Shown here: positions 1 to 64,000 of the stretch, in pieces
Layout of the letters: the number at the start of each line of letters is the position of its first letter
How positions within the stretch are numbered: position 1 is the first letter of the stretch
From: a plasmid
DNA: 64,000 bases
Direction: 5' to 3' (one strand)
NCBI RefSeq assembly: GCF_056712565.1
Contig: NZ_JBWXXM010000004.1
Notes under the pieces: model-generated
The model's input: the letters and a program-made list of their open reading frames with translations, nothing else
Database searches by the model: none
Told to the model about the DNA's origin: nothing
Made by a program: the position numbers and the translations under genes

Positions 1-156
1 ACGTGCAGCTTCAAGGATAGATGCGGCACGCGCGGCATCATCTTTAATGAATTGGTTATCAGTACCGAACTGCGCAGTGCTTGCCCAGCCAAGCACAGCT
101 TTAGAGCGTTTTGCGATATCTGCAATACGATTCTGGTATTCGCGTAAGTTACTCAA
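1..156 (-). CDS. Late structural (head) protein, first 52 codons only; P1 gene 23 position; continues past the window start
   Basis: Minus-strand frame opens at TTG (154-156) after RBS AAGGAAGAG and reads LSNLREYQNRIADIAKRSKAVLGW.. to the window edge. A late-promoter-like box lies upstream. Confidence 0.5.
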   Translation of the reverse strand, partial: MSNLREYQNRIADIAKRSKAVLGWASTAQFGTDNQFIKDDAARAASILEAAR

Positions 157-219
157 TTTACTCTTCCTTAAACACAAGGCACTTGTGTGAATCCCTTTTC
201 GGAAGAGATTTTATTGAAA

Positions 220-229
220 GTCACTTGTT
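220..229 (-). promoter_or_regulatory. Late-promoter-like box AACAAGTGAC, followed by TAAAAT-like -10
   Basis: Minus strand reads TCAACAAGTGACTTTCAATAAAAT, about 65 nt upstream of the head-gene start. The same box recurs upstream of four other late genes. Confidence 0.45.
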
Positions 230-294
230 GACTTTCTCGTGACAAGCAATTTTTTTATTTTTTTCGGGAGTAGGGGAGGAAGGTAAAATCCAAG

Positions 295-377
295 GTGAAA
301 TCGTGGCGATTTCACCTTGAAATTTTAGATGGATTTACTTTAAAAACAGTTGGTTAATAGTGAAATTTGAATGGCGA
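295..377. other. parS: parS partition site (box A ATTTCAC heptamers, box B TCGCCA hexamers, AT-rich IHF region)
   Basis: Reverse complement reads TCGCCATTCAAATTTCACTATTAAC...AAATTTCAAGGTGAAATCGCCACGATTTCAC. This is nearly the P1 parS sequence as I remember it, and it lies directly downstream of parB. Confidence 0.85.
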
Positions 378-381
378 AAGT

Positions 382-1383
382 TTAAGGCTTCGGCTTTTTA
401 TCGAGGCTCTTTCTAAGGATATGCCCAATCATCCTGTCGAGTTCTTCCTGTAGCTCTTTTGAAAGTCGATTAAACTCATAAGAAAATGCACGGCCTTTCA
501 CGCGCTTCCTTGCAAAGCGATCCTTGTCCTCAAATTTCCATAATTCAGTAACTACGGACTTATCTTTAGAACCTTTATCCGTGAGTAGTGAGGCTTCCTT
601 TGTTATCAAGCGCAGGATTTTATTTTTAACTTCATCTTCGGCCATTTCTTCAATGGATAAGATGTCGTTTATTTCCGGGGATATGTTTTGAATAAGCTGA
701 TCAAACTCTAAATTCTTGTTCCCCATTTCGTCGCCAACAGCACAAAGCGTTTTGTAGTCCGAAAAGGTTAATTCCGACTGCACAGGGAAAAGGGCGACTA
801 ATTCTTCCGGAGCACTCGCTGCCTGGAGAGCACGCGTGACCTTCGCCTGAGACAGCCCTTCTTTGGCTGCAATATCCTTCTGACTCATCCCATCATTTTT
901 CATTCGCATCAAACGCAGACCTATTTCTCGAATGCTGTGCTGCAATGCTGTCTGAACGTCTTTCGCTAAATTTTGCGCTTCCTGAACGCTGATCTCCTGG
1001 TCCGTGACTAAAACCCGCAACCCTACGTTCTCTAAGATGGCAGAAGCTCGACGCCGGGAACCATCCAAAATTTCAATTTTCCCTGTAGCCCGTCTGACAC
1101 CTATTGCAGGGTAAAATTGCTGATGCTTAATAGTGCTTCGGATACTTTTTAATGATTTTGGCGTAAGAGATGCCTGGTCACGCCCGTTGTTATGCTGATC
1201 AACAAAGGTATCGCTTTCTACCTGGTTCGGAGGTATTACCTCTTCAATAAATGTGGCCTGGCGACCAGTTGATAACTTGAATACCTGCTCGACTCGATCG
1301 CCAGAGGCTGAAGAACTATCAAATCCGCTTAATATTGAAGGATTAAGGGTTCGCCCAATTGTTGGTCTGTTTTTCTTTGACAT
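382..1383 (-). CDS. parB: Partition protein ParB (centromere-binding)
   Basis: 333 aa, the P1 ParB length. Adjacent to parS and translationally close to parA. Contains a ParB/Spo0J-like GSRRRASAI box. Confidence 0.9.
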   Translation of the reverse strand: MSKKNRPTIGRTLNPSILSGFDSSSASGDRVEQVFKLSTGRQATFIEEVIPPNQVESDTFVDQHNNGRDQASLTPKSLKSIRSTIKHQQFYPAIGVRRATGKIEILDGSRRRASAILENVGLRVLVTDQEISVQEAQNLAKDVQTALQHSIREIGLRLMRMKNDGMSQKDIAAKEGLSQAKVTRALQAASAPEELVALFPVQSELTFSDYKTLCAVGDEMGNKNLEFDQLIQNISPEINDILSIEEMAEDEVKNKILRLITKEASLLTDKGSKDKSVVTELWKFEDKDRFARKRVKGRAFSYEFNRLSKELQEELDRMIGHILRKSLDKKPKP

Positions 1384-1399
1384 GGGGGTTTCTTACTCC

Positions 1400-2596
1400 T
1401 CAGTTAGATCTGATAAATTCAATACGGTCAAAAACTGCTTTAGCAAAATCTTCCGCAGCAATTCGCGCGTTCTTCAATGCATCAGCACTACCAACATACG
1501 TTGCCGGGTTAGCTGAAATAACAGTGTCAAAAGACTCGCCGCAGCGTTCAAAACCGTCAAGGCGAGGGAGGACAACATCAAGCATATCCCCACCGAACAC
1601 TTCTTTAGCCAGGCTATGGCAATACTTATGGTCTGCCTTGTTACTCAACTTGGACATAAATCCAATGTTAGTTGCAAGCTGACACTCGCAGCCTTCATCC
1701 GAAATGAGTTTCACCAACTCAGGAAGGCGGGCAACGTATTTAAGCGATGAGTGGAAATCAACCGTTGCAGGCGGCAGAGGTGTAAACAGTATATTGGCCG
1801 AGGCCAAAGCATTTTTCAGGAAGGCGTCAAGGTGAGGACCACTATCAACGAGGATAAAGTCATAATCGCTCTTCAGCTTATCAATCACATTTTCTTTCAG
1901 GACTGCATGGATGTTCTGACCCGGTAGATGCTCATTGCACAGCTCTCTCCAATCGGATGCAATAAAGGCATCGTCAATCGACGCAGGCATAACGTCAACC
2001 CCAGGTACAACAGAAGGAACAATAAACTCCTCTAACAGCTCTTCACGGCTTACATTCTGCAACATAGCCTGTGCAGATGTTGCGTTTACGATACCAATAG
2101 AGTGTTTATGGCTTAAAAACATCGTTGCTGAAGATTGCGGATCAAGGTCAATAACCAGAATCCTTAAATCTTCCATCAGAAGATGAGGATGAGCACGCAT
2201 TGCATGCGCCAGAGAAACCGTCGATACAGTTTTTGACACACCGCCTTTAAGATTGGAGATGAAAATCACATACGCTTCGCTGTAGCGATCCCGGTATTTT
2301 GGCACTCCGCGATGTTCATATATGTCAATGATGTTCTGAATTGACATCGCATATTTCATTGAAGAGCCAGCAGGGCGTTTATCGAAAACATAACCCTTTT
2401 CTTCCATTTCACTTACGGCATAGTCAACGTTCGCACGAGTCAGTAGAGGCAATTTTGCCAGTGCCGCTTTCGCATAGACCTGGTAAAACTCGTTCGCGTG
2501 TAGCTCATCCTTTTGCAACTGTACTTGTTCAGTCAGAACATTGAGCATTCTATTTGCTCTTTGAGCAACCTTGTGAAGCTGGCTGGAATCACTCAT
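1400..2596 (-). CDS. parA: Partition ATPase ParA (type Ia Walker-type)
   Basis: 398 aa with deviant Walker A NLKGGVSKT and an N-terminal HTH extension, upstream of parB. Confidence 0.9.
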   Translation of the reverse strand: MSDSSQLHKVAQRANRMLNVLTEQVQLQKDELHANEFYQVYAKAALAKLPLLTRANVDYAVSEMEEKGYVFDKRPAGSSMKYAMSIQNIIDIYEHRGVPKYRDRYSEAYVIFISNLKGGVSKTVSTVSLAHAMRAHPHLLMEDLRILVIDLDPQSSATMFLSHKHSIGIVNATSAQAMLQNVSREELLEEFIVPSVVPGVDVMPASIDDAFIASDWRELCNEHLPGQNIHAVLKENVIDKLKSDYDFILVDSGPHLDAFLKNALASANILFTPLPPATVDFHSSLKYVARLPELVKLISDEGCECQLATNIGFMSKLSNKADHKYCHSLAKEVFGGDMLDVVLPRLDGFERCGESFDTVISANPATYVGSADALKNARIAAEDFAKAVFDRIEFIRSN

Positions 2597-2608
2597 CGAA
2601 AGTCATCC

Positions 2609-2650
2609 TTTATGCTGTATTTTTGAATTTAATTAAAAATGCTGCATAAA
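2609..2650. promoter_or_regulatory. par promoter/operator imperfect inverted repeat
   Basis: TTTATGCTGTATTTTT..AAAAATGCTGCATAAA palindrome immediately upstream of the parA start, as in the P1 parOP. Confidence 0.6.
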
Positions 2651-2736
2651 ATAATAATGTATGCGTAGATGCTTGTACATAGCATTCTCTGCATGTTTGG
2701 TTCATTTTGCACGATTGAGAGTTACAAGGAGGGCAC

Positions 2737-2757
2737 AAAAAAGCCCCGTTCAGGGGC
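2737..2757 (-). terminator. Intrinsic terminator of the T5orf172-like gene
   Basis: Minus strand shows GCCCC-TGAAC-GGGGC followed by T6, starting 8 nt after the stop codon. Confidence 0.7.
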
Positions 2758-2764
2758 ATCAGTG

Positions 2765-3574
2765 TTATTTGCTAAGAGCAGCGAATAATCGTTCGAAATC
2801 GATAGTATCTATAGCACGCGTAAGCGCCGGAAGTTCAGCCTCAAAGTACCCGTGTCGATCGTAAAAGAAGGGACCGAAGAGCGAGGCATGTTGGATTCTA
2901 CTTCGCCCCAGCCCGGACACACAGTTAAGCCCATTACCGGCTAAAAGGCTAAAAAACTTCTCTGGATTATCGTGGTAAAGCTGGGAATCAATGGTGGCGG
3001 TTAACTCTTCCATAGGGAAGCACACCCGCCCTGTATCCCAGGGATATTTAGTCCGAAGCATAAACATTGCTTTCAGCAATTCACATTGAGCGCGGATCGC
3101 GTCCGGTTCATAGCCAGATATGGAGACATAAGCCACGTCCCTCATTCCTGCGTCATCTTTGAAAGTCACGATAGAAGTAACATCCAGCTCTTTTTCGAAA
3201 GAGCAAGCAGCATCTACTGGACGCTGAAGTAAATCATTCGACTTAATGCGCTCGAGAATCCCTCCCCACATATCATTTAGATATTCGATATGAGCCAAAA
3301 CCTTATCAAGACACTCTCGTGTAAACCATTCAGTATGCCCGCCACCGACGCTTTTCTCCCACGGCGCATTCCAGGGGAAAAAGGTTGCGTGTAAAGCCCG
3401 CTCAAGATTAACCATTGCCAAACGCGTACCACGATAGACCCGTGAAAGCGCAAAATCGGGACTCACTTGTAGTCCTTTAAACCGTGCCAATGGACCACAT
3501 GAAATGCCGATTTTAAAAGTATCTCCGTTCTCTGGCACCAGAACGTAGAGGTAGTGTTGTTTCTCTTCTTGCAT
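2765..3574 (-). CDS. T5orf172 / GIY-YIG-like domain protein with an uncharacterised C-terminal half
   Basis: The N-terminus YLYVLVPENGDTFKIGIS..RFKGL..LERALHATF..HTEWF fits the T5orf172 (MUG113) pattern. The gene has its own terminator. From memory, P1 has no gene at this position. Confidence 0.6.
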   Translation of the reverse strand: MQEEKQHYLYVLVPENGDTFKIGISCGPLARFKGLQVSPDFALSRVYRGTRLAMVNLERALHATFFPWNAPWEKSVGGGHTEWFTRECLDKVLAHIEYLNDMWGGILERIKSNDLLQRPVDAACSFEKELDVTSIVTFKDDAGMRDVAYVSISGYEPDAIRAQCELLKAMFMLRTKYPWDTGRVCFPMEELTATIDSQLYHDNPEKFFSLLAGNGLNCVSGLGRSRIQHASLFGPFFYDRHGYFEAELPALTRAIDTIDFERLFAALSK

Positions 3575-3604
3575 ATCAATACCACTGCTTGATGAGAACC
3601 GCGC

Positions 3605-3865
3605 AAATGTTGACTATGCGCGAAGGTTAATGTGAATAGTTGACTATGCGCGATGTGACTACAGTCAAAAGTTGACTGTAGTCGATTTAACTCCACCAAA
3701 GATCGACTATGTAAGATATTGTCGGGAGAAACGTTGACTATACGCGATGAAATGCCCCTAAAAGCCATCTCAATAGCGACTTGCAGAATATTGACGCCAG
3801 CAAAAATCCACCAGCGTCAACGAATGTCGCCTATAGTCAACTTCTCGCTATCGCATATAGTCAAT
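3605..3865. repeat. incA-like copy-control iteron array (about 9 copies in both orientations)
   Basis: Repeated GTTGACTAT(G/A)CGCGA-type 15-mers and degenerate copies lie downstream of repA. Confidence 0.75.
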
Positions 3866-3866
3866 A

Positions 3867-4751
3867 TTATGGATTGCGCTTATGGATCTGGAAGCCGATT
3901 TTCCTGCCGTTTTTTATCTCTGAAAATTTAAGATATTCAATAGCTTCCAAATCTTTCATGGCTTTTCTGATAACGCTATTTTGCACGCTAACGGATGATT
4001 TGAGATTAAGCCTCGCTCTAAGGCGCTCAATGCTGACAGGTGCCGGGTTGGCGGGTAGAGCCTCAAAGAATGTATACAGTACCTTGGCCGTCTCTTTGCG
4101 CCCTAGTTTATCCAGCATCTTCAGCTTCAGGATTCGCTTATAGTCAACATAGTAAAGTTCAGATAGCTGTTTCTGCGGCTGGATCTCGATAACATCAAGC
4201 TCGGTATTCAGGCTGCTATATGCCAACAAGTTGACGTTAATGTTATTGAGATGACCTTTTGCCGCCGGGAAGCGGAATTTGACAACTGTCTGCTGAATGC
4301 GTGTCAGAGAGTCATCAATACTTTTACGGAACGCCTTTGAAAGGCGCTTACGTGGATAGCCGCATCGATCGGCAAACTCGGAGAATGGCAGGGTGATTAT
4401 GCCGTCATCATCAGGTGCGTAGTCAAACAACGCGGAAGTTATGCCCACCCACACCTTAAAATCAGTATCCATATCCAGGCGTGGACCATGAATTTCAATT
4501 CCCTCATAGCCTTCCTGCTCAACAATTTTGAGGCTTGATAGTTCTTCAGTTGCGTTCGTTGTGTTTGTTGTAACTGACGATCCGCGACGTAGCGCCACAT
4601 TGGTAGATTTTAAGGTTGGCACAAACACACCTAAGCGCAACAAAGCGATGGGTTGTATAGTGCTGTTGTTATTGGGCTTCAGGCTGTGGATTTCTCCTGT
4701 ATTTCCTGCAACTTCTTCAACGCTAAGGAAGCCTTTACTTTCTTCCGGCAT
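3867..4751 (-). CDS. repA: Iteron-binding replication initiator RepA (Rep_3/RepFIB-like; not the P1 IncY RepA sequence)
   Basis: Flanked by iteron arrays on both sides. ATG at 4751 follows RBS GGAGA; the ORF track extends to a TTG at 4787. The C-terminal winged-helix-like region is typical of iteron initiators. Confidence 0.8.
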   Translation of the reverse strand: MPEESKGFLSVEEVAGNTGEIHSLKPNNNSTIQPIALLRLGVFVPTLKSTNVALRRGSSVTTNTTNATEELSSLKIVEQEGYEGIEIHGPRLDMDTDFKVWVGITSALFDYAPDDDGIITLPFSEFADRCGYPRKRLSKAFRKSIDDSLTRIQQTVVKFRFPAAKGHLNNINVNLLAYSSLNTELDVIEIQPQKQLSELYYVDYKRILKLKMLDKLGRKETAKVLYTFFEALPANPAPVSIERLRARLNLKSSVSVQNSVIRKAMKDLEAIEYLKFSEIKNGRKIGFQIHKRNP

Positions 4752-4832
4752 CACGGTTTCTCCATGTGTGGCGCGGCCTGACGTCAATTTGGATGGCTGT
4801 TATCAACAGCTGTGAATATTCAGACTCTAAAA

Positions 4833-4932
4833 TCGCTTACAGTCAATGTTTCTGTCGCGTATAGTCAACAATAAATCGCGTGCAGTCAACAATAAATCGT
4901 GCACAGTCAACATAAAATCGCGTATAGTCAAT
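4833..4932. repeat. Origin iterons (5 direct copies, spaced about 21 bp)
   Basis: TCGCTTACAGTCAAT, TCGCGTATAGTCAAC, TCGCGTGCAGTCAAC, TCGTGCACAGTCAAC and TCGCGTATAGTCAAT, directly upstream of repA. Confidence 0.85.
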
Positions 4933-5043
4933 GTTGATCCCATTTCAGGCCAGTAATGACGCGGCTTACAGCGATCCGGGATCTTCTTTGGATCTTCCTA
5001 GGTTCTCTTTAGGATCTGTTTATTGGATCTATGCTGTGGATAA
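4933..5043. other. oriR-like GATC-rich unwinding region plus DnaA box
   Basis: Six to seven GATC sites within about 90 bp, then TGTGGATAA (reverse complement TTATCCACA) at 5035-5043. This is the same layout as P1 oriR. Confidence 0.75.
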
Positions 5044-5086
5044 GTTGAATAAACCGGCCAACAAAGCCGGTTGGAAGGAAGTCATA

Positions 5087-5479
5087 TTATTCTACGCTTT
5101 CGATAAGAAGACCATGTTCATAACATTTAAGCTCATCGCCTTCATACAGGAATTGGTATCCAATACCACCATTTTCATGGACATTAGGGAATAACTCATA
5201 ACTCACTGAAGAGCAAATCACACCAATGCAGCGATCAACGCCTTCTCGTTCTTCAGTGCTGAAAAAATCCTCTTCGGTAAGAACATGAGTACATTGCTCA
5301 TCAGCATAGGTCGGAAATACATGCTCGATGCAATCCGGGTGTTTTAAACCAAGCTGATCGGCAAGCTCGAAAGCATGACGGTATTGTTCAGATCCTGGCT
5401 TGCCAACAGTGATGTGCTCAATTTTGTAGATTGAAGTCGCTTTGTTGATAGTTTGCTTTACTGTTACTTTATCAGACAT
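5087..5479 (-). CDS. Hypothetical protein (P1 upfA position)
   Basis: 130-aa ORF with coding-like composition, first gene after the origin. Confidence 0.6.
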   Translation of the reverse strand: MSDKVTVKQTINKATSIYKIEHITVGKPGSEQYRHAFELADQLGLKHPDCIEHVFPTYADEQCTHVLTEEDFFSTEEREGVDRCIGVICSSVSYELFPNVHENGGIGYQFLYEGDELKCYEHGLLIESVE

Positions 5480-5490
5480 AAAAATCCCTT

Positions 5491-5823
5491 TTAGTTACCG
5501 CTGATAGCGCGGTTGTAATCATTAACGTTGCGATTCTTCCTGTTAATCCCCATCAGCATCGTTTCTGTATCGAGGATATACGCTGGCAGATCATCAAAAT
5601 ATTCACTGCTAAACTCTGGCATTCTGCACATAAATGCACTTTTGGGGGCAGGGTGGTTAACCTTTGTCGGCGTCGGCGTTAAATTCGCTGATCGACTCCC
5701 GGAGCAACCGCTGAGTGTCAGCAGGAATGCGCTGGCGAACATTACCCGCCGCAACCAGTTGTTTCTGAACTTCAGCTTTTCGTTCCATTTGCCTGTCAGC
5801 ATATTTGGCTTGTTCTGATTCAT
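5491..5823 (-). CDS. mlp: Small lipoprotein precursor
   Basis: Lipobox FLLTLSGC after a hydrophobic h-region. The start is ambiguous (Met at 5823, 5802 or 5742). The position matches P1 mlp. Confidence 0.6.
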   Translation of the reverse strand: MNQNKPNMLTGKWNEKLKFRNNWLRRVMFASAFLLTLSGCSGSRSANLTPTPTKVNHPAPKSAFMCRMPEFSSEYFDDLPAYILDTETMLMGINRKNRNVNDYNRAISGN

Positions 5824-6079
5824 TTTTCACTTCCTGGCTGTGAAAATGTTGCTCTGCTTTGTTCATCGTCTCAATGGTCTGGTTAAGATCCATTATTGAC
5901 TTATCACGTTCCTTAACAGCCTGATCAAGACTGCCAATTTTCTCCATGGCTTGCTTTAGCTGATGACGTTCCCATGCAAACCCAGCACCAACAAGTGCGC
6001 AAATCAGAACAAGAACACCAGTAGCAGCAAGTTTCTCCTTCAAAGACAAAGCTGTTTTTAACGTAGAAAAGAATGACAT
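5657..6079 (-). CDS. N-terminally membrane-anchored coiled-coil protein (P1 ppfA position)
   Basis: ATG at 6079 follows RBS AGGAGGAAG. There is one TM segment (GVLVLICALVGAGFAW), and the rest is charged and helical. Confidence 0.6.
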   Translation of the reverse strand: MSFFSTLKTALSLKEKLAATGVLVLICALVGAGFAWERHQLKQAMEKIGSLDQAVKERDKSIMDLNQTIETMNKAEQHFHSQEVKNESEQAKYADRQMERKAEVQKQLVAAGNVRQRIPADTQRLLRESISEFNADADKG

Positions 6080-6118
6080 GTCTTCCTCCTGAAGAAAAAT
6101 TATCAATGAAGTCCTTTG

Positions 6119-6907
6119 TTACTGTGCCGCTTTGTTTAATTCATCAAGAACAGAATCAGGAACCAAAGCGGCAACTGCGCTGGCTGTGCTGGCCTTATTT
6201 GCTGATGCTTCCGCAAGCGCGGTACCGATAGCATGGTTATAAGCAGTTATGGCTACGTTGGCGCTTTCATTCGCTCGTTCATACTGCTGTTGTAACGCAG
6301 TTGTGGGCGCTGTTGTCTGGTTGAAAACAACCCCAAACTGTTCAGTTGCTACTTTCAGAGATTCAATTTGCTCTTCTGTTAGTGCTGGTGGGGGAGTGGC
6401 AGTGCCGCCGCCTGAACCAGAGCCTGACGAGCTTCCTGAGCCAGTGTTAAGGGTCTGGTTAATCTCCCCCATTGCAGCGACTAAACTTGATGTATTAAGC
6501 GCGTTAACAGCGTCCTCAAGCGATTTAGTAATATTCACATCACCAATGGCAATAGAGATCGGCAGTTCTGAAACTTCTCGCTCATTAGCACGGCAGTAAA
6601 CATCCCAACCAATATCGAGTTGAAGCAGCATTGACAGATCTGCATAACCAGCCAACAGGTCCGCGTGCTTAGTTGCCAGTTCTCCAATGTTCGTTAAGCC
6701 GGTTGTGGTTGTTCTGATCGTTGAAACATAGCTGGTAATAGTGTCGGGATAGACAATTGTATCCAGAATTAATCCGGTCAATTCTTCTGCAAGCAGTTTT
6801 GCTGTGTTAGCACTGTTTCGTGCCGATGTTATGGCACCAGGTGTTTTCATCCCACCGGCGGCGGCCAATTTTTTATATGCGGATAACTGGTAGTCTTTTT
6901 CCAGCAT
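6119..6907 (-). CDS. Hypothetical protein with internal Gly/Ser linker (P1 upfB position)
   Basis: ATG at 6907 follows RBS AGGAG. Contains a GSGSSSGSGSGGG tract. Confidence 0.55.
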   Translation of the reverse strand: MLEKDYQLSAYKKLAAAGGMKTPGAITSARNSANTAKLLAEELTGLILDTIVYPDTITSYVSTIRTTTTGLTNIGELATKHADLLAGYADLSMLLQLDIGWDVYCRANEREVSELPISIAIGDVNITKSLEDAVNALNTSSLVAAMGEINQTLNTGSGSSSGSGSGGGTATPPPALTEEQIESLKVATEQFGVVFNQTTAPTTALQQQYERANESANVAITAYNHAIGTALAEASANKASTASAVAALVPDSVLDELNKAAQ

Positions 6908-6915
6908 GATATCTC

Positions 6916-7200
6916 CTAACTTACCTGAACCAGGCCGTCTCCGGACGCTACGGTAGATCCGCATGAAACAGGGTCACCAACGCATACGATCCCTTTACCA
7001 TTGACGGTAAACCATGCCCTGGTTGATATAGCTTGCCCACCGTGCGTACTGTTTCCATCGGTATGCTGTGCATATTGCTTACCATCAACTAACACTTCGA
7101 CTCCGTTGACTTTAAGTAGTGGTTCACTCTCTACAGGAGGCCTGGATGGGAATCCTCCGTGCCCCGAACAAATGCTGTCTTTTGTTGCAATACTTGCCAC
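6916..7200 (-). CDS. PAAR-like spike-tip protein (P1 upfC position)
   Basis: 94 aa with repeated HGG..VNG..V..GD and GDPVSCG..VASG motifs typical of PAAR-repeat cones. Confidence 0.55.
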   Translation of the reverse strand: MASIATKDSICSGHGGFPSRPPVESEPLLKVNGVEVLVDGKQYAQHTDGNSTHGGQAISTRAWFTVNGKGIVCVGDPVSCGSTVASGDGLVQVS

Positions 7201-7281
7201 GCCATCACCAATTATTTGCTCTGATTTTCGTTATTTTAACTTAGGTTATTTGTGGTCTGTATGGCGTTTACTTATTACAAA

Positions 7282-7298
7282 ATTGCTCTAATAAATAT
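7282..7298 (+). promoter_or_regulatory. C1 operator
   Basis: ATTGCTCTAATAAATAT against the consensus ATTGCTCTAATAAATTT. Confidence 0.7.
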
Positions 7299-7369
7299 TG
7301 TTTTTTATGTCGTATTTTCGGTACCATTCAGCCATCGCCCTTCAATGGGCATTTGTTTGGAGTCGTCAG

Positions 7370-7654
7370 ATGCAGATGGAGCTAATAAGCCGCAAGGAGT
7401 TCGATAGCCGTGTAACCAGCGGTGAACTCGACAACTTGCAGGCTATCAAGGTGAAAGAAGGCTTTTGCCTCATTGGGAATCAGAGCGGAACAAATCGCGT
7501 TTTTATGCTTCGCCGTACGGATTTGAAGCCATTTGTCTGGAAGAACGAAATTGGTCCCAGCTCATACGCTCAAACGAGGGGGTGCCACAACCTGGCCTTT
7601 TTCTACAAAGACGAGCTTTCTGTGGTTGATATTCAAGGGTTACAACATGTTTAA
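7370..7654 (+). CDS. Hypothetical protein upstream of hrdC (P1 uhr position)
   Basis: ATG at 7370 follows GGAG. The stop overlaps the hrdC start. Confidence 0.5.
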
Positions 7655-8552
7655 GCACTGGAAAAACATTACTATTTATAAACTTTCTCGTGAGGCGGAT
7701 CTGACCGACTTAGAAGATAAAAAGAAAATGATCCTTTTCACGCCATGCGGTAGTCAGGATATGGCCAAGTTCGGTTTTGTATCGCCATTTGGTGATAATT
7801 CCGAAGTTATCGCTATGCATGGAAATGGTTTTATCCTTGTTGAAGCAAAGCGCGAAACAAAAATTCTTCCCCCGCCGGTTATCCAGCGAGCTATTCAAGA
7901 AAAAATTGAAAAACTTGAGCAAGAACAAGCGCGTAAACTGAAGAAAACAGAGAAGGACTCCCTGAAAGACGAAGTTCTGCATTCTCTTCTGCCACGGGCT
8001 TTTTCAAAGTTTTCTGTTATCCAGGCGATCTACGACGGTTCAACTAAACGTATCTATATCAATGCCAGCGCGCGGCAGGCAGAGGATATGCTCGCGCTTA
8101 TGCGTAAGTCTCTTGGTTCTCTTCCTGTTGTTCCCCTGAGTGTTGAAAATCCCATTGAATTAACGCTGACCGACTGGGTACGTGATGGTAGTGCTCCACA
8201 GGGATTTCAAATGGGGGATGCGGCAGAACTTAAGGCAGTGCTTGAGGATGGCGGTATTGCCCGAGTGAAAAAGCAGGATTTGGGAAGCGATGAAATTTCC
8301 ACACACCTGGAAGCTGGCAAGCTCGTCACTAAGTTGGCACTCGACTGGCAGAACCGCATTAAATTTACACTGGACCATAACTTCAGCCTTACCAGCGTCA
8401 AATTTGCGGATGAATTGCTTGAGCAGAACTCTGATATTGATAGTGAAGATGTTGCGCAGCGACTGGACGCAGATTTCTTCCTGTTAACCAGTGAAATTTC
8501 GTGCCTGGTTGATGCTCTGGTAAATGCCCTTGGTGGAGAGGCTAAGCAGTGA
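7647..8552 (+). CDS. hrdC: RdgC-homologue recombination-associated protein
   Basis: [13 protein letters not shown].. aligns by eye with E. coli RdgC along its whole length ([45 protein letters not shown]). Confidence 0.9.
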
Positions 8553-10813
8553 AAGAGCTGTGCTATGGATCTGTTTGCAGTGGAATTGAAGCCGCGAGTA
8601 TTGCCTGGGAACCGTTGGGTATGCGTCCGGCGTGGTTTGCTGAAATCGAGCCTTTTCCATCTGCCGTTCTTGCGCACCGCTGGCCCCATGTCGCCAACCT
8701 TGGCGACATGACAAAACTTGCCAAAAAAGTCCTGGCTGGGGAAATCGAATCCCCTGATGTGCTCGTCGGGGGTACGCCTTGTCAGGCATTCAGTATCGCG
8801 GGCTTACGTGGTGGGCTTGATGATGAACGCGGCGCGCTAACTTTGAAGTATGTGGAGCTTGCAAATGCAATTGACGACAAACGGTCTGAGTCCTTCCTCA
8901 AACCGACAGTTATCGTCTGGGAAAATGTCCCAGGAGTCCTGTCATCGGCAGATAACGCCTTCGGATGTTTCCTTGCCGGATTGGCTGGAGAAGATGCGCC
9001 ATTTGAACCAGGTGATCGACCTGAATCAGGAAAAAGTAACGCGTTCTGGCGGTGGGATGGCAAAACCGGTTGCCATGCTCCAAAGTGGCCGCAGTGTGGT
9101 TGTATTTATGGACCGCAGCGAAAGGTGGCCTGGAGAATCCTTGATGCCCAATACTTCGGAGTGGCACAACGACGCCGACGCGTGTTTGTTGTCGCAAGTG
9201 CTCGAACAGACCTCGATCCCGCAACGGTACTTTTTGAGTTCGAAGGCGTGCGCCGGGATATTGCGCCGAGCCGAAAAAAGAAGGAAATCGCTTCCGCCAT
9301 TATTGCAAATGGCGCTGCAATCAGTGGCGAAAGCCTAAATCCATGTCTACACGCTGACATTCCACCCGGTATGAAATCGACGAAAGCCGTAAACGCTTTC
9401 AGGATGGCAGCATTTGGGGAATATATTGACGATGAAACCGCATCGACAGTAAAGGCAAGAGATTTTAAAGATGCCACTGACCTTGCCGTTTTTAGCAGCA
9501 CAGGAGCAGGTTTTTGGTCAGAAGGGCATGGTACATTGCGGGCACGTGAGCAAGAAAGCCATGAGCATCTTGTTACATTGGCTTTTCCTGAGCGTATGAG
9601 CGGTACACAACATGCTGCAACTAAGAATACTTCACCATCTCTAATGGCTAAAAATCCAACAGCTGTTTGCTATGAAGTAAGAAACGCAGAAGTAGCTGTC
9701 CGCCGTCTTACCCCTGTCGAATGTGAAAGGCTGCAAGGTTTTCCTGATGGGCATACGTTGATCCCGACGGAAAAGCGTAAAAAAGTTAATTCAGATGAAC
9801 TGGCATATCTTCGCAATCACTATCCAGATTTAAGCGAAGAAGAGGCCGCGATGCTTGCAGCTGACGGACCGCGTTACAAAGCGATCGGCAATAGTATGGC
9901 AATACCAGTAATGCGCTGGATTGGCGATCGGATTACTAAGGCCGTATGTCGGCAGAAAGAAGGAAGTGAAACAAAAGAGCGAAAAGTTAAACCAGCGGCA
10001 GAATTCGAACGGTCCATATTCAAATGGGCTGGTGGAAAATTTGGTGTTCTGGAACAAATCTTTCGCTATTTGCCAGAAGGGAAGCGCCTGATTGAACCTT
10101 TCGTTGGTGGCGGAGCTGTCTTCATGAATGCCGGATACCAGGAAAATCTGCTAAATGATGTGAATGCTGACCTGATTAACTTTTACAAGACTCTGCAACG
10201 CGAGGCGCATTCACTTATCACTCTGGCACATCGTTTCTTCCAGGACTATAACACACAGGAAGGATACCTGGCAGTACGGAATGCGTTTAACAAACAAGTC
10301 TATGATGATTTACATCGCGCAGCGGCGTTTTTGTTCCTGAACCGACATTGTTTTAACGGATTGACGCGTTACAACCAGGCCGGTGAGTTCAATGTCGGTT
10401 ATGGGAAGTATAAAACTCCGTATTTCCCATTACAGGAGATGGAAGCCTTCCTCGGTGCGGAAGGGCGGTCTGAGTTTGTATGCGGTGATTTTGCAGCGGT
10501 GATTGAAGCTGCCGGAGAAGGAGATGTCATCTTTTGCGATCCGCCGTATGAACCGCTTCCAAATACAGAGGGATTCACGAACTATTCCGGTCATGACTTT
10601 AAGTTTGAAGAGCAAAAACGCCTGGTGTCTCTGTTGACGGATGCTCATCGTCGAGGTGCAAAGGTTCTCATTACTAACAGTGGCGCGCCAAATATCAGAG
10701 AGCTTTATCATGACAGTGGCTTCAGAGTGGAACCTCTTTTTGCCAGACGTTCTGTGTCTTGTAAGGGGGACACTCGAGGTGTAGCTCATGACGTTTTAGG
10801 TATATTGCTCTAA
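8549..10813 (+). CDS. dmt: Bifunctional DNA methyltransferase (N-terminal C5-cytosine MTase fused to a C-terminal Dam-like N6-adenine MTase)
   Basis: 754 aa. C5 motifs: [22 protein letters not shown] and the QGFP/GNS region. Dam motifs: FKWAGGK and DPPY. Confidence 0.9.
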
Positions 10814-10833
10814 TAAATTTATTAGTGTAATAT
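10804..10833 (+). promoter_or_regulatory. Bipartite C1 operator overlapping a sigma70-like promoter (Op72/Pban-like)
   Basis: ATTGCTCTAATAAATTT overlaps an inverted copy AAATTTATTAGTGTAAT. TTGCTC (-35) and TAATAT (-10) are spaced about 16 nt apart. Confidence 0.7.
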
Positions 10834-10994
10834 CGCCTCAATGAATCGTGATTTATAGAGCGATTTAGCTGTTAGCCGCGACAGGCGCGGCGGTAAGCAT
10901 GGCTGGGCCTAGCCCTCCCAGACAAACCACCGAGTTGCCAGGTTGACCATGCGCCTAAGTGGCAACGCCGAAGTGCGTTACGAGCTTCCAGTTT

Positions 10995-11020
10995 GCCCAT
11001 CTTCGGGTGGGCGTTTTTTT
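10995..11020 (+). terminator. Intrinsic terminator with UUCG tetraloop
   Basis: GCCCATC-TTCG-GGTGGGC followed by G and T7. Confidence 0.8.
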
Positions 11021-11200
11021 CAGGGTTTTCGTCATGGTTAGCGACTTTGCGGCGGTTTAGAAACTGACCATTAAAGTAAATGCAAACGATGATCTGATGA
11101 TGGTAGCGGCCTAAGAAGCCAGATGCCACGGGGTATGAGTCGTCCCCCGTCAAAAAATCGACCGCAGAGTGTCCCCGTCTGTGTATTAGGGAACGGGGAG

Positions 11201-11282
11201 GCACAACAGGTAAGGGCGCTGGTGTGATTAACCAGATGAACGAGAAGGGGCCATCTGTTGGTCAGCGTCCTTTCCTGTTGCG
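11201..11282 (+). ncRNA. Long-stem structured element A (candidate ncRNA or processing hairpin)
   Basis: The 5' arm GCACAACAGGTAAGGGCGCT pairs with the 3' arm AGCGTCCTTTCCTGTTGCG (17 of 19 pairs, including G.U). The 43-nt apical region contains its own hairpin. Confidence 0.5.
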
Positions 11283-11485
11283 TTTTCTTTTCAGCGTAAC
11301 AGCGGTGCTTAACAGCACTTTGGGTACAGTTCCACGAATTTACGGGTATATCCCGTCATGCTGAAGGCGCTAATCACGCTGGAAGCCAGGGTTGTGCATC
11401 CCCTGTTACCGAATTGCAGCCAGGGCGCGGTGCGCCGAAAAGCATACGGAGGTGGAAGCCCTCGCCGGAGACGTACCCGGCAAGT

Positions 11486-11560
11486 GATGGTGTAGCTCAG
11501 CGGTAGAGCAGTTGGCTGTTAACCAACTGGTCGGTGGTTCGAATCCATCCACCATCGCCA
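11486..11560 (+). tRNA. tRNA-Asn (GUU), CCA encoded
   Basis: Hand-folded cloverleaf: acceptor GATGGTG/CACCATC, anticodon loop CTGTTAA, T-loop TTCGAAT. Confidence 0.9.
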
Positions 11561-11562
11561 AT

Positions 11563-11638
11563 GCCGGTTTAGCTCAGTTGGTAGAGCGCCTGCCTTGTAA
11601 GCAGGATGTCAGCGGTTCGAGTCCGTTAACCGGCACCA
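11563..11638 (+). tRNA. tRNA-Thr (UGU), CCA encoded
   Basis: Acceptor GCCGGTT/AACCGGC, anticodon loop CTTGTAA, T-loop TTCGAGT. It starts 2 nt after tRNA-Asn. Confidence 0.9.
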
Positions 11639-11749
11639 ACACAACAGGTAAGGGTATTTTGCGACGTCGGAGATCGCCGTGCTTGGCAGAGGGTTCGAAT
11701 CCCTACGAAGTACCCTTACCGTTGTGATGAATGCGCAGGCTGATGCGCG
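11637..11749 (+). ncRNA. Long-stem element B with an embedded tRNA-like core, followed by a short hairpin
   Basis: An outer stem of 16 bp with a bulged A (ACAACAGGTAAGGGTA/TACCCTTACCGTTGT) encloses GCGA-cgtcGGaga-TCGC (D-arm-like) and AGGG-TTCGAAT-CCCT (T-arm-like). A GCGCA-GGCTGA-TGCGC hairpin follows. Confidence 0.55.
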
Positions 11750-11854
11750 AAAGACATTGCAGCTATTGCGGAAAAGAGCTGTTCGGCGGGGCAATTAAAC
11801 GCCCGTGAGAGTCTGAAATAACCGCAAGCCGGAGATCAGCACCGGTCATCACAA

Positions 11855-11922
11855 CACAACAGGTAAGGGCATTCTCCCTTATGGGGCTTGGCTTAAATGC
11901 ATCGAGTGCTCTTACCGTTGTG
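11855..11922 (+). ncRNA. Long-stem structured element C
   Basis: CACAACAGGTAAGGGCATTC pairs with GAGTGCTCTTACCGTTGTG (with U.G and G.U wobbles). The apical region is 28 nt and contains a CCC-ttat-GGG hairpin. Confidence 0.5.
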
Positions 11923-12058
11923 ATGAAGTGCAGCTCTTTGAAGCAACCAGAAGATAAGCATCTGGCTTCACAACATAAACCGCAGGAACGACCAATAAAC
12001 GGTAGTCCGTATGGAGAACACCCCGTTGAGGAAGAGGCCTGGCCGGAACCGTAACCGG

Positions 12059-12177
12059 CACTACAACGTTGAGAACACTGGCGTAACGGGGTCATATCCC
12101 AATCTACGAATAAATGTTGCGTTGCAGCGTGACAACCAGTGTTCTCAACATTGTGGTGAATGCACAGGCTGATGTGC
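12059..12177 (+). ncRNA. Long-stem structured element D plus a short hairpin
   Basis: A 23-position stem (22 paired): CACTACAACGTTGAGAACACTGG with CCAGTGTTCTCAACATTGTGGTG. The apical module GTAACGGGGTCATATCCCAATCTAC is shared with E. A GCACA-GGCTGA-TGTGC hairpin follows. Confidence 0.6.
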
Positions 12178-12335
12178 CGCAACTACAGTAGTGCGCGCTT
12201 TGCGGGGCTTGCTACAACCCTGTGTCGGAGTTCAGCACCGACCATCACAGTTTGATTCTCTGGCATGAGCATAACGCTGAAATAAGTCCAGTCTGGTGCG
12301 GCCCGATCACCCGCCGTTAGCTCCACGAAACGGAG

Positions 12336-12435
12336 CACGTAACAGGTAAGAGCATTCTCCTGTAACGGGTTCATATCCCAATCTACAGGTCCACCAGGAA
12401 TGCTCTTTCCGTTGCGGTGAATGCGGCTAAGCGCA
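12336..12435 (+). ncRNA. Long-stem structured element E plus a short hairpin
   Basis: CACGTAACAGGTAAGAGCATTC pairs with GAATGCTCTTTCCGTTGCGGTG. The apical hairpin is CCTGTA-acGGGttcatatCCCaatc-TACAGG. Element E differs from D by five double compensatory stem changes. Confidence 0.6.
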
Positions 12436-12565
12436 CGCGGAACAGTAAAAACAATCCTCCTTAATGGTTAAACATTCCGGCGTTAATTGTTAACTGGTTA
12501 ACGTCACCGGGAGGCACTCGGCACCGCAATCTAATAAATATGTCACTTTTATTGAGGGATAACCA

Positions 12566-13000
12566 ATGTTCGGTAAATTGTTCGGCAAGAAAGTCGCTTC
12601 TGCAAAAGTAGAGCTGAAAAAAGTTGAGAATCGCGATCTGATGGAGGCCATCATCGGTGGCTGTTTGTTGGTGTCTGCCGCTGATGGTGAAATCGAAAAA
12701 GAAGAAACAGCGAAACTTGATCAGCTTGTCCGCTCTAATCCGCGTCTTAGTCATTTTGGTAACGAAATTACTGCAACAATTACCCGCTTTACCGAGCAAC
12801 TGGAAGCTGGCTTCCGTGTTGGTCGCATGAATATCCTTCGCGAAATTGAAGATATCAAAAACGATCCAAAAGAAGCGGAAGAAGTATTCGTTAACATGCT
12901 GACAATTGCAGAAGCGGACGGTGAAATCGAGCCAGCAGAACACAAAGTACTGGAAGAAGTAGGCCGTCGTTTAGGTCTTCGTGTGGAAGATTATCTGTAA
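12566..13000 (+). CDS. tciA: TerB-like (tellurite/colicin resistance family) protein
   Basis: 144 aa. Acidic repeats ..AADGEI(E/D)K/PxE.. are typical of TerB, and the position matches P1 tciA. Confidence 0.8.
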   Translation: MFGKLFGKKVASAKVELKKVENRDLMEAIIGGCLLVSAADGEIEKEETAKLDQLVRSNPRLSHFGNEITATITRFTEQLEAGFRVGRMNILREIEDIKNDPKEAEEVFVNMLTIAEADGEIEPAEHKVLEEVGRRLGLRVEDYL

Positions 13001-13164
13001 TGGCAAGCAAGGCACGTATCGCAATCGCCATTGGTTTTCTCTTGCTGTCCGTGCTGGTGGATTTCACCAGCACAATCCTGTCAGTTTTATCGGACGGGGC
13101 GTTGGTGGCAGTAGCTGTAACATTGGTATGGCCGATATTAAAAACAGCTTCTAAGGATCAGTGA
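13000..13164 (+). CDS. tciB: Small membrane protein (54 aa)
   Basis: TAATG-coupled to tciA and hydrophobic (IAIAIGFLLLSVLVDF..). Below the ORF-track cutoff, so translated by hand. Confidence 0.55.
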   Translation: MASKARIAIAIGFLLLSVLVDFTSTILSVLSDGALVAVAVTLVWPILKTASKDQ

Positions 13165-13271
13165 TGGGCTTCTGGGATTTTGCTGACAAGCATCCAATTG
13201 TTCTCGTTGTCATTGCTGGCATAGTTGTAGGCGGTATTGCTGGCGTCATAGAAGCACTCAGGAAACAGTAA
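13164..13271 (+). CDS. tciC: Small membrane protein (35 aa)
   Basis: GTGATG-coupled to the previous ORF, with a single TM segment (IVLVVIAGIVVGGIAGVI). Confidence 0.5.
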   Translation: MGFWDFADKHPIVLVVIAGIVVGGIAGVIEALRKQ

Positions 13272-13274
13272 TCC

Positions 13275-13350
13275 GGCCCTTTAGCTCAGTGGTTAGAGCT
13301 GGCGACTCATAATCGCACGGTCACCGGTTCAAGTCCGGTAGGGGCCACCA
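13275..13350 (+). tRNA. tRNA with CAU anticodon (Ile2/lysidine-type or Met), CCA encoded
   Basis: Acceptor GGCCCTT/AGGGGCC, loop CTCATAA, T-loop TTCAAGT. The P1 counterpart is annotated tRNA-Ile. Confidence 0.85.
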
Positions 13351-13636
13351 TATTTGGTTGTAACACGGCGTCTGGCACATGCGTCGTTAGCGGTCTGGTG
13401 ACGTTAAAAGGGGGGAACCTTGCCCCTAGCTCAGGCAACGAACCAGGTAGCCGGAATGTGCAAGCCACCGTTTGTTGTTTCTCGGGTAAAGGGATTCACC
13501 ATCCTGGCGATTCGGTGTGACAGCCGGGAAGAGTCCGGCGCATTAATCCTGATTTTCTGGTGATGACTCATATCGTTAGGAGTGATTTGAGTATGCCGAT
13601 TATATCTGACATTCAGCACGCCTGGGTGGAGTGCTA

Positions 13637-15001
13637 ATGTCTGCATCCCCTCTTGAATCCATGCCAAATTCCCTTAGTGCAGAACAAGCTGTACTTGGTG
13701 GCTTAATGCTTGATAACTGCCGCTGGGATGAAGTTGCAGATCGTATAGTTGCTGATGATTTTTATACCAGTGCTCATCGTGAAATTTTCAGTGAGATGGA
13801 GAGGTTATTAAGTCATGGCAAACCGATTGATTTGATAACACTTGCTGAAGCACTTGAACAGAACGGTAAATTAGAACGCGCCGGTGGTTTTGCGTACCTT
13901 GCGGAGATGTCAAAGAACACGCCCAGCGCGGCAAATATTTGTGCTTATGCGGATATCGTTCGTGAACGCGCGGTTGTTCGTGAAATGATTTCCGTCGCAA
14001 ATGAAATAGCCGAAGCTGGATATGCGCAGGATGGCAGGGGCAGCAATGAATTGCTGGATATGGCCGAGCGCCGCGTTTTTGAAATAGCTGAAAAACGACA
14101 AAAGAGCGGTAGTGGTCCAAAAGATATCGCCAGCATTCTCGATGCAACGGTATCTCGCATAGAAGAGTTGTTTCAGCGACCACATGATGGTGTAACGGGG
14201 CTTGATACGGGATTTACCGATCTCAATAAGAAGACGGCAGGGCTTCAGCCGTCCGATCTCATCATTGTCGCCGCCCGCCCATCTATGGGGAAGACCACGT
14301 TTGCGATGAATCTCGTCGAAAATGCCGCAGTCCGTAACTATAAGCCCGTATTGGTTTTTAGCCTTGAGATGCCGAGCCACCAGCTGATGATGCGCTCACT
14401 GGCTTCTCTTGCACGCGTTGATCAGACTCGTATTCGAACAGGGCAACTTAACGACGAGGATTGGGCGCGGGTTTCTGGCGCAATGGGGATTCTGTTGGAC
14501 AAGCAAAATATTTTTATTGATGACTCAAGCGCCCTGACACCTACAGAGCTTCGTTCCCGCGCTCGTCGTGTTTATAAAGAAAATGGTGGTTTGAGCATGA
14601 TTATGATCGACTACCTGCAACTTATGCGCGTCCCCGAGCTGCAAGATAACCGAACGCTGGAAATTGCCGAGATTTCTCGCTCACTGAAGGCTTTGGCGAA
14701 GGAATTACAAGTACCGGTGGTGGCATTGTCACAACTTAATCGATCGCTTGAACAGCGTGCGGACAAACGACCGGTAAATTCAGATTTACGTGAATCAGGA
14801 GCAATTGAGCAGGACGCAGACCTGATCATGTTTCTGTATCGCGACGAAGTTTATCACCCGGATAGCGAAATGAAGGGCATTGCCGAGGTGATTATCGGTA
14901 AGCAACGAAATGGCCCAATTGGCACGGTGAGATTGGCTTTTAACGGCCAATACTCACGGTTTGATAACTATGCTGGTGCTGACTGGCAAGAGGATTATTA
15001 A
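13637..15001 (+). CDS. ban: DnaB-family replicative helicase Ban
   Basis: Walker A ARPSMGKTTF, plus IDYLQLM and QLNRSLEQRADKRP motifs. ATG at 13637 follows GGTGGAG; the ORF track starts at a GTG at 13631. Confidence 0.92.
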   Translation: MSASPLESMPNSLSAEQAVLGGLMLDNCRWDEVADRIVADDFYTSAHREIFSEMERLLSHGKPIDLITLAEALEQNGKLERAGGFAYLAEMSKNTPSAANICAYADIVRERAVVREMISVANEIAEAGYAQDGRGSNELLDMAERRVFEIAEKRQKSGSGPKDIASILDATVSRIEELFQRPHDGVTGLDTGFTDLNKKTAGLQPSDLIIVAARPSMGKTTFAMNLVENAAVRNYKPVLVFSLEMPSHQLMMRSLASLARVDQTRIRTGQLNDEDWARVSGAMGILLDKQNIFIDDSSALTPTELRSRARRVYKENGGLSMIMIDYLQLMRVPELQDNRTLEIAEISRSLKALAKELQVPVVALSQLNRSLEQRADKRPVNSDLRESGAIEQDADLIMFLYRDEVYHPDSEMKGIAEVIIGKQRNGPIGTVRLAFNGQYSRFDNYAGADWQEDY

Positions 15002-15999
15002 TGCAATGGAATGAGGAAAAGCCGATGAACATCCTGATCATTGGGCGAAAATTTGAAGCTATCAGTGATGTGAAAACATATACGGAAATGTGGGCTTACA
15101 ACCTGGCCTGCGCCTTTAGTGAGGCTGGGGTAACATTGCAATACCATCGTCCATATTCCCCCGGCGTCGAAAGCCCGGAGGATTATGTTGAAGCTGTGTT
15201 GACTGCTGCGACCGCATGTTCTGCGAAGGCCATTTTGGCACCAGGATTGAGGTATTTTACTACGGTACCCAGGGAAATAGGCATGCAACTGTGTCGCCGA
15301 TTCTCTGGATGGGTAGCCCAGGTATATGACGGTTCTATGCTGGATTCGGCACCAGTCGATATTACTTTTACTGTCCGCGATGATACCTGGCGGTACCTGG
15401 ATAATCCCGGCAGGTTAGAGCGTCATAATCGCTTTAACAAACATGTTGGATGGGCAGCGAATCAGGAACTGTTCCATCTGGAAACCAAGACAGACGATGT
15501 TCTGCGTATTTTTGTAGACCACGCTGCATTTGATGTTAGTGGGTTTGATCACTCCTTAAGTATCCTTATGAACCTTCAGCGTCTGACCGTTCCGTATGAG
15601 GCCAGAACGTTGACCGATGACGGATTGGTTACCATTGATCCGGGGAATATTTCGGTAACTCCATACAGACGGACGCCGGTACCAGCAACCGAATTTGCAG
15701 CTGAATTGCGTAAGAGTGACGTGTTTATCGTTACGCATCCCGAAAGCCTTGGATTAACTGTACTTGAGGCGGCAATGTGCGGGGCGTTGGTATTAACGCC
15801 TCCCGATTGCCTTCCGCCAGATCGCCTGGCTTTGGTGAACCATATGGTTATCAAGTCGCGGATTGATTGGGATGAGGTTATTGCTCGCGTTGATCGCGTG
15901 AAAAATGCTGAAAAGGTCCAGTGTCACACCTGGTCGGCAATTGCGGAAAAGATGCTTGAGACGTTTGTCACGCAGAAACCGTCGCGCGGTAACGGATAA
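15001..15999 (+). CDS. dbn: GT-B glycosyltransferase-like protein downstream of ban
   Basis: C-terminal ESLGLTVLEAAMCGALVLTP resembles the GT1/GT4 E-x7-E region. The start is either TAATG-coupled at 15001 or an ATG at 15025 after GAGGAAAA. Confidence 0.7.
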   Translation: MQWNEEKPMNILIIGRKFEAISDVKTYTEMWAYNLACAFSEAGVTLQYHRPYSPGVESPEDYVEAVLTAATACSAKAILAPGLRYFTTVPREIGMQLCRRFSGWVAQVYDGSMLDSAPVDITFTVRDDTWRYLDNPGRLERHNRFNKHVGWAANQELFHLETKTDDVLRIFVDHAAFDVSGFDHSLSILMNLQRLTVPYEARTLTDDGLVTIDPGNISVTPYRRTPVPATEFAAELRKSDVFIVTHPESLGLTVLEAAMCGALVLTPPDCLPPDRLALVNHMVIKSRIDWDEVIARVDRVKNAEKVQCHTWSAIAEKMLETFVTQKPSRGNG

Positions 16000-16021
16000 A
16001 AAATTGAACCCGTCATAACAG

Positions 16022-16044
16022 AAAAGCCCGAACGCCGGGCTTTT
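16022..16044. terminator. Bidirectional terminator between convergent dbn and the baseplate operon
   Basis: AAAAGCCCG-AACGC-CGGGCTTTT with flanking A and T runs. Confidence 0.75.
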
Positions 16045-16045
16045 C

Positions 16046-19192
<3,147 letters not shown>

Positions 19193-28723: not shown

Positions 28724-29364
28724 GTAACCGTTTTTACATGATGTGCTTGCGTGAAATTGTGGGTAATAACGCCTCATTCCATTGCCATAACGGCAATGGT
28801 TACAGTTCTGATATCGATCGCGCTCATGTTTACACGCTGGAAGAAGGCCAAAAAGCCTGGAATTGTGGACGAGATATCGATCAGCCTGTTTGCGCTGATA
28901 GCGTGGATGCAATGGCTGTGTGGCACGTTGATTGCCAGTACATCCCTACAGAAAGCCTGATTGAGTCAGATTGCACTGCGTATGTGGCCTACAAAAAAGG
29001 TAGCTGGAACGGCAACGATGTTTACTGGCTTCAACACGGTGGATTGCCAACAGATGACTTCAGTAAAGCGACCATCTTTAGCGTCGCCAACAAAAACGAA
29101 CCAGGAATAGTTTGGTTGCCATTTTCCATTGCTGATTCAGCAAAGCGCCGGACGTTCAATATCAATAACTTTAACCGCAGAACAATGGTTCAGGGCGCAG
29201 GTTTGGTCATGCCTGACTGGTTGAAAAAGCAGAACAGAAGAAAGAAGTCGCGAAGCGGGAAGGTGCGTTGGAATTGTCCGCATTGCGGAAAAATTACCTG
29301 GCAGTACAGCCCATATGATTTTGAAGGCTGTCGTGATTACAACTGTGAAGGATGGCGAGAATGA
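28720..29364 (+). CDS. Cys-rich hypothetical protein
   Basis: GTGA-coupled start after AAGGAGG. The C-terminus has CPHCG..(n)..C..C. Confidence 0.5.
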   Translation: MSNRFYMMCLREIVGNNASFHCHNGNGYSSDIDRAHVYTLEEGQKAWNCGRDIDQPVCADSVDAMAVWHVDCQYIPTESLIESDCTAYVAYKKGSWNGNDVYWLQHGGLPTDDFSKATIFSVANKNEPGIVWLPFSIADSAKRRTFNINNFNRRTMVQGAGLVMPDWLKKQNRRKKSRSGKVRWNCPHCGKITWQYSPYDFEGCRDYNCEGWRE

Positions 29365-29948
29365 CAATTGACTATCAGGCACTGCGAGATGCGGCAGTTG
29401 CAGTAGAAACAGAACCTATGCATCAAAATTTTGTGGCGTTTCGTATGGCGTTCACGCCATCGGTGGCACTGGCACTACTGGATGAAATTAAGCGGCTGGA
29501 AGACACAAATATTGATGCTATGTGCCGTATTGCAGAGCTTGAGACTAATCTCGCGGCGCTGGTGGCAGAGAACGCCGGACTGAAACACGCAATGGCCGTA
29601 ACTCTTGAGCATGTGTCGGTCACGGATGCAGGGCAGGCCGGAGTTGCTGCAATGATTATCAACGATGCCCTGCACCACAGCGAAACTCCAGCTACCGATG
29701 CTTTTCTAGCTGAAGTGAAGACTGAAGCACGCAAGGAAGGCGCTTATTTTGTGGCGAACAGAATGCTGGCTGCCTGGGAAGCTGGTTTTATTGATGATAC
29801 CGCGAAGAACGCCGCGGATATTGCCCGGATGATTCTTACCTCTACTGAGTTTATGGCTAATGCGCCGGAAGGCGATTTTGACCGCTCATTCTCTGATGGC
29901 GTTCTCGAAGATATCGCCGCCCAGCTTCGAAAAGGAGGCAACCAGTGA
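29361..29948 (+). CDS. Ead/Ea22-like protein, paralogue 1
   Basis: MTIDYQALRDAA..VALALLDEIKRLE..AAQLRKGGNQ. Confidence 0.6.
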   Translation: MTIDYQALRDAAVAVETEPMHQNFVAFRMAFTPSVALALLDEIKRLEDTNIDAMCRIAELETNLAALVAENAGLKHAMAVTLEHVSVTDAGQAGVAAMIINDALHHSETPATDAFLAEVKTEARKEGAYFVANRMLAAWEAGFIDDTAKNAADIARMILTSTEFMANAPEGDFDRSFSDGVLEDIAAQLRKGGNQ

Positions 29949-30697
29949 GCAAGATTGACTATCAGGCACTGCGTGAGGCGGCGGAACGTGCAATTCCAGC
30001 AATGGAACGCCTGTTAATGTTGCCAGCTGATGATGATTTGTTAAGTGAACAGGAACTTAAAGATTACGGTGTGGATATTGATGCGCTCAACGCCTTCAAA
30101 TTTCTGGCCGGACCAGAAACCGTGCTGGCACTACTGGATGAACGGGAAAGAAACCAGCAATACATCAAACGCCGTGACCAGGAGAACGAGGATATTGCGC
30201 TAACGGTAGGGAAGCTGAGAGTTGAGCTTGAGGAAGTAAAACAACACGCTGAAGAATTATCCGAAACCAAGGCTGTTCGTAACCAATGGCGGCCAGATAT
30301 TTGCCCAATAACCGGACGTGCATTTTTCATGTGGATTGAGCATCCAACATTGGGAAATGTGCCGACATATGGTGGCCCATTAGATAGTTACACCATTCCA
30401 ACAAAGGACGGTGACGGTGAGTTTTCATGTGAGCGTTACGATCATGATTTTGGCGGTTGGGTAGAAAGCGAATGTCTTGGGTTATATCTGATTGATGATA
30501 GAGAACAATGCAGGGTCTACGAACTGGAGGAACGCGTTAAGGAACTGGATGCTCGGGAAATATCGCTCCCGGAACGTAGCAGCATGCTTCATCGAACAGA
30601 TTTTCACGATGATTACCAAACGGTAATGGCATACAAAGTTTCTGAGGTCATCGCTGCAATCCGCGCCGCTGGCATCCGTATCAACGGAGGTGAGTAG
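29945..30697 (+). CDS. Ead/Ea22-like protein, paralogue 2
   Basis: MSKIDYQALREAAERA..VLALLDERERN, with a GTG start. Confidence 0.6.
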   Translation: MSKIDYQALREAAERAIPAMERLLMLPADDDLLSEQELKDYGVDIDALNAFKFLAGPETVLALLDERERNQQYIKRRDQENEDIALTVGKLRVELEEVKQHAEELSETKAVRNQWRPDICPITGRAFFMWIEHPTLGNVPTYGGPLDSYTIPTKDGDGEFSCERYDHDFGGWVESECLGLYLIDDREQCRVYELEERVKELDAREISLPERSSMLHRTDFHDDYQTVMAYKVSEVIAAIRAAGIRINGGE

Positions 30698-30873
30698 TGC
30701 GTGTGGTATGTATCAGCTTGTTACCGTACCCGACTCGTTTTTGGGCTTCTGCGCTAATTGCAAAGCCACATGTCCTGATGGCTGACAACATCATCCCGGC
30801 ACCAAAGCGCCGCCATACCGGTATTGCAGCGGCACGACGAGCAGCAAAGAGACGCAGGAGAGCAAAGCGATGA
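30697..30873 (+). CDS. Small protein with a very basic tail
   Basis: GTG after GGAGGTG; the sequence ends AARRAAKRRRRAKR. An alternative ATG lies at 30778. Confidence 0.3.
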   Translation: MRVVCISLLPYPTRFWASALIAKPHVLMADNIIPAPKRRHTGIAAARRAAKRRRRAKR

Positions 30874-31046
30874 AAAACCGTAAGGCAAAACGACTTTTTT
30901 TACAGCGGCCTGTGCGTGTGGTGGAGCTGGTTATTAGCAACCATAAGATAGCGGTACTCCATCCATTTGGTCAGGTGGCTTTTGCCGCAAAGCGTAAGCC
31001 TACTGCGTCACAGAACAGGCGGAAGAAAGGGTACGCAGTAAGATGA
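30870..31046 (+). CDS. Small basic protein, MKNRKAK paralogue 1
   Basis: ATGA-coupled; 58 aa. Hand-translated. Confidence 0.4.
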   Translation: MKNRKAKRLFLQRPVRVVELVISNHKIAVLHPFGQVAFAAKRKPTASQNRRKKGYAVR

Positions 31047-31231
31047 AAAACCGTAAAGCAAAGATTCTGTTAGTTCGTAGAAACGCTCCTGGCGTCTGGC
31101 AGTGGGTGAGACTCAGCAACCGACGGATGGGGTTGATGAAATATTACGGGATGATGGATTGTGGTTTTTGCAAAAAGCCCAGCGCGGCGCAAAACCGCTG
31201 GAAAAACCATTTGCGCACTAAAGGAGAGTGA
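31043..31231 (+). CDS. Small basic protein, MKNRKAK paralogue 2
   Basis: ATGA-coupled; 62 aa, with the same first 7 residues as paralogue 1. Confidence 0.45.
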   Translation: MKNRKAKILLVRRNAPGVWQWVRLSNRRMGLMKYYGMMDCGFCKKPSAAQNRWKNHLRTKGE

Positions 31232-31232
31232 T

Positions 31233-31748
31233 ATGGCGTTAACACACCGCGAACTCTGTCAAATTGCGTACAAGTTCCTTAAGCGCAACGGGTTCAAGGT
31301 TTGTTTTCATGACCGCTTTATAGCTGTAACCAGTACCGGAGAACAGCCAGATGCTATGGGGTTCAGAAATTCAGCATCATGCCTGATAGAGGCGAAGTGT
31401 TCTCGTGCTGACTTGTTGGCAGATAGAAAAAAGCGTTTCCGTAAAAATCCCTCACTTGGCATGGGCGACTGGCGATTCTTTATTAGTGAGCCGGGAATTA
31501 TTTCAATTGAGGATTTACCACCTGGCTGGGGATTACTTCACGTTGTTAACGGAAGAGTACGGAAAGTACATGGGTGGCCCAAGGGTAATTGCTGTTGGGG
31601 TAATCCTGACGATAAGCCATTTACTGGAAATAAGCAGGTTGAATGCGATTACATGTTATCTGCATTAAGGCGCATGGAGTTGAGAGGGCACCTTAATGAA
31701 ATATATGACGGTGTAATTGTTAATAAGAAAGAAGGAAACGCGGCATGA
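31233..31748 (+). CDS. PD-(D/E)xK nuclease-fold protein (MmcB-like)
   Basis: QPDAMGF..(n)..LIEAKCSRADLLADRKK. ATG at 31233 follows AAGGAGAG. Confidence 0.55.
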   Translation: MALTHRELCQIAYKFLKRNGFKVCFHDRFIAVTSTGEQPDAMGFRNSASCLIEAKCSRADLLADRKKRFRKNPSLGMGDWRFFISEPGIISIEDLPPGWGLLHVVNGRVRKVHGWPKGNCCWGNPDDKPFTGNKQVECDYMLSALRRMELRGHLNEIYDGVIVNKKEGNAA

Positions 31749-32944
31749 TCACTATTACCAAAGAGCGACTGCTGACAATCAAGCAGTGGCGCGAAACATA
31801 CGGACCTGGTAGCAACGTTGTACTGCCAGCAGAAGAAGCGGAAGAGCTGGCACGGATTGCTCTGGCATCGCTGGAAGCAGAACCGGTGGCATGGACTGAT
31901 GAAGAGGAACTGCGCGATGTCAGGAAGTATGGTTTCGGTGAGATATTTCAGTGTCCGCCAGATAAATATGCGGACCCGCGTCGTGTAATCTCGCTGTATC
32001 GCGAGCTGCCAGCACCGGTAGTGCCAGATGATTGGCAACTCGTACCTAAGAAAATAACACTGGAAATGGAATGTGCTCTATCAAAAGCTGATAGCTATGA
32101 AATTGGTTGGCTATGGGCATTGGCAGCCGCACCTAAATACGAAGTACAGAACGCTAAACGCGTGCAAAACGCGCTTAACGCCTGCCGCGCCGCCATGCTT
32201 CAGTCCGGAAACTTTCGGGAAAACAAGAATTCGTCAACCAATAATTTTCGGGAAATCGCGGAAACGTCAACCAACTATCCGGCAATTCCTAGTGAGGTGT
32301 TGTCCGCAATCCTGAAGGTTGCCAGGATTCGTGCCGATTTCGATGATTTTGACGGTGACAGGCGAGGTATCGGTGATTGTCTGGATGAGGCTGAGCAAGA
32401 GCTTATCGTTACCATTAACAAATATGCCAGTCAGTTGGCAGCAGAACCGATAGCGACTAATGACGTTCGAGAGCAGCAGACAGCCGTTCCGCCAGTTCCG
32501 GAAATACAGGATGATGTCGCGCAAGCAATTGAAAATCTCAAGCAGAAGTTAGTGGAATGCAATCGCTATAACTACTGCGCAGATGCAGTTAAAGGCGTAG
32601 AGGATGCCTGCCACGCTGCCATGCTTCAGGGTAGGGAACGCCTTGTTCTGGATGCCGCTACCAGAACCGCCGCAGGAGGCGAAATGATGGATGTAAAAGA
32701 GAAGGTTTTGCAGGTGATGCGTTCCCGGGCTGCCCTGCAAGATAAAGCTCTCGGCGGGGAATATCCATTCAGGATGGCAACCTGGAATCTGCGGTTGGCA
32801 ATGGAGAAGGAATTTCCTGATGAAGAATGGCGGTCGGCAGATTTGCGCAAAATTCTTATGGAGCTGGCTAAAGATGGAACAGTATCCAAAGATACCCATG
32901 CCAGCCGGATTGGTCAGGCGGTATGGAGACTGGAGGTGAGGTAA
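31745..32944 (+). CDS. Hypothetical 399-aa protein with internal C(R/H)AAMLQ repeats
   Basis: ATGA-coupled to the nuclease-like gene. The C-terminus looks like a winged helix (weak support). Confidence 0.5.
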   Translation: MITITKERLLTIKQWRETYGPGSNVVLPAEEAEELARIALASLEAEPVAWTDEEELRDVRKYGFGEIFQCPPDKYADPRRVISLYRELPAPVVPDDWQLVPKKITLEMECALSKADSYEIGWLWALAAAPKYEVQNAKRVQNALNACRAAMLQSGNFRENKNSSTNNFREIAETSTNYPAIPSEVLSAILKVARIRADFDDFDGDRRGIGDCLDEAEQELIVTINKYASQLAAEPIATNDVREQQTAVPPVPEIQDDVAQAIENLKQKLVECNRYNYCADAVKGVEDACHAAMLQGRERLVLDAATRTAAGGEMMDVKEKVLQVMRSRAALQDKALGGEYPFRMATWNLRLAMEKEFPDEEWRSADLRKILMELAKDGTVSKDTHASRIGQAVWRLEVR

Positions 32945-33020
32945 TAAGCTGGCCTGAAGCATTTGCGATTGTAGGCGTAGCTATGGCGATTGCCGCTATT
33001 TTTATCTTCTGGGGGTAACG

Positions 33021-33254
33021 ATGGGAAAATTAACTTTTGTAGTCGAATTTGAGGATGGCAAAGAGCCACCTGTTAGCGCCAATCTTGATGTTGCTGGTGG
33101 CAGGCTGGTTTCGGTTCTATTTGGTGATTACCGCGACGACTTCTTTCAGCCTGAAGAAGTTGATGTAGTGCGAGAAGCATTAAACGAGCTAAGTGTTGAT
33201 AACGATGATGCTCATGCGGAAATCATCAAAAAAATGGAACTGCTAACTCACTAA
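33021..33254 (+). CDS. Small acidic hypothetical protein
   Basis: 77 aa, with RBS GGGGG. Confidence 0.45.
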   Translation: MGKLTFVVEFEDGKEPPVSANLDVAGGRLVSVLFGDYRDDFFQPEEVDVVREALNELSVDNDDAHAEIIKKMELLTH

Positions 33255-33302
33255 ATTATCAATTATGGTGCTATCACCTACGACACCGAGAGAAAATTTA
33301 TA

Positions 33303-33425
33303 ATGTCAAAAGTAAATGTTTTGATTTTTTCAGCAATTGTTGGCTTTGGTTTTACTGCCGGAGTGCAGATTTATATTACGTGGGAAAAAATCATCAACTA
33401 CGCATGGAGTTGTTTTATTAAGTGA
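33303..33425 (+). CDS. 40-aa membrane peptide
   Basis: MSKVNVLIFSAIVGFGFTAGVQIYITW.. in an AT-rich stretch. Hand-translated. Confidence 0.35.
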   Translation: MSKVNVLIFSAIVGFGFTAGVQIYITWEKIINYAWSCFIK

Positions 33426-33432
33426 GGTAAGT

Positions 33433-33726
33433 ATGTGGAGAGGTAATAATCATGGCAAAAGCCAGATGATACTTACCGAATATAAGCTAGACCACAAAAC
33501 CAATAAATCACGCTCAGTATATTTGCTCCGGCACAATAGCCGCGTAAGAAATACCGTGCTGGAACAAAATCTGACAGTTGAAATGGATAATTGCGGGGGA
33601 TTCAAGCCAACAATTTCGCTTGATGATTTTCCTCGTGGTTTAAGCGAAAGAGAAGCAATGCTGAAATTAGCAGAATGGCTACAAAGATTAAGCATTGCTA
33701 TTGAAGATAACTGGTCTGAACCTTAA
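33433..33726 (+). CDS. Hypothetical protein (97 aa)
   Basis: Internal Met of the 33337 ORF, chosen because it follows the upstream small ORF. Confidence 0.4.
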   Translation: MWRGNNHGKSQMILTEYKLDHKTNKSRSVYLLRHNSRVRNTVLEQNLTVEMDNCGGFKPTISLDDFPRGLSEREAMLKLAEWLQRLSIAIEDNWSEP

Positions 33727-33732
33727 ATTTAT

Positions 33733-34107
33733 ATGATGACACTAAAACATTTTCTTGACCGCCCATTATGGGCGGCAGCCGCAGGCTATGACTTTAATTA
33801 TATGGATTGCATGTCTTATACTGCCAATGCATACGACCATTCGTTCATCCTGCTGTTTAATTCTTTAAGAATATTGCCGGAAACAGAAGTTGGAGAGCTT
33901 CATTTATGGCTATTGGGCTTTATCGCGGCTGTCGTTGGTATTGCTGTATGGCCTTTTATTTTCTGGCTGGTGGCTGTTGTAGTGTGGTTTAAGTGCAAGA
34001 CATACCGGAAAAAGTATTTCTTAGGTGATGGAATGACTGATATTGCCAAAATGAACATTGAAGAATGGACTAAGGAATGTGAAAAGAAATGGCGCAAAAA
34101 GAAATGA
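33733..34107 (+). CDS. Membrane protein (124 aa)
   Basis: TM segment LWLLGFIAAVVGIAVWPFIFWLVAVVVWF and a Lys-rich tail. Confidence 0.5.
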   Translation: MMTLKHFLDRPLWAAAAGYDFNYMDCMSYTANAYDHSFILLFNSLRILPETEVGELHLWLLGFIAAVVGIAVWPFIFWLVAVVVWFKCKTYRKKYFLGDGMTDIAKMNIEEWTKECEKKWRKKK

Positions 34108-34739
34108 CCAGAATCACTGAAGAGCGCATATCAGAGATTATTTCCCGTATCGAAATGTATGGTCACGGTGCTGGATATACGGCAGATGAAGTATTGGAAA
34201 TAGCCCAGCAGATGCTGGCCTTGAGACAAAAAGAGCAACATGAAAGTAATACGTGTAGATTGAATTTTGAGCATTGGCTGGAACAGCAACGCGGAAAAAT
34301 CGATGTGGACTGTGGTTGTGTGTCCACTGAAACATTCATGCACTGGCTGCGGGTAGCTTACGAGGCTGGCAACTATCCGGATATTCCGGATAGTTCGGTG
34401 CCAGCGCCAGGAAAGGGCGTCACCGGTGAACGTATCCGCATTAAGCCGCATGTTTATCGCGAACTGGTTAACCGTCTCCACGATACAGCGATCAAGTGTG
34501 CTGGCACCCAGCAATTACGAGAAAGAATTAGCCGTGTTTTGGGCGACGTTATTACACCAGATCATCATAAACAAGCCGAGAAAAGTGACCTGGAAAGGTG
34601 TCACCTTGAGGCGGCATTAAACATTAAGCCGGGGCATACGCTTGGCATTATTGATGCACTATTGGTTCATAAGATGGCCAGGGCTTTATTGCCGCTGGTG
34701 GCTGAAAAGCATGAGGTGGACCATGCCAACGAAAGCTGA
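34104..34739 (+). CDS. Hypothetical protein (211 aa)
   Basis: ATGA-coupled start. Confidence 0.5.
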   Translation: MTRITEERISEIISRIEMYGHGAGYTADEVLEIAQQMLALRQKEQHESNTCRLNFEHWLEQQRGKIDVDCGCVSTETFMHWLRVAYEAGNYPDIPDSSVPAPGKGVTGERIRIKPHVYRELVNRLHDTAIKCAGTQQLRERISRVLGDVITPDHHKQAEKSDLERCHLEAALNIKPGHTLGIIDALLVHKMARALLPLVAEKHEVDHANES

Positions 34740-35006
34740 ATTACAGGTGCGCGTAGATGAGCTGAAAAAGAGAACGCGAGCCTCAAAAAAATGCTGTCGC
34801 GGGCGGAAAGGGAATTATCAGGCAAATTATTGCCAGAAGAACTGCCACCAGCAGATATACTAGATCGAGTGTCCCAGTGGATGAAGTCTTTTGGTTTACC
34901 GTGGGAGGCTTTTTGGTGCTACGACCATCGCAGATGGTGTGATGAACTTGATAGCAATTTTCCCTACTTTGCGGAAGGGAACACCTGCCCTCAATGCAGG
35001 GGATAG
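34723..35006 (+). pseudogene. Small CxxC protein split at an A7 tract (-1 frame change needed)
   Basis: Frame 1 reads MPTKAELQVRVDELKKRTRASKK up to the A7 run at 34785-34791. The -1 frame continues MLSRAERELSGKLL..CPQCRG. Confidence 0.45.
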
Positions 35007-35341
35007 CATTTGACGAAATCGATCACCCTATCCTGAACTTCAGAAAGAAGGTCTTTTTCACGCGCCAGGACGTCAGGATATTGACGTTCTGGCCTTACCA
35101 GATGCCGGAGCTTCCCATTAAGCAGAATGGCCTCAGAAAACACTTTTACGCTGTGCTTTATCCCCTCTGTTTCACTTTTCAGCGTCAAAATAAAGCGCAA
35201 TTGCTTATTAGCCTGATTCGGATTCAATACACGAATTTGCAGTTCGTCTATGCTGTTTCGCAATGGGATTGATGCCACCACACTGGTGCAGTCTCTGATT
35301 GTCTGAATTGAACGGCTAACATTGAGAACGTTATTGTGCAT
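34991..35341 (-). CDS. Hypothetical 116-aa protein, the only minus-strand gene in the 20.9-41.4 kb plus-strand block
   Basis: Clean ORF divergent from hot. I recognise no motif in it. Confidence 0.5.
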   Translation of the reverse strand: MHNNVLNVSRSIQTIRDCTSVVASIPLRNSIDELQIRVLNPNQANKQLRFILTLKSETEGIKHSVKVFSEAILLNGKLRHLVRPERQYPDVLAREKDLLSEVQDRVIDFVKCYPLH

Positions 35342-35373
35342 GTGCCTGATCCACTAACTCCTGGAGGTTTCTT

Positions 35374-35625
35374 GTGTCAGATCGAAATATAGCAGCTAAA
35401 AGCCAGGAAGAGCGAGACAAGGTGAACGTAGACCTTGCCGCCAGCGGCGTTGCTTACAAAGAACGGCTGAATATACCTGTGATTGCAGAGCAGGTGGCCC
35501 GTGAGCAACCGGAAAACCTGCGCGCCTATTTCATGGAACGGCTACGGCACTACCGGCAGTTAAGCCTCCAGTTGCCAAAAGGGAGCGATCCGGTGTATCA
35601 GAACGAGGATGCACCAAAAAAATAA
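35374..35625 (+). CDS. hot: Homologue of the DNA polymerase III theta subunit
   Basis: [33 protein letters not shown] aligns with E. coli HolE. Confidence 0.9.
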
Positions 35626-35710
35626 CGGCAAGATGGGGGAGAAATGTGATTAGCCCCCAGCGTGGCGCGCCTACAAACCCCGCTTTCACAAACTATGCCT
35701 TTTCAATGTA

Positions 35711-35730
35711 TACTGTATGAATAAACAGTA
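35711..35730. promoter_or_regulatory. LexA (SOS) box
   Basis: TACTGTATGAATAAACAGTA fits CTGT-N8-ACAG, 19 nt upstream of humD. Confidence 0.85.
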
Positions 35731-35748
35731 TCATTGAGGTAAAACGCT

Positions 35749-36138
35749 ATGGGCTTCCCTTCTCCTGCGGCGGATTATGTTGAAAGCCGAATTTCTCTTG
35801 ATCAGCAGATAATTAGACATCCATCAGCAACCTACTTCATGCGGGCAGCTGATAGCCATCACCGTGAGGGAATATTGCAGGGTGCTTTGCTGGTGGTTGA
35901 TTCTTCGCTTACTCCAGTTGATGGTTCGCTGCTTGTGTGCGCTATGGAGGGTGAATATCGCATAAAGAGATACAGGAAGTATCCGCGCCAGCACCTGGAG
36001 GATTTAAGCACCGGGAAGAAAGAGGCGTTACCAGTAGATGACGATGGATGCACGGGCAGTAATGCTGTTTTTGGTGTGATCACTCATGTCATCAATGATG
36101 CCCGAAGTGGGGAGTTTGATGATTGTCCGGTTATTTAA
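35749..36138 (+). CDS. humD: UmuD'-like protein
   Basis: GFPSPAADY.., an S24 peptidase fold, pre-truncated like UmuD'. Confidence 0.88.
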   Translation: MGFPSPAADYVESRISLDQQIIRHPSATYFMRAADSHHREGILQGALLVVDSSLTPVDGSLLVCAMEGEYRIKRYRKYPRQHLEDLSTGKKEALPVDDDGCTGSNAVFGVITHVINDARSGEFDDCPVI

Positions 36139-36210
36139 GCTGCAAAGGGCTGGTGCTTTATGCCTGTGAGGTTTATAATTGTGTACACATAACGAGTACA
36201 CGAGGTGTTT

Positions 36211-36432
36211 ATGCAATCCATTAACTTCCGTACCGCGCGCGGCAACCTTTCTGAAGTGCTCAACAATGTTGAAGCCGGGGAAGAGGTTGAAATCACCCGC
36301 AGAGGCCGTGAGCCAGCAGTAATTGTCAGCAAGGCTACTTTCGAAGCCTACAAAAAAGCGGCGCTGGATGCTGAATTTGCATCCCTGTTTGACACCCTGG
36401 ACTCCACCAACAAGGAACTGGTTAACCGATAA
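36211..36432 (+). CDS. phd: Antitoxin Phd
   Basis: [39 protein letters not shown]..; 73 aa. Confidence 0.95.
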
Positions 36433-36812
36433 TGAGGCATATATCACCGGAAGAACTTATTGCGCTTCATGATGCGAATATAAGCCGCTACGGCGGCCTG
36501 CCTGGCATGTCAGATCCGGGCAGGGCAGAGGCCATTATCGGGAGAGTTCAGGCCAGAGTTGCCTACGAAGAGATCACCGACCTTTTCGAAGTCTCCGCCA
36601 CCTACCTGGTGGCTACAGCGAGAGGGCATATATTCAATGATGCCAATAAGCGTACCGCGCTAAACAGCGCGCTGCTATTTCTACGCCGTAACGGGGTGCA
36701 GGTATTTGATTCACCTGAACTGGCAGACCTTACTGTAGGCGCTGCGACTGGCGAGATATCTGTATCTTCTGTCGCCGACACGTTACGTAGATTGTATGGT
36801 TCTGCGGAGTAG
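36432..36812 (+). CDS. doc: Toxin Doc (Fic-fold kinase)
   Basis: 126 aa with an [10 protein letters not shown] Fic-like motif, TAATG-coupled to phd. Confidence 0.95.
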
Positions 36813-36816
36813 ATTA

Positions 36817-36996
36817 ATGGCACGCAAATACAACAAATTGTCCCTTGAAGCGTTAAAGATGCTTCTTGATGGCGTGAGTCGCCGCAAGGTAAAGCAATAC
36901 CTGGTTGGTAAGCAAATTGGAGTCAGGACCGCTATTGCTGTGTTATGCCGTCAGGAAATGGTTGTGCTTAAACAGAGAATGCCGGGCAGCAGATAA
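36817..36996 (+). CDS. pdcA: Small post-doc protein
   Basis: MARKYNKLSLEALKML..; assigned by synteny after doc. Confidence 0.5.
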   Translation: MARKYNKLSLEALKMLLDGVSRRKVKQYLVGKQIGVRTAIAVLCRQEMVVLKQRMPGSR

Positions 36997-37023
36997 AGCC
37001 CAATCAGTGATTAAAGGTGTGAT

Positions 37024-38067
37024 GTGAAAGCCGTAATTACTCCCTTTGTACAGAAAGAGCTTGGCCTCGCCACGTTCAAAGTGGATCAGGAGGTCAGAAA
37101 ACTGGTGGAGGCTGGCCGTAAATTTATCATGGAGCCGGTGCCGCGTGAGTTAATCGAGCACATGGAAGACGGCCTCGTTGTTACCGAGCAAACCATGGCA
37201 ACAAATGAGGCGTTGCAGCCGTTTTTTAACAGCGATGAACTGTTTCGCCGTATTGGTGGAATTGACGCGCTGGTGGCGTGGTTGCGTAGGAAAGAGGGTC
37301 AATGCCAGGCCGCAGATCGTAGTTGGTGTGACAACCATATTGTCCACGCTGAACGAGACAATAGCGCGGTGTTGTTGTGCTGGCATCACGATAACCATTA
37401 CCGGATGCGTGGTTTTAATGAGCTGAAAGAAACGCTGCACAATAATCGCGTTAACTGGATACTGGATGTCGCCCGTCAGGAAATGGGCCTTTCAAATAGC
37501 CATGATTTAAGTATTCAGGAGCTGTGCTGGTGGGCTTTCATGCGCAACATGATGCACCTGATGCCGGAAGAAGTCTGCCGCATATCAATAAATAAGATGA
37601 AGGCTACTCCGCAGGATAGCGGACCTCTGAAAGAGGCGGATATTCGCCCGTATGACGATCGCGCTACAGCATATGTTCAGATGATGGAAGAACGCGCCGC
37701 GCCGATGCGTGCAAAAGTATGCCCTGTGGATGTTGACTCCGACCCAGGTATGGCGCATTTCAAAATACCAAAACTTCAATCGCTAAAATTGCCCGAGTAC
37801 ATGGACTTTGTGGCTTCCCGTCCATGCTGTGGCTGTGGAGCTGCGGGAGCTGGCGCTCACATTACGCCTTATATCGTTCGTCATAGTCGATTATGCGCGC
37901 ATGACATTTATGCTATTCCTCTGTGCCAGTCATGCCAGCGTGATATTGAGCGTGACCGCGATAATTGGGAGAAGACGCACGGTAGGCTGGCGATGCATCA
38001 ACGATTGTTCTTTGATTACGCGCTTGGAGTCGGCGCTATCACAAGTCACTCGTCGAGCGTTAGATAA
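37024..38067 (+). CDS. pdcB: Cys-rich post-doc protein
   Basis: 347 aa with a GTG start; assigned by synteny. Confidence 0.55.
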
Positions 38068-38068
38068 A

Positions 38069-38085
38069 ATTGCTCTAATGTATTG
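38069..38085 (+). promoter_or_regulatory. C1 operator at the lpa promoter
   Basis: ATTGCTCTAATGTATTG, about 70 nt upstream of lpa. Confidence 0.65.
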
Positions 38086-38155
38086 CTATTTCTTTAATCG
38101 AGGGTATTATATTCCACGTTGATTAGTTGACATGGGCTAATCAGTAGGTGACAGG

Positions 38156-38608
38156 ATGTTACTTAACTGGCAGGGACGCCACTTCATGGAAATAAATCAC
38201 TCACGAATAACATCGTACGAGATTGCGGATTACATGATCCGCACTAAATCTCTTCTATCAGCGAAAGAACTCGCAGCAATTCTTGAAAAGGAATACCCGC
38301 ATCTGGATGTCGATAAGCGCGATGTTTATCTGCGCTTAAAGGCTATCGCTGTGTCTAAGTATTCGTCTGTTTTGATTGATGACAGTACACGCCCACGTAG
38401 ATTTCAGATCCACTCTCTGAATCCTGAATTCTTTCGCCGCAGCCGCGCTCCGCGCCGGTTTGATGAAAAACTCCAGAACGAACTCTATATGACGCAGGAC
38501 GAAAAGGAACGCCGGGAGCACCAGCCTTGGGTGATGGCGCGTCAACTTTTCAATAAGGTGGTCCGTCAGCACCGTCATTACGGTAATGCCACATCCGCAC
38601 GTATCTGA
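38156..38608 (+). CDS. lpa: Late promoter activator
   Basis: 150 aa. The position between pdcB and pacA, and the C1-operator-controlled promoter, match P1 gene 10/lpa. Confidence 0.75.
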   Translation: MLLNWQGRHFMEINHSRITSYEIADYMIRTKSLLSAKELAAILEKEYPHLDVDKRDVYLRLKAIAVSKYSSVLIDDSTRPRRFQIHSLNPEFFRRSRAPRRFDEKLQNELYMTQDEKERREHQPWVMARQLFNKVVRQHRHYGNATSARI

Positions 38609-38694
38609 TTGATTGCTTGCCCGTTCCGGGCCTTTTGACATGTGACTTTCGTTACCCTCGCGTCAAAAAGAGTTTTATACGAAAGGAAGCATAA

Positions 38695-39887
38695 GTGACC
38701 TGGGACGATCACAAGAAGAATTTTGCTCGCCTGGCGCGAGATGGTGGTTACACCATCGCACAATATGCCGCCGAGTTTAATCTCAACCCAAACACCGCAC
38801 GTCGTTATCTCCGTGCATTCAAAGAAGACACCGGAACAGCGGACAGCCGTAAGCCAAATAAGCCTGTCAGAAAACCACTAAAAAGCATGATCATTGATCA
38901 CGCTAATGATCAACGTGCAGGTGATCACATTGTGGCTGAAATGGCTGAAAAACAAAGAGTTAATGCTGTTGTCAGTGCCGCAGTCGAGAACGCGAAGCGC
39001 CAGAATAAGCGCATAAATGATCGTTCTGATGATCATGACGTGATCACCCGCGCCCACCGGACCTTACGTGATCGCCTGGAACGCGACACCCTGGATGATG
39101 ATGGTGAACGCTTTGAATTCGAAGCTGGCGATTACCTGATAGATAACGTTGAAGCGCGGAAGGCCGCGCGCGCTATGTTGCGTCGGTCCGGGGCTGATGT
39201 TCTGGAAACCACTCTTCTGGAAAAGTCTCTCTCTCATCTCCTTATGCTGGAGAACGCCAGGGATACGTGTATTCGCTTGGTTCAGGAAATGCGCGATCAG
39301 CAAAAAGACGATGATGAAGGAACTCCGCCTGAATACCGTATCGCGAGCATGCTAAACAGCTGTTCCGCGCAGATAAGCAGCCTGATCAACACCATTTACA
39401 GCATCCGGAATAACTATCGAAAAGAAAGCCGGGAGGCGGAAAAGCACGCTTTGTCTATGGGGCAAGCTGGCATTGTAAGCTGGCATACGAACGAAAGCGT
39501 GAAAACAACTGGTCAGTGCTGGAGGCAGCTGAATTCATCGAGGCGCATGGAGGGAAAGTACCGCCCCTGATGCTGGAGCAAATCAAAGCCGATCTGCGTG
39601 CTCCTAAGACCAATACCGATGATGAGGAAAGGCAAACAGCCGTCGGTGGCCCTTCTCTTGAAGATCTGGACAAAGTTGCGCGAGAACGGGCCGCCAACCG
39701 CCGCGCCGATGCCGCATTGTGGATTGAGCAGCGTAGGGAAGAAATCGCCGATATCGTTGATACAGGCGGTTATGGAGATGTTGATACTGAAGGTGTATCA
39801 AACGACCCATGGCTGGAACAAGACCTGGACGAAGACGAGGAGGAAGACGAAGAAGTTACCCGCAAGCTATACGGGGATGATGATTAA
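38695..39887 (+). pseudogene. pacA: Terminase small subunit / pac-cleavage protein PacA, reading frame broken near 39477
   Basis: 1193 nt is not a multiple of 3. Frame 1 (291 aa) ends at 39570, while the -1 frame is open from 39414 to 39887 and ends TAATG-coupled to pacB. The joined length would be 397 aa. Confidence 0.7.
38888..39046. other. pac: pac packaging site (4 + 3 TGATCA/G hexamers with Dam sites)
   Basis: TGATCA at 38888, 38895, 38907 and 38922. TGATCG at 39018, and TGATCA at 39030 and 39041. Confidence 0.88.
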
Positions 39888-41371
39888 TGGCCAGAAGTTG
39901 CGTAACGGATCCACGTTGGCGCGAGCTGGTGGCGCTATATCGTTATGACTGGATTGCTGCCGCTGATGTTTTGTTCGGCAAAACACCTACCTGGCAGCAG
40001 GATCTGATTATTGAGTCTGTGCAGGAACAGGGTAGCAAGACATCTGTTTCGTCTGGTCACGGTACCGGGAAATCAGACATGACTTCTATCATGATCATGT
40101 TGTTCATAATCATGTATCCAGGTGCCCGTGCCATTATCGTTGCGAACAAAATTCAGCAGGTAATGACCGGTATATTCAAGTACATCAAGATAAACTGGGC
40201 TACTGCCACCAGCCGTTTCCCATGGCTTGCTGATTATTTTGTTCTGACAGAAACCGCTTTCTATGAGATTACTGGTAAAGGTGTATGGACTGTAGTACCG
40301 AAGGGCTTTCGTCTGGGAAGTGAAGAAGCTCTCGCCGGTGAACACGCAGATCATCTTCTGTATATTATCGATGAAGCCTCCGGTGTCAGTGATAGAGCTT
40401 TCGGTATCATCACCGGTGCTCTTACCGGACAGGATAACCGCATCTTATTGCTGTCACAGCCTACACGCCCAAGCGGCTATTTCTACGATACACACCATAA
40501 ACTGGCCAAGCGTCCTGGTAACCCTGATGGCGTTTATACGGCGATCACGCTTAACAGTGAGGAATCACCGTTGGTAACGCCAGCATTTATCAAAATGAAG
40601 CTGGCGGAGTACGGCGGGCGTGATAACCCTATGTACATGATTAAGGTACGCGGCCTATTCCCTAAATCACAGGATGGCTTCCTTCTTGGACGTGATGAGG
40701 TTGAACGTGCGACGCGGCGGAAAGTCAAGATTGCCAAAGGATGGGGCTGGCTTGCATGTGTGGACGTTGCTGGTGGTACGGGACGGGATAAGTCCGTTAT
40801 CAATATCATGATGGTGTCCGGCCAGAGAAATAAACGCCGTGTAATCAACTATCGAATGCTGGAATACACAGACGTTACAGAAACGCAGCTTGCCGCCAAA
40901 ATTTTCGCAGAATGTAATCCTGAGCGATTCCCAAATATCACCATAGCGATAGACGGCGATGGGCTGGGTAAAGCAACGGCGGATCTGATGTACGAGTATT
41001 ATGGTATTACCGTACAGCGTATACGCTGGGGTAAAAAGATGCATAGCCGTGAAGATAAGAGCCTGTACTTTGATAAACGTGCTTATGCCAACGTTCAAGC
41101 CGCAGAGGCCGTAAAATCTGGTCGTATGAGACTGGATAAGGGTAATGAAACTATTGAGGAAGCGTCGAAAATCCCTGTAGGGATTAACTCCGCAGGTCAA
41201 TGGAAGGTGATGAGTAAGGAGGATATGAAGAAAAAACTCAACCTGCACTCACCAGACCATTGGGATACATATTGTTTCGCTATGCTGGCGGATTATGTTC
41301 CCCAGGATGAAGTGCTTAGCGTCGAAGACGAAGCGCAGGTTGATGAAGCTCTGGCATGGCTTAATGAATAA
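39887..41371 (+). CDS. pacB: Terminase large subunit PacB
   Basis: 494 aa with a Walker A-like SSGHGTGKS and a terminase-like nuclease C-terminal half. Confidence 0.88.
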
Positions 41372-41395
41372 CTCATTGACCATGCCGGATGGAAA

Positions 41396-42247
41396 CTATT
41401 GCGCGCTTTCGGGGTTGTCGTTTACTGGCTGCCCTTTCTTAGTTTTACGGCTGCGCGTAACTGATGCGGCTGATTTGACCTTTTTCTCTTCGCGAGTGAT
41501 GGCAATTTGTTTTTTTACATTTTCAATATCTGCCAGGCGATATATTTTTGCCTGCGGCCAGCGGTCGCAGATGATCGGTTCTATAGAGTCATAAAGGCTA
41601 AATTTTGCTTTCTCGAATTCACCGTTGATGATAATTCCATCACGGAGAGTTTCATCGCAGATAAACACACCACATAGCGGCACATGGTAACTAACTGATT
41701 TACCATCATTGTAGTTAGGGCTACTAGAAATGTAATGGACGCGCAGCATTGTTTCGCTAAAGCCGTGTACGCGCATACGGAATTTTTCATCCTCCGGGTA
41801 CTGCTTCATTAGCTCTTTTGTTGCTTCCAGGTTCTCTATGTATTTCGCACTGTGCTCATTGATCCCTGCGCTTTTCTGGATGCGAATGTCCTTATCAATC
41901 AGATGAATAATGCGGCCAGCGGTCATGTTGACGCTGTTCACAGCTTCTGTCTGATAAGTCGTAACCTTACGCACACCGCGAAGGATGTTAGGTACTGGAT
42001 ATAAAATAGTCTTTGGGATATTGAGGTCTGGGTACTGTTCCAGTTCCCGCGCCATTAAAGTCCATTTATCAATTTCAGCCTGAATGCTGTCAGTTTCTTT
42101 GAACGGCAGAACGACAACCGGGCGTACAGGACGACCGTCGCTGGCGGCATCAACGTGTTGGGCGCGTGCAACAGCTTTTTTTAGAAAGAGATCCCTGAAG
42201 CTGACGAACTCCTGGTACAGTTGTTCGCCGTAGACATAATTTATCAT
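41396..42247 (-). CDS. c1: C1 repressor of lytic functions
   Basis: 283 aa, starting MINYVYGEQLYQEFVSFRDLF..; recognised as P1 C1. Confidence 0.93.
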   Translation of the reverse strand: MINYVYGEQLYQEFVSFRDLFLKKAVARAQHVDAASDGRPVRPVVVLPFKETDSIQAEIDKWTLMARELEQYPDLNIPKTILYPVPNILRGVRKVTTYQTEAVNSVNMTAGRIIHLIDKDIRIQKSAGINEHSAKYIENLEATKELMKQYPEDEKFRMRVHGFSETMLRVHYISSSPNYNDGKSVSYHVPLCGVFICDETLRDGIIINGEFEKAKFSLYDSIEPIICDRWPQAKIYRLADIENVKKQIAITREEKKVKSAASVTRSRKTKKGQPVNDNPESAQ

Positions 42248-42341
42248 TGATCCTCCTCCAGAATTGACATGGCCAACAACTCACAGCGGATTACACTGGG
42301 AGTTGTTGGCCACCATTATAGAAGGATCCAACGAAAATAAT

Positions 42342-42358
42342 AGATTTATTAGTGCATT
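42342..42358 (-). promoter_or_regulatory. C1 operator-like site between coi and c1
   Basis: AGATTTATTAGTGCATT has 3 mismatches to the reverse-complemented consensus. Confidence 0.5.
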
Positions 42359-42567
42359 TATTGTGAGTCTGGCTGGTTAGTGGCCATGAGATATTCGATT
42401 GTGTCAGTGAGATCATCCAGGTCGTCTTGGGTGATGCGGTACTCCTGATTGGATATCTTTGAGTAGTGTTCAGCAATGGCGCGGGCAGCGTCGGTTTCGG
42501 CGGGGTCTACAGATAAAGCGTTAGAGCAATGTCTAACGTCGTCGATGGTTGGTGGAATGAAAGCCAT
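42358..42567 (-). CDS. coi: C1 inactivator Coi
   Basis: 69 aa, directly upstream of c1. Confidence 0.8.
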   Translation of the reverse strand: MAFIPPTIDDVRHCSNALSVDPAETDAARAIAEHYSKISNQEYRITQDDLDDLTDTIEYLMATNQPDSQ

Positions 42568-42646
42568 AATTATGCCTCACTGTATTGACAACACAGAGCC
42601 TGAAGCTCTGACCTACTGTTTCACCCATGATCCATGCTGGGGTAAT

Positions 42647-42724
42647 CTAACAACATTGCGCTGTGTGTAAGATGAGCAATGCATAGCTGTAATGCCGTTG
42701 TATAAGGTTTCCCTGTTTGCTCAT
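42647..42724 (-). CDS. 25-aa upstream ORF in the immC leader (imcB-like)
   Basis: MSKQGNLIQRHYSYALLILHTAQCC. Hand-translated, and the identity is uncertain. Confidence 0.25.
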   Translation of the reverse strand: MSKQGNLIQRHYSYALLILHTAQCC

Positions 42725-42805
42725 TTCCTTCTGAGCCGCTCTACAACGCTGAAGACACATTAAATAGTGAATCCAAAGTCGTATTACGAAACGGCGGCAA
42801 AACTA

Positions 42806-42822
42806 TAATTTATTAGAGCAAT
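42806..42822 (-). promoter_or_regulatory. C1 operator (Op99 cluster)
   Basis: Reverse complement ATTGCTCTAATAAATTA has 1 mismatch. Confidence 0.75.
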
Positions 42823-42888
42823 TGTCAAACAACTATGAAAAACAATCCAGTTTTTGGCTGGTGGAGTGGGATTTTTCTCTCAAAATTT

Positions 42889-42905
42889 ATTGCTCTAATA
42901 ATTCT
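42889..42905 (+). promoter_or_regulatory. C1 operator (Op99 cluster)
   Basis: ATTGCTCTAATAATTCT. Confidence 0.7.
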
Positions 42906-42948
42906 TGATTTTTATGCACAGCTGGACGTAAACTCCTCTTCAGACCTA

Positions 42949-42982
42949 ATAACTTCGTATAGCATACATTATACGAAGTTAT
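42949..42982 (+). other. loxP: loxP site
   Basis: Exact match to ATAACTTCGTATAGCATACATTATACGAAGTTAT. Confidence 0.99.
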
Positions 42983-43171
42983 CTTAAGGGTTATTGAACA
43001 TGATCAATTTACCTGTAAATCCATACAGTTCAATACCTTATCAGGTCAAATAGTGATCACTTGATCATTTGATCAAGGTTGCGCTACGTAAAATCTGTGA
43101 AATGTTGGCAGTGTTAGTGCTCCAGATTTCGCGTAGCGCACTTAGCACCACCAATCAATCAGAGGTGAAAA

Positions 43172-43393
43172 ATGGGATATTCAGCTGCTAAAGTGTCCAC
43201 TCATATTGAGCTTGAGAAAAACCGTGGTTACTGGCGGGCAAAAGGGTTTGATCGTGATAGTTGTCAACTGTCATTATCGCGCGGTGAAGAGAAAATAGAA
43301 CGCACGCGCGGTCGCTGGCGTTTCTATGACGAGAACCATAAACAGGTAAAGGCAGAGCCGATCCTGTACACTTTACTTAAAACCATTATCTGA
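43172..43393 (+). CDS. 73-aa protein upstream of cre
   Basis: Strong RBS AGAGGTGAAAAATG. The ORF ends 8 nt before cre. Confidence 0.6.
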   Translation: MGYSAAKVSTHIELEKNRGYWRAKGFDRDSCQLSLSRGEEKIERTRGRWRFYDENHKQVKAEPILYTLLKTII

Positions 43394-43400
43394 GTGTTAA

Positions 43401-44432
43401 ATGTCCAATTTACTGACCGTACACCAAAATTTGCCTGCATTACCGGTCGATGCAACGAGTGATGAGGTTCGCAAGAACCTGATGGACATGTTCAGGGATC
43501 GCCAGGCGTTTTCTGAGCATACCTGGAAAATGCTTCTGTCCGTTTGCCGATCGTGGGCGGCATGGTGCAAGTTGAATAACCGGAAATGGTTTCCCGCAGA
43601 ACCTGAAGATGTTCGCGATTATCTTCTATATCTTCAGGCGCGCGGTCTGGCAGTAAAAACTATCCAGCAACATTTGGGCCAGCTAAACATGCTTCATCGT
43701 CGGTCCGGGCTGCCACGACCAAGTGACAGTAATGCTGTTTCACTGGTCATGCGACGGATCCGAAAAGAAAACGTTGATGCCGGTGAACGTGCAAAACAGG
43801 CACTGGCGTTCGAACGCACTGATTTCGACCAGGTTCGTTCACTCATGGAAAATAGCGATCGCTGCCAGGATATACGTAATCTGGCATTTCTGGGGATTGC
43901 TTATAACACCCTATTACGTATAGCCGAAATTGCCAGGATCAGGGTTAAAGATATCTCACGTACTGACGGTGGGAGAATGTTAATCCATATTGGCAGAACG
44001 AAAACGCTGGTTAGCACCGCAGGTGTAGAGAAGGCACTTAGCCTGGGGGTAACTAAACTGGTCGAGCGATGGATTTCTGTCTCTGGTGTGGCTGATGATC
44101 CGAATAACTACTTGTTTTGCCGTGTCAGAAAAAATGGTGTTGCCGCGCCATCTGCCACCAGCCAGCTATCAACTCGCGCCCTGGAAGGGATTTTTGAAGC
44201 AACTCATCGATTGATTTACGGCGCTAAGGATGACTCTGGTCAGAGATACCTGGCCTGGTCTGGACACAGTGCCCGTGTCGGAGCCGCGCGAGATATGGCC
44301 CGCGCCGGAGTTTCAATACCGGAGATCATGCAAGCTGGTGGCTGGACCAACGTAAATATTGTCATGAACTATATCCGTAACCTGGATAGTGAAACGGGGG
44401 CAATGGTGCGCCTGCTGGAAGATGGCGATTAG
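43401..44432 (+). CDS. cre: Cre tyrosine recombinase
   Basis: MSNLLTVHQNLPALPVDATSDEVRKNLMDMFRDRQAFSEHTWKMLLSVCRSWAAWCKLNNRKWFPAEPEDVRDYLLYLQARGLAVKTIQQHLGQLNMLHRRSGLPRPSDSNAVSLVMRRIRKENVDAGERAKQALAFERTDFDQVRSLMENSDRCQDIRNLAFLGIAYNTLLRIAEIARIRVKDISRTDGGRMLIHIGRTKTLVSTAGVEKALSLGVTKLVERWISVSGVADDPNNYLFCRVRKNGVAAPSATSQLSTRALEGIFEATHRLIYGAKDDSGQRYLAWSGHSARVGAARDMARAGVSIPEIMQAGGWTNVNIVMNYIRNLDSETGAMVRLLEDGD is recognised as Cre (343 aa). Confidence 0.99.
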   Translation: MSNLLTVHQNLPALPVDATSDEVRKNLMDMFRDRQAFSEHTWKMLLSVCRSWAAWCKLNNRKWFPAEPEDVRDYLLYLQARGLAVKTIQQHLGQLNMLHRRSGLPRPSDSNAVSLVMRRIRKENVDAGERAKQALAFERTDFDQVRSLMENSDRCQDIRNLAFLGIAYNTLLRIAEIARIRVKDISRTDGGRMLIHIGRTKTLVSTAGVEKALSLGVTKLVERWISVSGVADDPNNYLFCRVRKNGVAAPSATSQLSTRALEGIFEATHRLIYGAKDDSGQRYLAWSGHSARVGAARDMARAGVSIPEIMQAGGWTNVNIVMNYIRNLDSETGAMVRLLEDGD

Positions 44433-44449
44433 CCGTTCATTTGCGCTTG

Positions 44450-44466
44450 ATTGCTCTAATTATTTG
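44450..44466 (+). promoter_or_regulatory. C1 operator
   Basis: ATTGCTCTAATTATTTG, downstream of the cre stop codon. Confidence 0.65.
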
Positions 44467-44482
44467 ATATTTATGGTGACGC

Positions 44483-44794
44483 ATGCGGAAGGATTTCAAA
44501 ATAGACGGAAAATATGTGGTGCTGTCTGTAAGCTCTCAAATTCAGTCACCATCTGTCATTGTCACCGTAAAGTTGAGCGATAGGATGCCTGATATCGACT
44601 CGATATCTGTTGCGTTCCCCGTTAAAAGCATGCGGAGTGCTGAACATTTTGTGATGAATGCAACGGAGGAGGAAGCGCGGCGCGGGCTTACTAGAGTGAT
44701 GGTGGAATTTGGCGAACTCCTGGGTAAGGTAAACAATGCCCTTTCAATCAGTTCAGCAAGATCCAAAGCGTTAACAGCTTCCATGATGAAATAA
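44483..44794 (+). CDS. cra: Cre-associated small protein
   Basis: 103 aa; assigned by synteny. Confidence 0.55.
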   Translation: MRKDFKIDGKYVVLSVSSQIQSPSVIVTVKLSDRMPDIDSISVAFPVKSMRSAEHFVMNATEEEARRGLTRVMVEFGELLGKVNNALSISSARSKALTASMMK

Positions 44795-44925
44795 AAAAAG
44801 CCTGGCAAGGAGCCAGGCTGCACAAAAGAGCGGGTTTGTATTCCGCATCCAATCAATCAAGAAGGAGTATAGCACACAGGTACTGAAGTGAAAAAATGTG
44901 ATTCGCGATTAACAAAATATCTGCC

Positions 44926-44949
44926 ATTGCTCTAATTGATTGCTATAAT
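44926..44949 (+). promoter_or_regulatory. C1 operator overlapping the ref promoter (-10 TATAAT at 44944-44949)
   Basis: ATTGCTCTAATTGATTGCTATAAT. Confidence 0.7.
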
Positions 44950-45009
44950 TAAGCCGCAGTTTTTGTCAACTACGAAGACGTTGCCATTACTTAACTCCTT
45001 GACATCATT

Positions 45010-45036
45010 GGCGGCCATTAGGCCGCCTTTTTTTTT
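45010..45036 (+). terminator. Strong intrinsic terminator 5 nt upstream of the ref ATG
   Basis: GGCGGCC-ATTA-GGCCGCC followed by T9. Confidence 0.75.
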
Positions 45037-45041
45037 GCCAT

Positions 45042-45602
45042 ATGAAAACAATCGAACAAAAACTTGAACAGCGCCGCGAGTGGCAGAAGGCAGCCAGAGA
45101 ACGAGCGATCGCTCGGCAACGGGAAAAGTTGGCTGACCCCGCCTGGCGAGAATCGCAATATCAGAAAATGCGGGATTCTATCGACCGCCGTATCGCTAAA
45201 CAGAAAGAGCGCCCACCAGCCAGCAAAACGCGGAAAAGTGCGGTAAAGATAAAATCTCGTGGCTTGAAGGGGCGAACATCGACAGCGGAGGAACGGAGCA
45301 TCGCCAATGCTCTTGGCGCTCTCCCCTGCATTGCCTGCTACATGCATGGAGTAATATCTGAAGAGGTATCTCTGCACCATATCTCCGGTCGTACCGCGCC
45401 GGGTTGTCACAAAAAGCAATTGCCCCTTTGTAGATGGCACCACCAGCATGCAGCACCGGCTGAAGTAAGAGAAAAATACCCCTGGCTGGTCCCTGTTCAT
45501 GCCGATGGTGTGGTTGGAGGCAAGAAAGAATTCACCTTGCTGAACAAGTCAGAGATGGAGTTGCTGGCTGACGCCTATGAGATGGCAAACATCATGCACT
45601 AA
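45042..45602 (+). CDS. ref: Recombination enhancement function (HNH endonuclease)
   Basis: 186 aa with a basic N-terminus and a C-terminal HNH-like region (CIACY..HH..H). Confidence 0.9.
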   Translation: MKTIEQKLEQRREWQKAARERAIARQREKLADPAWRESQYQKMRDSIDRRIAKQKERPPASKTRKSAVKIKSRGLKGRTSTAEERSIANALGALPCIACYMHGVISEEVSLHHISGRTAPGCHKKQLPLCRWHHQHAAPAEVREKYPWLVPVHADGVVGGKKEFTLLNKSEMELLADAYEMANIMH

Positions 45603-45639
45603 TAAATATATTATTTTTAATCTGAAATAATTGACAACT

Positions 45640-45649
45640 GACAAGTGAC
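45640..45649 (+). promoter_or_regulatory. Late-promoter-like box (GACAAGTGAC)
   Basis: TTGACAACTGACAAGTGACTTCAGTCAGAAT, upstream of mat. Confidence 0.4.
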
Positions 45650-45751
45650 TTCAGTCAGAATCATCACATGCCCGGTACGGATGGATCCCTTTTCAAATAT
45701 TCCATGGACGGCACAGTCTGAGTACCGGGCGCTACCTTCAGTTGTATTGCT

Positions 45752-45779
45752 AAGCCGCCGCTGGTGGCTTTTCTTTTTT
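45752..45779 (+). terminator. Terminator-like hairpin and T-run 13 nt upstream of the mat ATG
   Basis: AAGCCGCC-GCT-GGTGGCTT followed by TTCTTTTTT. Confidence 0.5.
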
Positions 45780-45791
45780 GTAGGGGGCGCT

Positions 45792-46433
45792 ATGGATAAG
45801 AAAATATGCGTTGTTTCGATGAGCGTCGGCAAACCGGCGTCAATGACTGCTGCATGGATCAACAATGAGCTAATAATGGCTGAGCGGACCAGCTACCCTG
45901 AACGCCGCCGCGATATGGAACTCCAGCTGCTGCGCGAATTGCGAGAAAAAGAGGAAAAGGGTTTTATCGTGCTGGTGGAAGAGGAAAACAGCTTTATTAC
46001 TGGTCGAGTTGGCCAGCGTGTAAGGTTGCGCGATCCCTTCATGAACGGCAGGCCGGTACTAATTGAGGCAATGCAGATTTATAAGGAGCTGGAACGCCAG
46101 AAAGCAATCAAGTTACCGCGCAAGGAATCCGGCAAATACATTCTCCACCAAAGCATCTTCGATTCCGAACACGATAAAAAAGGCGATGAGTTTTTCAACA
46201 TCAACTGGAGCGAAATAACGACAGAGCATGTTCTGACGTTGTTATGCTGCTTCGCAACAGAATACAACAACGTGGTAAGCGCAGACTACATCAGGGCAAT
46301 GGCTGGAGAAGTTGAGGCCCGCCAAGAACCATCGTTACTAAGTCCACTGATTAACATAATTCTGGGCACCCAGATACTGGAACAAAAAAAAGTGCCGAAA
46401 GGGGTATTAACAGGCAAGCATAATTATTTTTAA
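45792..46433 (+). CDS. mat: Particle maturation protein
   Basis: ATG at 45792 follows TAGGGGG; the ORF track extends upstream to 45645. Assigned by synteny after ref. Confidence 0.65.
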   Translation: MDKKICVVSMSVGKPASMTAAWINNELIMAERTSYPERRRDMELQLLRELREKEEKGFIVLVEEENSFITGRVGQRVRLRDPFMNGRPVLIEAMQIYKELERQKAIKLPRKESGKYILHQSIFDSEHDKKGDEFFNINWSEITTEHVLTLLCCFATEYNNVVSADYIRAMAGEVEARQEPSLLSPLINIILGTQILEQKKVPKGVLTGKHNYF

Positions 46434-46526
46434 CAATTACATACAGTAATTTTGTGGTTACATTCTCCATTGATTTTCTAACCGCTTTATCATTAGATGT
46501 AACAGCATGTAAATCATTTAAAATGG

Positions 46527-47663
46527 ATGAAAGCAATGGGGAATGAAGTTTATCAAAGTCAAAAATGCAAGTTGAAATATTCAAAATCTCAAATTGATAG
46601 GGCTGCTCAATTGATAAGGCACGGGTGTAGTGACGAAGAAAGGCAGCAATCTATTGAAATGATACAAAATTTCCGTGAGCTGCATCTTTATCCATTAATG
46701 CTCATGAAAAATCATTTAGCAAGAGCAGCTGCTAAGGTTGACAAGGACAAAAAGATTCTCGTTGCAAGAAGACTTAAGCGACTTTCTACCATAATAGATA
46801 AACTAGAGCGTCCTAGTCTTGATGGAGGCAGAACTAGCAATGCAATTAAATTAACACGGATGCAGGACGTTGGCGGATGTAGGGCCATTGTCAGAAACTT
46901 AGACCAGTTGATACAGCTAAAGGAACGTCTTTTAAAAAGCAAATCTGTTCATAGGATTGTTAAAGAGTATGATTATCTTACTCCCAAAGACAGCGGCTAT
47001 AGTGGAATCCACCTTGCATACAGTTGCTTCGATCAGAAAGAGGATCAATATCCGTGGCGAAAAACAAAGATTGAGATACAGTTAAGAACTCAATTGCAGC
47101 ATGCTTGGGCTACCAGCCTTGAAATAATTGATACCCTTGAAGGTATCAAGCTGAAAACTTCAAGTGAAGGGCATCCAGAATGGAGACGATTTTTCTATCT
47201 AGCCGGATGTCTTGTAGCGCACGACGAAAAAGCCTGCACTCTTGATGAGCTAGTTGTATCTCAGTATGAAGGCGAGCTTAAAGAGCTGGAACGGACTTTA
47301 TCTGTACGGAGGAAACTAAGCACATACACCATCGCCTTAAATTTAACTTCTGACGCGAATTTGATTAAGAAGTTGCCAAAAAATCATAAGGGGCATTACT
47401 TAGTAACAATGAGAAATGCAGAAAACAAGCCCAATACAAAAAACAAAAAAATGTTCCTAGTGTCTGTTCGCGCATTTAAAACAAAAGAAGCAGATGAAGC
47501 CCTTGAGGCCTTAAATAAAGACGATTCTAATCCTAATGTATTGATATCTGTTCTCGTTGCTACAGATAACATTAAGTCACTAAAAAAAGCCTACCCCAAC
47601 TATTTTGGCTCAACAAACCAGTTTACAAAATTCTTAGATAAGCATCTTCGTAACGAAGGATAG
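46527..47663 (+). CDS. Fused RelA/SpoT-homologue toxin-antitoxin (toxSAS, CapRel-type anti-phage defence protein)
   Basis: RSH synthetase motifs are present in order: RRLKRLSTIIDKL, DVGGCRAIV, SGYSGIHLAY and EIQLRTQLQHAWATSLE. A C-terminal region of about 125 aa has no catalytic motifs. The gene is AT-rich and monocistronic. Confidence 0.8.
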   Translation: MKAMGNEVYQSQKCKLKYSKSQIDRAAQLIRHGCSDEERQQSIEMIQNFRELHLYPLMLMKNHLARAAAKVDKDKKILVARRLKRLSTIIDKLERPSLDGGRTSNAIKLTRMQDVGGCRAIVRNLDQLIQLKERLLKSKSVHRIVKEYDYLTPKDSGYSGIHLAYSCFDQKEDQYPWRKTKIEIQLRTQLQHAWATSLEIIDTLEGIKLKTSSEGHPEWRRFFYLAGCLVAHDEKACTLDELVVSQYEGELKELERTLSVRRKLSTYTIALNLTSDANLIKKLPKNHKGHYLVTMRNAENKPNTKNKKMFLVSVRAFKTKEADEALEALNKDDSNPNVLISVLVATDNIKSLKKAYPNYFGSTNQFTKFLDKHLRNEG

Positions 47664-47670
47664 TTGCTTA

Positions 47671-47697
47671 ATTTTGCCCGGTAATTCCGGGCAAAAT
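47671..47697. terminator. Bidirectional terminator between the RSH gene and lxc
   Basis: ATTTTGCCCGG-TAATT-CCGGGCAAAAT. Confidence 0.75.
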
Positions 47698-47699
47698 TG

Positions 47700-47948
47700 T
47701 CAATCTGCATTCAGGAGCAATGCGTTATCTATGATGATCTGCTCCCATTCTTCGAATGCCCGATCGCGGACGCCCTGGGGAACACTGTTAGTTTTGAAAT
47801 CGACCACCGTCCGCCATTTCCCGTCCGGGCGGTACATGCGCAGAGCTTTACTTCCCCCTTCCCTGCGCACCTCAACGTTATGCTTATCAGCAAACTCTTG
47901 TAATGCTCGTAGCGTCCCATGCTTTACTGTGTAGTATCGCTTTTTCAA
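47700..47948 (-). CDS. lxc: C1 co-repressor Lxc (Bof)
   Basis: 82 aa, the size and position of P1 Lxc/Bof. Confidence 0.75.
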   Translation of the reverse strand: MKKRYYTVKHGTLRALQEFADKHNVEVRREGGSKALRMYRPDGKWRTVVDFKTNSVPQGVRDRAFEEWEQIIIDNALLLNAD

Positions 47949-48385
47949 GTTTTCTCTCCAGCCTGTGCCAAGGCTTCAACTTCCAAATCGTAAGACTCAA
48001 ACTCATAGTCCTGGTCGTCAACTTCTTCAGGCACTGGCAGTAAATGCCAGGCTGAGTATATCTGACCATTATCAAAACGCTCCTGGCTGTAGAGCGTCGC
48101 GGCTATGAGTGTTAGCGCCGGGCGGTCATAACGGTAAATTTTGCGAACGTCACGGTCAACGAGACGACCGAAATTACCATAACCGCGCTCCAGTAATAAT
48201 TTTTTAATTTCCGGCCAGTATGGACCATAGCTGCGGTACAGGCGGGGATTTTTCAGTAATCGCCCGCGTAGCCCTGACAGGAAGAAATCAACGTATTCGT
48301 CTTCTGTCTTTCCTAACAACGCTGTACGGAGTACCGCCTCAAGATATGTTTTATTCGGTTTTATTGTATCAGATAGTGTGGCCAT
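47945..48385 (-). CDS. ulx: Ulx (needed for DarB incorporation into capsids)
   Basis: 146 aa, lying between darB and lxc as in P1. Confidence 0.65.
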   Translation of the reverse strand: MATLSDTIKPNKTYLEAVLRTALLGKTEDEYVDFFLSGLRGRLLKNPRLYRSYGPYWPEIKKLLLERGYGNFGRLVDRDVRKIYRYDRPALTLIAATLYSQERFDNGQIYSAWHLLPVPEEVDDQDYEFESYDLEVEALAQAGEKT

Positions 48386-48418
48386 ATTATGCGACGCCCG
48401 GCGAACCGGGCGCTCCTG

Positions 48419-51400
48419 TTATGCGTATTGTTGGATGACGGCCAGAACGTCCGCCACGTTGTGTTTTGTCTCGATAATCCACCAGTTACCCGGGAAATCG
48501 CTGTTCTTCGCCTTCGCTGGCAGCCAGCGAGCGCCGAATTTCGCCTTGATTGCGTCTTTCGCACGGAAAAGAACGCCTTTCATGCCTGAGGCTTCCTGAA
48601 GCCCAAATACCTCGCCAGCGGCGAATTTTGGTGCGTACATCATCTTCAGGTCGGCGGTGGATACGCGATAATTCAGACCAAGAGACTGAGCTATGCTGGT
48701 GGCATCACCCTGTGTTGATGATAACTCTTCTTGTTTCTCGTTTCTGGCGGCAATCTCTTCCTCCGTGATGTTGCCAAGGGCTAGGTTTATCCGATCAGCG
48801 TCGGCCTGTTTCTCTTCATCGGTGCGCCCGGCAAGAACCGTGTTAATTCTCTGCAATATCTCCACATGATTCTTGCGCATGCTGAGCAATTCCGGCGTAA
48901 CCTCGTTAAGATCCACCAGCCCAAGGATGGCAAGGTCGGAAAACATTGATACCAGGTTGTAGGTCATGCGATAGCTGAGTTGACCATAGGCTGATGGCAA
49001 CTTCACAGCATCCATTTGATAGGCATCCATAAATTTAGAGCCGTCGTTTACGACATCCGCTATTGCAGGTGTGATTTTCCCTGTGGTGGCGGCCTCCCTG
49101 ATTGCTGTTACCCACGATTGAGTCAGCGCGGCGACTGCATGATTCAGATTGGCTTCCCGTTCTGCTACGATGCGCGCGCTTGCTGCGTCCATTGCCTGCT
49201 TGATCTCGGCTTTATTGCTGTAAATGCCAATGGTGCCAAACTGTGCTGTGGTGATCTCATAATCTGACCCCCGGAACTCATTGGTACCGAAAATGGCATT
49301 GGTGACTTCAAGTTCAGAATCCCCGTTACGAGTAGCCCCCTGGCTTGTTTTTTCCGGCATTCTGGCGATCGCATCCGCTATTTTCTCCTGAATTGCTTCA
49401 GGGGATAGCGTATCTCCGTATGACGCGATTACATCGCCATAATTGGAGCCAAACAATTCAACCAGGAATGTTTCTGCCGAACGGATCTGGCGGTTATTCC
49501 CTTCCGACATCATACCAAGCACCCATTTTGCAATTGACGACTTCAGCGCGTCGTCACGGCGATCCGGGTAAACCGCATGCTTCAGTGGGTCCGTATAGGT
49601 ACCAACAAAATCAATGCTATAGCCTGACTCTGTAGTCTGAACGCCGTACGAGTCAGTTATTTTGATCATGCCGCGCTGCTGGAAACGGTAGAAATCGTCA
49701 CAGGAAATGATGTCGTTAATCCCGGCGATGGAGACGCCACCACTGATTTTCTGCATAACAGCATCTTCATCGGGAGTTACATCCACCTGTTTATCCAGCG
49801 TCTTCACATCCCAGTTACCCGATTTGGTGCCTTTGAAGGTAAAGATGATCTCCACGTCTGCGCGCTGGCTGTCGAAGTCCAGCGACTTAATGCGAACGAT
49901 ATCACCGGCACAATCGTAGTATTGGCCTACACGCCATGAGCGATCGCCGATAACAAGGAACTCACTCGCATGGTTAACCAGGTCAGGATCAACATCCAGA
50001 ATGCCTTTATTTATTGCATCCTCCACCAGCGGGCGCAGGCGTTTGATATCCGTCGCGGCCTTCTGAGTACGGTTCAATAATTTCTCATAGCGGGAGATGG
50101 CTTGAGAGATATTAGCCTTGCGCTGAATGGCGTTTTTCAACGACGCGCGATACTGTGCTAACAACATACGGTCTGTGTGATGGACGCTCCCCCAGCGGGC
50201 CTTCCAGTCTGCGTTATCAGCTGCTTTGGCCATTACCGCCTGTTTGAATTTGGCGACGTCGGCGGTGGTCTTTTCAAGTTCCGCTTTGCTTCGCTCTAAT
50301 TCAGCGGTAAGTACCTCCACATCCTCGCCAGCTGCGTGCTGCGCCTTGATGTAGTTCTGAAGGTCGATAGTAGCCTGTTCTTTCTGGCGAGCGCGTTGCG
50401 CGGCTTTCGCCTTATCCATTTGAACCTGCATCATTGCCAGACGTTCGCCATCATCCTTAGCGGTATACATCTGCATTTCGATCATATCGTTGGCGTCGGC
50501 GTTCTCCATTTCTGACTTATCTGAACGGAGGATATCGGAGATCCAGCCTGCTTTACGCTTCAGCGTCTTCAGTCGGTATTCATCGAAAGAACCCTTGCCG
50601 CAGTAGTAGTGAACGCGAACGCTTGCACGGTTGGAGCCAACTCGGGCACCGCGACCGTTACGCTGTGCGATACTGGCTGGTGTCCATGGCAACGTCAGAT
50701 GATGGATGTCAGTCGTTCCTCGATGCAGGTTGATACCCACCTCTGCCTTTTTGTTGCAGATGATGATCGGAGTCCGGCCCTCCTGGAAGTCGGCAGCAAT
50801 CTTTTCCAGCCCACCCAGCGACATTTCATTTTGCTGCGCGATATAGGCGTCATACAGAGCCATTTGCTCGTTGTATTTCGCTATCTGTGCATCTGTTGGT
50901 TCATCCGGTAGCTCTTTCGGCGGTTTAACCGCTTTCAGTTTCTTACCGGTTTTACCTGCCTCGGCAACCGTCTGAGCATTCAGGATCCCCACCTTTGAAG
51001 GTTCAAGGTTAAGAGCATTGCAGATAATGCGCTTGAGCTTCTGGTGTTGCGTTTTTTCATCGGTGAAGATGATTTGCTTACCTTCCGGGAAAAACTCCTT
51101 CAGCGTGGCAATCAGCTTCGCGTATTTGGGCGTAACGGGGTGAGTTACGGTCTGTTCGTCAATGCCAAACTTGGCCAGGCGCTTATTCACTTCCTGCTCG
51201 AACGCTTCCGGAACCTGCAACTGAATAAACTCGCCCTTATCTATCAGGGAGTATTGCGATTGCTGCGTGATTGAATCATCACTGTCGTCGTCTTCGCTGG
51301 TGGCTTGTTTAGGCAAACTGTCCGCCAGCTGCTGCACCGCATCGGCGTACTCCGGCAGGAAACGATAGGTGATCCGGCGATAGTACAGGTCCATGTCAGT

Positions 51401-54400
51401 ACATACGCGGTCCATATCCCTGATTATTGAGAAGATCGGACGGGCTTTCTCGTGCTCAATCACGCCGTCTTCATTGACCGAGGTCGTTACGCCATTGTTG
51501 GCTTTGGCCGCCGCTTCCGCCTGCTGACGCAATTCTTCATACGCCGCCAGTTGTTCTTCAGTAAGTGGTGCATCCTGCTGGTGTTCGTCCAGCTCCGGGA
51601 TCTCCACGGTATCCTTAACGTCTTCCGCCGTTTTAAGCGTTACCCAGCGATGGAATATACCGCGCAGCGCATCAAGGTTTTCAAAGCCCACCAGCGCCAT
51701 TTTTTCTTCAACTTCACCGCTAATTTTCTGTACCGTTTCCAGCCTGGTCTTGCCGAAGAATTTAACGAAGTCATCAGGACCGTAGATCCCCATGTTCTGC
51801 CAGTATTCCTTCGGCAGAACATGAGAAAGCATGTTGTATGCATCGATCGGGGTGTTAACGACTGGCGTTGCAGTCAGGAGAACCGGCCCGCGCCCGCCAT
51901 TCTTTTTCATCAGGTACGCGTTTTTAATTGCCATATCTCGCGCCGATTGCGCCACCGCGCTGGTGGGCAGATAGGCCAGTTGTGACGCTTCGCGACCATT
52001 TTTATAGCTATTGCGGTAGTTGTGACCTTCGTCGGCGATCACACTATCGAAGCCCATATCCTCAAAGTACGGATACTTCTCTGCTTTTTCGGTGCCGGTA
52101 TCTGAATACTCCGACAATACCCGGCGACGCGCGGCCTCTTTGCGGTGGGAGTCGGAGTCCATTGCGCTGGCTACGCGCCCGGCTGCAACGAAGTCATAAA
52201 GCATATCCTGTGCATGCTCATCTACGGTGTCATCACGTAGCGGAATGCGGGCGTATTGTTCTTTGGTAAACACGACTGCACGGTAATTTGAGTGCGGGAT
52301 CGCGTTCATCCGCGCCGTGATAGTGGCTTCATCTGCCAGTTTTAGGGCATCGCGCATAACTGGAGTGCCATCAGTACCAAGAACAGGTTTACCGTTCTCA
52401 TCGAGCACCGGCACCTGGCGAATCTGATCGCCATCCATCAGCACATCAAGACCGACGAACAGGTAGTTACTGAATGCCTCTTCACTCAGGAATTCTTTTG
52501 CTTCGTAATACCAGTTTTCCAGCACTGATTTAGGCACTACATACGCAGTACGGGTGGAGCGACCGTTCTCATAGTTGAACGCCTCAAGCGCCAGCGCGGT
52601 CGTAGTTTTACCCAGCCCGGTGCCGAAGCCCAGGATGCCGCGCCCATCTTCGGACAGTCGGCGCACTTCGCTATTCTGGTAATCAAATGGCTGGCGCTTA
52701 CCGCTTAATCCCTTCAACCCAAGCGGATCGCCAGAGTGTTCATACGGGATATTGCTATTGAACACATCGTTGTATTTGGCAACCAGTTCATCGTAGCGAT
52801 CGTGCGTCTTGATCCACTTATTGAACTGGTCCTCAAGCAGTGCCATCTGCTCGCGGTAGCCGTTCGCCGTCGCGCTATCTTTGCCACCGATACGCGCACC
52901 ATTGAGATACTTTTCCAGCTGTGCCGGGAACCCGGTCGCGTTTTCACCTGATTTACGGTCCCACTCGTAGCGGATCTCGCCTGTTTCTTTATCCTTGCGC
53001 TGGACGACACCGTATCGGTGCCCGACGAACAGACCATCACCACCGTGATAGGTGTCAGAAACCATTTCGTCGCCTTCCAGCTGCACTGACTGCACATAGC
53101 GAAGATCCGGATAGCCGTTTTCCTGCAAAAATTCCAGAATGACGGAACGGTCGAACCAACGGCTATTGAGCTTAAAGCGGATATTCTCTGCTGGCGTCTT
53201 GATGCGCTTCTCTTCGATCGCTGCCAGCTGATTAAGGACGTTGTTCTTTACTGGACCGTCGGGGAGTGTGGCAAGGAATTCCTGTTTTGGTGCCACTATC
53301 TCGTTAATGTCGCCGCTGGTGGCGCGGGCGAACGGAACAATCCCGCCATACGGTGAAACCGCAATGCCAGGGGTGCTGGCCAATAAATTAAGCAACTCGT
53401 CATCACTGGCTGGCAGTTCGCCGGTAAACGCAAGGCGGAAATCATCGAGCTGGATTGGATCGCGAGTGAGATCACTGTAGAGATAACGCAGGGTGTCCTG
53501 ATAGCTGGTGGAGTCATAACTGGCGCTGGAATCATGCGTAACCAGTTTTCCTGTCAGCTCGTCAGAAATAGTGCCATCCAGCTTAATTGCACCACGGAAA
53601 GCAAACCAGGCGCGCGCACCGCTCCCCGATAATTTCGCTATCGGACCGCGACCGGGGTTACCAAAACGGTCAATCTCTGCCTGCAAACGGGATACCAGAG
53701 AAAGGCGCTGCTGTTCGATTTGTTCAGCACTATGCCCGGCGGCCTTCATGTCCTGATATTCAATTAACATCCGGCCAATCATCGCCCCGCGATACAAGCG
53801 TTCACGGTATTTTTCAGGCTGGCTGTTAATCCAGTCCACCAGCTGCACCATATCGTCGCTGATTGATGTGGTGTACTTATCGCGGACATTTGCCATCTGG
53901 GTAAATGTCATGCCGAGACGGCCTTCTGTTGTAGTCAGGTTACGCTGAAGAGCCTCCCAGCTATCCGCGCCATAACTGGCAGCATCGATCTTAAGTTCCT
54001 TCCCTGCATCAGCTTCAATCCAGCGACCACCAGCATATTTTTGCCATACGCCATTAATCAGGCGCATTTCCCCTTCACCAACAACGTCTGCGGTCGGTGA
54101 CGGTTCAGCCATATCGAGCAAAGACCAGTCGATACGGCTTTCGAAACGATGAATCAGCTTCGCTTTAAGAGCCTGGTTATCAATCTGACCGTCGGCACGA
54201 ACCTCAATACGCCCCTGGAAGCCCTTTTCCTGGGTGCCATGAACAAACCGGCGGCCATCCTTTTCAAACCACTTGCCAGAAATAAACGTTGACCAAAGCA
54301 CATTTGCCGATTCGAGAGTGCTTTCATCCACCAGGGGGATTTTCTCAGCCATCTCTGCCGGATGTTTGCGCATCAGCACCACATCTACGACCGTACTGGT

Positions 54401-55186
54401 CCCGTTAGCGTCAAAAGTACCGGTAGGCAAGCGGTGAGCGCCAAGAAATTCAGCTTTACGGGATAGGCGCAGGCGTAACCGCTTCATGTTTGAACCTGAA
54501 ACAATGGACGGCGGCACAATCACGCACATGAATCCGCCTGGCTTTATCTTGTCCAGCATGCGGAGCATGAAGTAAGAACCCATGTCCGTTTCTTCTGCGT
54601 AAGGCTTATCGATGTTGCGTGTGTTATCACGACCACCGAACGGAACGTTACCCACAACATGGTCGAATGAATCGTTAGGCGTGCTTACAGCCAGCTGTTC
54701 GAACGGGGAAATCTGTACGCTGTCTTCCGGGTGTAACAGCTGGTTTATACGACCGGAAACACTGCTGATCTCAGTCGCAGTCATCACCGTACCAACCGGT
54801 TTTGTCTCATTAAAAACGCCGGTGCCCGCCGATGGTTCCAGAGTGTTACCTACGTCCGCGCCGTAGAGCTTCATGATCTCCCAGACACCTTCAGCGATCG
54901 GCTTTGGTGTGTAATATTCGGAGACGGACCCGCCAATGCCGCCTTCACCGGTGTACCCAGCCAGGATCTGGCGCTGTTCATCTGTCAGTGTCGCGCCGTC
55001 CACCAGCGAATTAAGCAAATCTATCGCCTTCTGATTCGCCTCCCGGCGCAGTCGGTCATAGCTTTTGCCTTCCACCTTTTCCACGCCGTATTTAATCGGC
55101 GCTCGGTGAGATGTTATTGCCCTAATGTATTTCAATATTTCGCTGACACTTGAACAGCGAAACACCCCCATAGATAGCTTGTTCAT
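48419..55186 (-). CDS. darB: DarB antirestriction protein (N6-adenine MTase domain plus SNF2/DExH helicase domain)
   Basis: 2255 aa. Contains the MTase motif VVGNVPFGG, the helicase motifs GFGTGLGKTT and ADEGHNYRN, and a C-terminal helicase block with QRNGRGAR. Confidence 0.92.
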   Translation of the reverse strand: MNKLSMGVFRCSSVSEILKYIRAITSHRAPIKYGVEKVEGKSYDRLRREANQKAIDLLNSLVDGATLTDEQRQILAGYTGEGGIGGSVSEYYTPKPIAEGVWEIMKLYGADVGNTLEPSAGTGVFNETKPVGTVMTATEISSVSGRINQLLHPEDSVQISPFEQLAVSTPNDSFDHVVGNVPFGGRDNTRNIDKPYAEETDMGSYFMLRMLDKIKPGGFMCVIVPPSIVSGSNMKRLRLRLSRKAEFLGAHRLPTGTFDANGTSTVVDVVLMRKHPAEMAEKIPLVDESTLESANVLWSTFISGKWFEKDGRRFVHGTQEKGFQGRIEVRADGQIDNQALKAKLIHRFESRIDWSLLDMAEPSPTADVVGEGEMRLINGVWQKYAGGRWIEADAGKELKIDAASYGADSWEALQRNLTTTEGRLGMTFTQMANVRDKYTTSISDDMVQLVDWINSQPEKYRERLYRGAMIGRMLIEYQDMKAAGHSAEQIEQQRLSLVSRLQAEIDRFGNPGRGPIAKLSGSGARAWFAFRGAIKLDGTISDELTGKLVTHDSSASYDSTSYQDTLRYLYSDLTRDPIQLDDFRLAFTGELPASDDELLNLLASTPGIAVSPYGGIVPFARATSGDINEIVAPKQEFLATLPDGPVKNNVLNQLAAIEEKRIKTPAENIRFKLNSRWFDRSVILEFLQENGYPDLRYVQSVQLEGDEMVSDTYHGGDGLFVGHRYGVVQRKDKETGEIRYEWDRKSGENATGFPAQLEKYLNGARIGGKDSATANGYREQMALLEDQFNKWIKTHDRYDELVAKYNDVFNSNIPYEHSGDPLGLKGLSGKRQPFDYQNSEVRRLSEDGRGILGFGTGLGKTTTALALEAFNYENGRSTRTAYVVPKSVLENWYYEAKEFLSEEAFSNYLFVGLDVLMDGDQIRQVPVLDENGKPVLGTDGTPVMRDALKLADEATITARMNAIPHSNYRAVVFTKEQYARIPLRDDTVDEHAQDMLYDFVAAGRVASAMDSDSHRKEAARRRVLSEYSDTGTEKAEKYPYFEDMGFDSVIADEGHNYRNSYKNGREASQLAYLPTSAVAQSARDMAIKNAYLMKKNGGRGPVLLTATPVVNTPIDAYNMLSHVLPKEYWQNMGIYGPDDFVKFFGKTRLETVQKISGEVEEKMALVGFENLDALRGIFHRWVTLKTAEDVKDTVEIPELDEHQQDAPLTEEQLAAYEELRQQAEAAAKANNGVTTSVNEDGVIEHEKARPIFSIIRDMDRVCTDMDLYYRRITYRFLPEYADAVQQLADSLPKQATSEDDDSDDSITQQSQYSLIDKGEFIQLQVPEAFEQEVNKRLAKFGIDEQTVTHPVTPKYAKLIATLKEFFPEGKQIIFTDEKTQHQKLKRIICNALNLEPSKVGILNAQTVAEAGKTGKKLKAVKPPKELPDEPTDAQIAKYNEQMALYDAYIAQQNEMSLGGLEKIAADFQEGRTPIIICNKKAEVGINLHRGTTDIHHLTLPWTPASIAQRNGRGARVGSNRASVRVHYYCGKGSFDEYRLKTLKRKAGWISDILRSDKSEMENADANDMIEMQMYTAKDDGERLAMMQVQMDKAKAAQRARQKEQATIDLQNYIKAQHAAGEDVEVLTAELERSKAELEKTTADVAKFKQAVMAKAADNADWKARWGSVHHTDRMLLAQYRASLKNAIQRKANISQAISRYEKLLNRTQKAATDIKRLRPLVEDAINKGILDVDPDLVNHASEFLVIGDRSWRVGQYYDCAGDIVRIKSLDFDSQRADVEIIFTFKGTKSGNWDVKTLDKQVDVTPDEDAVMQKISGGVSIAGINDIISCDDFYRFQQRGMIKITDSYGVQTTESGYSIDFVGTYTDPLKHAVYPDRRDDALKSSIAKWVLGMMSEGNNRQIRSAETFLVELFGSNYGDVIASYGDTLSPEAIQEKIADAIARMPEKTSQGATRNGDSELEVTNAIFGTNEFRGSDYEITTAQFGTIGIYSNKAEIKQAMDAASARIVAEREANLNHAVAALTQSWVTAIREAATTGKITPAIADVVNDGSKFMDAYQMDAVKLPSAYGQLSYRMTYNLVSMFSDLAILGLVDLNEVTPELLSMRKNHVEILQRINTVLAGRTDEEKQADADRINLALGNITEEEIAARNEKQEELSSTQGDATSIAQSLGLNYRVSTADLKMMYAPKFAAGEVFGLQEASGMKGVLFRAKDAIKAKFGARWLPAKAKNSDFPGNWWIIETKHNVADVLAVIQQYA

Positions 55187-55197
55187 TGGTAATCCTT

Positions 55198-55207
55198 AAC
55201 AAGTGAC
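55198..55207 (+). promoter_or_regulatory. Late-promoter-like box AACAAGTGAC, followed by TTAAAT
   Basis: Lies about 55 nt upstream of the prt start, in the darB-prt divergent region. Confidence 0.45.
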
Positions 55208-55252
55208 TAGTGTTAAATTCCGTTCAAACACGATGTGAATTATTCTAATTAA

Positions 55253-57983
<2,731 letters not shown>

Positions 57984-58027
57984 CCATCAAAAATAACCCC
58001 GGCGGCTGCCGGGGTTCTCGTTAACTA

Positions 58028-58282
58028 TTATCGCCTTCGTCTGCGTGCCATATATTTTCGCACCGCGCGACGTGGGCAATCTGAAGCGGTTTCTTTCTGC
58101 TGCATCAATCTTGCAGCCATGCTCAAAAATGTCAGGCACAGCCGAAGCCCGGCATATAATAGCGGTTCCAGTGGCCACGTCTCATTGATCACATATACCG
58201 CCATGAAAATCGAGTCGAAAACTATCGCCGCCAGCGATAACTTCATTGTCGAAAGTCGGCGGAGCTGCCGGAGTTTATTCAT
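58028..58282 (-). CDS. Small membrane protein downstream of lyz (possible lysis accessory)
   Basis: 84 aa with two hydrophobic segments and an Arg-rich tail. It overlaps the lyz stop. Confidence 0.5.
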   Translation of the reverse strand: MNKLRQLRRLSTMKLSLAAIVFDSIFMAVYVINETWPLEPLLYAGLRLCLTFLSMAARLMQQKETASDCPRRAVRKYMARRRRR

Positions 58283-58832
58283 TGACCAGTCCCGTCAGGC
58301 AAAGCTGACGTTCTTTTTCACGGCGAATCTTTAAGCCTCGCAGTGGCACGCCGTTACTGTTCACGAAATCAGGGAGATGGTTACACATATTCACCCATTC
58401 CCCTTTCTGCGCCCACTTGTGGATGGACGTTTCTACTCGCATGCCTCGCGCTTTGCTGTAGTAGGTCCGTAAACTATTGCATCCCATATTGAATGCCGCG
58501 CTTGTCATTGCACTGAAGGCATTATCGGGCATGTCTTTGCCCCGGAAGTGCTGATTAATACAGCGTTCAGCGATCAGGATATTCTTTTCCCAATCAGCGG
58601 CGATTTGCTGGTCGGTTTTTCGCACGCCTGGCGTTACCCCGTGTGTATTACCAATCCCGTCAGTCCATACACCCGCCGGGCACATGTATGGGTCACGTCG
58701 GCAACCTTCAGCGTTTCCGATAAGCTCAAGCCCCGCCTGGTTGGTTCGCACATTGCCATTACCCATCACGATGGTAATCATCACCGCGATAGCGCAAATT
58801 GCACCGCCTCCTGCGGCTGTTTTTCCCTTCAT
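58275..58832 (-). CDS. lyz: SAR endolysin (T4-lysozyme family)
   Basis: From the Met at 58832 the protein is 185 aa. It has an N-terminal signal-anchor-release segment (GGGAICAIAVMITIVMG) and an E..D..T catalytic region (ELIGNAEGCRRDPY..DGIGNTHG). Confidence 0.88.
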   Translation of the reverse strand: MKGKTAAGGGAICAIAVMITIVMGNGNVRTNQAGLELIGNAEGCRRDPYMCPAGVWTDGIGNTHGVTPGVRKTDQQIAADWEKNILIAERCINQHFRGKDMPDNAFSAMTSAAFNMGCNSLRTYYSKARGMRVETSIHKWAQKGEWVNMCNHLPDFVNSNGVPLRGLKIRREKERQLCLTGLVNE

Positions 58833-58930
58833 AAAGACCTCATAAGCGAATTTTTTACGCTCCAGGACAACACCCATTCACAGCCAATACCGACTGACTC
58901 GATCCCTTTAGAAGGCACAGGATAATGCAA

Positions 58931-58940
58931 ATCACTTGTT
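58931..58940 (-). promoter_or_regulatory. Late-promoter-like box (AACAAGTGAT)
   Basis: Minus strand reads GCTAACAAGTGATTTGCATTATC, upstream of lyz. Confidence 0.45.
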
Positions 58941-58964
58941 AGCTACGTTTCAAAGATATACATT

Positions 58965-58981
58965 ATTGCTCTAATTAATTT
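58965..58981 (+). promoter_or_regulatory. C1 operator upstream of ssb
   Basis: ATTGCTCTAATTAATTT. Confidence 0.7.
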
Positions 58982-59000
58982 ATTTTATTAGGTAAGATAA

Positions 59001-59489
59001 GTGGCACAACGCGGTGTAAACAAAGTCATCCTGATTGGTACCCTGGGGCAAGACCCGGAGATCAGGTATATACCAAATGGCGGAGCGGTCGGAAGACTCA
59101 GCATCGCAACGAATGAATCATGGCGCGACAAGCAAACGGGCCAACAGAAAGAGCAAACAGAATGGCATAAAGTCGTTTTGTTCGGAAAACTTGCTGAAAT
59201 TGCGAGTGAGTATTTACGAAAAGGTTCTCAGGTCTACATCGAAGGGAAACTTAAAACCCGTAAGTGGACAGATGACGCCGGTGTAGAACGTTACACGACG
59301 GAAATTATCGTCAGCCAGGGCGGCACCATGCAAATGATCGGCGCTCGCCGTGACGATTCACAGTCCTCAAATGGCTGGGGGCAATCAAACCAACCTCAAA
59401 ACCACCAGCAATACAGTGGTGGCGGTAAACCTCAGAGCAACGCCAATAACGAACCTCCAATGGACTTTGACGACGATATTCCGTTTTGA
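59001..59489 (+). CDS. ssb: Single-stranded DNA-binding protein
   Basis: [17 protein letters not shown].., a Gly/Gln-rich linker and a DDDIPF tail. Confidence 0.95.
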
Positions 59490-59686
59490 ATGTGTAAAAA
59501 ACGACTGAAAGAAAAGCGGTGGTCCAGACGCCAACAAAAGCACGAACTCGCTAAAAAACGCCAAAGTTGGCAATGGCACGCGTTTTTAACGAACAGAACA
59601 CCACGAGATATTGCTTTCGCTGGTGGGAAAACATTCCTAACCCACCTGAAGACGCAATACATCAGTTTTTAAGCAGAGAAAAGACT

Positions 59687-60475
59687 ATGACAGCACAAAA
59701 AACTAAAACCATTCAATACCGCCTACGTAATGGCCAGAGTGTCGAAGTGACCATCAATAATGATGGAGTACCTGGCGAAAAAGTTTCTATCTCTGATCTG
59801 GCTATCGAAAAAACCATCATGTGCCACCTTGGCTTTACTGAAGAAGTGAGCAAAAAGCATGGTGTAGCAATCTGGAGCGCAATGGATACTGGTATGCGCA
59901 AGTTCATTACTGCTCGTACCCCAGGGATGACCATGATGGACCTCATGCAGATTGCGCCGCTGTTTGAATGTGAGCCTTTAGATGTATTCAGCAATCCAGC
60001 TATCTGCCAGCAGTTATATGGTGAGATGAAACTCGCGGTTACCCCCATTGTGCTGCATGAAGGATCGCTTGCTGGCGTGTGGAAAGTAGAGCGTATTTCA
60101 AGCTACATGCCTTTCCATGTCAACGGCGTAATCACTGGTGAAAATCAACCTGTTTCCGTTATAAAGTCAGACCTCAAGCGCGCAATTCTTGAAGCAAGTT
60201 GTCGAGTTGTCGGGCTGGGCAAACAGTCTTATGTTTCCTTCCCGGCTGGCCCTGAAGGCCCGGCAGAAATTCTGATTATGGATGCCGATCTGCTCTGGCA
60301 AATACAGTTTCTGATTGGCAAAAGCATCATCCGCGCTGAAGAACTCGATCAGTACATTACCTGCACGATGACGGATGAAGTCAAAAGTGTGGCTATAGCC
60401 AATGCCCGGAACCTATGTCGTGCTGCATTAACAGAACTGCAAGAAAACACCACGGAAGAAGTGGAAAGCGATTAA
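59687..60475 (+). CDS. Hypothetical protein (P1 hxr position)
   Basis: The ORF is open from 59567. The ATG at 59687 was preferred by eye, so the start is uncertain. Confidence 0.45.
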   Translation: MTAQKTKTIQYRLRNGQSVEVTINNDGVPGEKVSISDLAIEKTIMCHLGFTEEVSKKHGVAIWSAMDTGMRKFITARTPGMTMMDLMQIAPLFECEPLDVFSNPAICQQLYGEMKLAVTPIVLHEGSLAGVWKVERISSYMPFHVNGVITGENQPVSVIKSDLKRAILEASCRVVGLGKQSYVSFPAGPEGPAEILIMDADLLWQIQFLIGKSIIRAEELDQYITCTMTDEVKSVAIANARNLCRAALTELQENTTEEVESD

Positions 60476-60506
60476 AAAAAATCCCGCCGATTGGCGGGAT
60501 TTCTTC
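60474..60506. terminator. Bidirectional terminator
   Basis: AAAATCCCGCC-GATT-GGCGGGATTT with flanking A8 and T runs. Confidence 0.75.
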
Positions 60507-60813
60507 AATATACGATCTGGTCTACATGATCACCAAAATCATCGTCGTCGTCCTCATCGCCACCATCTACTGCTGGCCAATCAACAAACCAGCCAGCGTA
60601 AAGATGCAGCGTTCGGAGAACATCACTTGCGGGAGCATCAAGGGTGTTAACGAATCCCATATAGCTATTGGGATTTGCTCCAGCTATGGCTTCAGCGATC
60701 ATGTCCTCGGTAATGTCACCGGAGATAATGCTTAAACGCCCGGAAACTTCTTCATTATCATCAAATTCGATAATGGCATCTCCGCCTAATGGCGCTGCGA
60801 TTTTAATCTGCAT
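60505..60813 (-). CDS. Acidic small protein at the end of the darA-ddrB operon
   Basis: 102 aa with a GGDEDDDDDFGD tail. It overlaps the ddrB stop. Confidence 0.55.
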   Translation of the reverse strand: MQIKIAAPLGGDAIIEFDDNEEVSGRLSIISGDITEDMIAEAIAGANPNSYMGFVNTLDAPASDVLRTLHLYAGWFVDWPAVDGGDEDDDDDFGDHVDQIVY

Positions 60814-63790
60814 TATTTAGCTCCTTTGCCACACCTAATAACAGTTCCAGCAATCCGTCACCATTCATCAGTGATGCGGCAGCGGCCTCTTTGTCATGAT
60901 ACAACTGAAGAGCCATAGAGAATACTTCCGTTGCTGACGTTTTGGAAATAGTCGGTGATTTCTGCCGAATTTTCCCGGAATTACTCACTGAGGCTGGCGG
61001 GTATACCTTCGCCATATAAATATTACTCAATCGAGATCTGAAGCACCATTCAGGCTTGCCACGCCCACCGATATTAACGAAAGATGGCTTATCCCCTTCA
61101 ACATTGGCCTTCAGGAATGACCGGGCTTTCTCTAACAAACCAGGGTTACTGTACTCAAGATGATGACCCAGCTCGTGCCACAGTGCACTTGCATTTTCAT
61201 CGTTCAAATTGACAGCAACAACACCATTAAGATTTGCATATGCCCTTCCCTGGTGGTGAACCACCTTTGTTAAGGTCGAAATTTTACCGCCGGTCAGGCG
61301 ATAAATATCAGCAAGTTCCTTGCGCAGGTCTATCCCACCATTCTGTCCAGCGCGGGCTTCTTCCACTTCTTCCGTGATAAAAGAGTCGGCCCACTCAAGA
61401 GCTTTTTCTTCAGATACGGATGAGTTGGCGATCGCACTGTTCATGGCAGATAACACTTTCTCGTGGACCGAACCCATACTTCGCTGATTCATTTGCCAGC
61501 GTGTCTGCGGGTTATATGAGAATCGCTTAAGTAGTTGGTCAAGCTGCTCAAGTTCTTCTTCACTGACATACTTTTTAGCCTCACCAATAATGCCAGGGAG
61601 AATATTGCCGTTAGGATTAAACGCTCGCGAAAGGAAGAGTTTCAGCGCCCCCATGCCCTCCGATGCTTCAATATCACCAATAACCCGGTTAACAATGGCC
61701 GCACTCTTCGGATTAGCATCCGCCAACGCTCTGGCTACGATTTGCAGGGACGATACGACCTCACGCTGCATATCCGTCCTGATCTCATCAATAAACTCTG
61801 GCGTTATGCCGTGCTCTTTAAGGATATCCCGGCCTTCCGCCGTTACCCCATCGATATCACCGACATGTTTATTAACACGACTTTGCAATGCCTTAAATGC
61901 CTTCAGAATTCCACGGGCATCATCCGCTTTACTAACGGCCTTCCTGAATGCTGGCAAGAAGTCAGAGTTAACCTCATTTTGTTGATCGGCCCACTGAATG
62001 GAGGCTTCTTTCATCTCGTCCAGAGTCAGATCACCCAACGCGGTATGGTCTGTGAATATGAGCGACAACCTCTGAACCATTTCTGCCAATGGTGATGCCG
62101 AATGCGCCGCGCTAAGGAATGCTTTCACCCTGGTTGGGCGAATGGAAAACCAGTCAATAGCTGGTGGCATATCTCCGTTTTTTATCGCCTGCGCTATCTC
62201 ATCAAAGCCGTCGCGCCCAAGGGAGGATGCGTGATTTAACAATCCGCGAAGTAACGAATTGCTGATACCGAATAATCGGCACCATTTATTCACGTCGGCA
62301 ACAGGCATTCGAACAAAATGCGCAAGCACTTGTACAAGCTGTTCATCCTGGGGATCTGTACGGGAAAGCAGCCTGATCAGATGAATAATGTCTTTGATGC
62401 CGGATGCCCGATGTAATAGCAAGCTGGTATATGGAGCAACACCGTTGTAACTACCGCCGGAAACGGACTCGAAAAGACCGCCGGATATCCCTTGCATGCC
62501 TTCGTTTTCCAGTTCCTGAGACACCTGGCGAAGGATATCCTGTAACGACACATCACCACCGCCAAACATATCCCCCAGCGCCTGGCCCTGGTGCTGTAAC
62601 TCATCATTGATACGTTGAGCCATCAATTTAAAGGCGGTGGCCATACGCTTCGCGCTACGGTTATTCGCGACGATGAACAACGCGAGAGCTTTCACTTCCG
62701 GGGCTGTTTCGCTGAACATATCCCCCTGAGCAATAACATCGGTAATATGTTGGCCTGACTCCTTCGATTGCCTTACCAGGTCTACCGCATCTTTCAATGC
62801 CGCCAGCGCCTTTTTATCGAGACTATCCGCTGTCTCAATACCATCAACAATAGTTGTCACAGCCTGCTTGTGCGCTTCTCCTGATAAAGCCTGCATCTGG
62901 ACAAAATCATTGGCTGCCGCATTAAGCGCCGTCAGAACATTACGCATATCCGGATCAGGTTCTTCTGCAACCATCCTTACCAGGCGCGCATCCTTATATG
63001 CCTTGGCAAAGATCGCGTTTTGTATACGGTCAACAAGTTGCCGCGTTGGTCGCCCATCTTCCGTTACAAGGCCAGCCGCCTGTGTGGCACCAACTTGCGT
63101 CATAAATCCGCGAATAAACGCGTCATTACTGCGGCTAAGCAGATCTCCGCTTTCTGACGGGTTAAAAAGCGCCATCATCGCCGGTGTTATGCTGTCGGCA
63201 TCAACAAAAGCCTTTTCACTGGCTGCCATTTCCTGAAGATCAGAAATATTTGAGTCCTTGGCAAACTGAACGCGGTCAACCTTGGTTAACCGGCGGCGCA
63301 CCAGTACCGGAGCCGTCATTGATTCAACCTTTTCAGGTCGTATGCCGAATTCGGTCGCATGATCAATCAGGTACTCACGATACCGATCCGCATTGCCGTC
63401 CTGATAGGCTTTGATGATCCCCATGGTCCGTCCATTACCTGACTCAACGGCATTGTCCTCACCAATTATCGGCGCACCATGGCTGGATAAACCGGAATCA
63501 GTAAGCTGAGCAGGCCGCAAATCTTTGGATATCTGGTTAACCTGAAGAAGGCTGGATGCGCGGGTCCGGTCGCGCGGCTGAAGTTCCTGGGGATAGTCAG
63601 GATTAATTTTCCCATCCAGAGTATTGGATACCAAAAGAGCTGAGGCATCGACGATATCAAACGCTGTTTTTACCTCGTCTCCCTTCGCTGTCACCACATA
63701 CGAAACCCGCCCATAACCGGGCAGGTTCTTTAGCAGCTCGATCAGCGTTTCTATGCTGGTGGCCATTACCACCTGATCGCTTAAGCTCAT
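60803..63790 (-). CDS. ddrB: DdrB (capsid-packaged antirestriction component) with a Zn-metallopeptidase-like HExxH motif
   Basis: 995 aa. Contains WHELGHHLEY near the C-terminus. Position is as in the P1 hdf-darA-ddrA-ddrB operon. Confidence 0.7.
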   Translation of the reverse strand: MSLSDQVVMATSIETLIELLKNLPGYGRVSYVVTAKGDEVKTAFDIVDASALLVSNTLDGKINPDYPQELQPRDRTRASSLLQVNQISKDLRPAQLTDSGLSSHGAPIIGEDNAVESGNGRTMGIIKAYQDGNADRYREYLIDHATEFGIRPEKVESMTAPVLVRRRLTKVDRVQFAKDSNISDLQEMAASEKAFVDADSITPAMMALFNPSESGDLLSRSNDAFIRGFMTQVGATQAAGLVTEDGRPTRQLVDRIQNAIFAKAYKDARLVRMVAEEPDPDMRNVLTALNAAANDFVQMQALSGEAHKQAVTTIVDGIETADSLDKKALAALKDAVDLVRQSKESGQHITDVIAQGDMFSETAPEVKALALFIVANNRSAKRMATAFKLMAQRINDELQHQGQALGDMFGGGDVSLQDILRQVSQELENEGMQGISGGLFESVSGGSYNGVAPYTSLLLHRASGIKDIIHLIRLLSRTDPQDEQLVQVLAHFVRMPVADVNKWCRLFGISNSLLRGLLNHASSLGRDGFDEIAQAIKNGDMPPAIDWFSIRPTRVKAFLSAAHSASPLAEMVQRLSLIFTDHTALGDLTLDEMKEASIQWADQQNEVNSDFLPAFRKAVSKADDARGILKAFKALQSRVNKHVGDIDGVTAEGRDILKEHGITPEFIDEIRTDMQREVVSSLQIVARALADANPKSAAIVNRVIGDIEASEGMGALKLFLSRAFNPNGNILPGIIGEAKKYVSEEELEQLDQLLKRFSYNPQTRWQMNQRSMGSVHEKVLSAMNSAIANSSVSEEKALEWADSFITEEVEEARAGQNGGIDLRKELADIYRLTGGKISTLTKVVHHQGRAYANLNGVVAVNLNDENASALWHELGHHLEYSNPGLLEKARSFLKANVEGDKPSFVNIGGRGKPEWCFRSRLSNIYMAKVYPPASVSNSGKIRQKSPTISKTSATEVFSMALQLYHDKEAAAASLMNGDGLLELLLGVAKELNNAD

Positions 63791-63802
63791 CCCTGTTACG
63801 CC

Positions 63803-64000
63803 TTATGCTGCCTCTTTAATGTTGGCGGCTATCCATGCCGCCGTGTGCTGTTTAACCTGGTCCAGGTCGATGTATGTGCCAACATATTGACTCAAATCCT
63901 GCAAGGTACCGATAAATGCATCGGTGCTCTGATCGACGAATTTATCAGCCAGGAAATCAGCAACCAGTTTTGGCACACCATCATGTACCGAAGGTTGTTT
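63803..64000 (-). CDS. C-terminal 65 codons of the gene upstream of ddrB (P1 ddrA position); continues past the window end
   Basis: Hand translation of the minus strand is open to the window edge (..KQPSVHDGVPKLVADFLADKFVDQSTDAFIGTLQDLSQYVGTYIDLDQVKQHTAAWIAANIKEAA, then stop). Confidence 0.5.
   Translation of the reverse strand, partial: KQPSVHDGVPKLVADFLADKFVDQSTDAFIGTLQDLSQYVGTYIDLDQVKQHTAAWIAANIKEAA

Follow-up and report, generated by a model that had tools for sequence, protein, structure and literature searches.

A predicted T5orf172-family nuclease gene forms the par-proximal end of an exchangeable p0111-type replicon cassette in P1-like phage-plasmids

Introduction

In P1-like phage-plasmids, the p0111-type replicon cassette and the IncY incC-repA-incA cassette are alternative alleles that replace one another at the same two junctions. 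Here we find that ORF269, a gene wedged between the copy-control and partition modules, is the par-proximal end-gene of the swappable p0111 cassette and not a one-off insertion. Its product is securely a T5orf172/GIY-YIG-superfamily protein and, judging from its conserved motifs, probably a Mg-dependent DNA nuclease or nickase.

P1-like phage-plasmids with the p0111 cassette are found in 7.6% of complete E. coli genomes and have been reported to carry ESBL and mcr resistance genes. ORF269, a probable nuclease, is the sole uncharacterised gene of this cassette. The gene has been seen before, so far without interpretation. RefSeq already annotates it and PHROG 2876 includes it. Copies 94-100% identical occur in 12 phage and 401 plasmid records, and no function is assigned to it in the known records. 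One phage record calls it a "terminase small subunit", a label that nothing in our analysis supports. In the literature, an ORF of unknown function was described that, together with repA', takes the place of P1 repA (PMC9603915), and Venturini et al. noted that pSvP1 has "2 orfs inserted between repA and parA" (PMC6906374). We considered pSvP1 as a possible independent insertion at the rep-par junction and rejected it, the full-length match (H195) being the same gene as ORF269.

Results

ORF269 and its surroundings

The window analysed here is a 64,000-nucleotide stretch of plasmid DNA (contig NZ_JBWXXM010000004.1, NCBI RefSeq assembly GCF_056712565.1). The original prediction placed a gene with its own terminator between the copy-control iterons and the par promoter, and this arrangement is what we find (Table 1); the span that it gave, 2737-3600, covers ORF269 and the terminator. 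The frame is no chance reading frame, since PHROG 2876 matches it over its full length (E=1e-194), it is intact in ~400 plasmids and its dN/dS is ~0.25. The terminator hairpin begins 8 nt past the stop codon, and an analogous hairpin trails the homolog of ORF269 in the diverged lineage L002 described below. The ORF269 transcript would end at this predicted terminator, ahead of the par promoter, and the terminator would insulate Ppar from upstream transcription. At the other end, the ATG stands 34 nt beyond the end of the last control iteron and is preceded, at 5-6 nt, by AGTGGT in both the window and L002. Between the end of the control array and the ATG, no sigma-70-like promoter is predicted. 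The window has 15 C1-operator-like sites, all of them away from the cassette; the nearest is at 7282. Expression is probably low, and the simplest reading is that it would come from read-through from the repA promoter over RepA-bound iterons.

The neighbours are those of an iteron replicon joined to a P1 partition module. The iteron core occurs 12 times in the window, a count reached by 0 of 100 shuffles, against 1.1 copies expected by chance. RepA, of the type that PlasmidFinder names p0111, shares 40% identity with P1 RepA, and its open frame reaches up to a TTG at 4787. On the other side, the segment that runs from Ppar and the ParA operator through parA and parB is 99% identical to the annotated P1 counterparts.

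Table 1. Features of the p0111-type replicon cassette and the adjoining partition region (positions in the window)
Feature	Position	Strand	Description and source
parB	382-1383		follows parA
parA	1400-2596		follows ParA operator
P1-type ParA operator	~2594-2672		mapped from P1
par promoter (Ppar)	2651-2679	minus	TGTACA-17-TATTAT; promoter scan, P1 homology
Exchangeable cassette	2699-4948		2,250 bp; origin iterons, repA, control iterons, ORF269, terminator; no P1 homology (blastn vs NC_005856)
Intrinsic-terminator hairpin	2743-2757	minus	GCCCC-TGAAC-GGGGC (5-nt loop), then T-run TTTTTTGTGC; terminator scan and sequence
ORF269	2765-3574	minus	269 aa, ATG start; RefSeq "GIY-YIG nuclease family protein"; PHROG 2876
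C-terminal orphan region	2768-3289	minus	residues 96-269; acidic (pI 4.9), mixed alpha/beta, weakly winged-helix-like (Rep WH1/ORC-like)
T5orf172 (GIY-YIG superfamily) domain	3320-3553	minus	residues 8-85; Pfam PF10544
Putative weak Shine-Dalgarno	3581-3585	minus	GTGGT, ~6 nt upstream of ORF269 ATG; read off sequence
incA-like control iteron array	3609-3865		six clear iterons, core TCGCGTATAGTCAAC
Control iterons, one orientation (n=4)	3609-3623, 3639-3653, 3671-3685, 3733-3747		iteron scan
Control iterons, opposite orientation (n=2)	3827-3841, 3851-3865		iteron scan
repA	3867-4751	minus	"p0111"-type Rep_3-family iteron-binding initiator; 294 aa from ATG; annotated 885 bp
Iteron internal to repA	4134-4148		iteron scan
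Five origin iterons (incC equivalent)	4833-4932	+	21-22 bp spacing; iteron scan

ORF269 is the end-gene of a swapped cassette

Homology to P1 (blastn vs NC_005856) covers positions 1-2698 of the window (99%), stops there and resumes from 4949 on (94%), so that the intervening segment replaces the 1,491-bp incC-repA-incA segment of P1. Ppar and parAB border the cassette at one end; at the other lie upfA and the DnaA-box/GATC part of oriR. The right junction falls 19 bp upstream of the -35 element of Ppar and 67 bp beyond the ORF269 stop codon. The left junction lies ~16 bp past the outermost origin iteron, and the DnaA-box/GATC half of oriR is therefore common to both replicon types. In P1, the ~190 bp between Ppar and incA iteron 1 contain no gene, just as the original prediction had stated, and neither P7 nor the Cronobacter phage JK004 has a gene at this position. 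These gene-less loci differ from the window by the whole replicon cassette and not by ORF269 alone. The further idea that ORF269 is inserted cargo is only partly right: the gene is a constant part of a 2.25-kb cassette, not an insertion into the rep-par interval.

This linkage is tight in the collections that we searched. All 12 phage records with ORF269 are P1-like (SJ46, RCS47, JL22, where it is "gp57", phi456, Ro157c2YLVW and others). In PLSDB, 401 records contain the gene, none of them below 90% protein identity, and 398 contain a p0111-type RepA, the next relatives of that RepA falling below 60% identity. Coverage of the contiguous repA-iterons-ORF269 block reaches 80% or more in 391 of 404 PLSDB records; among the exceptions inspected, the copy in AP024695.1 is cut by the end of the record and one other is truncated by IS1. 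In complete E. coli genomes, ORF269 is present in 411 of 5,426, at 413 places on plasmids and 7 on chromosomes, and in the one chromosomal place inspected repA and parAB still flank the gene. Of more than 400 copies, ~97% have an intact frame. Frameshifts and changes at the C-terminus are rare and occur in otherwise complete plasmids; in one of these records a sequencing error is likely because parB is split there as well. Thus, the sporadic presence or absence at collinear loci that marks homing endonuclease genes is not seen here, the p0111 allele carrying ORF269 essentially always.

A diverged lineage and a sister replicon

A word-indexed search of 5.8 billion proteins returned a lone divergent homolog outside this tight cluster, P0004, at 44% identity. 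It is encoded on a 95.7-kb P1-like contig, L002, in the order repA, control iterons (with the same core), ORF, hairpin, parA and parB. The L002 lineage and the window share ~66-70% nucleotide identity; a search of PLSDB for closer relatives of this lineage gave none above ~71% identity. The par region of L002 is 85.5% identical to that of JK004, which has an IncY-type replicon, and the two differ by a block (L002 6821-9037) that comprises the origin iterons, repA, the control iterons, the ORF and ~100 bp more. The L002/JK004 junctions are those between the window and P1, so that, in two diverged P1-like backbones at least, the cassette with ORF269 and the IncY cassette are alleles of each other. 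In both comparisons it occupies the edge of the exchanged segment, as homing endonuclease genes do, its stop codon lying ~100 bp from the junction in L002 versus JK004.

A sister replicon behaves differently. Its RepA, P0011, is 85% identical to that of the window and is found in other phage-plasmids of ~90-94 kb (L012 and L013; PLSDB NZ_CP085065.1 and CP042620.1), which have the same iteron core and the same 5 + 1 + (1+4) array layout. In L012 and L013, tblastn detects no trace of ORF269, and the stretch that aligns with the window goes no further than the last control iteron. The p0111-type replicon therefore does not need ORF269, and the gene is not present wherever this type of RepA and its cognate iterons occur. 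Rather, ORF269 is specific to the combination of a p0111-type replicon with a P1-like rep-par junction. The original prediction would have fallen if the gene were universal in its replicon family as part of the replication control region; the universality is real (391 of the 404 records, and L002), but membership of replication control is contradicted by L012 and L013.

Selection on ORF269 is purifying but relaxed. Across seven copies, chosen as the most protein-divergent ones and thereby inflating dN of ORF269, mean dN/dS is 0.25 for ORF269 (N-terminal part 0.30, C-terminal part 0.23), 0.035 for repA, ~0 for parA and 0.04 for parB. An unbiased population count shows the same tendency, with 282 of 401 ORF269 copies but 393 of 398 RepA copies at 99% protein identity or more. 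Together, these numbers indicate that ORF269 is kept by selection yet evolves several-fold faster than its neighbours.

A T5orf172 domain coupled to an orphan region

The T5orf172/GIY-YIG-related pattern that the original prediction had read in the N-terminal region is borne out. Pfam PF10544 matches with 26.9 bits (gathering score 20; E=6.9e-6), while the MUG113 and Tox-URI2 Pfam matches stay below threshold, and all five motifs quoted in that prediction are present: Y8-L-Y10-V-L, K21-I-G-I-S25, R31-x3-L35, L61-H62-x2-F65 and E82-W-F84. Moreover, phrog_681 ("endonuclease") matches the domain with E=7e-9, and the PDB yields a weak sequence match to 1ywl, a GIY-YIG/URI protein. In a Foldseek search of BFVD with the full-length model, the top matches are T5orf172, GIY-YIG and MUG113 proteins (probability 0.99-1.0, E at least 0.004). 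The AF2 model shows strands at 7-12, 20-25 and 45-49 and helices at 51-65 and 86-102, at a pLDDT of only 36-72. All five motifs, and among the single residues Y10, K21-I-G23, R31, E58, H62 and E82-W-F84, are invariant in P0004. The catalytic domain of I-TevI uses Y6, Y17xG19, R27 and E75, a spacing that Y10, K21xG23, R31 and E82 of ORF269 parallel, and E82 would then be the candidate catalytic glutamate. Since the T5orf172 motif residues are intact, we infer that ORF269 is probably an active nuclease or nickase.

The C-terminal region was said to be unrecognisable, and by sequence it is. An exhaustive HMMER search of 1.84 billion representative proteins gave no relatives of these ~175 residues beyond the gene's own family, fragments and the 44% homolog, and the region has no Pfam, PHROG-function, NCBIfam or PDB sequence match. 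Its fold resembles Rep WH1, RepE, RctB and the COG5527 initiator weakly, with two models and three libraries; these matches are only suggestive, as AF2 confidence is poor (pLDDT 61 for full-length ORF269, 50 for the C-terminal region). A captured RepA domain, as in the nuclease Odn, was considered and rejected at the sequence level: hhalign gives the C-terminal profile 0.3% probability against a 20-sequence Rep_3 alignment, BLASTP against P1 RepA is not significant, and there is no sequence relation to the cassette's own RepA either. ORF269 is thus not an Odn-like nuclease-RepA chimera. The region has a pI of 4.9 (4.8 in the homolog), and whole ORF269 one of 5.5, compared with 9.3 for RepA and 9.7 for I-TevI. 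ORF269 contains no CapR-type Zn-finger modules (no CxxC, no Pfam match). With an acidic C-terminus that lacks CapR, DUF723 or DUF4397 Zn-finger modules, a sequence-reading DNA-binding domain is not evident.

Discussion

A nuclease competing for the replicon locus?

What, then, does a probable nuclease do at the end of a replicon cassette? By analogy with homing endonucleases, we tentatively favour the possibility that ORF269 is a selfish or competitive nuclease that promotes its own cassette at the expense of the rival IncY cassette, a reading that we regard as possible rather than probable. Should a p0111-type and an IncY-type P1-like element meet in one cell, ORF269 would cleave the allele or plasmid of the IncY rival. 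Repair or recombination through the flanking homology, at par and at the oriR DnaA-box region with upfA, would then work in favour of the ORF269 cassette, in a form of marker exclusion or cassette drive. We lean towards this competitive nuclease because ORF269 sits at the cassette edge in two independent comparisons, is limited to backbones in which an alternative IncY allele exists, and is dispensable for the replicon while evolving faster than its neighbours. The non-P1 backbone of the sister replicon has no IncY allele with homologous flanks, and no ORF269. There are also precedents: T5orf172 genes are homing endonucleases at genetic-exchange boundaries, near essential genes (PMC10448857), and the T5orf172 nuclease Odn can be aimed at the origin of a rival replicon (PMC8263062).

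Several observations speak against a competitive nuclease. There is no presence/absence polymorphism of ORF269 within the p0111 allele, the disrupted copies being frameshifts and IS1 truncations. Cassette and backbone seem to have diverged together, each standing at ~70% nucleotide identity, so that long vertical retention fits better than repeated invasion. No sweep is visible either: the two replicon types coexist, with IncY in 31 and p0111 in 24 of 55 elements (PMC9603915). The acidic C-terminus, with no evident DNA-reading module, weighs on the same side, and the structure models are of low confidence.

A stronger version, modelled on the fold resemblance of the C-terminal region, would make ORF269 the drive element of the whole replication cassette. 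A Rep-WH1-like domain would direct it to RepA-bound or rival iterons, an IncY-type P1 would be cut in or near incA/oriR, and the rival would either become p0111 through repair from the flanking homology at par and oriR or simply be lost. We consider this version improbable. Were it true, it would be a case of homing with an entire plasmid replicon as cargo, and would account for both the IncY/p0111 dimorphism and the constancy of the junctions across P1-like phage-plasmids.

The same resemblance could be read in terms of replication itself. WH1 is the dimerisation domain of Rep_3 initiators, and an acidic WH1-like domain, of a character that suits protein contacts, could touch RepA and bring a nuclease or nickase to RepA-bound iterons, with a possible influence on handcuffing, initiation or copy number in P1-like elements. 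ORF269 lies directly downstream of the control iterons, co-oriented with repA and without a predicted promoter of its own, the repA-ORF269 linkage is kept in two lineages, and the structural matches to Rep WH1, RepE, RctB and the COG5527 initiator, although weak, are repeated. However, the sister replicon does without the gene although its RepA is 85% identical and its iterons are the same, constraint on ORF269 is much weaker than on repA and parAB, and no sequence relation ties it to Rep proteins. We therefore regard an accessory role in replication or partition as unlikely, if less so than the two proposals that remain.

One of these was part of the original prediction, which suggested an exclusion, defence or addiction function and finds no direct support here: neither PADLOC nor NCBIfam models match, and there is no partner or antitoxin ORF. 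A stand-alone nuclease that degrades incoming foreign DNA, in anti-phage or anti-plasmid defence or in superinfection exclusion, would be in keeping with the T5orf172/GIY-YIG domain, with the conflict genes that phage-plasmids commonly carry as accessories and with the faster evolution of ORF269. Against this, the gene stands single, with no recognisable sensor, methylase or immunity partner. It is fixed inside the replicon cassette instead of lying in a variable region or defence island, no C1 operator governs it, and IncY P1-like elements of the same lifestyle go without it. In fact, no family of PADLOC-DB 2.0 matches ORF269 at E up to 1, and an NCBIfam scan is equally empty. Such a role seems to us distinctly unlikely. 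Lastly, ORF269 might have no function at all, as a former homing endonuclease or cargo gene that hitch-hikes wedged between two essential modules. Its relaxed constraint relative to the neighbours, the occasional frameshifted or truncated copies in otherwise complete plasmids and a replicon that works without the gene elsewhere could all be taken this way, but a decayed passenger would hardly keep dN/dS at ~0.25, well below 1 despite copies picked for protein divergence, or an open frame in ~97% of more than 400 copies. The L002 lineage, with DNA only ~66-70% identical, also has an intact frame at 44% protein identity and keeps all motif residues, and we think a functionless gene very unlikely.

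If a nuclease indeed biases competition or recombination between replicon types, the turnover of replicons and the incompatibility behaviour of phage-plasmids would have a mechanism. The idea that nucleases mark exchange boundaries would then extend from lytic phages to plasmid maintenance regions. If not, ORF269 would remain a widespread and conserved orphan-domain protein, predicted to be a nuclease.

Relation to known nucleases

Among T5orf172 nucleases at exchange boundaries, ORF269 is unusual in its orphan second domain and in its position within a plasmid-maintenance region. Its architecture, with T5orf172 at one terminus and another domain filling the rest, is shared by the homing endonucleases that Barth, Dunham and Seed (2023, PMC10448857) describe from phages such as ICP1. 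Like ORF269, these are free-standing, beside essential genes and at the edge of an exchanged block (PMC10448857). Most of the phage enzymes, however, carry a CapR/DUF723/DUF4397 Zn-finger array where ORF269 has its acidic orphan domain (PMC10448857), and they are found in structural and replication operons of lytic phages. The likeness to homing is one of analogy, and ORF269 lacks the sporadic presence or absence within its allele that is typical of homing endonuclease genes.

Odn (ICP1 Gp88) is, like ORF269 by prediction, a T5orf172 nuclease tied to an iteron-type replicon (PMC8263062). The DNA-binding domain of Odn and the RepA_N domain in the RepA of its target share 42% identity (PMC8263062), whereas ORF269 has no sequence relation to Rep proteins, and the domain order is reversed between the two. 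Odn is encoded by the attacker of a replicon, ORF269 beside a replicon. In the free-standing T4 endonucleases of the I-TevI/Seg type, too, a GIY-YIG-type catalytic domain at the N-terminus precedes a C-terminal domain, and Seg-type marker exclusion has the outcome that we propose for ORF269, the preferential inheritance of linked markers. I-TevI is basic (pI ~9.7), with a Zn-finger and helix-turn-helix DNA-binding region, in contrast to the acidic ORF269 (pI 5.5). Finally, ORF269 falls in the T5orf172 subfamily, with KIG where I-TevI has YIG.

Sites within the replicon

The RepA initiator gene of the p0111-type replicon contains, within its own coding sequence, a single iteron copy, and an equivalent iteron lies inside the repA genes of L002 (a 95.7-kb P1-like contig) and L012 (a phage-plasmid whose RepA is 85% identical). 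Because the internal iteron is kept at the matching position in all three of these diverged replicons, conservation of the sequence suggests that it is a functional RepA site in RepA's own gene. A second element, an imperfect palindrome of 30 bp, separates two iteron groups of opposite orientation. Its left half, TTGACGCTGG(T/C)GGATTT, is common to the window, L002 and L012, but the hairpin is not kept in L002; the palindrome could be a protein-binding site rather than a terminator. The start codon of repA itself is ambiguous: the open frame starts at a TTG at 4787 (306 aa), with an alternative ATG at 4751 (294 aa) that is backed by RefSeq and by the L002 homolog.

Coordinates of sequence features in the window and in two related replicons
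Feature	Record	Position	Sequence or context
Lone iteron within repA	window	4134-4148	TCGCTTATAGTCAAC
Equivalent iteron within repA	L002	7612-7626	
Equivalent iteron within repA	L012	5604-5618	
Imperfect palindrome	window	3791-3820	TTGACGCTGGTGGATTTTTGCTGGCGTCAA
Three tRNA genes	window	11486-11560, 11563-11638, 13275-13350	
C1-operator matches (examples)	window	10804-10820, 26636-26652, 42806-42822	

Replicon and cargo in related elements

L012 and L013 belong to a distinct family of phage-plasmids of about 90-94 kb, found in E. coli and E. marmotae (PLSDB hits H270-H277), in which a phage tail protein is annotated beside rep. The 85%-identical RepA is present in some members; in others the neighbouring genes are shared but the repA part of the query has no close (megablast-level) DNA match, which suggests that replicons have been swapped in this second phage-plasmid family too. 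Names for the p0111-type replicon are inconsistent, since it is labelled "IncHI1B" by MOB-suite typing in PLSDB records of P1-like plasmids and p0111 in the literature and PlasmidFinder.

The 269-aa T5orf172/GIY-YIG-type gene is rarely disrupted. Among four such copies, in L003 (CP043240.1), L004 (ON470615.2), L005 (CP088756.1) and L021 (NZ_AP027538.1), two are frameshifted, one is a C-terminal variant of 254 aa and one is an IS1-truncated remnant sitting in an IncFIB cointegrate of 231 kb. The disruption in ON470615.2 is likely a sequencing error, because parB is split there too. In the record of phage phi456 (OR339795.1, 39982-40788; hits H4 and H21) the gene is named "terminase small subunit", a name without support from Pfam (T5orf172) or from PHROG 2876, which has no known function.

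P1-type features across the window

The P1 C1-repressor operator consensus has 15 matches in the window, between 7282 and 58981, against 0.33 expected by chance, and none of the 15 falls in the rep-par region. These matches confirm a P1-type immunity network spanning the window. ARAGORN found three tRNA genes, Asn-GTT, Thr-TGT and a CAT-anticodon tRNA called Met; P1 carries the same set, its CAT tRNA being annotated as Ile.

Follow-up and report, generated by a model that had tools for sequence, protein, structure and literature searches.

The replication region of this element raises the question of which replicon it carries when the genes are laid out as in phage P1 and the initiator and iterons do not look like those of P1. 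The original prediction, made for positions 3605-5043 of the window (the whole 64,000-nucleotide stretch analysed here), was that a replication module had been swapped by recombination within an otherwise P1-like genome. Our results indicate, with a probability of about 90%, that this region represents the p0111-type plasmid-prophage replicon of a P1-like phage-plasmid (Punavirus). It would replicate in theta mode under iteron control, be homologous to the R replicon of P1 and form a cassette that has been exchanged by recombination with respect to P1. Such exchange between p0111 and IncY replicons in P1-like phage-plasmids was correctly recognized; it is ordinary and has been published before (PMC9603915, PMC5241659). 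The features discussed below are collected in Table 1.

Table 1. Features of the replicon and its surroundings, in window coordinates.
Feature	Position	Strand	Details
parS centromere, P1-type	295-377	-	aligned to P1 58912-58994; ParB A and B boxes all identical
parB	382-1383	-	Pfam ParB; amino acid identity 100% to P1 ParB, 40% to P7 ParB
parA	1400-2596	-	Pfam ParA HTH_54 and AAA_31; amino acid identity 99.7% to P1 ParA
par operator and promoter (Ppar)	2594-2679	-	homology to P1 61211-61296; 100% identical to P1 up to ~2696
Left breakpoint relative to P1 (P1 ~61315)	2696-2699		identity collapses from 100% to chance level over a few bases
Terminator-like hairpin followed by a T-run, 3' of the T5orf172 gene	2743-2757	-	consensus scan only
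T5orf172/GIY-YIG-like gene, 269 aa	2765-3574	-	Pfam T5orf172; in the cassette, absent from P1
Distal incA-like iterons, in opposite orientation to those of the origin	3606-3749	-	3606-3625, 3636-3655, 3668-3687, 3699-3718 (weak, in phase), 3730-3749; spacing ~31 bp
Conserved non-iteron element, CATTGACGCTGGTGGATTT-like	3795-3815	-	kept in the window, L004 and L011; adjoining spacers diverge
Two proximal incA-like iterons, oriented as the origin copies	3825-3868	+	last copy overlaps the repA stop codon
repA, p0111-type initiator, 294 aa	3867-4751	-	start ATG at 4751
Iteron within the repA coding sequence	4132-4151	+	weight-matrix score 26.6
Pair of DnaA-box-like sequences between iterons and repA	4800-4819		1 mismatch each
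Five direct origin iterons, incC-like	4831-4935	+	starts 4831, 4853, 4874, 4895, 4916; spacing 22, 21, 21, 21 bp; upstream of repA
Six GATC (Dam) sites in AGATCC-type heptamers	4936-5029		within 94 bp
Perfect DnaA box TTATCCACA	5035-5043	-	motif match
Graded right-hand boundary, including hairpin 5058-5074 and the 3' end of upfA	5044-5217		identity to P1
upfA, P1 backbone	5087-5479	-	homology to P1 62950-63342

We found that the iterons of this replicon follow a AATCGCGTATAGTCAACATT-like consensus. Scanning the whole 64-kb window for TCGCGTATAGTCAAC with up to three mismatches returned 12 sites, all within 3609-4932; the chance expectation for the entire 64 kb is about 1.1, and none of 100 shuffles reached 12. 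A weight matrix scored the 12 sites at 24-30 bits, and the best position elsewhere in the window at 11.5 bits. The five directly repeated iterons predicted for the origin were found, spaced by about 21 bp upstream of repA, as is characteristic of a P1-type replicon. The same holds for the downstream cluster of mixed orientation (3606-3868), which reaches the repA stop codon; the predicted number of about nine downstream copies did not stand, as we count six strong copies, a weak one and an intragenic one. The five origin iterons are kept in plasmid pO111_2 and in two more distant relatives, L004 and L011, and the distal incA-like iterons are kept in L004 and L011. In these two relatives (RepA identity 84-85%) the iterons have been preserved, and it is the intervening spacers that have diverged. 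The intragenic copy is an identical 17-mer in the window, L004 and L011, with 5/5 synonymous sites kept, whereas 18/22 degenerate codons in its flanks vary. A scan of P1 revealed no equivalent iteron inside P1 repA.

The rest of the origin also conforms to the P1 plan. The genes of the 3605-5043 region all lie on the minus strand, and the outer end of the origin carries a perfect DnaA box next to a cluster of GATC heptamers, a further feature of P1-type replicons that had been anticipated. This cluster is the sole place in the window where six GATC sites fall within 100 bp, and in an alignment with P1 oriR it is 72-78% identical to the stretch that holds the five Dam sites there. The same stretch had been described as AT-rich, which proved wrong (53.5% AT vs 51.7% in the whole window). 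At the position of the two DnaA-box-like sequences between iterons and repA, both L004 and L011 have a perfect TGTGGATAA. Neither the iterons nor the DNA adjoining them yielded a persuasive sigma-70 promoter for repA: the repA strand offers no match of at least 9/12, only 8/12 candidates, and every iteron contains a TTGAC -35-like motif on that strand.

Altogether, the order, orientation and spacing of these elements mirror P1 oriR, repA and incA, in agreement with the predicted layout, and both the gene order and the position in the genome are those of the P1 R replicon. P1 likewise has five origin iterons at 21-22 bp, a spacing of two helical turns, and DnaA boxes both at the outer origin end and between iterons and repA, together with a cluster of GATC heptamers. 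Its incA locus consists of six inverted copies (copies 1-6, ~31 bp apart) and three direct ones, compared with four strong and one weak inverted copy and two direct copies in the window, and P1 incA copy 9 abuts the repA stop codon much as the proximal iteron of the window overlaps it. The window has 12-13 iterons against 14 in P1, p0111-type replicons have one outer DnaA box where P1 and the Cronobacter phage JK004 have two in tandem, and the window, unlike P1, has an iteron inside repA and the T5orf172 gene between incA and parA.

Unlike the layout, the sequence of the iteron separates the two systems, being AATCGCGTATAGTCAACATT in the window and GATGTGTGCTGGAGGGAAA in P1. The latter, the 19-mer given in the original prediction, is the genuine P1 iteron: it occurs 13 times in P1 oriR and incA when up to five mismatches are allowed, and two annotated copies, incA copy 3 and incC copy 12, exceed that limit. 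In the whole window it has zero matches at up to three mismatches, so that the iteron expected of an IncY replicon is absent, as had been claimed. The initiator differs as well. RepA is 42% identical to P1 RepA over 272 aa (E = 9e-71), a value also reported in PMC5241659 and far from the near-identity to P1/P7 RepA expected of IncY. Hence, the possibility that this is simply P1's own IncY replicon, with the P1 iteron misquoted in the original prediction, is refuted by the iteron scans and the RepA identity and retains practically no probability: gene order and layout are indeed those of P1, but GATGTGTGCTGGAGGGAAA is real and missing here, the initiators share only 42% of their residues, and a megablast search with the region returns no P1 reference record.

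The view that RepA is not the P1 protein was therefore correct, whereas the idea of a different kind of initiator was not. RepA matches phrog_775 (E = 2.6e-134) and, in Pfam, Rep3_C at 27.3 bits, over the cut-off; Rep3_N scores 22.0 bits, just under its cut-off of 22.4, and a scan of NCBIfam with the window RepA, the T5orf172 protein and P1 RepA was uninformative, giving zero matches. By these alignments, RepA is a diverged homologue within the Rep_3/RepFIB-like family of P1 RepA and not an unrelated initiator, as expected of a P1-type replicon. Alignment to RepFIB-type initiators points to one protein family: the RepFIB or 'RepB family' Rep_3 initiators of Enterobacterales plasmids and SSU5-like phage-plasmids are 44-49% identical to the window RepA. 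That of SSU5 is at 45.7%, and many proteins of Klebsiella and Salmonella plasmids are in range. A Proteus relative with a RepA 53% identical has a similar plan, comprising a DnaA box, iterons, the rep gene and, downstream of it, an array of repeats. Nevertheless, the iterons of these RepFIB-like relatives differ (GTTGATGCTAGTCGAT in the Proteus one), as do their flanks, and none is similar enough to qualify as the donor.

Assignment to the p0111 type rests on nucleotide identity to pO111_2 and to elements typed in the literature. Plasmid pO111_2 (AP010962) is the PlasmidFinder reference for p0111; in record NC_013370.1 of this plasmid, from E. coli O111:H- 11128, the cassette is 98.3% identical to ours. 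Across 3500-5100 the window is 97.6-99.9% identical to pO111_2, RCS47, SJ46, JL22 and phi456, and by megablast the replicon region is 98.3%, 97.6% and 98.3% identical to JL22, RCS47 and SJ46, respectively. RepA is identical to that of RCS47 (100%) and 99.7% identical to those of JL22 and SJ46; in all five elements it is 99-100% identical to the window's, and the T5orf172 gene is common to all. In pO111_2 this gene is annotated as two ORFs, but in a tblastn search the window protein aligns with it over the full length (98.5%). Their replicons show no difference of substance from that of the window; the accessory regions elsewhere do differ. JL22 has been typed as p0111, with repA'(p0111) and one unknown gene, gp57, standing in for repA(IncY) (PMC9603915). 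The p0111 module is present in 404 PLSDB plasmids, and the p0111 replicon in 408 of 5,426 complete E. coli genomes. P1-like phage-plasmids with this replicon are common and often carry resistance genes, and p0111-type is the label that an annotation should bear; it is not a discovery. A literature search combining 'p0111' and 'iteron' found no paper on these iterons and no experimental work on the replicon, and the iteron and origin anatomy mapped here is apparently undescribed in the literature searched.

The flanks of the cassette are 97-100% identical to P1, which agrees with the predicted replacement by recombination, but the extent given for it was too small. From ~2699 to 5067 the window cannot be aligned with P1, save for the ~100-bp end with the DnaA box and GATC sites (72-78%), and the cassette thus extends past 3605-5043 to take in the T5orf172 gene as well. 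The comparison indicates that the whole origin-repA-incA cassette is exchanged relative to P1 within conserved flanks, one lying just upstream of the par promoter and the other around the DnaA box and upfA. The left breakpoint is sharp, and the junction recurs in about 400 p0111-type plasmids: a 124-bp sequence spanning it is present in 400 PLSDB plasmids, compared with the 404 that have the module. On the right the boundary is graded, with identity to P1 of 72-78% up to ~5067, 86-94% up to ~5217 and 96-100% past that. The T5orf172 protein matches phrog_2876 over its full length, and its N-terminus matches phrog_681, an 'endonuclease'. Among phage records, the gene is present in exactly the 12 with a p0111 RepA, and L011 codes for a 44% homologue in the same slot. 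An independent recent insertion of this gene is accordingly disfavoured.

On the other side of the left breakpoint, the partition module is that of P1, not P7, in ParA, ParB, parS and incB specificity, as predicted from a parS nearly identical to that of P1. The five substitutions that distinguish the two parS sites all lie between the ParB boxes, two of them inside the annotated IHF site, and ParA is 57% identical to P7 ParA. ParA and ParB of RCS47 have been called P7-type (PMC5241659), which would suggest free reassortment of rep and par modules. We reject this notion, since both RCS47 proteins are 99.7-100% identical to those of P1 and of the window.

By analogy with P1, RepA monomers would bind the five origin iterons and, together with host DnaA, open the adjoining methylated GATC region. 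Origin-bound RepA may also repress its own promoter, autorepression presumably acting through the iterons. The downstream iterons, and probably the intragenic one too, would titrate RepA and pair with the origin ('handcuffing'), keeping the copy number low. Since neither RepA nor the iterons are those of P1, the specificity of replication incompatibility should differ from IncY, and that of partition is still P1's.

How did the two cassette types arise? One answer, following the P1-centred account of JL22 as a P1 that 'acquired foreign DNA' (PMC9603915), is recent capture from an unrelated, non-phage plasmid, with the IncY state of P1 being ancestral. Related RepA proteins (44-53% identity) are indeed widespread on Enterobacterales plasmids. 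Moreover, L004 is a 91-kb E. coli contig with the same iterons and an 85%-identical RepA, and the 8.9 kb around its repA match nothing else in the phage collection beyond the replicon. We nonetheless consider recent capture unlikely. No donor nearer than 85% was found, and L011, whose P1-like backbone is distant (68-73% nucleotide identity to P1), has a p0111-like cassette in the same slot, with a RepA 83.7% identical to the window's and the T5orf172 homologue. Equally distant is JK004, which has an IncY-like cassette and a RepA 85.3% identical to that of P1. Within each type, then, divergence of the cassette roughly follows that of the backbone, and therefore both types look old in the P1-like gene pool. 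The exchange described here is stated relative to P1; within the E. coli clade it may have run either way, both types being found in distant P1 relatives. The dimorphism of the rep cassette is apparently older than the E. coli P1 clade.

The pay-off proposed for the swap was that p0111-type and IncY-type P1-like prophages could stably share one cell. In its favour, RepA and iterons differ completely in sequence from those of P1, so that no cross-reaction is expected in incompatibility of the incA/incC type. Both replicons do occur together in two complete E. coli genomes, on separate records, as known by inclusion-exclusion from the counts. However, about 27 would be expected (408 x 359 / 5,426), a figure that assumes independence and that population structure could bias, and the observed number is about 13-fold lower (Poisson P(<=2) ~7e-10). 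A shared P1 partition specificity (incB) brings about partition-mediated incompatibility. Given that ParB (100%), ParA (99.7%) and the parS boxes are as in P1, incompatibility through partition is still to be expected; the c1 region is also ~94% identical to P1 at the nucleotide level, so immunity would further oppose double lysogeny. Our search of the literature on coexistence of p0111 and IncY elements found nothing specific. The coexistence inference is thus weak, and stable sharing of a cell as the benefit of the exchange, while conceivable, seems doubtful. The co-occurrence data argue that, in practice, two P1-like elements do not become compatible just by a change of replicon.

A dimorphism older than the E. 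coli P1 clade bears on the upkeep of incompatibility diversity in phage-plasmids. Going further, and as a speculation whose full form strikes us as improbable, the IncY- and p0111-type cassettes could be two ancient alleles of one locus that segregate throughout the P1-like phage-plasmids, exchange always taking place at the same boundaries (par promoter; DnaA-box/upfA). The p0111 allele would then have a functional intragenic iteron and a co-diverging T5orf172/GIY-YIG-like gene, ~30 bp past the last incA iteron, as a possible homing-type driver or competitor-exclusion nuclease. If this were true, the role of T5orf172 could help explain both the near 50:50 frequency of the two alleles and the scarcity of cells with both types.

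The replicon is laid out like that of P1, as the original prediction had proposed, and the iterons bear this out in spacing and orientation. In P1 as in the window, five origin iterons are spaced at 21-22 bp, the proximal downstream iterons lie in the origin orientation, with the last one reaching the repA stop codon, and the distal downstream iterons run opposite to the origin copies at intervals of about 31 bp. The 19-mer given for P1 in that prediction indeed marks the annotated incC and incA iterons of P1; the window lacks it. The initiator is different in sequence, with 42% identity to P1 RepA over 272 residues (E = 9e-71), but it is a homologue rather than a new kind of protein. Together with this identity, its matches to the Pfam Rep3 domains and to phrog_775 place RepA, by sequence, as a diverged member of the P1 initiator family. 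A value of 42% identity to P1 RepA was reported earlier (PMC5241659). The par module is of the P1 type, as had also been claimed, given that ParB and ParA are 100% and 99.7% identical to those of P1 and every ParB box of parS is identical. ParA and ParB of phage RCS47 are described as P7-type in PMC5241659, but in the sequences compared (RCS47 63201-72800) they are 99.7-100% identical to P1 and to window 382-2596, and 57% and 40% identical, respectively, to P7.

Order of genes and sites in window 1-6000, where every gene lies on the minus strand.
Feature	Position	Strand
parS	295-377	-
parB	382-1383	-
parA	1400-2596	-
T5orf172-domain gene (269 aa)	2765-3574	-
Iteron cluster downstream of repA	3606-3868	
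repA (294 aa counted from the ATG preceded by GGAGAA)	3867-4751	-
Five direct iterons	4831-4935	
GATC cluster	4936-5029	
Perfect DnaA box	5035-5043	
upfA	5087-5479	-

The predicted module swap is correct, yet the literature already describes it as the p0111 replicon. Across the region, phages phi456, RCS47, SJ46, JL22, and Ro157c2YLVW, along with several records that bear the label 'P1', show 97.6-99.9% identity to the window, and RepA is 99-100% identical to the RepA of these phages. The cassette is present in 404 PLSDB plasmids and in 408 of 5,426 complete E. coli genomes; in pO111_2 of E. coli O111:H- 11128, its identity is 98.3%. P1-like phage-plasmids carry two replicon types, IncY (31/55) and p0111 (24/55), and in JL22 repA (IncY) is replaced by repA' (p0111) and the unknown gene gp57 (PMC9603915). 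Both repA-IncY and repA-p0111 serve as P1 markers (2025 preprint). In complete E. coli genomes, 8 of 415 places with a p0111 replicon are on chromosome records, such as those of ST2747 (CP007392, CP007393) and strain 131 (CP093011), which may represent integrated P1-like elements or assembly artefacts.

Comparison with P1 delimits the exchanged unit. Window 1-2698 aligns to P1 58618-61315 at 99.1% identity, and window 4949-11731 to P1 62807-69594 at 97.6%. The left boundary is sharp (2696-2699) and immediately upstream of the par promoter. On the right, the boundary is gradual, with no alignment possible below 4945 and identities of 72-78% at 4945-5067 (GATC heptamers and DnaA box), 86-94% at 5068-5217, and 96-100% beyond. 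In a five-way alignment, the DnaA-box/GATC segment bears signatures specific to each cassette type, with one outer DnaA box in p0111-type replicons versus two in tandem in IncY-type replicons, and shared indels that also set the types apart, which assigns this segment, on alignment grounds, to the cassette. Hence, the unit runs from about 2699 to 5067-5217, taking in the complete origin and repA as well as the incA-like cluster and the T5orf172 gene. Full-length matches to a 124-bp stretch across the left junction occur in 400 PLSDB plasmids, compared with 404 carriers of the module, and 145 further records match its P1-side half alone. The near-complete overlap with module carriers points to a single left junction, inherited or spread via flanking homology, rather than to repeated independent insertions. 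Elsewhere, short gaps interrupt the 97-99% P1 alignment at 11731-11905 and 12440-13031, corresponding to P1 69.6-70.7 kb (tRNA, plp/upl, tciA area). Window 26900-35700, in the P1 pap-lxr area, is variable relative to P1, and at most 45% of it is covered by any single phage record; among its genes are Ea22-like, DUF551, and ASCH-domain genes common to RCS47, SJ46, P7, and many Stx/lambdoid phages.

The T5orf172/GIY-YIG-like gene, which separates the incA-like iterons from parA, shows strict linkage to the p0111 cassette: the 12 phage records that carry it are those with the p0111 RepA, and no record with an IncY RepA has it. In pO111_2 it is annotated as two ORFs, and tblastn of the window protein matches end to end (98.5%). 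Its sole distant homologue (44% amino acid identity) lies in L011, a 95.7-kb Logan contig (ERR2144811), where it occupies the same slot (6124-6936) in a ~70%-diverged P1-like backbone. In both lineages, the start codon lies about 30 bp past the last distal iteron.

With up to three mismatches allowed, the 64-kb window contains 12 matches to the iteron pattern TCGCGTATAGTCAAC, all within 3609-4932, against 1.1 expected by chance; none of 100 shuffles reached 12. With a weight matrix built from these 12 sites, they score 24-30 bits, versus at most 11.5 bits elsewhere in the window. A weak extra iteron at 3699-3718 is in phase with the ~31-bp array. Extended, the iteron consensus reads AATCGCGTATAGTCAACATT, in which TCG and AGTCAA do not vary. 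Six GATC sites crowd into 94 bp, a density reached nowhere else in the window; the AT-richness predicted for this stretch did not hold (53.5% versus 51.7% for the whole window). No description of p0111 iterons was found in the literature searched, and the iteron map is thus a small addition.

Two DnaA-box-like sequences, each with one mismatch, lie at 4800-4819 between the origin iterons and repA. P1 oriR has a second set of DnaA boxes, which this pair parallels. A perfect TGTGGATAA is found at the matching place in L011 (~4955) and in L004, a 91-kb E. coli contig (~3940). Between the proximal and distal iterons, a non-iteron element at 3795-3815, CATTGACGCTGGTGGATTT-like on the repA strand, is conserved across all three sequences.

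Unlike P1 repA, the p0111-type repA contains a strong iteron, at 4132-4151 (+). Its 17-mer is identical in the window, L004, and L011, with synonymous positions kept in 5 of 5 cases, whereas 18 of 22 flanking degenerate codons for the same amino acid vary (hypergeometric p ~0.0016). This conservation argues for a functional DNA site. A Proteus relative (L006, 53% RepA identity) has a perfect intragenic iteron at another position (4424-4442) and in the opposite orientation. By homology with P1, RepA would bind the origin iterons and, with DnaA, open the methylated GATC region, while the downstream iterons would titrate RepA and handcuff the origin. Because each origin iteron contains TTGAC on the repA strand, RepA binding plausibly also blocks a putative repA promoter; no convincing promoter candidate was found in or beside the iterons.

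That the swap lets two P1-like prophages coexist is doubtful, because the par module is P1-type, immunity is retained, and co-occurrence is below expectation. Partition-mediated incompatibility (incB) is established P1 biology, and since ParB, ParA, and the ParB boxes of parS are P1-type, it should persist towards P1; immunity remains a further obstacle. Among complete E. coli genomes, the p0111 cassette was found in 408 records (408 genomes), the IncY cassette in 360 records (359 genomes), and the two concatenated as one query in 768 records (765 genomes). By inclusion-exclusion, no record and only two genomes carry both, versus about 27 genomes expected under independence, an expectation that population structure may bias. 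Coexistence is possible, yet strongly depleted.

Relatives of RepA fall off stepwise, from 99-100% to 85%, then 53%, and then a broad field of RepFIB/RepB-family proteins at 44-49%. Around repA of L004 (85%), an 8.9-kb stretch matches the phage collection in the replicon only; it follows the same iteron plan (five origin, one intragenic, two direct, and four inverted copies), with iterons kept and spacers diverging. The P1-like backbone of L011, which shares only 68-73% identity with P1 and with the window, carries the same iterons, and has repA (83.7% to the window's), T5orf172, parA, and parB in window order. Cronobacter phage JK004 is about as distant from P1 (68-73% nucleotide identity in the region), its RepA is IncY-like (85.3% identical to P1 RepA), and the T5orf172 gene is absent. 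The flanks of JK004 and L011 are 70-88% identical, whereas their cassettes are unalignable save for a ~100-bp DnaA/GATC segment, and the left boundary again lies immediately upstream of the par promoter. Within the E. coli clade, either type may have replaced the other, and the P1-centred wording of acquired foreign DNA is not established. The same dimorphism recurs at the same locus in distant P1 relatives, p0111-like in L011 and IncY-like in JK004. This recurrence suggests an old polymorphism common to different clades, and both cassette types thus look old within the P1-like gene pool.

Follow-up and report, generated by a model that had tools for sequence, protein, structure and literature searches.

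What RNA is made between the C1-repressed promoter at the end of dmt and the terminator that precedes the tRNA genes and ban? A preliminary description of this locus, drawn from the letters of a 64,000-nt stretch of plasmid DNA (the window), had proposed a structured RNA of about 180 nt and left its role between an attenuator and a discrete small RNA. We find that positions 10804-11020 hold the known C1-controlled ban promoter region of phage P1, then P1's counterpart of long DicF and finally a strong terminator. The control region was largely known already; what is new is a further RNA of the DicF-precursor type.

The ban control region of a P1-type prophage

Between positions 10700 and 11700 the window is 98.6-98.7% identical to the phage P1 reference, and the NC_005856 annotation (Obana/Obanb, P1ban, P2ban and 'dicF-like region') transfers onto it base for base (Table 1). 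Operators, promoter hexamers and placement relative to dmt all equal those of Op72ab/Pban in the reference (98.6% identity); the differences, a few substitutions and the length of the T-run (seven T in the window, six in the reference), are not substantial. The region, which had been taken for a possible Pban/Op72 equivalent, is thus by annotation mapping Op72ab/Pban itself, and every feature of the preliminary description was located where that description had placed it.

The bipartite C1 operator, described as two overlapping inverted 17-mers, consists of an exact copy and an inverted copy with two mismatches, and equals the annotated Obana and Obanb. The two sites overlap by 6 bp, and Op72b also overlaps the -10 hexamer, so that together they span both hexamers of P1ban; across the whole window, 15 operator-like sites are observed against 0.33 expected. 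The operator lies in the expected place but does not follow dmt: since dmt ends at 10813, its final codons overlap the operator. The TTGCTC and TAATAT hexamers match annotated P1ban exactly, with a spacer of 17 nt rather than the approximately 16 nt first given. P1ban is weak relative to consensus (-35, 3/6; -10, 4/6) and was not called by a generic promoter consensus scan; its function as a sigma-70 promoter repressed by C1 is predicted from the P1 annotation. Downstream of the promoter, where no ORF had been seen, there is nothing beyond mechanical ORFs, although TTG/GTG frames of 32-33 aa and a minus-strand frame of 110 aa do exist.

Table 1 Features of the ban leader and its flanks, in window coordinates
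Feature	Position	Strand	Basis
dmt (DNA methyltransferase), 3' end	8549..10813	+	ORF list; P1 annotation maps dmt here
C1 operator Op72a (Obana), 17-mer ATTGCTCTAATAAATTT, 0 mismatches	10804..10820	+	P1 protein_bind 68667-68683
C1 operator Op72b (Obanb), inverted copy, 2 mismatches	10815..10831	-	P1 feature 68678-68694; inverted repeat I2
Promoter P1ban: -35 TTGCTC 10805-10810, 17-nt spacer, -10 TAATAT 10828-10833	10805..10833	+	P1 regulatory features 68668-68696; sequence
Structured domain conserved in long DicF (190 nt), where it forms the 5' body	10876..10966	+	Homologues, pair counts
Hairpin H1, CCGCG/CGCGG	10876-80/10886-90	+	
Hairpin H2, CTGGG-N9-CCCAG	10903-07/10917-21	+	
Hairpin H3, GTTGCCA-N19-TGGCAAC	10934-40/10960-66	+	
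Pseudoknot, H1-H2 linker GCAUGG with H3 loop CCAUGC	10897-10902/10947-10952	+	Pair counts across homologues
Tail between domain and terminator, with small hairpin GAAGU 10970-74/GCUUC 10984-88	10967..10993	+	Fold
Intrinsic terminator: 7-8 bp G+C-rich stem 10994/5-11013, UUCG loop, U7 11014-11020	10994..11020	+	Terminator scan; folds
tmRNA-like RNA without tRNA-like domain	11023..11222	+	Sub-threshold Rfam tmRNA matches; homologues; covariation
5' domain of the tmRNA-like element, antisense to host tmRNA nt 41-92	11041-11085		Complementarity to E. coli ssrA
Tag frame, ANDDLMMVAA then stop, 10 codons	GCA 11082 to TAA 11112-14		
Pseudoknot PK-a	11128-33/11145-50 plus 11139-42/11159-62		
Pseudoknot PK-b	11163-68/11178-83 plus 11173-77/11195-99		
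3' bracket motif of the tmRNA-like element	11202-11222		
tRNA-Asn; tRNA-Thr (next genes that read-through would reach)	11486-11560; 11563-11638	+	ARAGORN and Rfam

The leader shares its folded domain with long DicF

Of 5426 E. coli genomes, 4439 carry matches to the stretch 10876-10970 at about 76% identity, one to nine copies in each, and the domain is present in 61 phage records, functional lambdoid phages among them. In Qin, the copy sits immediately upstream of dicF, between ydfC and dicB. DicF occurs as two species with a common 3' end, one of 190 nt whose 5' end RNase III generates and one of 53 nt whose 5' end comes from RNase E (bioRxiv 10.1101/2023.04.14.536235); 190 nt counted back from the Qin terminator leads to a point just upstream of H1. 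What P1 resembles is this structured 5' portion of the 190-nt species, not the 53-nt DicF sRNA. The P1 GenBank record already labels part of the stretch 'dicF-like region', and this 20-year-old label can now be specified as the folded 5' body rather than an antisense sRNA.

P1 and Qin share a homologous domain of about 95 nt (H1-H3 with an invariant linker and H3 loop) that has undergone compensatory changes, and in both a Rho-independent terminator follows on the same strand, ahead of genes that need read-through. In contrast to Qin, P1 has neither the 53-nt DicF body nor its flanking 26 nt, and the terminator comes 27 nt after H3; the tail between them sits at DicF's position, yet is unrelated to DicF. 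The P1 RNA is also predicted to be the primary transcript of a repressor-controlled promoter, whereas in Qin RNase III creates the 5' end by cutting a polycistronic mRNA. Rfam models returned three tRNAs and nothing else at gathering threshold across the whole window. At E<=10 the leader (10780-11500) gave sub-threshold tmRNA matches only, with no DicF, riboswitch or ribozyme; the DicF family itself (RF00039) had no match there at either setting.

The three hairpins of the preliminary description are all present, and H2 and H3 are supported by comparison among homologues, not by folding energy. The 178-nt RNA has an MFE of -62.9 kcal/mol (z = -1.2), which thermodynamics does not distinguish from shuffles, and we rejected the MFE fold as support for the hairpins, as it fails to reproduce H1-H3. 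In an alignment of 48 sequences, H3 is 95.8% paired (UA:38, CG:10), and the pseudoknot between the H1-H2 linker and the H3 loop is 99.7% paired with UA, CG and UG pairs, including UA to CG changes. MAFFT aligns the P1 and Qin types out of register at H1 and H2. H2 was assessed separately; its stem occurs in four variants, all of which fold (CGGGG/CCCCG, CUGGG/CCCAG, CUGGGG/CUCCAG and CCAGGUG/CACCUGG). The same mis-registration makes the count of 37% paired for H1 an artefact. No compensatory changes in H1 were found in the alignment of homologues, and the stem is occasionally disrupted. The covariation amounts to few independent events, since the homologues mostly share about 86% identity with each other. 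The 19-nt H3 loop and the linker are nearly invariant in P1-like and lambdoid phages despite an overall identity of about 76%. The suggestion to look for an Rfam family and for covariation thus yielded covarying H2 and H3, an unsupported H1 and no family for the leader RNA. The pseudoknot, the homology to long DicF and the place of the terminator as first element of a module shared with phage D6 (below) had been overlooked in the preliminary description.

Termination, read-through and the role of the leader RNA

As first described, the RNA of about 180 nt, its transcript predicted from sequence, would end at a strong intrinsic terminator of textbook form, with a UUCG loop and seven T, which a terminator scan calls and which is stable in folds. 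A relative (L097) carries a compensatory stem variant, GCCCACC/GGUGGGU. Phage D6 and plasmid NZ_CP122510 are similar to the window only from 10992 onward; in D6 the DicF-type domain is missing, but the terminator is there with all that follows it. L097 does carry the domain, inserted at this junction, with no C1 operator and an unrelated tail. The terminator hairpin thus opens a distinct mosaic module common with D6, which has its boundary near 10992 and encodes the tmRNA-like RNA.

The tRNA genes, tciABC, trnI and ban all lie downstream of Pban on the same strand, and a promoter scan of the plus strand from 10400 to 13800 called no promoter-like site. Expression of tRNA, tci and ban from Pban thus implies read-through of the terminator, as had been argued. 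The further idea of an attenuator has no structural basis, because no pairing that competes with the terminator helix was found and the terminator is intact in both folds computed, MFE and centroid. In a P1vir transcriptome paper, ban, dmt, tRNA and dicF go unmentioned.

Our overall account, in which the Op72ab/Pban control region of a P1-type prophage is followed by the P1 counterpart of long DicF and the following events take place, is in our judgement probable. On inactivation of C1, sigma-70 RNA polymerase would start near 10840. Part of the transcripts would end at 11014-11020 and yield a discrete RNA, structured and about 180 nt long, as a primary transcript, whereas the corresponding Qin 5' end is an RNase III cut. 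The remainder would read through about 1.5 kb of stem-bracketed RNA modules (the tmRNA-like RNA, tRNA-Asn, tRNA-Thr and others) and continue to tciABC, trnI and ban, so that the terminator would set the ratio of short RNA to ban operon; in lysogens, it would lower leaky ban expression. As to the domain itself, our preferred reading, adopted as a default, takes it for a self-contained folded module that acts by its shape, through protein binding or through protection or processing of the transcript. Antisense pairing is probably not its mode, since in P1 the fold is retained while the DicF seed region is gone.

The domain could instead act in cis on the polymerase that transcribes it, as HK022 put RNA does, and so promote read-through of the terminator, the short RNA being a by-product. 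The order of domain, terminator and read-through genes recurs in two unrelated contexts, P1 (tRNAs, ban) and Qin (DicF terminator, dicB), and in P1 the domain is transcribed first; put RNAs are likewise promoter-proximal folded RNAs, of about 70 nt, and need no protein factors (PMC9378689). This likeness is one of position only: in each case a folded RNA lies close to the promoter and ahead of terminators in a phage early operon. The P1 domain has no sequence similarity to put, none of the 61 phage records that carry the domain is HK022, and the fold differs, with three hairpins and a pseudoknot here against two stem-loops set in a V in put. In Qin, moreover, terminated products that contain the domain accumulate as the 190-nt species, so polymerases that have transcribed it do terminate. 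We consider such a cis-acting role unlikely.

We also judge it improbable that the RNA is functionless, the remnant of an inherited cassette that serves as a spacer with an insulating terminator and keeps ban and the tRNAs low until induction. The mosaic character of the region would suit this, as D6 does without the domain, L097 carries it at the same junction with no C1 operator, and the folding z-score of the whole RNA is unremarkable. However, the H2, H3 and pseudoknot pairs survive changes on both sides, the loop and linker remain nearly invariant against the divergence of their surroundings, and thousands of copies persist in E. coli prophages.

The 3' ends to which Hfq binds usually consist of a terminator hairpin with a U-tail. 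Least probable is a trans-acting antisense sRNA in the manner of DicF, in which an Hfq-bound 3' fragment of about 50 nt (tail and terminator) would repress host mRNAs such as ftsZ: it has such a 3' end, would suit the cell-division theme of the adjoining tci genes and has its tail at DicF's position 3' of the same domain, where other prophages (L184, L134, L143, L147, L152) bear differing sRNA bodies, but the DicF covariance model finds no match even at E<=10, the 27 nt between H3 and the terminator are mostly folded on themselves or on the 5' flank, the tail of L097 is unrelated, and the predicted duplex of the P1 tail with the ftsZ translation-initiation region (-28.9 kcal/mol) is weaker than the shuffle mean (-34.6), in a crude test that does not single out DicF itself either.

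The 5' body of long DicF is a separable, widespread element with a pseudoknot. In P1 it occurs without DicF and a repressor governs it directly, which makes this phage a clean system in which to study the role of the domain.

The adjacent tmRNA-like element

Behind the terminator lies a noncoding tmRNA-like element that is conserved in 293 phage records from unrelated families. Against Rfam tmRNA models it scores 24.1 bits, and relatives score 28-33.5 bits, all below the gathering threshold of 47. The structure is 91% paired, against 36-42% with slid partners, and none of 500 shuffles reached the observed value. PK-a and PK-b are H-type pseudoknots 3' of the tag with strong covariation; the consensus fold of the 5' domain, at -0.85 kcal/mol, showed no covariation.

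Several traits recall tmRNA (ssrA). The resume codon GCA is preceded by UAAAU, the 10-codon tag begins AN(D/E) and ends AA or VA, the stop codon lies inside a hairpin, and H-type pseudoknots come after the tag; the element has the same base as E. coli ssrA (nt 90-230) at 74 of 94 aligned positions. Unlike tmRNA, the element has no acceptor stem, T-arm or CCA and carries two pseudoknots rather than four, PK1 on the 5' side of the tag being absent; 5' of the tag, it resembles the reverse complement of ssrA nt 41-92 and not the sense strand. ARAGORN at default settings found no tRNA-like domain in the window or in 98 homologous loci. Candidates for one were rejected: domains called at a threshold lowered to 80% were poor and implausible, acceptor-like pairings tested by hand (GGUUUU/AAAAUC in P1) were not kept in other families, and orphan T-arm mini-elements were near only 20 of the 98 loci, with no consistent linkage. 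A bacterial donor was likewise rejected, the motif occurring in only 2 of 185,579 species-representative genomes.

In the searchable literature we found no description of a phage tmRNA-like or anti-tmRNA RNA, and the phage entries of a 2014 tmRNA census were only mycobacteriophages, Bacillus phage G and DS6A. We tentatively envision the terminator as the front edge of a horizontally mobile, apparently undescribed phage RNA module, a tmRNA derivative without tRNA-like domain that may dock on host tmRNA-SmpB and either block host tagging or substitute its own tag template. A conserved, unstructured 5' domain antisense to ssrA nt 41-92, which in host tmRNA takes in PK1 and the bases that immediately precede the resume codon, would here be fused to a sense tag frame and two pseudoknots. 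GCGACUUUGCGGC of the phage RNA would be set against ssrA 73-91, and the tag ANDDLMMVAA and its relatives could serve as template in a chimeric two-piece tmRNA; the DicF-type domain would be one further cassette in the array of stem-bracketed RNAs that occupies the P1 ban leader. If a phage RNA does pair with host tmRNA and bring its own tag frame, ribosome rescue would be a target of phage takeover, and the element would be the first natural antisense partner of tmRNA found in the searchable literature.

The tag reading frame is constrained at the peptide level, together with its resume codon and conserved upstream sequence. It has exactly 10 codons and a stop in all 98 unique homologues, in this frame only; the last codon among them is GCC, GCG or GCT and the stop TAA or TAG.

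Control region of the ban leader

Over 10700-11700 the window matches phage P1 (AF234172/3, NC_005856) with 98.6-98.7% identity; identity to P7, SJ46 and RCS47 is only a little lower. The P1 annotation, transferred with an offset of 57,863, matches base for base, and its Obanab and P1ban confirm the Pban/Op72 equivalence proposed in the preliminary description. The bipartite C1 operator described there is borne out by an exact consensus at 10804-10820 and an inverted copy with two mismatches at 10815-10831; operator-like sites number 15 across the window against 0.33 expected. Of the sigma70 promoter, the hexamers TTGCTC and TAATAT are present, but the spacer is 17 nt, the consensus is weak and a generic scan is silent; the status of P1ban derives from the P1 annotation. 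The promoter scan called no further promoter-like site on the plus strand up to 13800. The control region was already known, and the finding is real.

Features of the ban leader and its surroundings (window coordinates)
Feature	Position	Strand	Source
dmt	3' end at 10813	+	P1 annotation
Divalent C1 operator Obanab (formerly Op72ab)	10804-10831		P1 annotation
P1ban	-35 10805-10810, -10 10828-10833	+	P1 annotation
P2ban (predicted)	just 5' of P1ban		P1 annotation
"dicF-like region"	~10928-11029		P1 annotation
trnA, trnT, tciABC, trnI, ban	downstream	same as dmt/P1ban	P1 annotation
DicF-type domain	10876-10970		sensitive search
Hairpin 1	10876-80/10886-90		sequence check
Hairpin 2	10903-07/10917-21		sequence check
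Hairpin 3	10934-40/10960-66		sequence check
Linker/hairpin-3-loop helix	10897-10902/10947-10952		alignment
Terminator stem	10994/5-11013		terminator scan
110-aa GTG ORF	10872-11204	-	
tmRNA-like element	11023-11222	+	
5' domain of the element	11041-11085	+	
Tag frame	GCA 11082, TAA 11112-14	+	
Noncoding stretch	11223-11485	+	
tRNA-Asn	11486-11560	+	
tRNA-like element (13-nt inverted repeat)	11647-11720 (11647-59/11708-20)	+	
Bracketed module array	~11200-12450	+	
3' brackets, CAACAGGTAAGGGCATT type	11204, 11642, 11857, 12340		
5' brackets, CTTACCGTTGTGATG type	11715, 11911, 12144, 12405		
CTTTCCGTTGCGGTGAATGCGGCTAAGCGCACGCGGAACAGTAA	12405-12450	+	

The DicF-type domain and its terminator

When 5,426 complete E. 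coli genomes were searched sensitively, 4,439 proved to carry the domain (~76% identity), with 1-9 copies each, nearly all chromosomal; it also occurs in 61 phage records, functional lambdoid and Stx phages among them. The matches in O157:H7 and a K-12-type genome are flanked by ydfC and dicB of the Qin-type prophage and stop 26 nt upstream of mature DicF. As summarized in a preprint (bioRxiv 10.1101/2023.04.14.536235, citing Faubladier 1990), two DicF species have a common terminator, the 5' end being made by RNase III in the 190-nt form and by RNase E in the 53-nt form. In Qin, a 190-nt RNA ending at the terminator would begin slightly 5' of hairpin 1; given this and the homology, the P1 hairpins are the counterpart of the long DicF 5' body. 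The P1 RNA is a further, newly recognized member of the long-DicF kind. Whereas DicF or other sRNA bodies follow the domain in lambdoid prophages (loci L184, L134, L143, L147 and L152), in P1 the terminator comes 27 nt after the domain, and a permissive Rfam search of the P1 leader returned no DicF covariance-model match even at E<=10.

All three hairpins of the preliminary description are found where it had placed them, as is the terminator, whose UUCG-looped stem and seven T residues are called by a scan and which is the sole element stable across all folds made. Folding energy alone is not evidence for the hairpins, because the 178-nt RNA is no more stable than its shuffles (z = -1.2) and the hairpins are missing from its minimum-energy structure. 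In an alignment of 48 distinct domain sequences, covariation supports hairpin 3, which is 95.8% paired with one pair changed from UA to CG in ten sequences, and hairpin 2, for which homologues offer four different complementary stems; hairpin 1, by contrast, shows no compensatory change and is sometimes disrupted, its low pairing figure from the tool being an alignment-register artefact. An extra helix, absent from the preliminary description, joins GCAUGG of the linker to CCAUGC of the hairpin-3 loop (99.7% paired, as UA, CG and UG), which makes the domain a pseudoknot. Since the aligned sequences are closely related, independent covariation events are few, and comparative sequence evidence is consistent with the fold without being overwhelming.

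To the control region, domain homology, fold and terminator demonstrated here can be added a proposal for expression: upon inactivation of C1, transcription would begin near 10840, part of it ending at 11014-11020 to yield an RNA of ~180 nt and the remainder proceeding to the tRNAs and ban. The attenuator suggested earlier is not supported, because no helix competing with the terminator was found in the folds. It is attractive to view the domain as an antitermination RNA resembling put, the cis-acting antiterminator of HK022, as the order of domain, terminator and read-through-dependent genes recurs in P1 and Qin; however, the domain is unrelated to HK022 put, and Qin transcripts carrying it do terminate and accumulate. 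A DicF-like antisense function of the P1 tail is unlikely, as the tail is short and self-paired, is not conserved in the relative L097 and has no special complementarity to ftsZ, the last being a weak test.

In phage D6 and one plasmid, homology to the window begins only at ~10992, with the terminator hairpin. D6 (L239, 2500-2760) has this hairpin and everything downstream in common with the window, and upstream of the junction carries ~750 nt of unrelated noncoding sequence; L097 combines a D6-like context with a DicF-type domain inserted right before the hairpin, and lacks the C1 operator. The domain is thus a module of its own, distinct from the block formed by the terminator and what follows it. 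On the minus strand, a 110-aa GTG ORF covers the domain, the terminator and the adjoining tmRNA-like element; some P1-like records (JL22, SJ46) place a 'hypothetical protein' at this position, but the ORF is probably spurious given the conserved RNA there.

A tmRNA-like element 3' of the terminator

The neighbouring element merits follow-up of its own. ARAGORN at default and Rfam at gathering score made no call for it or its homologues; a permissive Rfam search gave a weak match to permuted tmRNA at 11009-11114 (24 bits, E = 0.007), owed to a tag-like frame, and ARAGORN at a lowered threshold read the tag ANDDLMMVAA*. With 10992-11485 as query, a sensitive search located 11024-11217 in 293 phage records from unrelated families (P1-like, N4-like Schitoviridae, Ackermannviridae, Drexlerviridae). 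It is unannotated at all four loci inspected, and lies in or beside tRNA genes at three, the exception being CS01. Scanning viral contigs for its pattern yielded >120 loci, with 98 distinct sequences; among 185,579 species-representative bacterial genomes, only two have the motif.

From GCA, the frame runs for exactly ten codons plus stop in 98/98 sequences, ending in GCC, GCG or GCT followed by TAA or TAG, whereas both alternative frames differ in length between sequences. The tags read AN(D/E)(D/E/N)xxxx(A/V)A, compared with ANDENYALAA in E. coli. The stop codon lies within a hairpin followed by two H-type pseudoknots; across 49 diverse sequences the structure as a whole is 91% paired, against 36-42% with partners slid, 18 of 29 pairs change on both sides, and all 500 shuffles fall short of the observed value on each of the five measures. 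By ARAGORN the element has no acceptor stem, T-arm or CCA, either here or at the homologous loci, and orphan T-arm elements are not consistently near tmRNA-like loci. A 2014 tmRNA census (PMC4131195) is without such phages, and we found no description of the element in the searchable literature.

The 45 nt upstream of the tag are highly conserved, have no conserved internal structure and show complementarity to nt 41-92 of E. coli tmRNA (ssrA, L244:341-392), that is, PK1 and the bases right before the resume codon. The predicted duplex reaches -37.1 kcal/mol, against -25.5 +/- 2.7 for mononucleotide shuffles (0/300 as good) and -28.1 +/- 3.1 for dinucleotide shuffles (3/300). All 49 family members, which share the domain and are not independent, pair optimally at nt 41-92 (ending at 91-96; mean -37.8), and 94% of these same non-independent members do better there than with the best of 40 control E. 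coli segments. Aligned to the reverse complement of ssrA 41-92, the domain is identical at 32/42 positions and scores 34.5, compared with 19.3 +/- 3.5 for shuffles (0/1000 as good). The paired blocks are GCGACU:AGUCGC, UUGCGGC:GCCGCAA, UUUAGA:UC(G)UAAA, CUGACC:GGUUGG and AUGCA:UGCAU; the pairing with this host stretch takes one form in N4-type domains and another in T1/P1-type domains. Part of the signal could be inherited, because some of this complementarity is present in the host's 5' region itself. Docking on host tmRNA is a way in which the phage element might act, a suggestion we make tentatively and with rather more doubt than confidence.

RNA modules further downstream

The P1 leader continues as an array of RNA modules, each set between inverted motifs; for the 3' type, the occurrences tabulated above compare with 0.14 expected across the whole window. 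T1-like and N4-like phages carry the same brackets around the tmRNA-like element, tRNAs and other small elements, and in Qin a related arm, judged by eye, lies 5' of the DicF-type domain near the RNase III site for the 190-nt end. The array underlies the minus-strand ORFs plp and upl of the P1 annotation, which for this reason may not be genes. At its end, CTTTCCGTTGCGGTGAATGCGGCTAAGCGCACGCGGAACAGTAA is closely similar to a stretch just 3' of dicF in Qin (L002 ~2690-2740), so that the dicB operon has more than one module in common with the ban leader of P1.

The small tRNA-like element received no tRNA call; its T-arm includes GGTTCGAATCC, and it also has the hairpin GCGACGUCGGAGAUCGC. A covarying relative lies directly 3' of the tmRNA-like element in locus L013. 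The ~260 nt between the tmRNA-like element and tRNA-Asn are noncoding, are found in P1-like phages only and contain, right before tRNA-Asn, the hairpin GAGG-UGGAAGC-CCUC; N4-like phages (L005) have a similar UGGAAUC-loop hairpin 5' of a tRNA. The tRNA-Asn itself is ~97% identical to that of N4 and relatives, which points to RNA genes having been exchanged among very different phages. In two N4-like viral contigs (L091 1264-2018 and L064 2821-3573), Rfam matches to group I introns score close to the gathering threshold or slightly under it and lie in the same RNA-gene regions as the tmRNA-like element.

Follow-up and report, generated by a model that had tools for sequence, protein, structure and literature searches.

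What occupies the interval between dmt and tciA in a P1-like phage? The window studied here, a contiguous 64-kb stretch of DNA, is a P1-like phage, and in this interval a first-pass annotation had seen no credible ORF and five long-stem RNA-like elements. RefSeq places two minus-strand genes there in P1, plp and upl, across units C-E, and to that extent the statement about ORFs was too strong; these ORFs nevertheless appear to be spurious, and judged by sequence they are probably not credible genes. In P1, plp overlaps trnT, and its start and end differ among the window, a P1 derivative and D6. Neither plp nor upl has a Pfam match, and PGAP calls nothing at their position in hundreds of RefSeq replicons. 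Two PHROG families with no assigned function match upl; they probably derive from these phage annotations themselves. Literature searches on P1 plp/upl, tmRNA-like phage RNAs, the P1 transcriptome and the exact sequences and peptides found nothing relevant. The interval instead contains five hairpins on the plus strand, downstream of the C1-controlled ban promoters, within the following arrangement.

10788..10833, plus strand: P1ban/P2ban promoters with Op72 operators, C1-controlled, mapped from the RefSeq P1 annotation
10928..11020, plus strand: "dicF-like region", a P1 misc_feature mapped onto the window
11025..11201, plus strand: tmRNA-like tag module, comprising GUUUUCGU, PK1, the tag frame, PK2 and PK3
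11036-11077, plus strand: PK1 of the tag module
11082-11114, plus strand: tag frame of 10 codons with no start codon, GCA..UAA, encoding ANDDLMMVAA*
11127-11163, plus strand: PK2 of the tag module
11164-11201, plus strand: PK3 of the tag module
11202-11282, plus strand: stem of unit A, 20-23 bp with an apex of 28-37 nt, directly 3' of the tag module
11486..11638, plus strand: tRNA-Asn(GUU) and tRNA-Thr(UGU), found by ARAGORN; 74-75 bits with the Rfam tRNA model
11640..11748, plus strand: unit B, with stem 11640-11726, an AUGAAU tail and a hairpin at 11733-11748
11829..11855, plus strand: spacer hairpin CCGG-AGAUCAGCA-CCGG followed by UCAUCACAAC, of direct-repeat family D2, with covarying stems
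11855..11965, plus strand: unit C, with stem 11855-11922, a 29-nt apex and type-2 tail hairpins at 11929-11945 and 11947-11965
12059..12177, plus strand: unit D, with stem 12059-12158, a GUGAAU tail and a hairpin at 12162-12177
12225..12241, plus strand: second spacer hairpin, UCGG-AGUUCAGCA-CCGA
12338..12440, plus strand: unit E, with stem 12338-12416, a 40-nt apex and a GUGAAUGC tail
12413..12528, plus strand: STnc100/PasD-like leader, upstream of tciA and sharing its first bases with the 3' arm of unit E

Rereading the sequence placed the five units where the first-pass annotation had them; its list of elements had left out the tmRNA-like module joined to unit A. The P1ban/P2ban promoters and Op72 probably drive the entire island. 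The Op72 operator sequence ATTGCTCTAATAAATTT lies at 10804-10820, inside inverted repeat I3, and no sigma-70-like promoters were found inside the island. A terminator scan detected an intrinsic-terminator-like hairpin and T run at 10995-11020, closing the "dicF-like region"; many Pban transcripts may therefore end before the units, which counts against the processing model that we favour below. In a CRISPRi screen (PMC10695390), P1 did not need the region for lytic growth, which also speaks against that model. The units are separated by non-coding spacers of approximately 100-200 nt. In the spacer at 11829..11855, which is 97-98.6% identical to lambdoid phages, UCAUCACAAC is the perfect complement of GUUGUGAUGA at 11721-11730. 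Unit C is missing from P1 itself, which has A, B, D and E only and covers the query in two pieces.

The stems in the window are 19-23 bp long, that of unit D corresponding to inverted repeat I1 (23 nt, 91% complementary). As plus-strand RNA the units fold with minimum free energies of -36 to -56 kcal/mol (z = -3.5 to -6.1); none of 200 shuffles folded as well, and the minus strand folds more poorly than the plus strand for all five. The 5' arm motif CACAACAGGTAAGRGC, with up to three mismatches, has six matches in the 64-kb window against 0.6 expected, and the 3' arm with its tail has four against 0.21; in each scan all matches except one fall within 11.2-12.4 kb. The compensatory changes reported in the first-pass annotation could be derived again. 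Compared by hand past the CAAC/GUUG base, D and E differ by five double substitutions (U-A/G-C, G-C/A-U, A-U/G-C, C-G/U-A and G-C/C-G) and at one position where U-A in one unit faces U.U in the other. Covariation is also seen in the short hairpins of units B and D (GCGCA/UGCGC vs GCACA/UGUGC) and in the inner hairpins of units D and E (CGUA/UACG vs UGUA/UACA), the latter being CGUA-ACGGGGUCAUAUCCCAAUC-UACG within the 54-nt apex of unit D and its counterpart in the apex of unit E.

These units are genuine members of a large unannotated family of structured RNA modules. The family has a conserved 6-bp base, CACAAC/GUUGUG, which in most cases is topped by a bulged A and a pair that is either U.U or U-A; an upper stem of 10-17 bp, freely covarying, comes next. 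Beyond the base, a (G/A)UGAAU tail, single-stranded, leads to a short hairpin. Among 45 distinct stems, double-sided changes occur at 12 of 18 pairs, and none of 500 shuffles attains the observed values; covariation beyond a shuffled control had been set beforehand as the comparison on which the claim would fall, and the related elements exceed it. The structure-registered alignment A2 is 95.7% paired, a figure biased by the fitting of A2 to the stem, and slid controls are 38-64% paired; the double-change counts, the slid controls, the strand test and the comparison of own with foreign arms are independent of that fitting. In the last of these, arms pair better with their own partner than with the arms of other units (10.9 vs 6.5). 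Covariation is limited to the upper stem, pairs 8-10 being invariant and pairs 5-7 changing solely to G.U. The invariance of CAAC/GUUG is partly built in by scans that demanded this motif; in unbiased, tail-defined contexts, approximately 70% have GUU preceding GUG. The proposal of selection on structure is upheld by these results, but its corollary that primary sequence is free of selection is not, since the stem base and the tail are constrained.

The sense-strand stem is the more stable in 58 of 68 distinct units, owing to G.U asymmetry (Wilcoxon p = 1.4e-9), and the antisense-strand stem in six, which indicates an RNA element. Together with the neighboring tRNAs, which lie on the same strand as the unit in 39 cases and on the opposite strand in none, this bears out the plus-strand RNA reading. 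Relative to flanking ORFs, 49 cases are same/same and four are opposite/opposite.

The family is present in more than 100 phage records. Its carriers are lambdoid (including Stx-type), T1-like, N4-like, SSU5-like, Sashavirus and Ackermannviridae phages of the Enterobacterales. The elements are copies of one another, as first proposed, but they are not peculiar to P1: the module is common to the lambdoid, T1-like, SSU5-like, Sashavirus and Ackermannviridae phages. Units occur in 771 of 5426 complete E. coli genomes (approximately 14%), with a median of one place per genome and a maximum of three. There are 607 places on plasmids, those checked being phage-plasmids, and 232 on chromosomes, of which the two inspected are both in lambdoid prophages. 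A 16-mer scan of 185,579 genomes gave 120 matches, of which approximately 110 were due to chance; the genuine units were from Serratia, Pseudocitrobacter, Erwinia, Klebsiella, Pantoea, Rahnella and Kluyvera. Genuine units also lay on one scaffold labeled Martelella alba and in one Geobacteraceae metagenome-assembled genome, which are possible contamination or misassignment. The sites are long untranslated operon leaders, namely P1 Pban, lambdoid PL and the lambdoid Q-to-holin late leader, and in phage Sasha the gap separating structural genes. At 13 loci the unit begins 1 nt after the CCA of tRNA-Thr, as unit B does in the window; in pJN2-26 a unit overlaps the CCA of tRNA-Asn, and in D6 and pJN2-26 units begin, as judged by eye, 1-3 nt after tRNA-Ser. 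However, 63 of 102 occurrences have no tRNA inside 1.5 kb, and tRNA 3' processing therefore cannot be the general role.

The helix is the constant part of the module. The apex varies from 5 to 129 nt and is of more than 30 unrelated kinds. The idea of tRNA-derived decoys fits only a minority: a canonical T-arm, with a stem of 5 bp and a UUCRA loop, is present in six of 86 distinct apices. Within the window, the apex of unit B is an anticodon-arm-less tRNA-like module with its T-arm AGGGUUCGAAUCCCU at 11690-11704; a T-arm is absent from the apices of A and C and degenerate in D and E (GUCAUAU/UUCAUAU). Clear tRNA mimics, consisting of a D-arm-like hairpin and a canonical T-arm without an anticodon arm, are found in unit B, L039, Madison L007, L043, L118 and L121. 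The inner hairpin ACGGGNUCAUAUCCCAAUC of D and E recurs in mEp460, L033, L074 and L092, and some units have a loop of 5-9 nt and no cargo (L004 3939-3986, L025, L062, L075 and L103).

The family could not be assigned to a known class, in agreement with the first-pass annotation, there being no match in Rfam 15. At E <= 10, the window and seven related loci yielded only tRNAs, a subthreshold STnc100, a weak tmRNA and chance miRNA-precursor matches on hairpins. The tRNA cloverleaf searches (ARAGORN and RF00005) gave only the three true tRNAs in the window and no unit even at E <= 10, and the same was found in the related loci. The STnc100 model RF02076 matches 12413..12528 partially, with 39.8 bits (gathering 47) and E = 2e-6. 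The STnc100/PasD prophage sRNAs share with the window the GGUGAAUGC...CACCGCA leader, which begins within the 3' arm of unit E, and they occur together with units in prophage late regions; RF02076, however, spans sequence past the stem and not the long-stem unit. A preprint on Pas sRNAs deals with terminator-bearing sRNAs and STnc100, not with long stems. In the Qin prophage of E. coli K-12 an E-type tail follows dicF, but there is no full unit. A boxA/nut reading of the type-2 tail was rejected: GCUCUUUGAAGCAA is rrn-boxA-like, yet it is not conserved elsewhere and forms the loop of a UUGC/GCAA hairpin.

The tag module upstream of unit A is previously undescribed and was found in 265 phage records. 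Its eight distinct tag peptides have the form AND[DNE]xx[LM]x[AV]A, with a constant 10 codons and a TAA or TAG stop, and third-position changes in the tag frames are synonymous. Like the coding part of the two-piece (permuted) tmRNAs (RF04321, RF01849), it has a resume motif, AUAAAUGCAAACGA, a start-less frame of 10 codons ending in AA or VA and a stop, and covarying pseudoknots, one upstream of the frame and two downstream. Two features of tmRNA are present: a resume codon with a short start-less tag frame that ends in hydrophobic-Ala-Ala, ARAGORN recognizing a "resume consensus," and pseudoknots on both sides of the frame. The PK2 stem covaries (CG/UA, GC/AU, AU/GC) and its loop pairs downstream (CCGA/UCGG, CCAG/CUGG or GUCG/CGAC); PK1 and PK3 are conserved. 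These pseudoknot comparisons were made partly by eye. The Rfam two-piece tmRNA models match the module through the resume and tag region with 24-27 bits against gathering thresholds of 47-50. Unlike a tmRNA, the module lacks a recognizable tRNA-like domain, G3.U70 or CCA, and the long-stem units have no counterpart in tmRNA. In all phages checked, a long-stem hairpin or an odd tRNA-like element lies directly 3' of the tag module, and in lambdoid late leaders a unit also precedes it, with its 3' arm running into GUUUUCG.

From the structure, strand, covariation, distribution and genomic context observed for the units, we tentatively propose, at somewhat less than an even chance, that they serve a polycistronic untranslated RNA island as stems of the leader/trailer type, for processing and insulation. 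They would be transcribed on the plus strand from the C1-repressed ban promoters, each forming a leader/trailer-type helix around an interchangeable apical "cargo," in an island that would run from a DicF-like sRNA through the tmRNA-like tag RNA, tRNA-Asn, tRNA-Thr and the apical small RNAs to the STnc100-like leader of tciA-ban. The nucleases and the consequences of cleavage we infer as follows. Host RNase III would cut the helices of approximately two turns, and/or RNase E would cut the AU-rich tail; cutting would separate the modules, fix the tRNA 3' end, free or cap the apical RNAs and let the downstream mRNA turn over independently of the stable RNAs. RNase III cuts the leader and trailer stalks of rRNA, the intercistronic hairpins of T7 early RNA and, in the metY-nusA-infB operon, a hairpin immediately 3' of the metY tRNA. 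The units resemble these stems in forming an approximately two-turn helix from sequences that flank a cargo RNA, in lying in polycistronic untranslated RNA adjoining tRNAs, and in having an internal bulge or mismatch; at 17-27 bp across the family, the helices have the length and mostly Watson-Crick pairing of RNase III substrates (approximately 20 bp or more). Action through host enzymes of the RNase III kind fits a distribution across unrelated phages. The units differ in that their cargo is tiny and interchangeable, that they are arrayed in repeats and swapped between phage families, and that their base and tail are conserved in sequence; literature searches found no paper on unit cleavage or rnc-dependence. 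RNase III makes few demands on sequence; that the base, bulged A and tail are conserved in unrelated phages therefore counts against the model and suggests either a more specific partner or homogenization by recombination.

A more specific partner is the essence of one alternative, which we regard as possible but a good deal less probable, that the units are scaffolded functional small RNAs in which the base, bulged A and tail dock one host factor and the variable apex does the work, for example as a tRNA-elbow mimic, a decoy for tRNA-targeting defenses or tRNA enzymes, or a kissing-loop regulator. It accounts for a stem base kept by sequence without covariation, for the tRNA-mimic apices, for the recurrence of the D/E inner hairpin, and for the linkage of units to phage tRNA clusters, which are countermeasures to tRNA-cleaving defenses. 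The arrangement would resemble that of a Y RNA, with its Ro-binding stem and tRNA-like module: as in the bacterial Y RNAs (YrlA, RF02553), the 5' and 3' ends form a long stem with a bulged nucleotide, and some apices mimic the tRNA elbow. Unlike Y RNAs, most apices are not tRNA-like, and where a T-arm is present it stacks on the long stem as on an acceptor stem, whereas in YrlA the long stem takes the place of the anticodon stem. The YrlA model matched no unit, giving weak matches of 22-26 bits (gathering 69) on true tRNA genes, and the names rsr and rtcB are absent from the annotations of the inspected loci. The cargo-free units, an apex diversity too great for one shared target, the failure of the tRNA models, and the part that the scans played in CAAC/GUUG invariance also weigh against a scaffold, and we know of no candidate binding protein. 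That the units are decaying tRNA pseudogenes, or that plp and upl are real minus-strand genes palindromic by chance, is the least probable reading. The T-arms retained by a few apices, the RefSeq annotation and the PHROG matches of upl speak for it, but neutral decay would not produce compensatory changes, most apices are unlike tRNA, and the plp overlap with trnT, the variable ORF ends, the lack of Pfam matches and the silence of PGAP all argue otherwise.

The tag module suggests a split or degenerate phage tmRNA, in which it would be the mRNA-like domain, the flanking arms would pair like P2 and the tRNA-like apices would supply the tRNA-like domain. Its body architecture, the two-piece model matches, the element directly after it in every phage checked and the lambdoid late-leader arms, which could pair across the tag ring in a tmRNA topology, are consistent with this improbable scheme. 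However, no tRNA-like domain, acceptor stem with G3.U70 or 3' CCA was found for the tag module and unit A; ARAGORN in default and -ps modes returned no tmRNA tRNA-like domain, and the domains returned at 80% thresholds were unconvincing and swamped by false positives. The RNA of the T1-like phage Sf11 appears to begin exactly at GAUAGUUUUCG, diverged arms pair with their own partner and not across modules, and units B-E of the window are distant from the tag module. A long-range helix, 11033-11226, from a permissive scan is G.U-rich and occurs only in identical P1-like sequences, and we do not rely on it. In a more speculative version, also doubtful, the island would be a phage "translation-rescue kit" and the tag module a working tmRNA analog without a conventional tRNA-like domain. 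The long-stem units, their anticodon-arm-less tRNA-mimic apices included, would provide that domain in cis or in trans, their arms pairing around the tag ring like P2, and would be the structural links in a modular, split tmRNA system present alongside the phage tRNAs; alternatively, the tag module could be a decoy for SmpB or the ribosome. Very unlikely, finally, is an origin at the DNA level alone, as MITE-like inverted repeats or recombination linkers that shuffle tRNA/ncRNA cassettes and have no RNA function. The terminal inverted repeats CACAAC...GUUGUG, the near identity of P1-like and lambdoid spacers in otherwise unrelated phages, and the presence or absence of unit C among P1 relatives, as arm recombination predicts, would fit. 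Like REP, BIME, ERIC and MITE elements, the units are imperfect palindromes of 50-160 nt, intergenic and transcribed as hairpins; unlike them, they have a single orientation, G.U asymmetry, covarying stems and a variable centre, and in the places inspected are confined to phages, prophages and phage-plasmids. With approximately one site per E. coli genome they are not scattered, as the first-pass annotation required of anything other than a REP/ERIC-type host repeat. The excess of G.U over A.C on the sense strand, strict co-orientation with tRNAs, mostly co-oriented operons and pairing preserved by compensatory changes tell further against this origin, and no target-site duplications were noticed. 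Integron attC sites were rejected, since the ends CACAAC / GUUGUG(G/A) misfit the core RYYYAAC ... GUURRRY and the spacers are not gene cassettes.

P1 is among the most studied phages, yet the approximately 1.7 kb from dmt to tciA appears to be misannotated, with plp and upl in place of RNA. The RNA modules occupy exactly the untranslated slots where phages keep their tRNAs. If the units do constitute a shared, host-factor-dependent processing or scaffold module, this would account for the way in which phages assemble cassettes of tRNAs and small RNAs and pass them to one another, and the stem base, bulged A and tail would offer a defined experimental handle. The presence of the tag RNA in so many phage records also raises the question of whether phages interfere with, or replace, ribosome rescue.

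The five long-stem hairpins between dmt and tciA belong to a new, unannotated family of structured-RNA modules. Sequence reading and stem scans confirmed all five units, A to E, where the first-pass annotation had placed them as paralogous RNA-like stems. The compensatory changes it had described between the D and E stems, the B and D tail hairpins and the D and E inner hairpins were likewise recovered when re-derived from the sequence. The observation is genuine, and the family is wider than was then recognised. As plus-strand RNA, units A-E fold with z scores of -3.5 to -6.1, which none of 200 shuffles equalled, and every unit folds more poorly on the minus strand. Window scans found the 5' arm motif and the 3' arm-plus-tail motif 10- to 20-fold above shuffles, with all matches except one per scan lying within 11.2-12.4 kb; a permissive scan of the whole window found no further CACAAC-type stems.

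The window derives from a P1-like phage or phage-plasmid, and BLAST of 10800-12600 gives 96.9-99.1% identity to P1 isolates, RCS47 and JL22. The island is laid out as follows.

10788-10833, at the end of dmt: C1-controlled P1ban/P2ban promoters and Op72 operators, mapped from RefSeq P1
10928-11020: 'dicF-like region' of P1
11025-11201: tmRNA-like tag module, just upstream of unit A (tag frame 11082-11114)
11202-11282, plus strand: unit A
11486-11560: tRNA-Asn (ARAGORN and Rfam)
11563-11638: tRNA-Thr (ARAGORN and Rfam)
11640-11748, plus strand: unit B
11763-12374, minus strand: plp and upl of the P1 annotation, overlying units C-E
11855-11965, plus strand: unit C
12059-12177, plus strand: unit D
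12338-12440, plus strand: unit E
12413-12528: STnc100/PasD-like leader
13275-13350: tRNA-Met/Ile2 (ARAGORN and Rfam)

In RefSeq P1 the order after P1ban/P2ban is 'dicF-like region', trnA, trnT, the minus-strand ORFs plp and upl, tciA-C, trnI and ban. The 3' end of the 'dicF-like region' is a strong intrinsic-terminator-like hairpin (GCCCAUCUUCGGGUGGGC followed by U7). Seen from the ban promoters, the remainder of the island lies beyond this hairpin, and its RNAs would therefore require read-through. Just before tciA, GCAAUCUAAUAAAUAUG at 12526-12542 is similar to the C1 operator AUUGCUCUAAUAAAUUU at 10804-10820, which suggests a predicted second C1-controlled site; the P7 annotation has two C1 sites in the corresponding region. 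The unannotated stretch of about 200 nt from unit A to tRNA-Asn (11283-11485) holds more hairpins, such as UUACGGGUAUAUCCCGUCA, similar to the D/E inner hairpin. The STnc100/PasD-like leader starts within the 3' arm of unit E, and its GCGGUG has two possible partners, the E 5' arm or CACCGCA at 12522-12528. In the Qin prophage of E. coli K-12 (L258, ~24455-24495) the same GGUGAAUGCGGCU(A/G)AGCGCACGCGGAACAG sequence as in the unit E region lies after dicF and before dicB.

The ORFs plp and upl are probably annotation artefacts, not credible genes. In P1, plp overlaps the end of trnT, and both its start and its end are placed differently in the window, in D6 and in a derivative of P1. There is no Pfam match for plp, upl matches only PHROGs of unknown function, and PGAP calls neither. 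In a CRISPRi screen, trnT, plp and upl came out as non-essential (PMC10695390).

To derive the anatomy of a unit, 120 IMG/VR loci were retrieved by a tail-only pattern and the whole set of loci was scanned with our own script; 68 tail-oriented units and about 86 apices (the sequences enclosed by the long stem) could be distinguished. The consensus, from the base upward, is as follows.

Base: 6 bp, CACAAC/GUUGUG
Bulged A: present in 30 of 48 units checked
Above base and bulge: GG/CC, then U.U or U-A
Upper stem: near AAGAGCAUUG/CAGUGCUCUU
3' of the stem: (G/A)UGAAU tail and short hairpin
One tail type: GCGCA-GGCUGA-UGCGC
Other tail type: UUGC-loop-GCAA, then CCAGA-AGAUAAGCA-UCUGG

The units are RNA-level, sense-strand, modular hairpins under structural selection. 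Among 45 distinct registered stems, in an alignment fitted to structure, 95.7% of cells are paired and two-sided changes occur at 12 of 18 pairs (65 cells). None of 500 shuffles equals the stems on any one of the five measures used, and sliding the partner by 1-3 columns lowers pairing to 38-64%. Two tests independent of the fitting agree: across about 14 distinct stem types a 5' arm scores 10.9 for pairing with its own 3' arm and 6.5 when the partner comes from a different unit, and 58 of the 68 units have the more stable stem on the tail-defined strand (p = 1.4e-9, with a median difference of -4.25 kcal/mol), the unit selection step having scored G.U and A.C alike. The upper stem covaries, and the basal pairs are invariant or show G.U transitions only, an invariance partly imposed by the motif filter of the scan; GUU precedes GUG in ~70% of the unbiased, tail-only contexts.

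The apex is cargo. It ranges from 5 to 129 nt and comes in more than 30 unrelated kinds, and some units are plain hairpins with loops of 5-9 nt. Only 6 of the 86 apices contain a canonical T-arm, among them that of unit B, where a D-arm-like hairpin and the T-arm AGGGUUCGAAUCCCU are stacked on the long stem without an anticodon arm. The inner hairpin ACGGGNUCAUAUCCCAAUC is common to D, E and units of lambdoid phages. Rfam and ARAGORN called no unit as a tRNA, YrlA or another Rfam family.

The tag module, of which we found no description in the literature, carries a tag frame without a start codon, GCAAACGAUGAUCUGAUGAUGGUAGCGGCCUAA, reading ANDDLMMVAA and a stop. The E. coli ssrA tag is ANDENYALAA. 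Eight peptides occur across phages, each of 10 codons: the P1 form and ANDDVVLMAA, ANDNQYLAVA, ANDNTFLAVA, ANDNAFLMAA, ANDDLMLMAA, ANDEQFLAVA and ANDNLMMVAA. Third codon positions differ synonymously among the variant frames, and the stop is conserved. Upstream of the frame come a pseudoknot-like element and an AUAAAU motif, and downstream of it two pseudoknots with covarying stems. The two-piece tmRNA models of Rfam align over the resume motif, tag and first downstream pseudoknot, scoring only 24-27 bits, and ARAGORN, default and relaxed, found no tRNA-like domain, G3.U70 pair or CCA end. BLAST placed the module in 265 phage records from at least five groups (Ackermannviridae, N4-like, T1-like, P1-like and SSU5-like), usually 5' of tRNA clusters; one lambdoid prophage (L010) carries it too, as do IMG/VR loci whose late leaders are of lambdoid type. 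Six records of the BLAST set were inspected, and in each the module shares the tRNA strand and stands either before tRNA clusters or within a large non-coding region. In every phage examined it stands directly 5' of a long-stem unit (unit A in P1) or of an odd tRNA-like element, and unit A is therefore probably part of the tag RNA; in lambdoid late leaders a unit also precedes the module. The odd tRNA-like genes adjoining it (Bp4, L012 1673-1751; Serratia phage Kevin, L015 1281-1370; PhiSH19, L014 ~1940-2010) show U3.G70 or U3.U70 in their acceptor stems, and after the discriminator base ACA takes the place of CCA; ARAGORN calls two of the three 'tRNA-Cys(aca)'.

The long-stem family is confined to phages of Enterobacterales. 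By BLAST, parts of the array are matched in over 100 phage records, including the P1-like P1, P7, D6, SJ46 and RCS47, lambdoid and Stx phages, the P22-like SPN9CC, Sashavirus, SSU5-like Klebsiella phage-plasmids and 157-kb Ackermannviridae. Unit C with its tail is found in 771 of 5426 complete E. coli genomes, at 607 plasmid and 232 chromosomal places, none with any RefSeq annotation; the two chromosomal places inspected both fall inside lambdoid prophages, with the Q antiterminator on one side and holin on the other. A median of 1 place per genome and a maximum of 3 rule out a REP/ERIC-type host repeat, a possibility raised in the first-pass annotation.

The units sit in long untranslated parts of operons: the Pban leader of P1, the PL leader in mEp460 and, in SPN9CC, just upstream of N, the PR' late leader immediately 3' of tR', a gap among the structural genes of phage Sasha, 3' of its major head gene, and between tRNAs in pJN2-26 and D6. 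Their strand matches that of nearby tRNAs in 39 cases and opposes it in none (63 have no tRNA within 1.5 kb); with the flanking ORFs, 49 are same/same and 4 opposite/opposite. In 13 loci 1 nt separates the tRNA-Thr CCA from the start of unit B, and in pJN2-26 a unit overlaps the tRNA-Asn CCA. Its untranslated RNA islands also house tRNAs, a tmRNA-like RNA, a DicF-like sRNA and an STnc100-like leader, the units being embedded among them.

P1 itself (L001, compared with 11727-11922) has four units, lacking unit C and the B-C spacer, with the B stem joined to the C tail, a pattern that fits a loss or gain of sequence through recombination of the repeated arms. The B-C spacer has 97-98.6% identity to lambdoid and Stx phages. 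At the end of unit B and its tail, GUUGUGAUGA (11721-11730) is the perfect complement of UCAUCACAAC (11846-11855) just before unit C, so that each GUUGUG has two possible CACAAC partners and an alternative helix could close the spacer; a weaker version is seen from D to E. A second conserved motif, found in the spacers at 11829-11845, 11947-11965 and 12225-12241 and in four other loci (L004, L006, L008 and L009), comprises a covarying 4-5 bp stem (CCGG/CCGG, CCAGA/UCUGG or UCGG/CCGA), a 9-nt loop AGAU(N)AGCA and then YCAYCACAAC; the SPN9CC copy is located immediately before gene N.

Because very different phages share the units, host factors must mediate their function, which itself we infer. 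We tentatively favor processing or insulating stems that would be cut by RNase III and/or RNase E, since helix length, leader/trailer topology, the place right after tRNAs and known precedents fit, although we would put this at somewhat below an even chance. The sequence-conserved base, bulge and tail point to a more specific partner, and a scaffolded functional RNA docking one host factor is an appreciable, if lesser, possibility. It is improbable that the units work as part of a split tmRNA. A DNA repeat is still more improbable, given the strand asymmetry, orientation and covariation, and covariation together with the ORF evidence makes a pseudogene or protein-coding origin the least probable of all.

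Mechanistically, the long-stem family is most likely a variant of the known processing hairpins, from which it differs by an unexplained sequence-specific base. It has an unexpected tie to a tmRNA-like RNA, and a split tmRNA, if true, would be the most interesting of all the readings.

What the first reader, a model, noticed from the sequence alone, without database searches (positions are those of the whole stretch)
11637..11749. Element B is a tRNA-like core without an anticodon arm, held in an extended stem that begins inside the tRNA-Thr 3' end
Inside the long stem of unit B the sequence folds as follows:
- TTT
- GCGA-cgtcGGaga-TCGC, a 4-bp stem with a 9-nt loop containing GG, which is D-arm-like
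- a 12-nt linker where an anticodon arm would normally be
- AGGG-TTCGAAT-CCCT, with a canonical T-loop sequence
- 6 nt, followed by the 3' arm of the stem

No anticodon stem-loop, discriminator base or CCA is present.

The outer-stem 5' arm starts at the CA of the tRNA-Thr CCA end, so tRNA-Thr 3' maturation and formation of this structure are physically coupled. The sequence preceding unit D (CCGTAACCGGCACTACAAC) also resembles the tRNA-Thr 3' end plus junction (CCGTTAACCGGCACCAACACAAC). This suggests the array arose by duplication of a unit consisting of a tRNA plus a hairpin.

The element could be a decayed tRNA gene. It could equally be a functional tRNA mimic, acting as a decoy or substrate for tRNA-modifying or tRNA-targeting enzymes.
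Basis: partly seen in the sequence, partly recalled or inferred. Interest (0 to 1): 0.6.

Follow-up and report, generated by a model that had tools for sequence, protein, structure and literature searches.

The report
tRNA-like cargo on phage RNA stalk
Element B of this P1-type phage is a real, strongly conserved tRNA mimic that keeps the tRNA acceptor and T arm but has no anticodon, and it belongs to an apparently undescribed modular array of phage RNAs that also holds a tmRNA-like tag-coding RNA.

Summary
At 11640-11726 a 21-bp stem (22 nt on the 5' side, one bulged A) encloses a core with a canonical T arm (AGGG-TTCGAAT-CCCT). The core also has a GG-containing D-like segment and no anticodon arm. 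ARAGORN and every Rfam model fail to call it.

The window is a P1-type phage or plasmid, and B lies in the leader of the ban operon. The same core occurs in 33 distinct sequence contexts in P1-like, lambdoid and Uetakevirus genomes. The stem covaries there (14 of 23 pairs) and the core stays essentially invariant, so B is selected rather than decaying.

B is one "cargo" among more than 40 different inserts held by conserved stalk arms, and several other cargos also end in a T arm.

Upstream, at 11023-11204, lies a tmRNA-like coding module with resume codon GCA and tag ANDDLMMVAA. It was matched in 868 phage records and was not annotated as an RNA gene in any record I inspected. In other phages B sits directly beside this module.

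My best reading, with modest confidence, is that B is a tmRNA-TLD-like top-half tRNA mimic. It would be released by RNase III and RNase P and would engage SmpB or other readers of the tRNA elbow. A pure processing-signal role is nearly as likely.

The parts
11563..11638 (+). tRNA-Thr(UGU). Its CCA end (11636-11638) directly abuts the stalk of unit B.
   Evidence: ARAGORN; Rfam tRNA 74.9 bits.
11640..11661 (+). 5' arm of the B stalk (CACAAC-A-GGTAAGGGTATTTTG). It acts as an extended acceptor-like strand.
   Evidence: MFE fold. In 29 relatives, 14 of 23 stalk pairs show compensatory double changes, and 0 of 500 shuffles reach this.
11661..11677 (+). D-like segment, GCGA-CGTCGGAGA-TCGC. It is either a 3-4 bp hairpin with a GG loop, or a 14-nt single-stranded D-loop analogue like that of a tmRNA TLD.
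   Evidence: Sequence. It is invariant in the relatives found through the T-arm half only. The swi2-type cargo shows a compensated stem, UGG...CUA, with the same CGGAGA loop.
11676..11687 (+). Stunted 4-bp hairpin GCCG-UGCU-UGGC, at the position of the anticodon arm or P2a stem. It overlaps the D-like stem by 2 nt, so the two are alternatives.
   Evidence: RNAalifold consensus. Pairs change G-C to G.U (14/14) and A-U to G.U (16/10) while staying paired.
11690..11704 (+). T arm AGGG-TTCGAAT-CCCT with a canonical T loop, stacked on the stalk (G11689.A11705 could be a fifth pair).
   Evidence: Other stalk cargos carry covarying T stems (GCGG/CCGC, AAGG/CCUU, UGGG/CCCA) at the same position.
11706..11726 (+). 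3' arm of the B stalk (CGAAGTACCCTTACCGTTGTG).
11023..11204 (+). tmRNA-like coding module upstream in the same operon. It starts GGGTTTTCG and has a helix ending just before the resume codon. It also has a stop-codon hairpin, a pseudoknot (GUCG 11139-11142 with CGAC 11159-11162) and a terminal hairpin (11173-11198).
   Evidence: Weak tmRNA CM hits. 41 distinct variants were recovered. The pseudoknot and helices covary. Relaxed ARAGORN finds the tag.
11082..11114 (+). Tag reading frame GCA AAC GAT GAT CTG ATG ATG GTA GCG GCC TAA, giving ANDDLMMVAA*. There is no in-frame ATG, GTG or TTG between the upstream in-frame TAG and GCA.
   Evidence: All 30 variants have 10 codons followed by a stop. Entropy by codon position is 0.56/0.43/0.96.
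11202..11282 (+). Stalk unit A, with the same arms and a cargo that is not tRNA-like.
11722..11853 (+). Inter-stalk module M1 (GTGATGAATGC ... CCGGTCATCAC), of the STnc100/PasD type. About 98% identical stretches occur in lambdoid and Stx phages.
11855..11922 (+). Stalk unit C. Its cargo (CCCTTATGGGGCTTGGCTTAAATGCA) recurs in Felix O1 on an unrelated AT-rich stalk.
12059..12158 (+). Stalk unit D, with a divergent stalk sequence.
   Evidence: inverted repeat I1.
12338..12416 (+). Stalk unit E. It shares a 25-nt cargo motif with unit D.
   Evidence: D5, I9.
12413..12528 (+). Inter-stalk module M4, a sub-threshold STnc100 match lying just before tciA.
   Evidence: 39.8 bits against a gathering score of 47.

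Best explanation
Unit B is a conserved 'top-half' tRNA mimic. An acceptor-like helix stacks on a canonical T arm. A GG-containing D-loop analogue is present, and only a 4-bp stub sits where the anticodon arm or tmRNA P2 helix would be. This is the architecture of a tmRNA tRNA-like domain (TLD) rather than of a tRNA.

B is presented at the tip of a long stalk in a polycistronic non-coding leader of the C1-controlled ban operon of a P1-type phage. The gene order is: dicF-like sRNA, tmRNA-like tag module, stalk A, tRNA-Asn, tRNA-Thr, B, further modules and stalks, tciABC, tRNA, ban.

Proposed mechanism (inferred, not shown):
1. The stalk is cut by RNase III.
2. The tRNA-like tip is trimmed by tRNA-processing enzymes (RNase P on the 5' side; RNase BN/Z or exonucleases on the 3' side).
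3. This also frees the 3' end of tRNA-Thr.
4. The released small RNA works through its tRNA elbow. Most probably it is the TLD-type partner or decoy of the phage's tmRNA-like system, binding SmpB.

Such binding would either support use of the phage tag template or titrate host trans-translation, as reported for TLD-only RNAs.

Shown: the structure, its conservation, the modular context, and the association with the tag module. Inferred: the processing enzymes, SmpB binding and the physiological effect.
For: - Anatomy and significance.
- B is not an ordinary tRNA.
- Conservation: the same core occurs in 33 distinct contexts. Every genuine hit to the D half carries the same T arm.
- Stalk covariation with an invariant core: 14 of 23 pairs compensated, including wholly different stalks in L329 and L251.
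- TLD-like inner fold: a 14-nt single-stranded GG segment plus a 4-bp stub whose pairs exchange G-C with G.U.
- A class of stalk cargos ends in a covarying T arm stacked on the stalk. T-arm hairpins occur in 4 of 46 cargos against 0.055 in shuffles. One cargo (L052) has the GUGGGUUCAACUCCCAC T arm, which matches the tmRNA model.
- A tmRNA-like tag module lies in the same operon.
- B lies directly downstream of that module (+215 to +217) in L158, L295, L333, L251, L259, L314, L330 and L321. It lies directly upstream (-33 and -53) in L113, L303 and L165.
- Literature precedent: the TLD-only tmRNA of phage DS6A, and a similar molecule that inhibits tmRNA whether or not it is chargeable (PMC4131195, PMC11915505).
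Against: - There is no G3.U70, no discriminator and no CCA. The conserved wobble pair is U.G in the opposite orientation and is a feature of all stalks, so B cannot be charged by AlaRS as encoded.
- The tag module sits 5' of the acceptor-like stem, not between the D and T sides, so the topology is not that of any known one-piece or two-piece tmRNA.
- About half of the module contexts found without reference to B have no orphan T arm nearby.
- B also occurs without an adjacent module, for example in BUCT554.
- No covariance model for tmRNA scores B.
- The inner stems never vary within the B type, so their pairing is supported only by more distant cargos.
- SmpB binding, RNase III cleavage and RNase P cleavage are all untested.
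Confidence: 0.35

Rival explanations
1. B is purely a processing punctuation mark. Its tRNA top half recruits RNase P, together with RNase BN/Z, so that the polycistronic RNA is cut precisely next to tRNA-Thr or next to the tag module. The B RNA itself would have no function after release. Precedents are the mascRNA/MALAT1 system and P1's own C4 RNA precursor.
For: - RNase P and RNase Z need only the acceptor/T-arm helix and the elbow, and those are exactly the parts B keeps.
- B directly abuts tRNA-Thr in P1-type genomes and directly flanks the tag module elsewhere.
- Diverse, non-homologous T-arm cargos occupy the same position. This suggests that generic tRNA-likeness is what is selected.
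- In some Felix O1-like phages a true tRNA or another tRNA-like RNA occupies the equivalent downstream place.
- The weak mascRNA-model alignment is an analogy only.
- That P1 C4 RNA is matured by RNase P is from my own knowledge (Hartmann et al. 1995).
Against: - The stalk alone should suffice for RNase III cutting, and most stalks carry cargos that are not tRNA-like.
- The B core is invariant in sequence, not merely in structure, across contexts whose stalks have diverged completely. This is more than a generic cleavage signal needs.
- Pairing between leader and trailer normally hinders RNase P.
Confidence: 0.25
2. B is a decoy or substrate for enzymes or defence systems that recognise tRNA shape (tRNA-modifying enzymes, or toxins aimed at the acceptor end or T loop).
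For: - The elbow elements (GG and UUCGAAU) are conserved.
- B is embedded among phage tRNA genes. Phage tRNAs have been proposed to counter tRNA-targeting defences (PMC10264068; title and abstract only, seen).
Against: - B has no anticodon loop, which is the target of most known tRNA nucleases.
- B has no CCA end, which is the target of CCA-modifying toxins.
- No linked defence or anti-defence gene was identified.
Confidence: 0.12
3. Only the stalk matters, for example as an RNase III site or a recombination joint. On this view B is a decaying tRNA gene fragment trapped as a neutral loop.
For: - Stalk arms are far more widespread than any one cargo, and cargos are swapped freely.
- The Madison and KP591P1 cargos look like degenerate type-II tRNAs.
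Against: - The core is essentially invariant in 33 contexts while the stalks covary or are replaced.
- The same cargo is retained on unrelated stalks. The B core sits on an unrelated stalk in L329, and cargo C recurs in Felix O1.
- This is the opposite of neutral decay.
Confidence: 0.12
4. After processing and CCA addition, B becomes a chargeable mini-tRNA-like RNA. It would then act on the ribosome as the acceptor piece of a true phage tmRNA.
For: - Phage T4 tRNAs that lack an encoded CCA are matured in E. coli by RNase BN and the CCA-adding enzyme (my own knowledge).
- The tag frame is under coding selection, so something must deliver it to ribosomes.
- Felix O1-like phages carry, just after the module, a tRNA-like RNA with G3.U70, A73 and an encoded CCA.
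Against: - B has no alanine identity pair.
- Its 3' strand is buried in a long helix.
- No base pairing that would tether B to the module was found.
- The TLD halves proposed by relaxed ARAGORN are artefacts of the repeated stalk arms or of promoter DNA.
Confidence: 0.08
5. B is a Y-RNA-like (YrlA) element that tethers Ro/Rsr.
For: It has a long terminal stem plus a tRNA-like module, and this superficially resembles YrlA.
Against: - The Rfam YrlA model does not hit B. The only weak hit lies on the real tRNAs.
- The order of elements is wrong. In YrlA the long stem replaces the anticodon stem, whereas here it extends the acceptor stem.
- E. coli lacks Rsr (my own knowledge).
Confidence: 0.03
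6. The region encodes proteins on the minus strand (Plp and Upl, as annotated in P1), and the apparent RNA structure is incidental.
For: The P1 reference annotates plp across B, and BUCT554 annotates a hypothetical CDS there.
Against: - The ORFs have no Pfam family.
- Relatives differ by 1-nt and 3-nt indels inside the core and by cassette swaps that destroy any frame.
- Substitutions are compensatory in helices.
Confidence: 0.02

Closest known systems
TLD-only ('CDS-less') tmRNA variants, e.g. mycobacteriophage DS6A
   Same: A small phage-encoded RNA made of little more than an acceptor helix, a D-loop analogue, a short stub and a T arm, with no anticodon and no tag. Such RNAs are reported to inhibit tmRNA, perhaps by titrating SmpB (PMC4131195, PMC11915505).
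   Different: B has no G3.U70 and no encoded CCA. Its acceptor helix continues into a stalk more than 20 bp long. No tmRNA model detects it, and the tag template is a separate module.
Two-piece (circularly permuted) tmRNA
   Same: [quoted passage not shown] The resume region AUAAAUGCAAACGA of the phage module matches the consensus of the permuted-tmRNA model.
   Different: In two-piece tmRNA the coding piece supplies the 5' acceptor strand, and the pieces pair through P1 and P2. Here both acceptor-like strands flank B itself, and no tether to the module was found.
mascRNA/MALAT1, and the P1/P7 C4 RNA precursor (tRNA-like RNase P processing signals)
   Same: A tRNA-like fold embedded in a longer transcript that serves tRNA-processing enzymes. 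P1 already uses RNase P in this way for C4 (my own knowledge).
   Different: These are single-purpose signals. They have no conserved long stalk, they are not part of a cassette array, and they lack B's sequence-invariant core.
RNase III processing stalks (rRNA operons, T7 early RNA)
   Same: A leader-trailer helix of about 20 bp or more encloses a functional RNA in a polycistronic transcript.
   Different: Here the arm sequences themselves are conserved across unrelated phage families, and the enclosed RNAs are short (25-130 nt) and interchangeable.
STnc100 / PasD prophage sRNAs (RF02076)
   Same: The modules between the stalks match this family. They have the same prophage late-region or early-leader neighbourhoods (bioRxiv 10.64898/2026.05.13.724894).
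   Different: B is not part of that family. The stalk-cargo organisation is not part of its description.
YrlA (bacterial Y RNA)
   Same: A long stem combined with a tRNA-like domain that lacks an anticodon.
   Different: The topology differs (the stem extends the acceptor, not the anticodon stem). There is no model hit and no Ro partner in E. coli.

Membership tests
tRNA (RF00005) | Cloverleaf with an anticodon arm, detectable by tRNA covariance or heuristic models | tested here: not met
   ARAGORN finds only Asn, Thr and Met. RF00005 gives no hit on B at E<=10, even in a 106-nt search.
tRNA (RF00005) | T arm with a canonical T loop stacked on the acceptor helix | tested here: met
   AGGG-UUCGAAU-CCCU at 11690-11704, separated from the stalk by one nucleotide.
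tRNA (RF00005) | 7-bp acceptor stem with a discriminator and a 3' CCA (encoded or added) | tested here: not met
   The helix continues for 21 bp. The bases after the would-be position 72 are C-CCU, with no CCA. Post-transcriptional addition is not testable here.
tmRNA tRNA-like domain | Acceptor stem with G3.U70 and a 3' ACCA for alanine charging | tested here: not met
   Counted from the T arm, pair 3:70 is U.G (the reverse orientation) in the window and in BUCT554. This wobble is a general stalk feature.
tmRNA tRNA-like domain | No anticodon arm; an unpaired D-loop analogue with GG; a T arm; a helix (P2) in place of the anticodon stem | tested here: met
   The consensus fold shows a 14-nt single-stranded CGACGUCGGAGAUC, a 4-bp stub and a T arm. 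The alternative GCGA/UCGC stem cannot be excluded.
tmRNA tRNA-like domain | Covalent or base-paired link to an mRNA-like domain that has a resume codon and a tag | tested here: inconclusive
   A tag module lies in the same operon, about 440 nt upstream of B's stalk (module end 11204, stalk start 11640). It is directly adjacent to B in 11 other loci. Its position, 5' or 3' of the whole B hairpin, is not the tmRNA topology, and no tether was found.
tmRNA tRNA-like domain | Recognised by tmRNA covariance models or by ARAGORN | tested here: not met
   No tmRNA family hits B. Default ARAGORN finds none. Only at -ps85 does it report the tag, with spurious TLD halves.
tmRNA tRNA-like domain | Binds SmpB | not testable with these tools
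   Needs EMSA or CLIP.
YrlA / Y RNA (RF02553) | Model match, with a Ro-binding stem that replaces the anticodon stem | tested here: not met
   The only YrlA hit (22 bits) lies on tRNA-Asn/Thr, not on B, and there is none. The element order D-like then T arm makes the stalk an acceptor extension.
RNase III processing stalk | A largely regular duplex of about 20 bp or more flanking the processed RNA | tested here: met
   21 bp with one bulged A in the window. The pairing is conserved by covariation.
RNase III processing stalk | Cleavage by RNase III | not testable with these tools
   Needs rnc mutants or an in vitro assay.
STnc100 (RF02076) | Model match at the gathering score | tested here: not met
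   B has no match. The neighbouring module at 12413-12528 scores 39.8 against a gathering score of 47. A related module in phage Madison passes at 53.6.

The most novel reading that the evidence does not exclude
P1 and hundreds of other enterobacterial phages may encode a split, 'headless' tmRNA system. The groups involved are the Felix O1 group, Vi01/Ackermannviridae, N4-like phages, lambdoid phages and several siphophages.

One part is a tag-template RNA with phage-specific degrons (ANDDLMMVAA, ANEEMYLAVA and others). It lacks an acceptor stem and a true T arm. The other part is a set of separate, non-chargeable TLD-like cargos such as B.

Together they would reprogramme or hijack host trans-translation. 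One route is SmpB-guided loading of the phage template onto stalled ribosomes, followed by decoding of GCA by ordinary tRNA-Ala. Another is replacement of the host tag by a phage tag. Neither mechanism has a known precedent.
Probability: 0.2. Interest if true: 0.9.

Novelty: new variant of a known kind. Interest (0 to 1): 0.68.

Why it matters
If B is a functional top-half tRNA/TLD mimic, then the best-studied plasmid prophage, P1, carries an overlooked RNA system in a region that is currently annotated as two doubtful minus-strand ORFs (plp and upl).

The context matters more than B itself. A tmRNA-like tag template under coding selection is not annotated as an RNA gene in any of the phage records I inspected, out of 868 with a match. 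It sits in a cassette-like array of stalk-presented small RNAs shared by unrelated phage families.

This would open direct tests of three questions:
- How do phages manipulate ribosome rescue and SsrA-type proteolysis?
- How are polycistronic tRNA/sRNA transcripts of phages matured?
- How are small-RNA cassettes exchanged between phages?

It would also correct the annotation of many phage and prophage genomes, including those of Stx-phage relatives.

Tried and rejected
- Ordinary tRNA with a missed anticodon arm: rejected.
- YrlA/Y RNA: rejected on the lack of a model hit and on topology.
- attP-type tRNA 3' fragment: rejected. There is no 3' acceptor/CCA, B lies in the middle of transcribed arrays, and it is present in non-integrating phages.
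- Box C/D (K-turn) reading of GUGAUGA...CUGA after the stalk: dropped, because units D and E have GGUGAAU instead.
- Integron attC-like reading of the arms: the core does not fit GTTRRRY.
- B as the acceptor piece of a permuted tmRNA: the element order is wrong, since the T arm would have to precede the acceptor hairpin.
- Acceptor pairing between the module's 5' end (GGGUUUUCG) and B's 3' strand: it looks possible in P1 only and fails in L158 and KP591P1.
- A P2-like long-range helix closing the module: candidate pairs differ between lineages and clash with the pseudoknot, so this stays unresolved.
An earlier attempt timed out.
- Relaxed ARAGORN 'tmRNA' calls: the tag is right, but the tRNA halves fall in promoter DNA or exploit the repeated stalk arms.
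- Felix O1 'ssrA', mentioned in genome announcements (PMC4319497, PMC4392139): ARAGORN here finds none at the default threshold in the first 45 kb of the Felix O1 record (NC_005282), which contains the tRNA region; the other half of the genome was not scanned.
- One literature search used poor terms and was wasted.
- The scan of one genome per bacterial species found the B core only once. B is therefore confined to mobile elements of a few strains.
Full report
**What the window is.** Megablast of 10800-12600 shows a P1-type phage or plasmid (96.9-99.1% identity to P1, RCS47 and JL22). In the P1 reference the stretch is the leader of the C1-controlled ban operon. The order there is Pban and operators, a 'dicF-like region', tRNA-Asn, tRNA-Thr, then tciA-tciB-tciC, tRNA-Ile2 and ban. 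The about 900 bp after tRNA-Thr are annotated only as two minus-strand ORFs, plp and upl. A newer P1 record annotates neither.

**Checking the observation.**
- tRNA-Thr ends with CCA at 11636-11638.
- From 11640, CACAAC-A-GGTAAGGGTATTTTG pairs with CGAAGTACCCTTACC-GTTGTG (11706-11726).
- Inside lie GCGA-CGTCGGAGA-TCGC, a 12-nt linker, and AGGG-TTCGAAT-CCCT.

The MFE fold of 11630-11760 forms the long stem, with z = -3.7 and no shuffle as stable. The 11-mer GGTTCGAATCC occurs twice in 64 kb, once in tRNA-Asn and once in B, against 0.01 expected.

Three details need correction.
- The bases after the T arm are part of the stem, through G.U pairs.
- The hairpin at 11733-11749 belongs to the next module.
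- The overlap with the tRNA CCA is 2 bp beyond an A.A mismatch and is not conserved in relatives.

Energy alone prefers another inner pairing (-39.7 against -32.6 kcal/mol).

**It is not a tRNA that was missed.** ARAGORN finds nothing at B. Rfam at gathering thresholds and Rfam at E<=10 on 2.8 kb also find nothing. On 106 nt the best Rfam results are mascRNA at 14 bits (E = 1.2) and tRNA-Sec at 14 bits (E = 1.5). RF00005, YrlA and all tmRNA families are silent on B.

**Conservation.** Blastn finds B in P1-like phages and in 641 plasmid records. It also finds B at 88% identity, with compensatory stem changes, in the Uetakevirus BUCT554.

Pattern scans of IMG/VR, using either half of the core, recovered 33 distinct sequence contexts. 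All 103 genuine matches to the D-like half carry the same T arm. The 67 matches without it are chance hits in GC-rich coding DNA.

In an alignment of 29 distinct sequences (A1) the stalk has 23 pairs:
- 14 show changes on both sides that keep pairing.
- 90% of cells are paired, against 33-55% when the partners are slid.
- 0 of 500 shuffles reach the observed covariation.

In L329, L251 and L334 the stalk sequence is largely or wholly different, yet the core is unchanged. The D-like and T stems never vary within this set. That shows strong sequence constraint but says nothing about their pairing. Each scan fixed one half of the core, so only the other half is an unbiased observation.

RNAalifold keeps the stalk and the T arm and proposes a 4-bp stub, GCCR-NNNN-YGGY. 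Its pairs switch between G-C and G.U (14/14) and between A-U and G.U (16/10). This leaves CGACGUCGGAGAUC single-stranded.

A covariance model built from A1 aligned more distant cargos. Their T stems covary (AGGG/CCCU, GCGG/CCGC, AAGG/CCUU, UGGG/CCCA), always at the 3' end of the cargo and stacked on the stalk. The swi2-type cargo has a compensated D-like stem (UGG...CUA) around the same CGGAGA loop.

**B is one cargo in a modular array.** Scanning for the 5' arm (ACAGGTAAGAGCAT) gave dozens of loci. In them the arms ACAACAGGTAAGAGCATTG and CAGTGCTCTTTCCGTTGTGGTGAATGCGCAGGCTGATGCGC enclose more than 40 unrelated inserts of 25-130 nt.

The window has five such stalks: A 11202-11282, B, C 11855-11922, D 12059-12158 and E 12338-12416. 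Cargos are conserved independently of their stalks. The cargo of unit C recurs in Felix O1 on an AT-rich stalk of unrelated sequence.

T-arm-like hairpins occur in 4 of 46 distinct cargos from this scan, which did not select for cargo type. Shuffled cargos give 0.055.

The slots between stalks hold real tRNAs, or tRNA-shaped modules that begin GGUGAAUGC and end CCGG-loop-CCGG-CCACCAC. These modules match STnc100 (39.8 bits at 12413-12528; 53.6 bits in phage Madison). STnc100 is a prophage sRNA family recently linked to PasD (bioRxiv 10.64898/2026.05.13.724894).

All 5' arms are complementary to all 3' arms, so alternative registers are possible, such as a 3' arm pairing across a module with the next 5' arm. 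This explains why every module ends in CAC(C/U)A followed by a stalk. It also explains why the sequence before unit D resembles the tRNA-Thr 3' end. The array is therefore a cassette system, not a duplicated tRNA-plus-hairpin unit.

**A tmRNA-like tag module in the same operon.** While reading relatives I noticed the stretch 11023-11204, just after the dicF-like terminator (10994-11020). It contains GCA AAC GAT GAT CTG ATG ATG GTA GCG GCC TAA, which translates to ANDDLMMVAA* (11082-11114). The E. coli SsrA tag, from memory, is ANDENYALAA.

Blastn with the KP591P1 version matched 868 phage records. The groups represented, with loci checked, are:
- P1-type phages
- Ackermannviridae (Vi01, Madison)
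- Felixounavirus (wV8, Felix O1)
- Erwinia Kolesnikvirus
- N4-like Gamaleyavirus
- siphophages (KP591P1, swi2)
- lambdoid HK633, where it sits between PR'/tR' and the holin gene

From the fetched loci I extracted 41 distinct modules. Their tags were ANEEMYLAVA, ANDDVVLMAA, ANDNTFLAVA, ANDNVFLAVA, ANEEAYLMVA, ANDAQFLAVA, ANDEQFLAVA, ANDDLMLMAA, ANDTQYLAVA and others.

All 30 distinct tag regions have exactly ten codons followed by a stop (TAA 28 times, TAG once, TGA once). Third codon positions are about twice as variable as first and second positions (0.96 against 0.56 and 0.43 bits). In the two lineages I checked by hand (the P1-type window and KP591P1) an in-frame TAG lies upstream and no ATG, GTG or TTG precedes GCA.

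The alignment shows tmRNA-style elements with covariation:
- a helix that ends a few bases before the resume codon;
- a hairpin holding the stop codon (CUGG/CCAG, CUGA/UCAG, AUGG/CCAU);
- an H-type pseudoknot whose second stem changes as GUCG/CGAC, CCGA/UCGG, CCAG/CUGG, CCAA/UUGG, CUAG/CUAG and UCUCCA/UGGAG.

Rfam tmRNA models touch the region weakly. The permuted-tmRNA consensus reads ...UAAAUGCAAACGA..., as the phage modules do. ARAGORN at a relaxed threshold reports the same tags, but its tRNA halves are artefacts.

The module has no acceptor strands and no true T arm. In promoter-proximal copies it starts at about AGUUUUCG.

None of the phage records listed in the blast tables (60 of the 868 matched, 60 of the 264) annotates a tmRNA or any other RNA gene at the module, and none of the 25 listed E. 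coli RefSeq matches does either. No paper in the searchable library contains the tag peptides. tmRNA surveys list phage tmRNAs mainly from mycobacteriophages and marine phages (PMC4131195, PMC11915505, PMC9004378).

**Link between B and the module.** In the window the two are about 440 nt apart in one operon (module end 11204, stalk start 11640), separated by stalk A and two tRNAs.

In other genomes the same B core lies in the first stalk directly after the module. The T arm is at +215 to +217 in L158, L295, L333, L251, L259, L314, L330 and L321. In L113, L303 and L165 it lies in the stalk directly before the module, at -33 and -53. KP591P1, Madison and swi2 have other T-arm cargos at the same downstream place.

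The link is not obligatory. About half of the module contexts found without reference to B have no orphan T arm within -400 to +800. BUCT554 has B without a module.

**How it most likely works.**

Shown:
- B is a selected top-half tRNA mimic on a covarying stalk.
- It belongs to a cassette array co-transcribed with tRNAs.
- It is preferentially a neighbour of a tag template that is under coding selection.

Inferred:
- The stalk is an RNase III site.
- The tRNA-like tip is handled by RNase P and by RNase BN/Z or exonucleases, which would also trim tRNA-Thr.
- The released RNA acts through its elbow.

I favour a TLD-type role, meaning SmpB binding as a partner or decoy of the phage tmRNA-like system. 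Four reasons support this:
- The inner architecture matches a TLD: a single-stranded GG segment, a stub and a T arm.
- B recurs next to the tag module.
- One sister cargo (L052) has a T arm that matches the tmRNA model. Its T loop, UUCAACU, is also that of E. coli ssrA as I recall the sequence.
- TLD-only RNAs are known in phage DS6A and are reported to inhibit tmRNA irrespective of charging (PMC4131195).

Confidence is only about 0.35. The identity pair and CCA are absent, the topology differs from any known tmRNA, and no tether to the module was found.

The nearest rival, at about 0.25, is that B is merely an RNase P/Z punctuation signal. Lesser rivals are a decoy for tRNA-directed enzymes or defences, a neutral tRNA remnant, a CCA-added chargeable mini-tRNA, a Y RNA, and the minus-strand ORF plp. 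Against plp, there is no Pfam family, and indels and cassette swaps break any frame.

**Comparison with known systems and novelty.** In how it works, B is closest to TLD-only tmRNAs and to tRNA-like processing signals (mascRNA, the P1 C4 precursor). It is a member of none of them. The defining tests for tRNA, tmRNA and YrlA were run and were not met, apart from the T arm and the TLD-like layout.

I rate B as a new variant of a known kind, the tRNA/TLD mimic. The stalk-cargo array and the headless tag module appear to be undescribed and are the more surprising result. Subscription literature could not be searched, so prior description cannot be excluded.

Noticed in passing
window 11023-11204 (tag ORF 11082-11114): A tmRNA-like coding module with resume codon GCA and tag ANDDLMMVAA*. 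It also has a stop-codon hairpin and a covarying pseudoknot, but no acceptor stem or T arm. Homologues were matched in 868 phage records of many families and were not annotated as an RNA gene in any record I inspected. The tag shows codon-level selection.
   Followed up: partly
window 11202-11282, 11855-11922, 12059-12158, 12338-12416, and loci L013-L132: Conserved complementary stalk arms (ACAACAGGTAAGAGCATTG / CAGTGCTCTTTCCGTTGTG) enclose more than 40 unrelated cargos. Every 5' arm can pair with every 3' arm, so the array has alternative folding registers and probably recombines at the arms.
   Followed up: partly
window 11722-11853, 12155-12250, 12413-12528: tRNA-shaped inter-stalk modules (GGUGAAUGC-hairpin ... 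CCGG-loop-CCGG-CCACCAC) related to STnc100/PasD prophage sRNAs. The stretch 11715-11857 is about 98% identical to stretches in lambdoid and Stx2 phages, where it lies downstream of the repressor gene (mEp460).
   Followed up: partly
window 10925-11026: The 'dicF-like region' of the P1 annotation ends in a strong intrinsic terminator (10994-11020). It lies directly after Pban and its C1 operators (inverted repeat 10802-10833). Downstream RNAs therefore need read-through or another promoter.
   Followed up: no
window 11609-12374, minus strand (plp and upl of P1): The annotated minus-strand ORFs overlap the structured RNA array and have no Pfam family. Indels and cassette swaps among relatives break their frames, so they are probably spurious gene calls.
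   Followed up: partly
L010 1664-1748 (wV8); L421 25951-26033 (Felix O1): Just after the tag module, Felix O1-like phages carry an unannotated tRNA-like RNA. It has C1-G72, G2-C71, G3.U70, A73 and an encoded CCA, which is the alanine identity set. It also has a CUUCUAA anticodon-like loop and no normal D arm. In a sister genome (L232) a normal tRNA-Arg(UCU) sits there instead.
   Followed up: partly
L421 25882-25945 and L210, compared with window 11855-11922: The cargo of unit C (CCCUUAUGGGGCUUGGCUUAAAUGCA) is conserved between P1-type and Felix O1-type phages on stalks of unrelated sequence. This implies a function for that cargo too.
   Followed up: no
L052 2436-2542: A lambdoid late-leader stalk carries a cargo with a single-stranded GG segment, a short hairpin and the T arm GUGGGUUCAACUCCCAC. 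This T arm matches the tmRNA model (12 bits) and is a second candidate TLD-only cargo.
   Followed up: partly
L011 1900-2400 (PhAPEC5); L012 1340-1430 (Hena2): Several further unannotated mini tRNA-like elements end in an encoded CCA. One is about 57 nt long, with an acceptor, one hairpin and a T arm. ARAGORN does not call them.
   Followed up: no
window 13275-13350: ARAGORN calls this gene tRNA-Met(CAU). In P1 it is annotated as tRNA-Ile2 (ileX-like, lysidine-dependent).
   Followed up: no
L005 950-4060 (Klebsiella phage Madison): About 3 kb with no annotated gene is filled with structured RNA modules: the tag module, a T-arm cargo, a full-length STnc100 match at 3353-3567, and other T-arm elements.
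   Followed up: no

Follow-up and report, generated by a model that had tools for sequence, protein, structure and literature searches.

A private single-base deletion disrupts the recorded pacA frame of a P1-type plasmid prophage

In bacteriophage P1, pacA is an essential DNA-packaging gene, whose product is pacase subunit A, a subunit of the small-terminase type. Its knockdown by CRISPRi lowers the EOP to less than 1.2e-7 (PMC10695390), and a P1 pacA knockout makes proheads and tails but no virions (PMC9024508). The pac site has been described as a 161-bp element with seven hexamers (PMC10028697). The plasmid DNA analysed here, a stretch of 64,000 nucleotides from contig NZ_JBWXXM010000004.1 (hereafter the window), belongs to a plasmid prophage of the P1 type (phiW39/SJ46-like), and the late operon within it follows the P1-type order lpa–pacA–pacB. 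The P1 landmarks follow the NC_005856 annotation and are collected, together with the other features of the locus, in Table 1. The start of pacA is identical to that of P1, as is the −35 box of PpacB, a predicted sigma-70 promoter. In the −10 box of this predicted promoter (39771–39776), the window reads TATGGA and P1 reads TATGGT.

Table 1. Features of the lpa–pacA–pacB region, in positions of the window
Feature	Position	Strand	Description
lpa (late promoter activator, gp10)	38156–38608	+	Intact 150-aa ORF adjoining pacA upstream; length and position as in P1 and plasmid annotations
LPpac late promoter	38640–38658	+	Identity to the P1 annotation at 19/19 bases, via alignment
pacA ORF as written, truncated	38695–39570	+	GTG start, 291 aa: 261 native codons, 30 out-of-frame codons, TGA at 39568–39570
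pac site in the 5′ part of pacA	38888–39046		4 + 3 TGATC[A/G] hexamers, intact, upstream of the lesion (hexamer scan)
IHF site within pac	38950–38962		Mapped from the P1 annotation, sequence identical
Cleavage positions within pac	38970–38979		Mapped from the P1 annotation, sequence identical
Deletion junction	39476–39477	+	GTT|AAG (Val261–Lys262) in relatives, GT|AAG in the window; one T gone (alignments)
pacA 3′ part, displaced	39477–39887	+	Native codons 262–397 and TAA, out of frame with the start codon (translation)
G_GGA_AAG heptamer	39552–39558	+	In register with the out-of-frame reading, 76 nt downstream of the lesion and 10 nt before the out-of-frame stop
TGATG	39568–39572	+	Out-of-frame stop over the native Met293 codon; possible termination–reinitiation point
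TAATG overlap, pacA stop and pacB start	39885–39889	+	Same layout in the P1 and phiW39 annotations
pacB (second pacase subunit; 'large terminase' in relatives)	39887–41371	+	Intact 494-aa ORF; 1485 nt as in phiW39, P1 and plasmids

As written, pacA is a disrupted allele, and an uninterrupted frame of 397 codons is absent. The gene spans 1193 nt on the plus strand (38695–39887), a length that is not divisible by three. Residues 1–261 of the truncated ORF share 100% identity with the intact PacA of relatives, and an alternative frame, open from 39414, encodes the native protein from 39477 to the TAA at 39885–39887. The window was aligned by MAFFT with phiW39 (AY751748.1), P1 (NC_005856.1), three plasmids and vB_EcoM-813R1. 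This alignment contains one gap in the pacA of the window, at 39475/39476, where every aligned relative carries a T. At the junction (39476/39477), the relatives exhibit ATTGTTAAG and the window exhibits ATTGTAAG; the same alignment sets GGCATTGTTAAGCTGG in the relatives against GGCATTGTAAGCTGG in the window. Megablast searches of phage and plasmid records returned near-identical matches that exceeded the query by one base. The deletion is a deterministic difference in sequence, for which chance is not at issue. When the T is put back, pacA measures 1194 nt and encodes a 397-aa protein identical to the PacA of phiW39 (AAV84925.1). The repaired protein differs from P1 PacA at 17 of its 397 residues and matches PHROG 1711 ('terminase') over residues 1–397 with E = 1.4e-204.

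An earlier interpretation made from the letters of the window (the sequence-only reading) had proposed a 1-nt deletion at this place in pacA, with frame 0 stopping at 39570, and both the 1193-nt span and the single-gap alignment bear it out; alignment to P1 pacA, a check that it had suggested, confirms a single missing T. Its joining of the two frames into a protein of 261 + 136 = 397 aa was likewise right, the repaired protein being that of phiW39. The identity of the lost base has to be corrected. It was taken to be an A of GTAAAG; the relatives carry GTT AAG, so the missing base is the T of the Val261 codon. The join at the protein level is still correct, since either codon, GTA or GTT, specifies Val.

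The Pfam families HTH_23, HTH_28 and HTH_24 match PacA at residues 7–48, all below their gathering scores (the best scores 21.6 bits against 24.6 bits), and no relative of PacA in the PDB was detectable by sequence. The truncated product retains this N-terminal HTH-like region, as judged from weak, sub-threshold Pfam matches, and loses the 136 C-terminal residues, which include an acidic tail.

The deletion is private to the window sequence. Public records were compared with a 70-nt stretch that has the deletion at its centre, so that only an exact carrier would score 100%. The best matches reached 98.6%, which corresponds to one gap, and no exact carrier was present among the matching records, which numbered 567 for plasmids, 555 for complete E. 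coli genomes and 20 for phages. The exact 34-mer across the junction was absent from the contigs of GTDB-representative genomes, from IMG/VR and from the JGI metagenome contigs. Finally, the gene-position collection held no exact protein for the 291-aa product, whether with a V or an M start.

The quality of the surrounding sequence was assessed by comparing the window with three plasmid relatives: pS159-2 (NZ_OY757102.1) and pMTY10828_p0111 (NZ_CP134391.1), which are the nearest whole relatives at about 99.1% identity, and AP026465. Relative to the nearest plasmids, the window exhibits four further 1-nt deletions that shorten homopolymers, at 11020, 11504 (tRNA-Asn), 55219 and 58870, from which an error-prone assembly was suspected. 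This suspicion was rejected, because the window versions are ordinary lineage variants found in other plasmids: those at 11020, 11504 and 58870 occur in 279, 181 and 12 plasmids, respectively (at least 99% identity), and that at 55219 is also present in AP026465. There are 24 long homopolymers in the window, and their only length differences from all three relatives are variants that are found elsewhere too. Across the 64 kb, no single-base indel other than the T of pacA is private. Throughout the 22 kb between 18 and 40 kb, the window departs from all three relatives at that T alone, with zero substitutions, and over 38438–40689 (2.2 kb) the window is the same as phiW39 except for the missing T. 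No Dam or Dcm motif was found at the deletion site.

The D-arm of the tRNA-Asn gene (11486–11560) contains GGTAG in the window, against GGTTAG in each of the three nearest plasmids, the site lying at about 11503–11504. The shorter form is present in 181 plasmid records (at least 99% identity), so two length alleles of the tRNA circulate among P1-like elements. ARAGORN still calls the gene. Across 11486–11638 and 13275–13350, ARAGORN calls three phage-borne tRNAs: Asn-GTT, Thr-TGT and a tRNA with a CAT anticodon that is called Met.

We also looked for decay beyond pacA by comparing stop-to-stop ORFs of at least 150 aa from the three relatives with the window. About 60 such ORFs are present at full length with at least 90% identity, and among the real genes only pacA is split. 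The remaining partial matches reflect the edge of the window, ORFs on the antisense strand or differences that precede the true starts. The lesion is therefore an isolated, recent change and does not mark the element as decayed or domesticated.

Identity to phiW39, which is 100% at 38438–40689, becomes mosaic from 40690 onward. Just downstream of cre, dense substitutions and small indels relative to phiW39 and the three plasmids fill 44435–44545 and continue to about 45630. The drop from full to mosaic identity suggests recombination boundaries in the immC/cre/ref region. At 46379–47701, the region corresponding to a gene of the relatives with a RelA/SpoT domain ((p)ppGpp synthetase-like), the window is near pS159-2 and pMTY10828, and strong divergence with numerous indels separates it from AP026465; this divergence suggests distinct alleles of a RelA/SpoT-domain cargo gene. 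At 60541–60552, in the homologue of WP_001165933.1, one TCG/GTC trinucleotide unit has been lost in frame relative to all three relatives.

A broken pacA, real or artefactual, is an ordinary occurrence among P1-like elements. In p853EC1 (NZ_CP040920.1), a G is missing at the equivalent of window position 39811 and no pacA protein is listed. In vB_EcoM-813R1 (ON470617.2), one base is missing at 39260 and one at 39826, and the gene is annotated as two ORFs; in vB_EcoM-673R5 (ON470615.2), pacA is annotated as Pac1 and Pac2. A split pacA, or one of abnormal length, is also found in the P1-like backbones of NZ_JBTZPE010000003.1 and NZ_OY754365.1. None of these five other records has the 39476 deletion. 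According to their source preprint, 813R1 and 673R5 are PHASTER-predicted prophages from Illumina (HiSeq)/SPAdes assemblies and not demonstrated phages. Both of the 813R1 pacA deletions fall in CCWGG (Dcm) motifs; a nanopore/Dcm error was considered for them and dropped, because the preprint reports Illumina HiSeq and SPAdes. A base rate was obtained from an even sample of complete-genome E. coli records (60 of 561). The pacA span was exactly 1194 nt in 56 of the 60 and abnormal in the other four, with lengths of 1192 nt and 1180 nt in one record each and a truncated gene in two. PHROG 23417 ('unknown function', 105 aa) matches PacA residues 293–397 end to end with E = 1.6e-66 (window 39570–39884). 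This match indicates that the C-terminal fragment from Met293 has been called in other phage annotations, and PHROG 23417 is probably made up of pieces of pacA genes that are frameshifted in phage records.

Whether the two frames of the window might still be joined during translation turns on the short stretch in which they overlap. The sequence-only reading had found no slippery heptamer at the frame switch and considered programmed frameshifting unlikely. No heptamer is present at the switch itself, as it stated; what escaped it is a canonical −1 heptamer in the overlap zone, G_GGA_AAG, which we take to be of the lambda G/GT type. A −1 slip at this heptamer would re-enter the native frame. 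In shuffled sequences, the probability of an in-register heptamer arising by chance was 0.215 for any type and 0.029 for X_XXA_AAG. No stimulatory RNA structure was found after the heptamer (MFE of −15.4 kcal/mol versus a shuffle mean of −18.2 kcal/mol, z = 0.85), and a conserved two-frame pacA layout was found in none of about 1,140 relatives, made up of plasmid (567), E. coli genome (555) and phage (20) records. Nor did the records compared include a demonstrated functional phage with a two-ORF arrangement, an outcome that would have spoken against a break, and the split pacA genes found elsewhere are split at other positions. Programmed −1 frameshifting is therefore unsupported and judged unlikely, as in the sequence-only reading: the heptamer is present, yet it is accompanied by neither conservation nor a downstream structure. 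A weaker version of the idea is that the lesion is real but leaky and not a true null, owing to a −1 slip at G_GGA_AAG or to reinitiation at TGATG. By the first route, the slip would restore the frame and give a near-full-length PacA with 26 scrambled residues. By the second, ribosomes would stop at the TGA and restart at the overlapping ATG, giving a 105-aa C-terminal fragment and restoring the coupling to pacB. The heptamer does lie in the register of the out-of-frame reading, 10 nt ahead of its stop, TGATG does set that stop on the native Met293, and exactly this 105-aa fragment has recurrently been called as an ORF (PHROG 23417). However, both the heptamer and TGATG pre-exist, out of register, in the intact aligned relatives, which is why we judge them coincidental, and the chance of such a heptamer is of the order of 0.03–0.2. 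In addition to the missing stimulatory fold, GGAGG lies 16 nt from the ATG, a poor spacing; a scrambled or split PacA would in addition have to work; and PHROG 23417 may simply gather fragments of other broken or mis-sequenced pacA genes. We consider a leaky lesion very unlikely, and it is similarly improbable that the frameshifted pacA is non-null in the sense that the heptamer and TGATG supply enough PacA function and pacB coupling for low-level packaging. Were it so, pacA would represent a natural frameshift mutation rescued by fortuitous recoding, or a split subunit of the small-terminase type.

The two options left by the sequence-only reading, an error or a genuine pseudogene, are the same two that remain after this analysis. 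We give an even chance to the deletion being a genuine, very recent, isolate-specific loss of function in an otherwise intact prophage; its presence in the DNA, and not just in the assembly, is what we infer. A consensus error of sequencing or assembly, in which case the DNA truly reads GTTAAG, the 397-aa PacA is intact and the prophage is fully functional, is a serious alternative whose probability we place somewhat below one half, so that the lean towards a real, very recent null is slight. An error is suggested by the nature of the change, a 1-nt deletion in a TT dinucleotide that occurs in no other record searched and whose truncated product has no entry in the gene-position collection. 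Apart from this base, the 2.2 kb around it match a phage record of the Sanger era (phiW39) exactly, and within 22 kb the window departs from all three relatives just once, by an indel and not by a substitution, which counts against a real mutation. Spontaneous mutations are mostly substitutions, and a lone indel of this kind fits the spectrum of errors somewhat better than that of spontaneous mutation. An error would likewise turn up in a single sequence, as this lesion does, and the sporadic pacA indels in the database records of relatives may be errors too. By contrast, no second private single-base indel exists in the 64 kb despite the 24 long homopolymers, where platform errors concentrate, and current platforms do not typically err at a 2-mer that lies outside a Dam or Dcm motif. 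We lean towards a real mutation because the window contains no other sign of indel error and the sequence around the site is not one in which errors typically arise, and the independent pacA lesions in other records (p853EC1; 4 of 60 sampled E. coli) lend it support. The sequence-only reading had also envisaged a plasmid-locked, domesticated element, that is, a prophage kept for its cargo in which the loss of pacA is one step of a long-standing, progressive decay. P1 derivatives without lytic functions do exist, such as pJIE250-3 (PMC6906374), and pacA is truncated in about 2% of E. coli records. However, the lesion is private to the window sequence, pacA alone is split among about 60 large ORFs (within 64 kb of an element of about 95 kb, a size as in the relatives), zero substitutions surround the lesion relative to phiW39, and lpa, LPpac, pac and pacB are all intact. 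The claim was an over-reach, and we regard domestication as the least probable of the explanations, with hardly any weight.

If the deletion is a real and recent null mutation, translation from the GTG at 38695 would give 261 native residues and 30 nonsense residues before the stop at 39570, and the C-terminal 136 residues would be lost. By analogy with P1 knockouts, which are not truncations at residue 261, the induced element would still be expected to replicate, to make proheads and tails, and to lyse; on that same analogy with knockouts rather than with a truncation at residue 261, it would be expected neither to cut pac nor to fill heads. Ribosomes would stop 317 nt before pacB, and with them the TAATG overlap and the presumed pacA–pacB coupling would be lost. 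Because pac is intact, rescue by a co-resident or superinfecting P1-like phage, or by pacA supplied in trans, should work.

Either way the lesion is an ordinary one, of little importance outside this record. Should the deletion be real, this P1-like plasmid cannot spread alone as a phage, the intact pac keeps packaging by a helper possible, and both bear on how readily the cargo of the plasmid moves. Should it be an error, one base of the record has to be corrected, and the two pacA ORFs, together with PHROG-type 'families' like that of the 105-aa fragment from the PacA C terminus, are best treated by annotators as artefacts of a broken pacA. The rough base rate of 4 abnormal pacA genes in 60 records suggests that gene content alone is no sufficient ground for taking the P1-like phage-plasmids in databases to be inducible.

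The closest described systems are phiW39 (AY751748.1, AAV84925.1) and P1 (NC_005856, YP_006575.1), with which the window shares the order lpa–pacA–pacB–c1, the GTG start, the TAATG junction and a pac that has seven hexamers, an IHF site and cleavage positions inside pacA. It departs from both in the one T missing at 39476/39477, which leaves an ORF of 291 aa (261 native) in place of 397. The P1 pacA nulls (the knockout in PMC9024508; the amber mutants and CRISPRi in PMC10695390) are alike in the loss of PacA and in the expected outcome of proheads and tails without infectious particles. Those nulls are deletions, amber mutations or knockdowns with a tested phenotype, whereas the window contains a natural or apparent frameshift at codon 261/262 that would leave 261 N-terminal residues in place, among them the HTH-like region. 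The plasmid pJIE250-3 resembles it as a P1-type plasmid unable to complete the phage cycle (PMC6906374). In contrast to pJIE250-3, which is described as being without lytic functions (PMC6906374), the window, in which no other decay is seen, carries a single point lesion.
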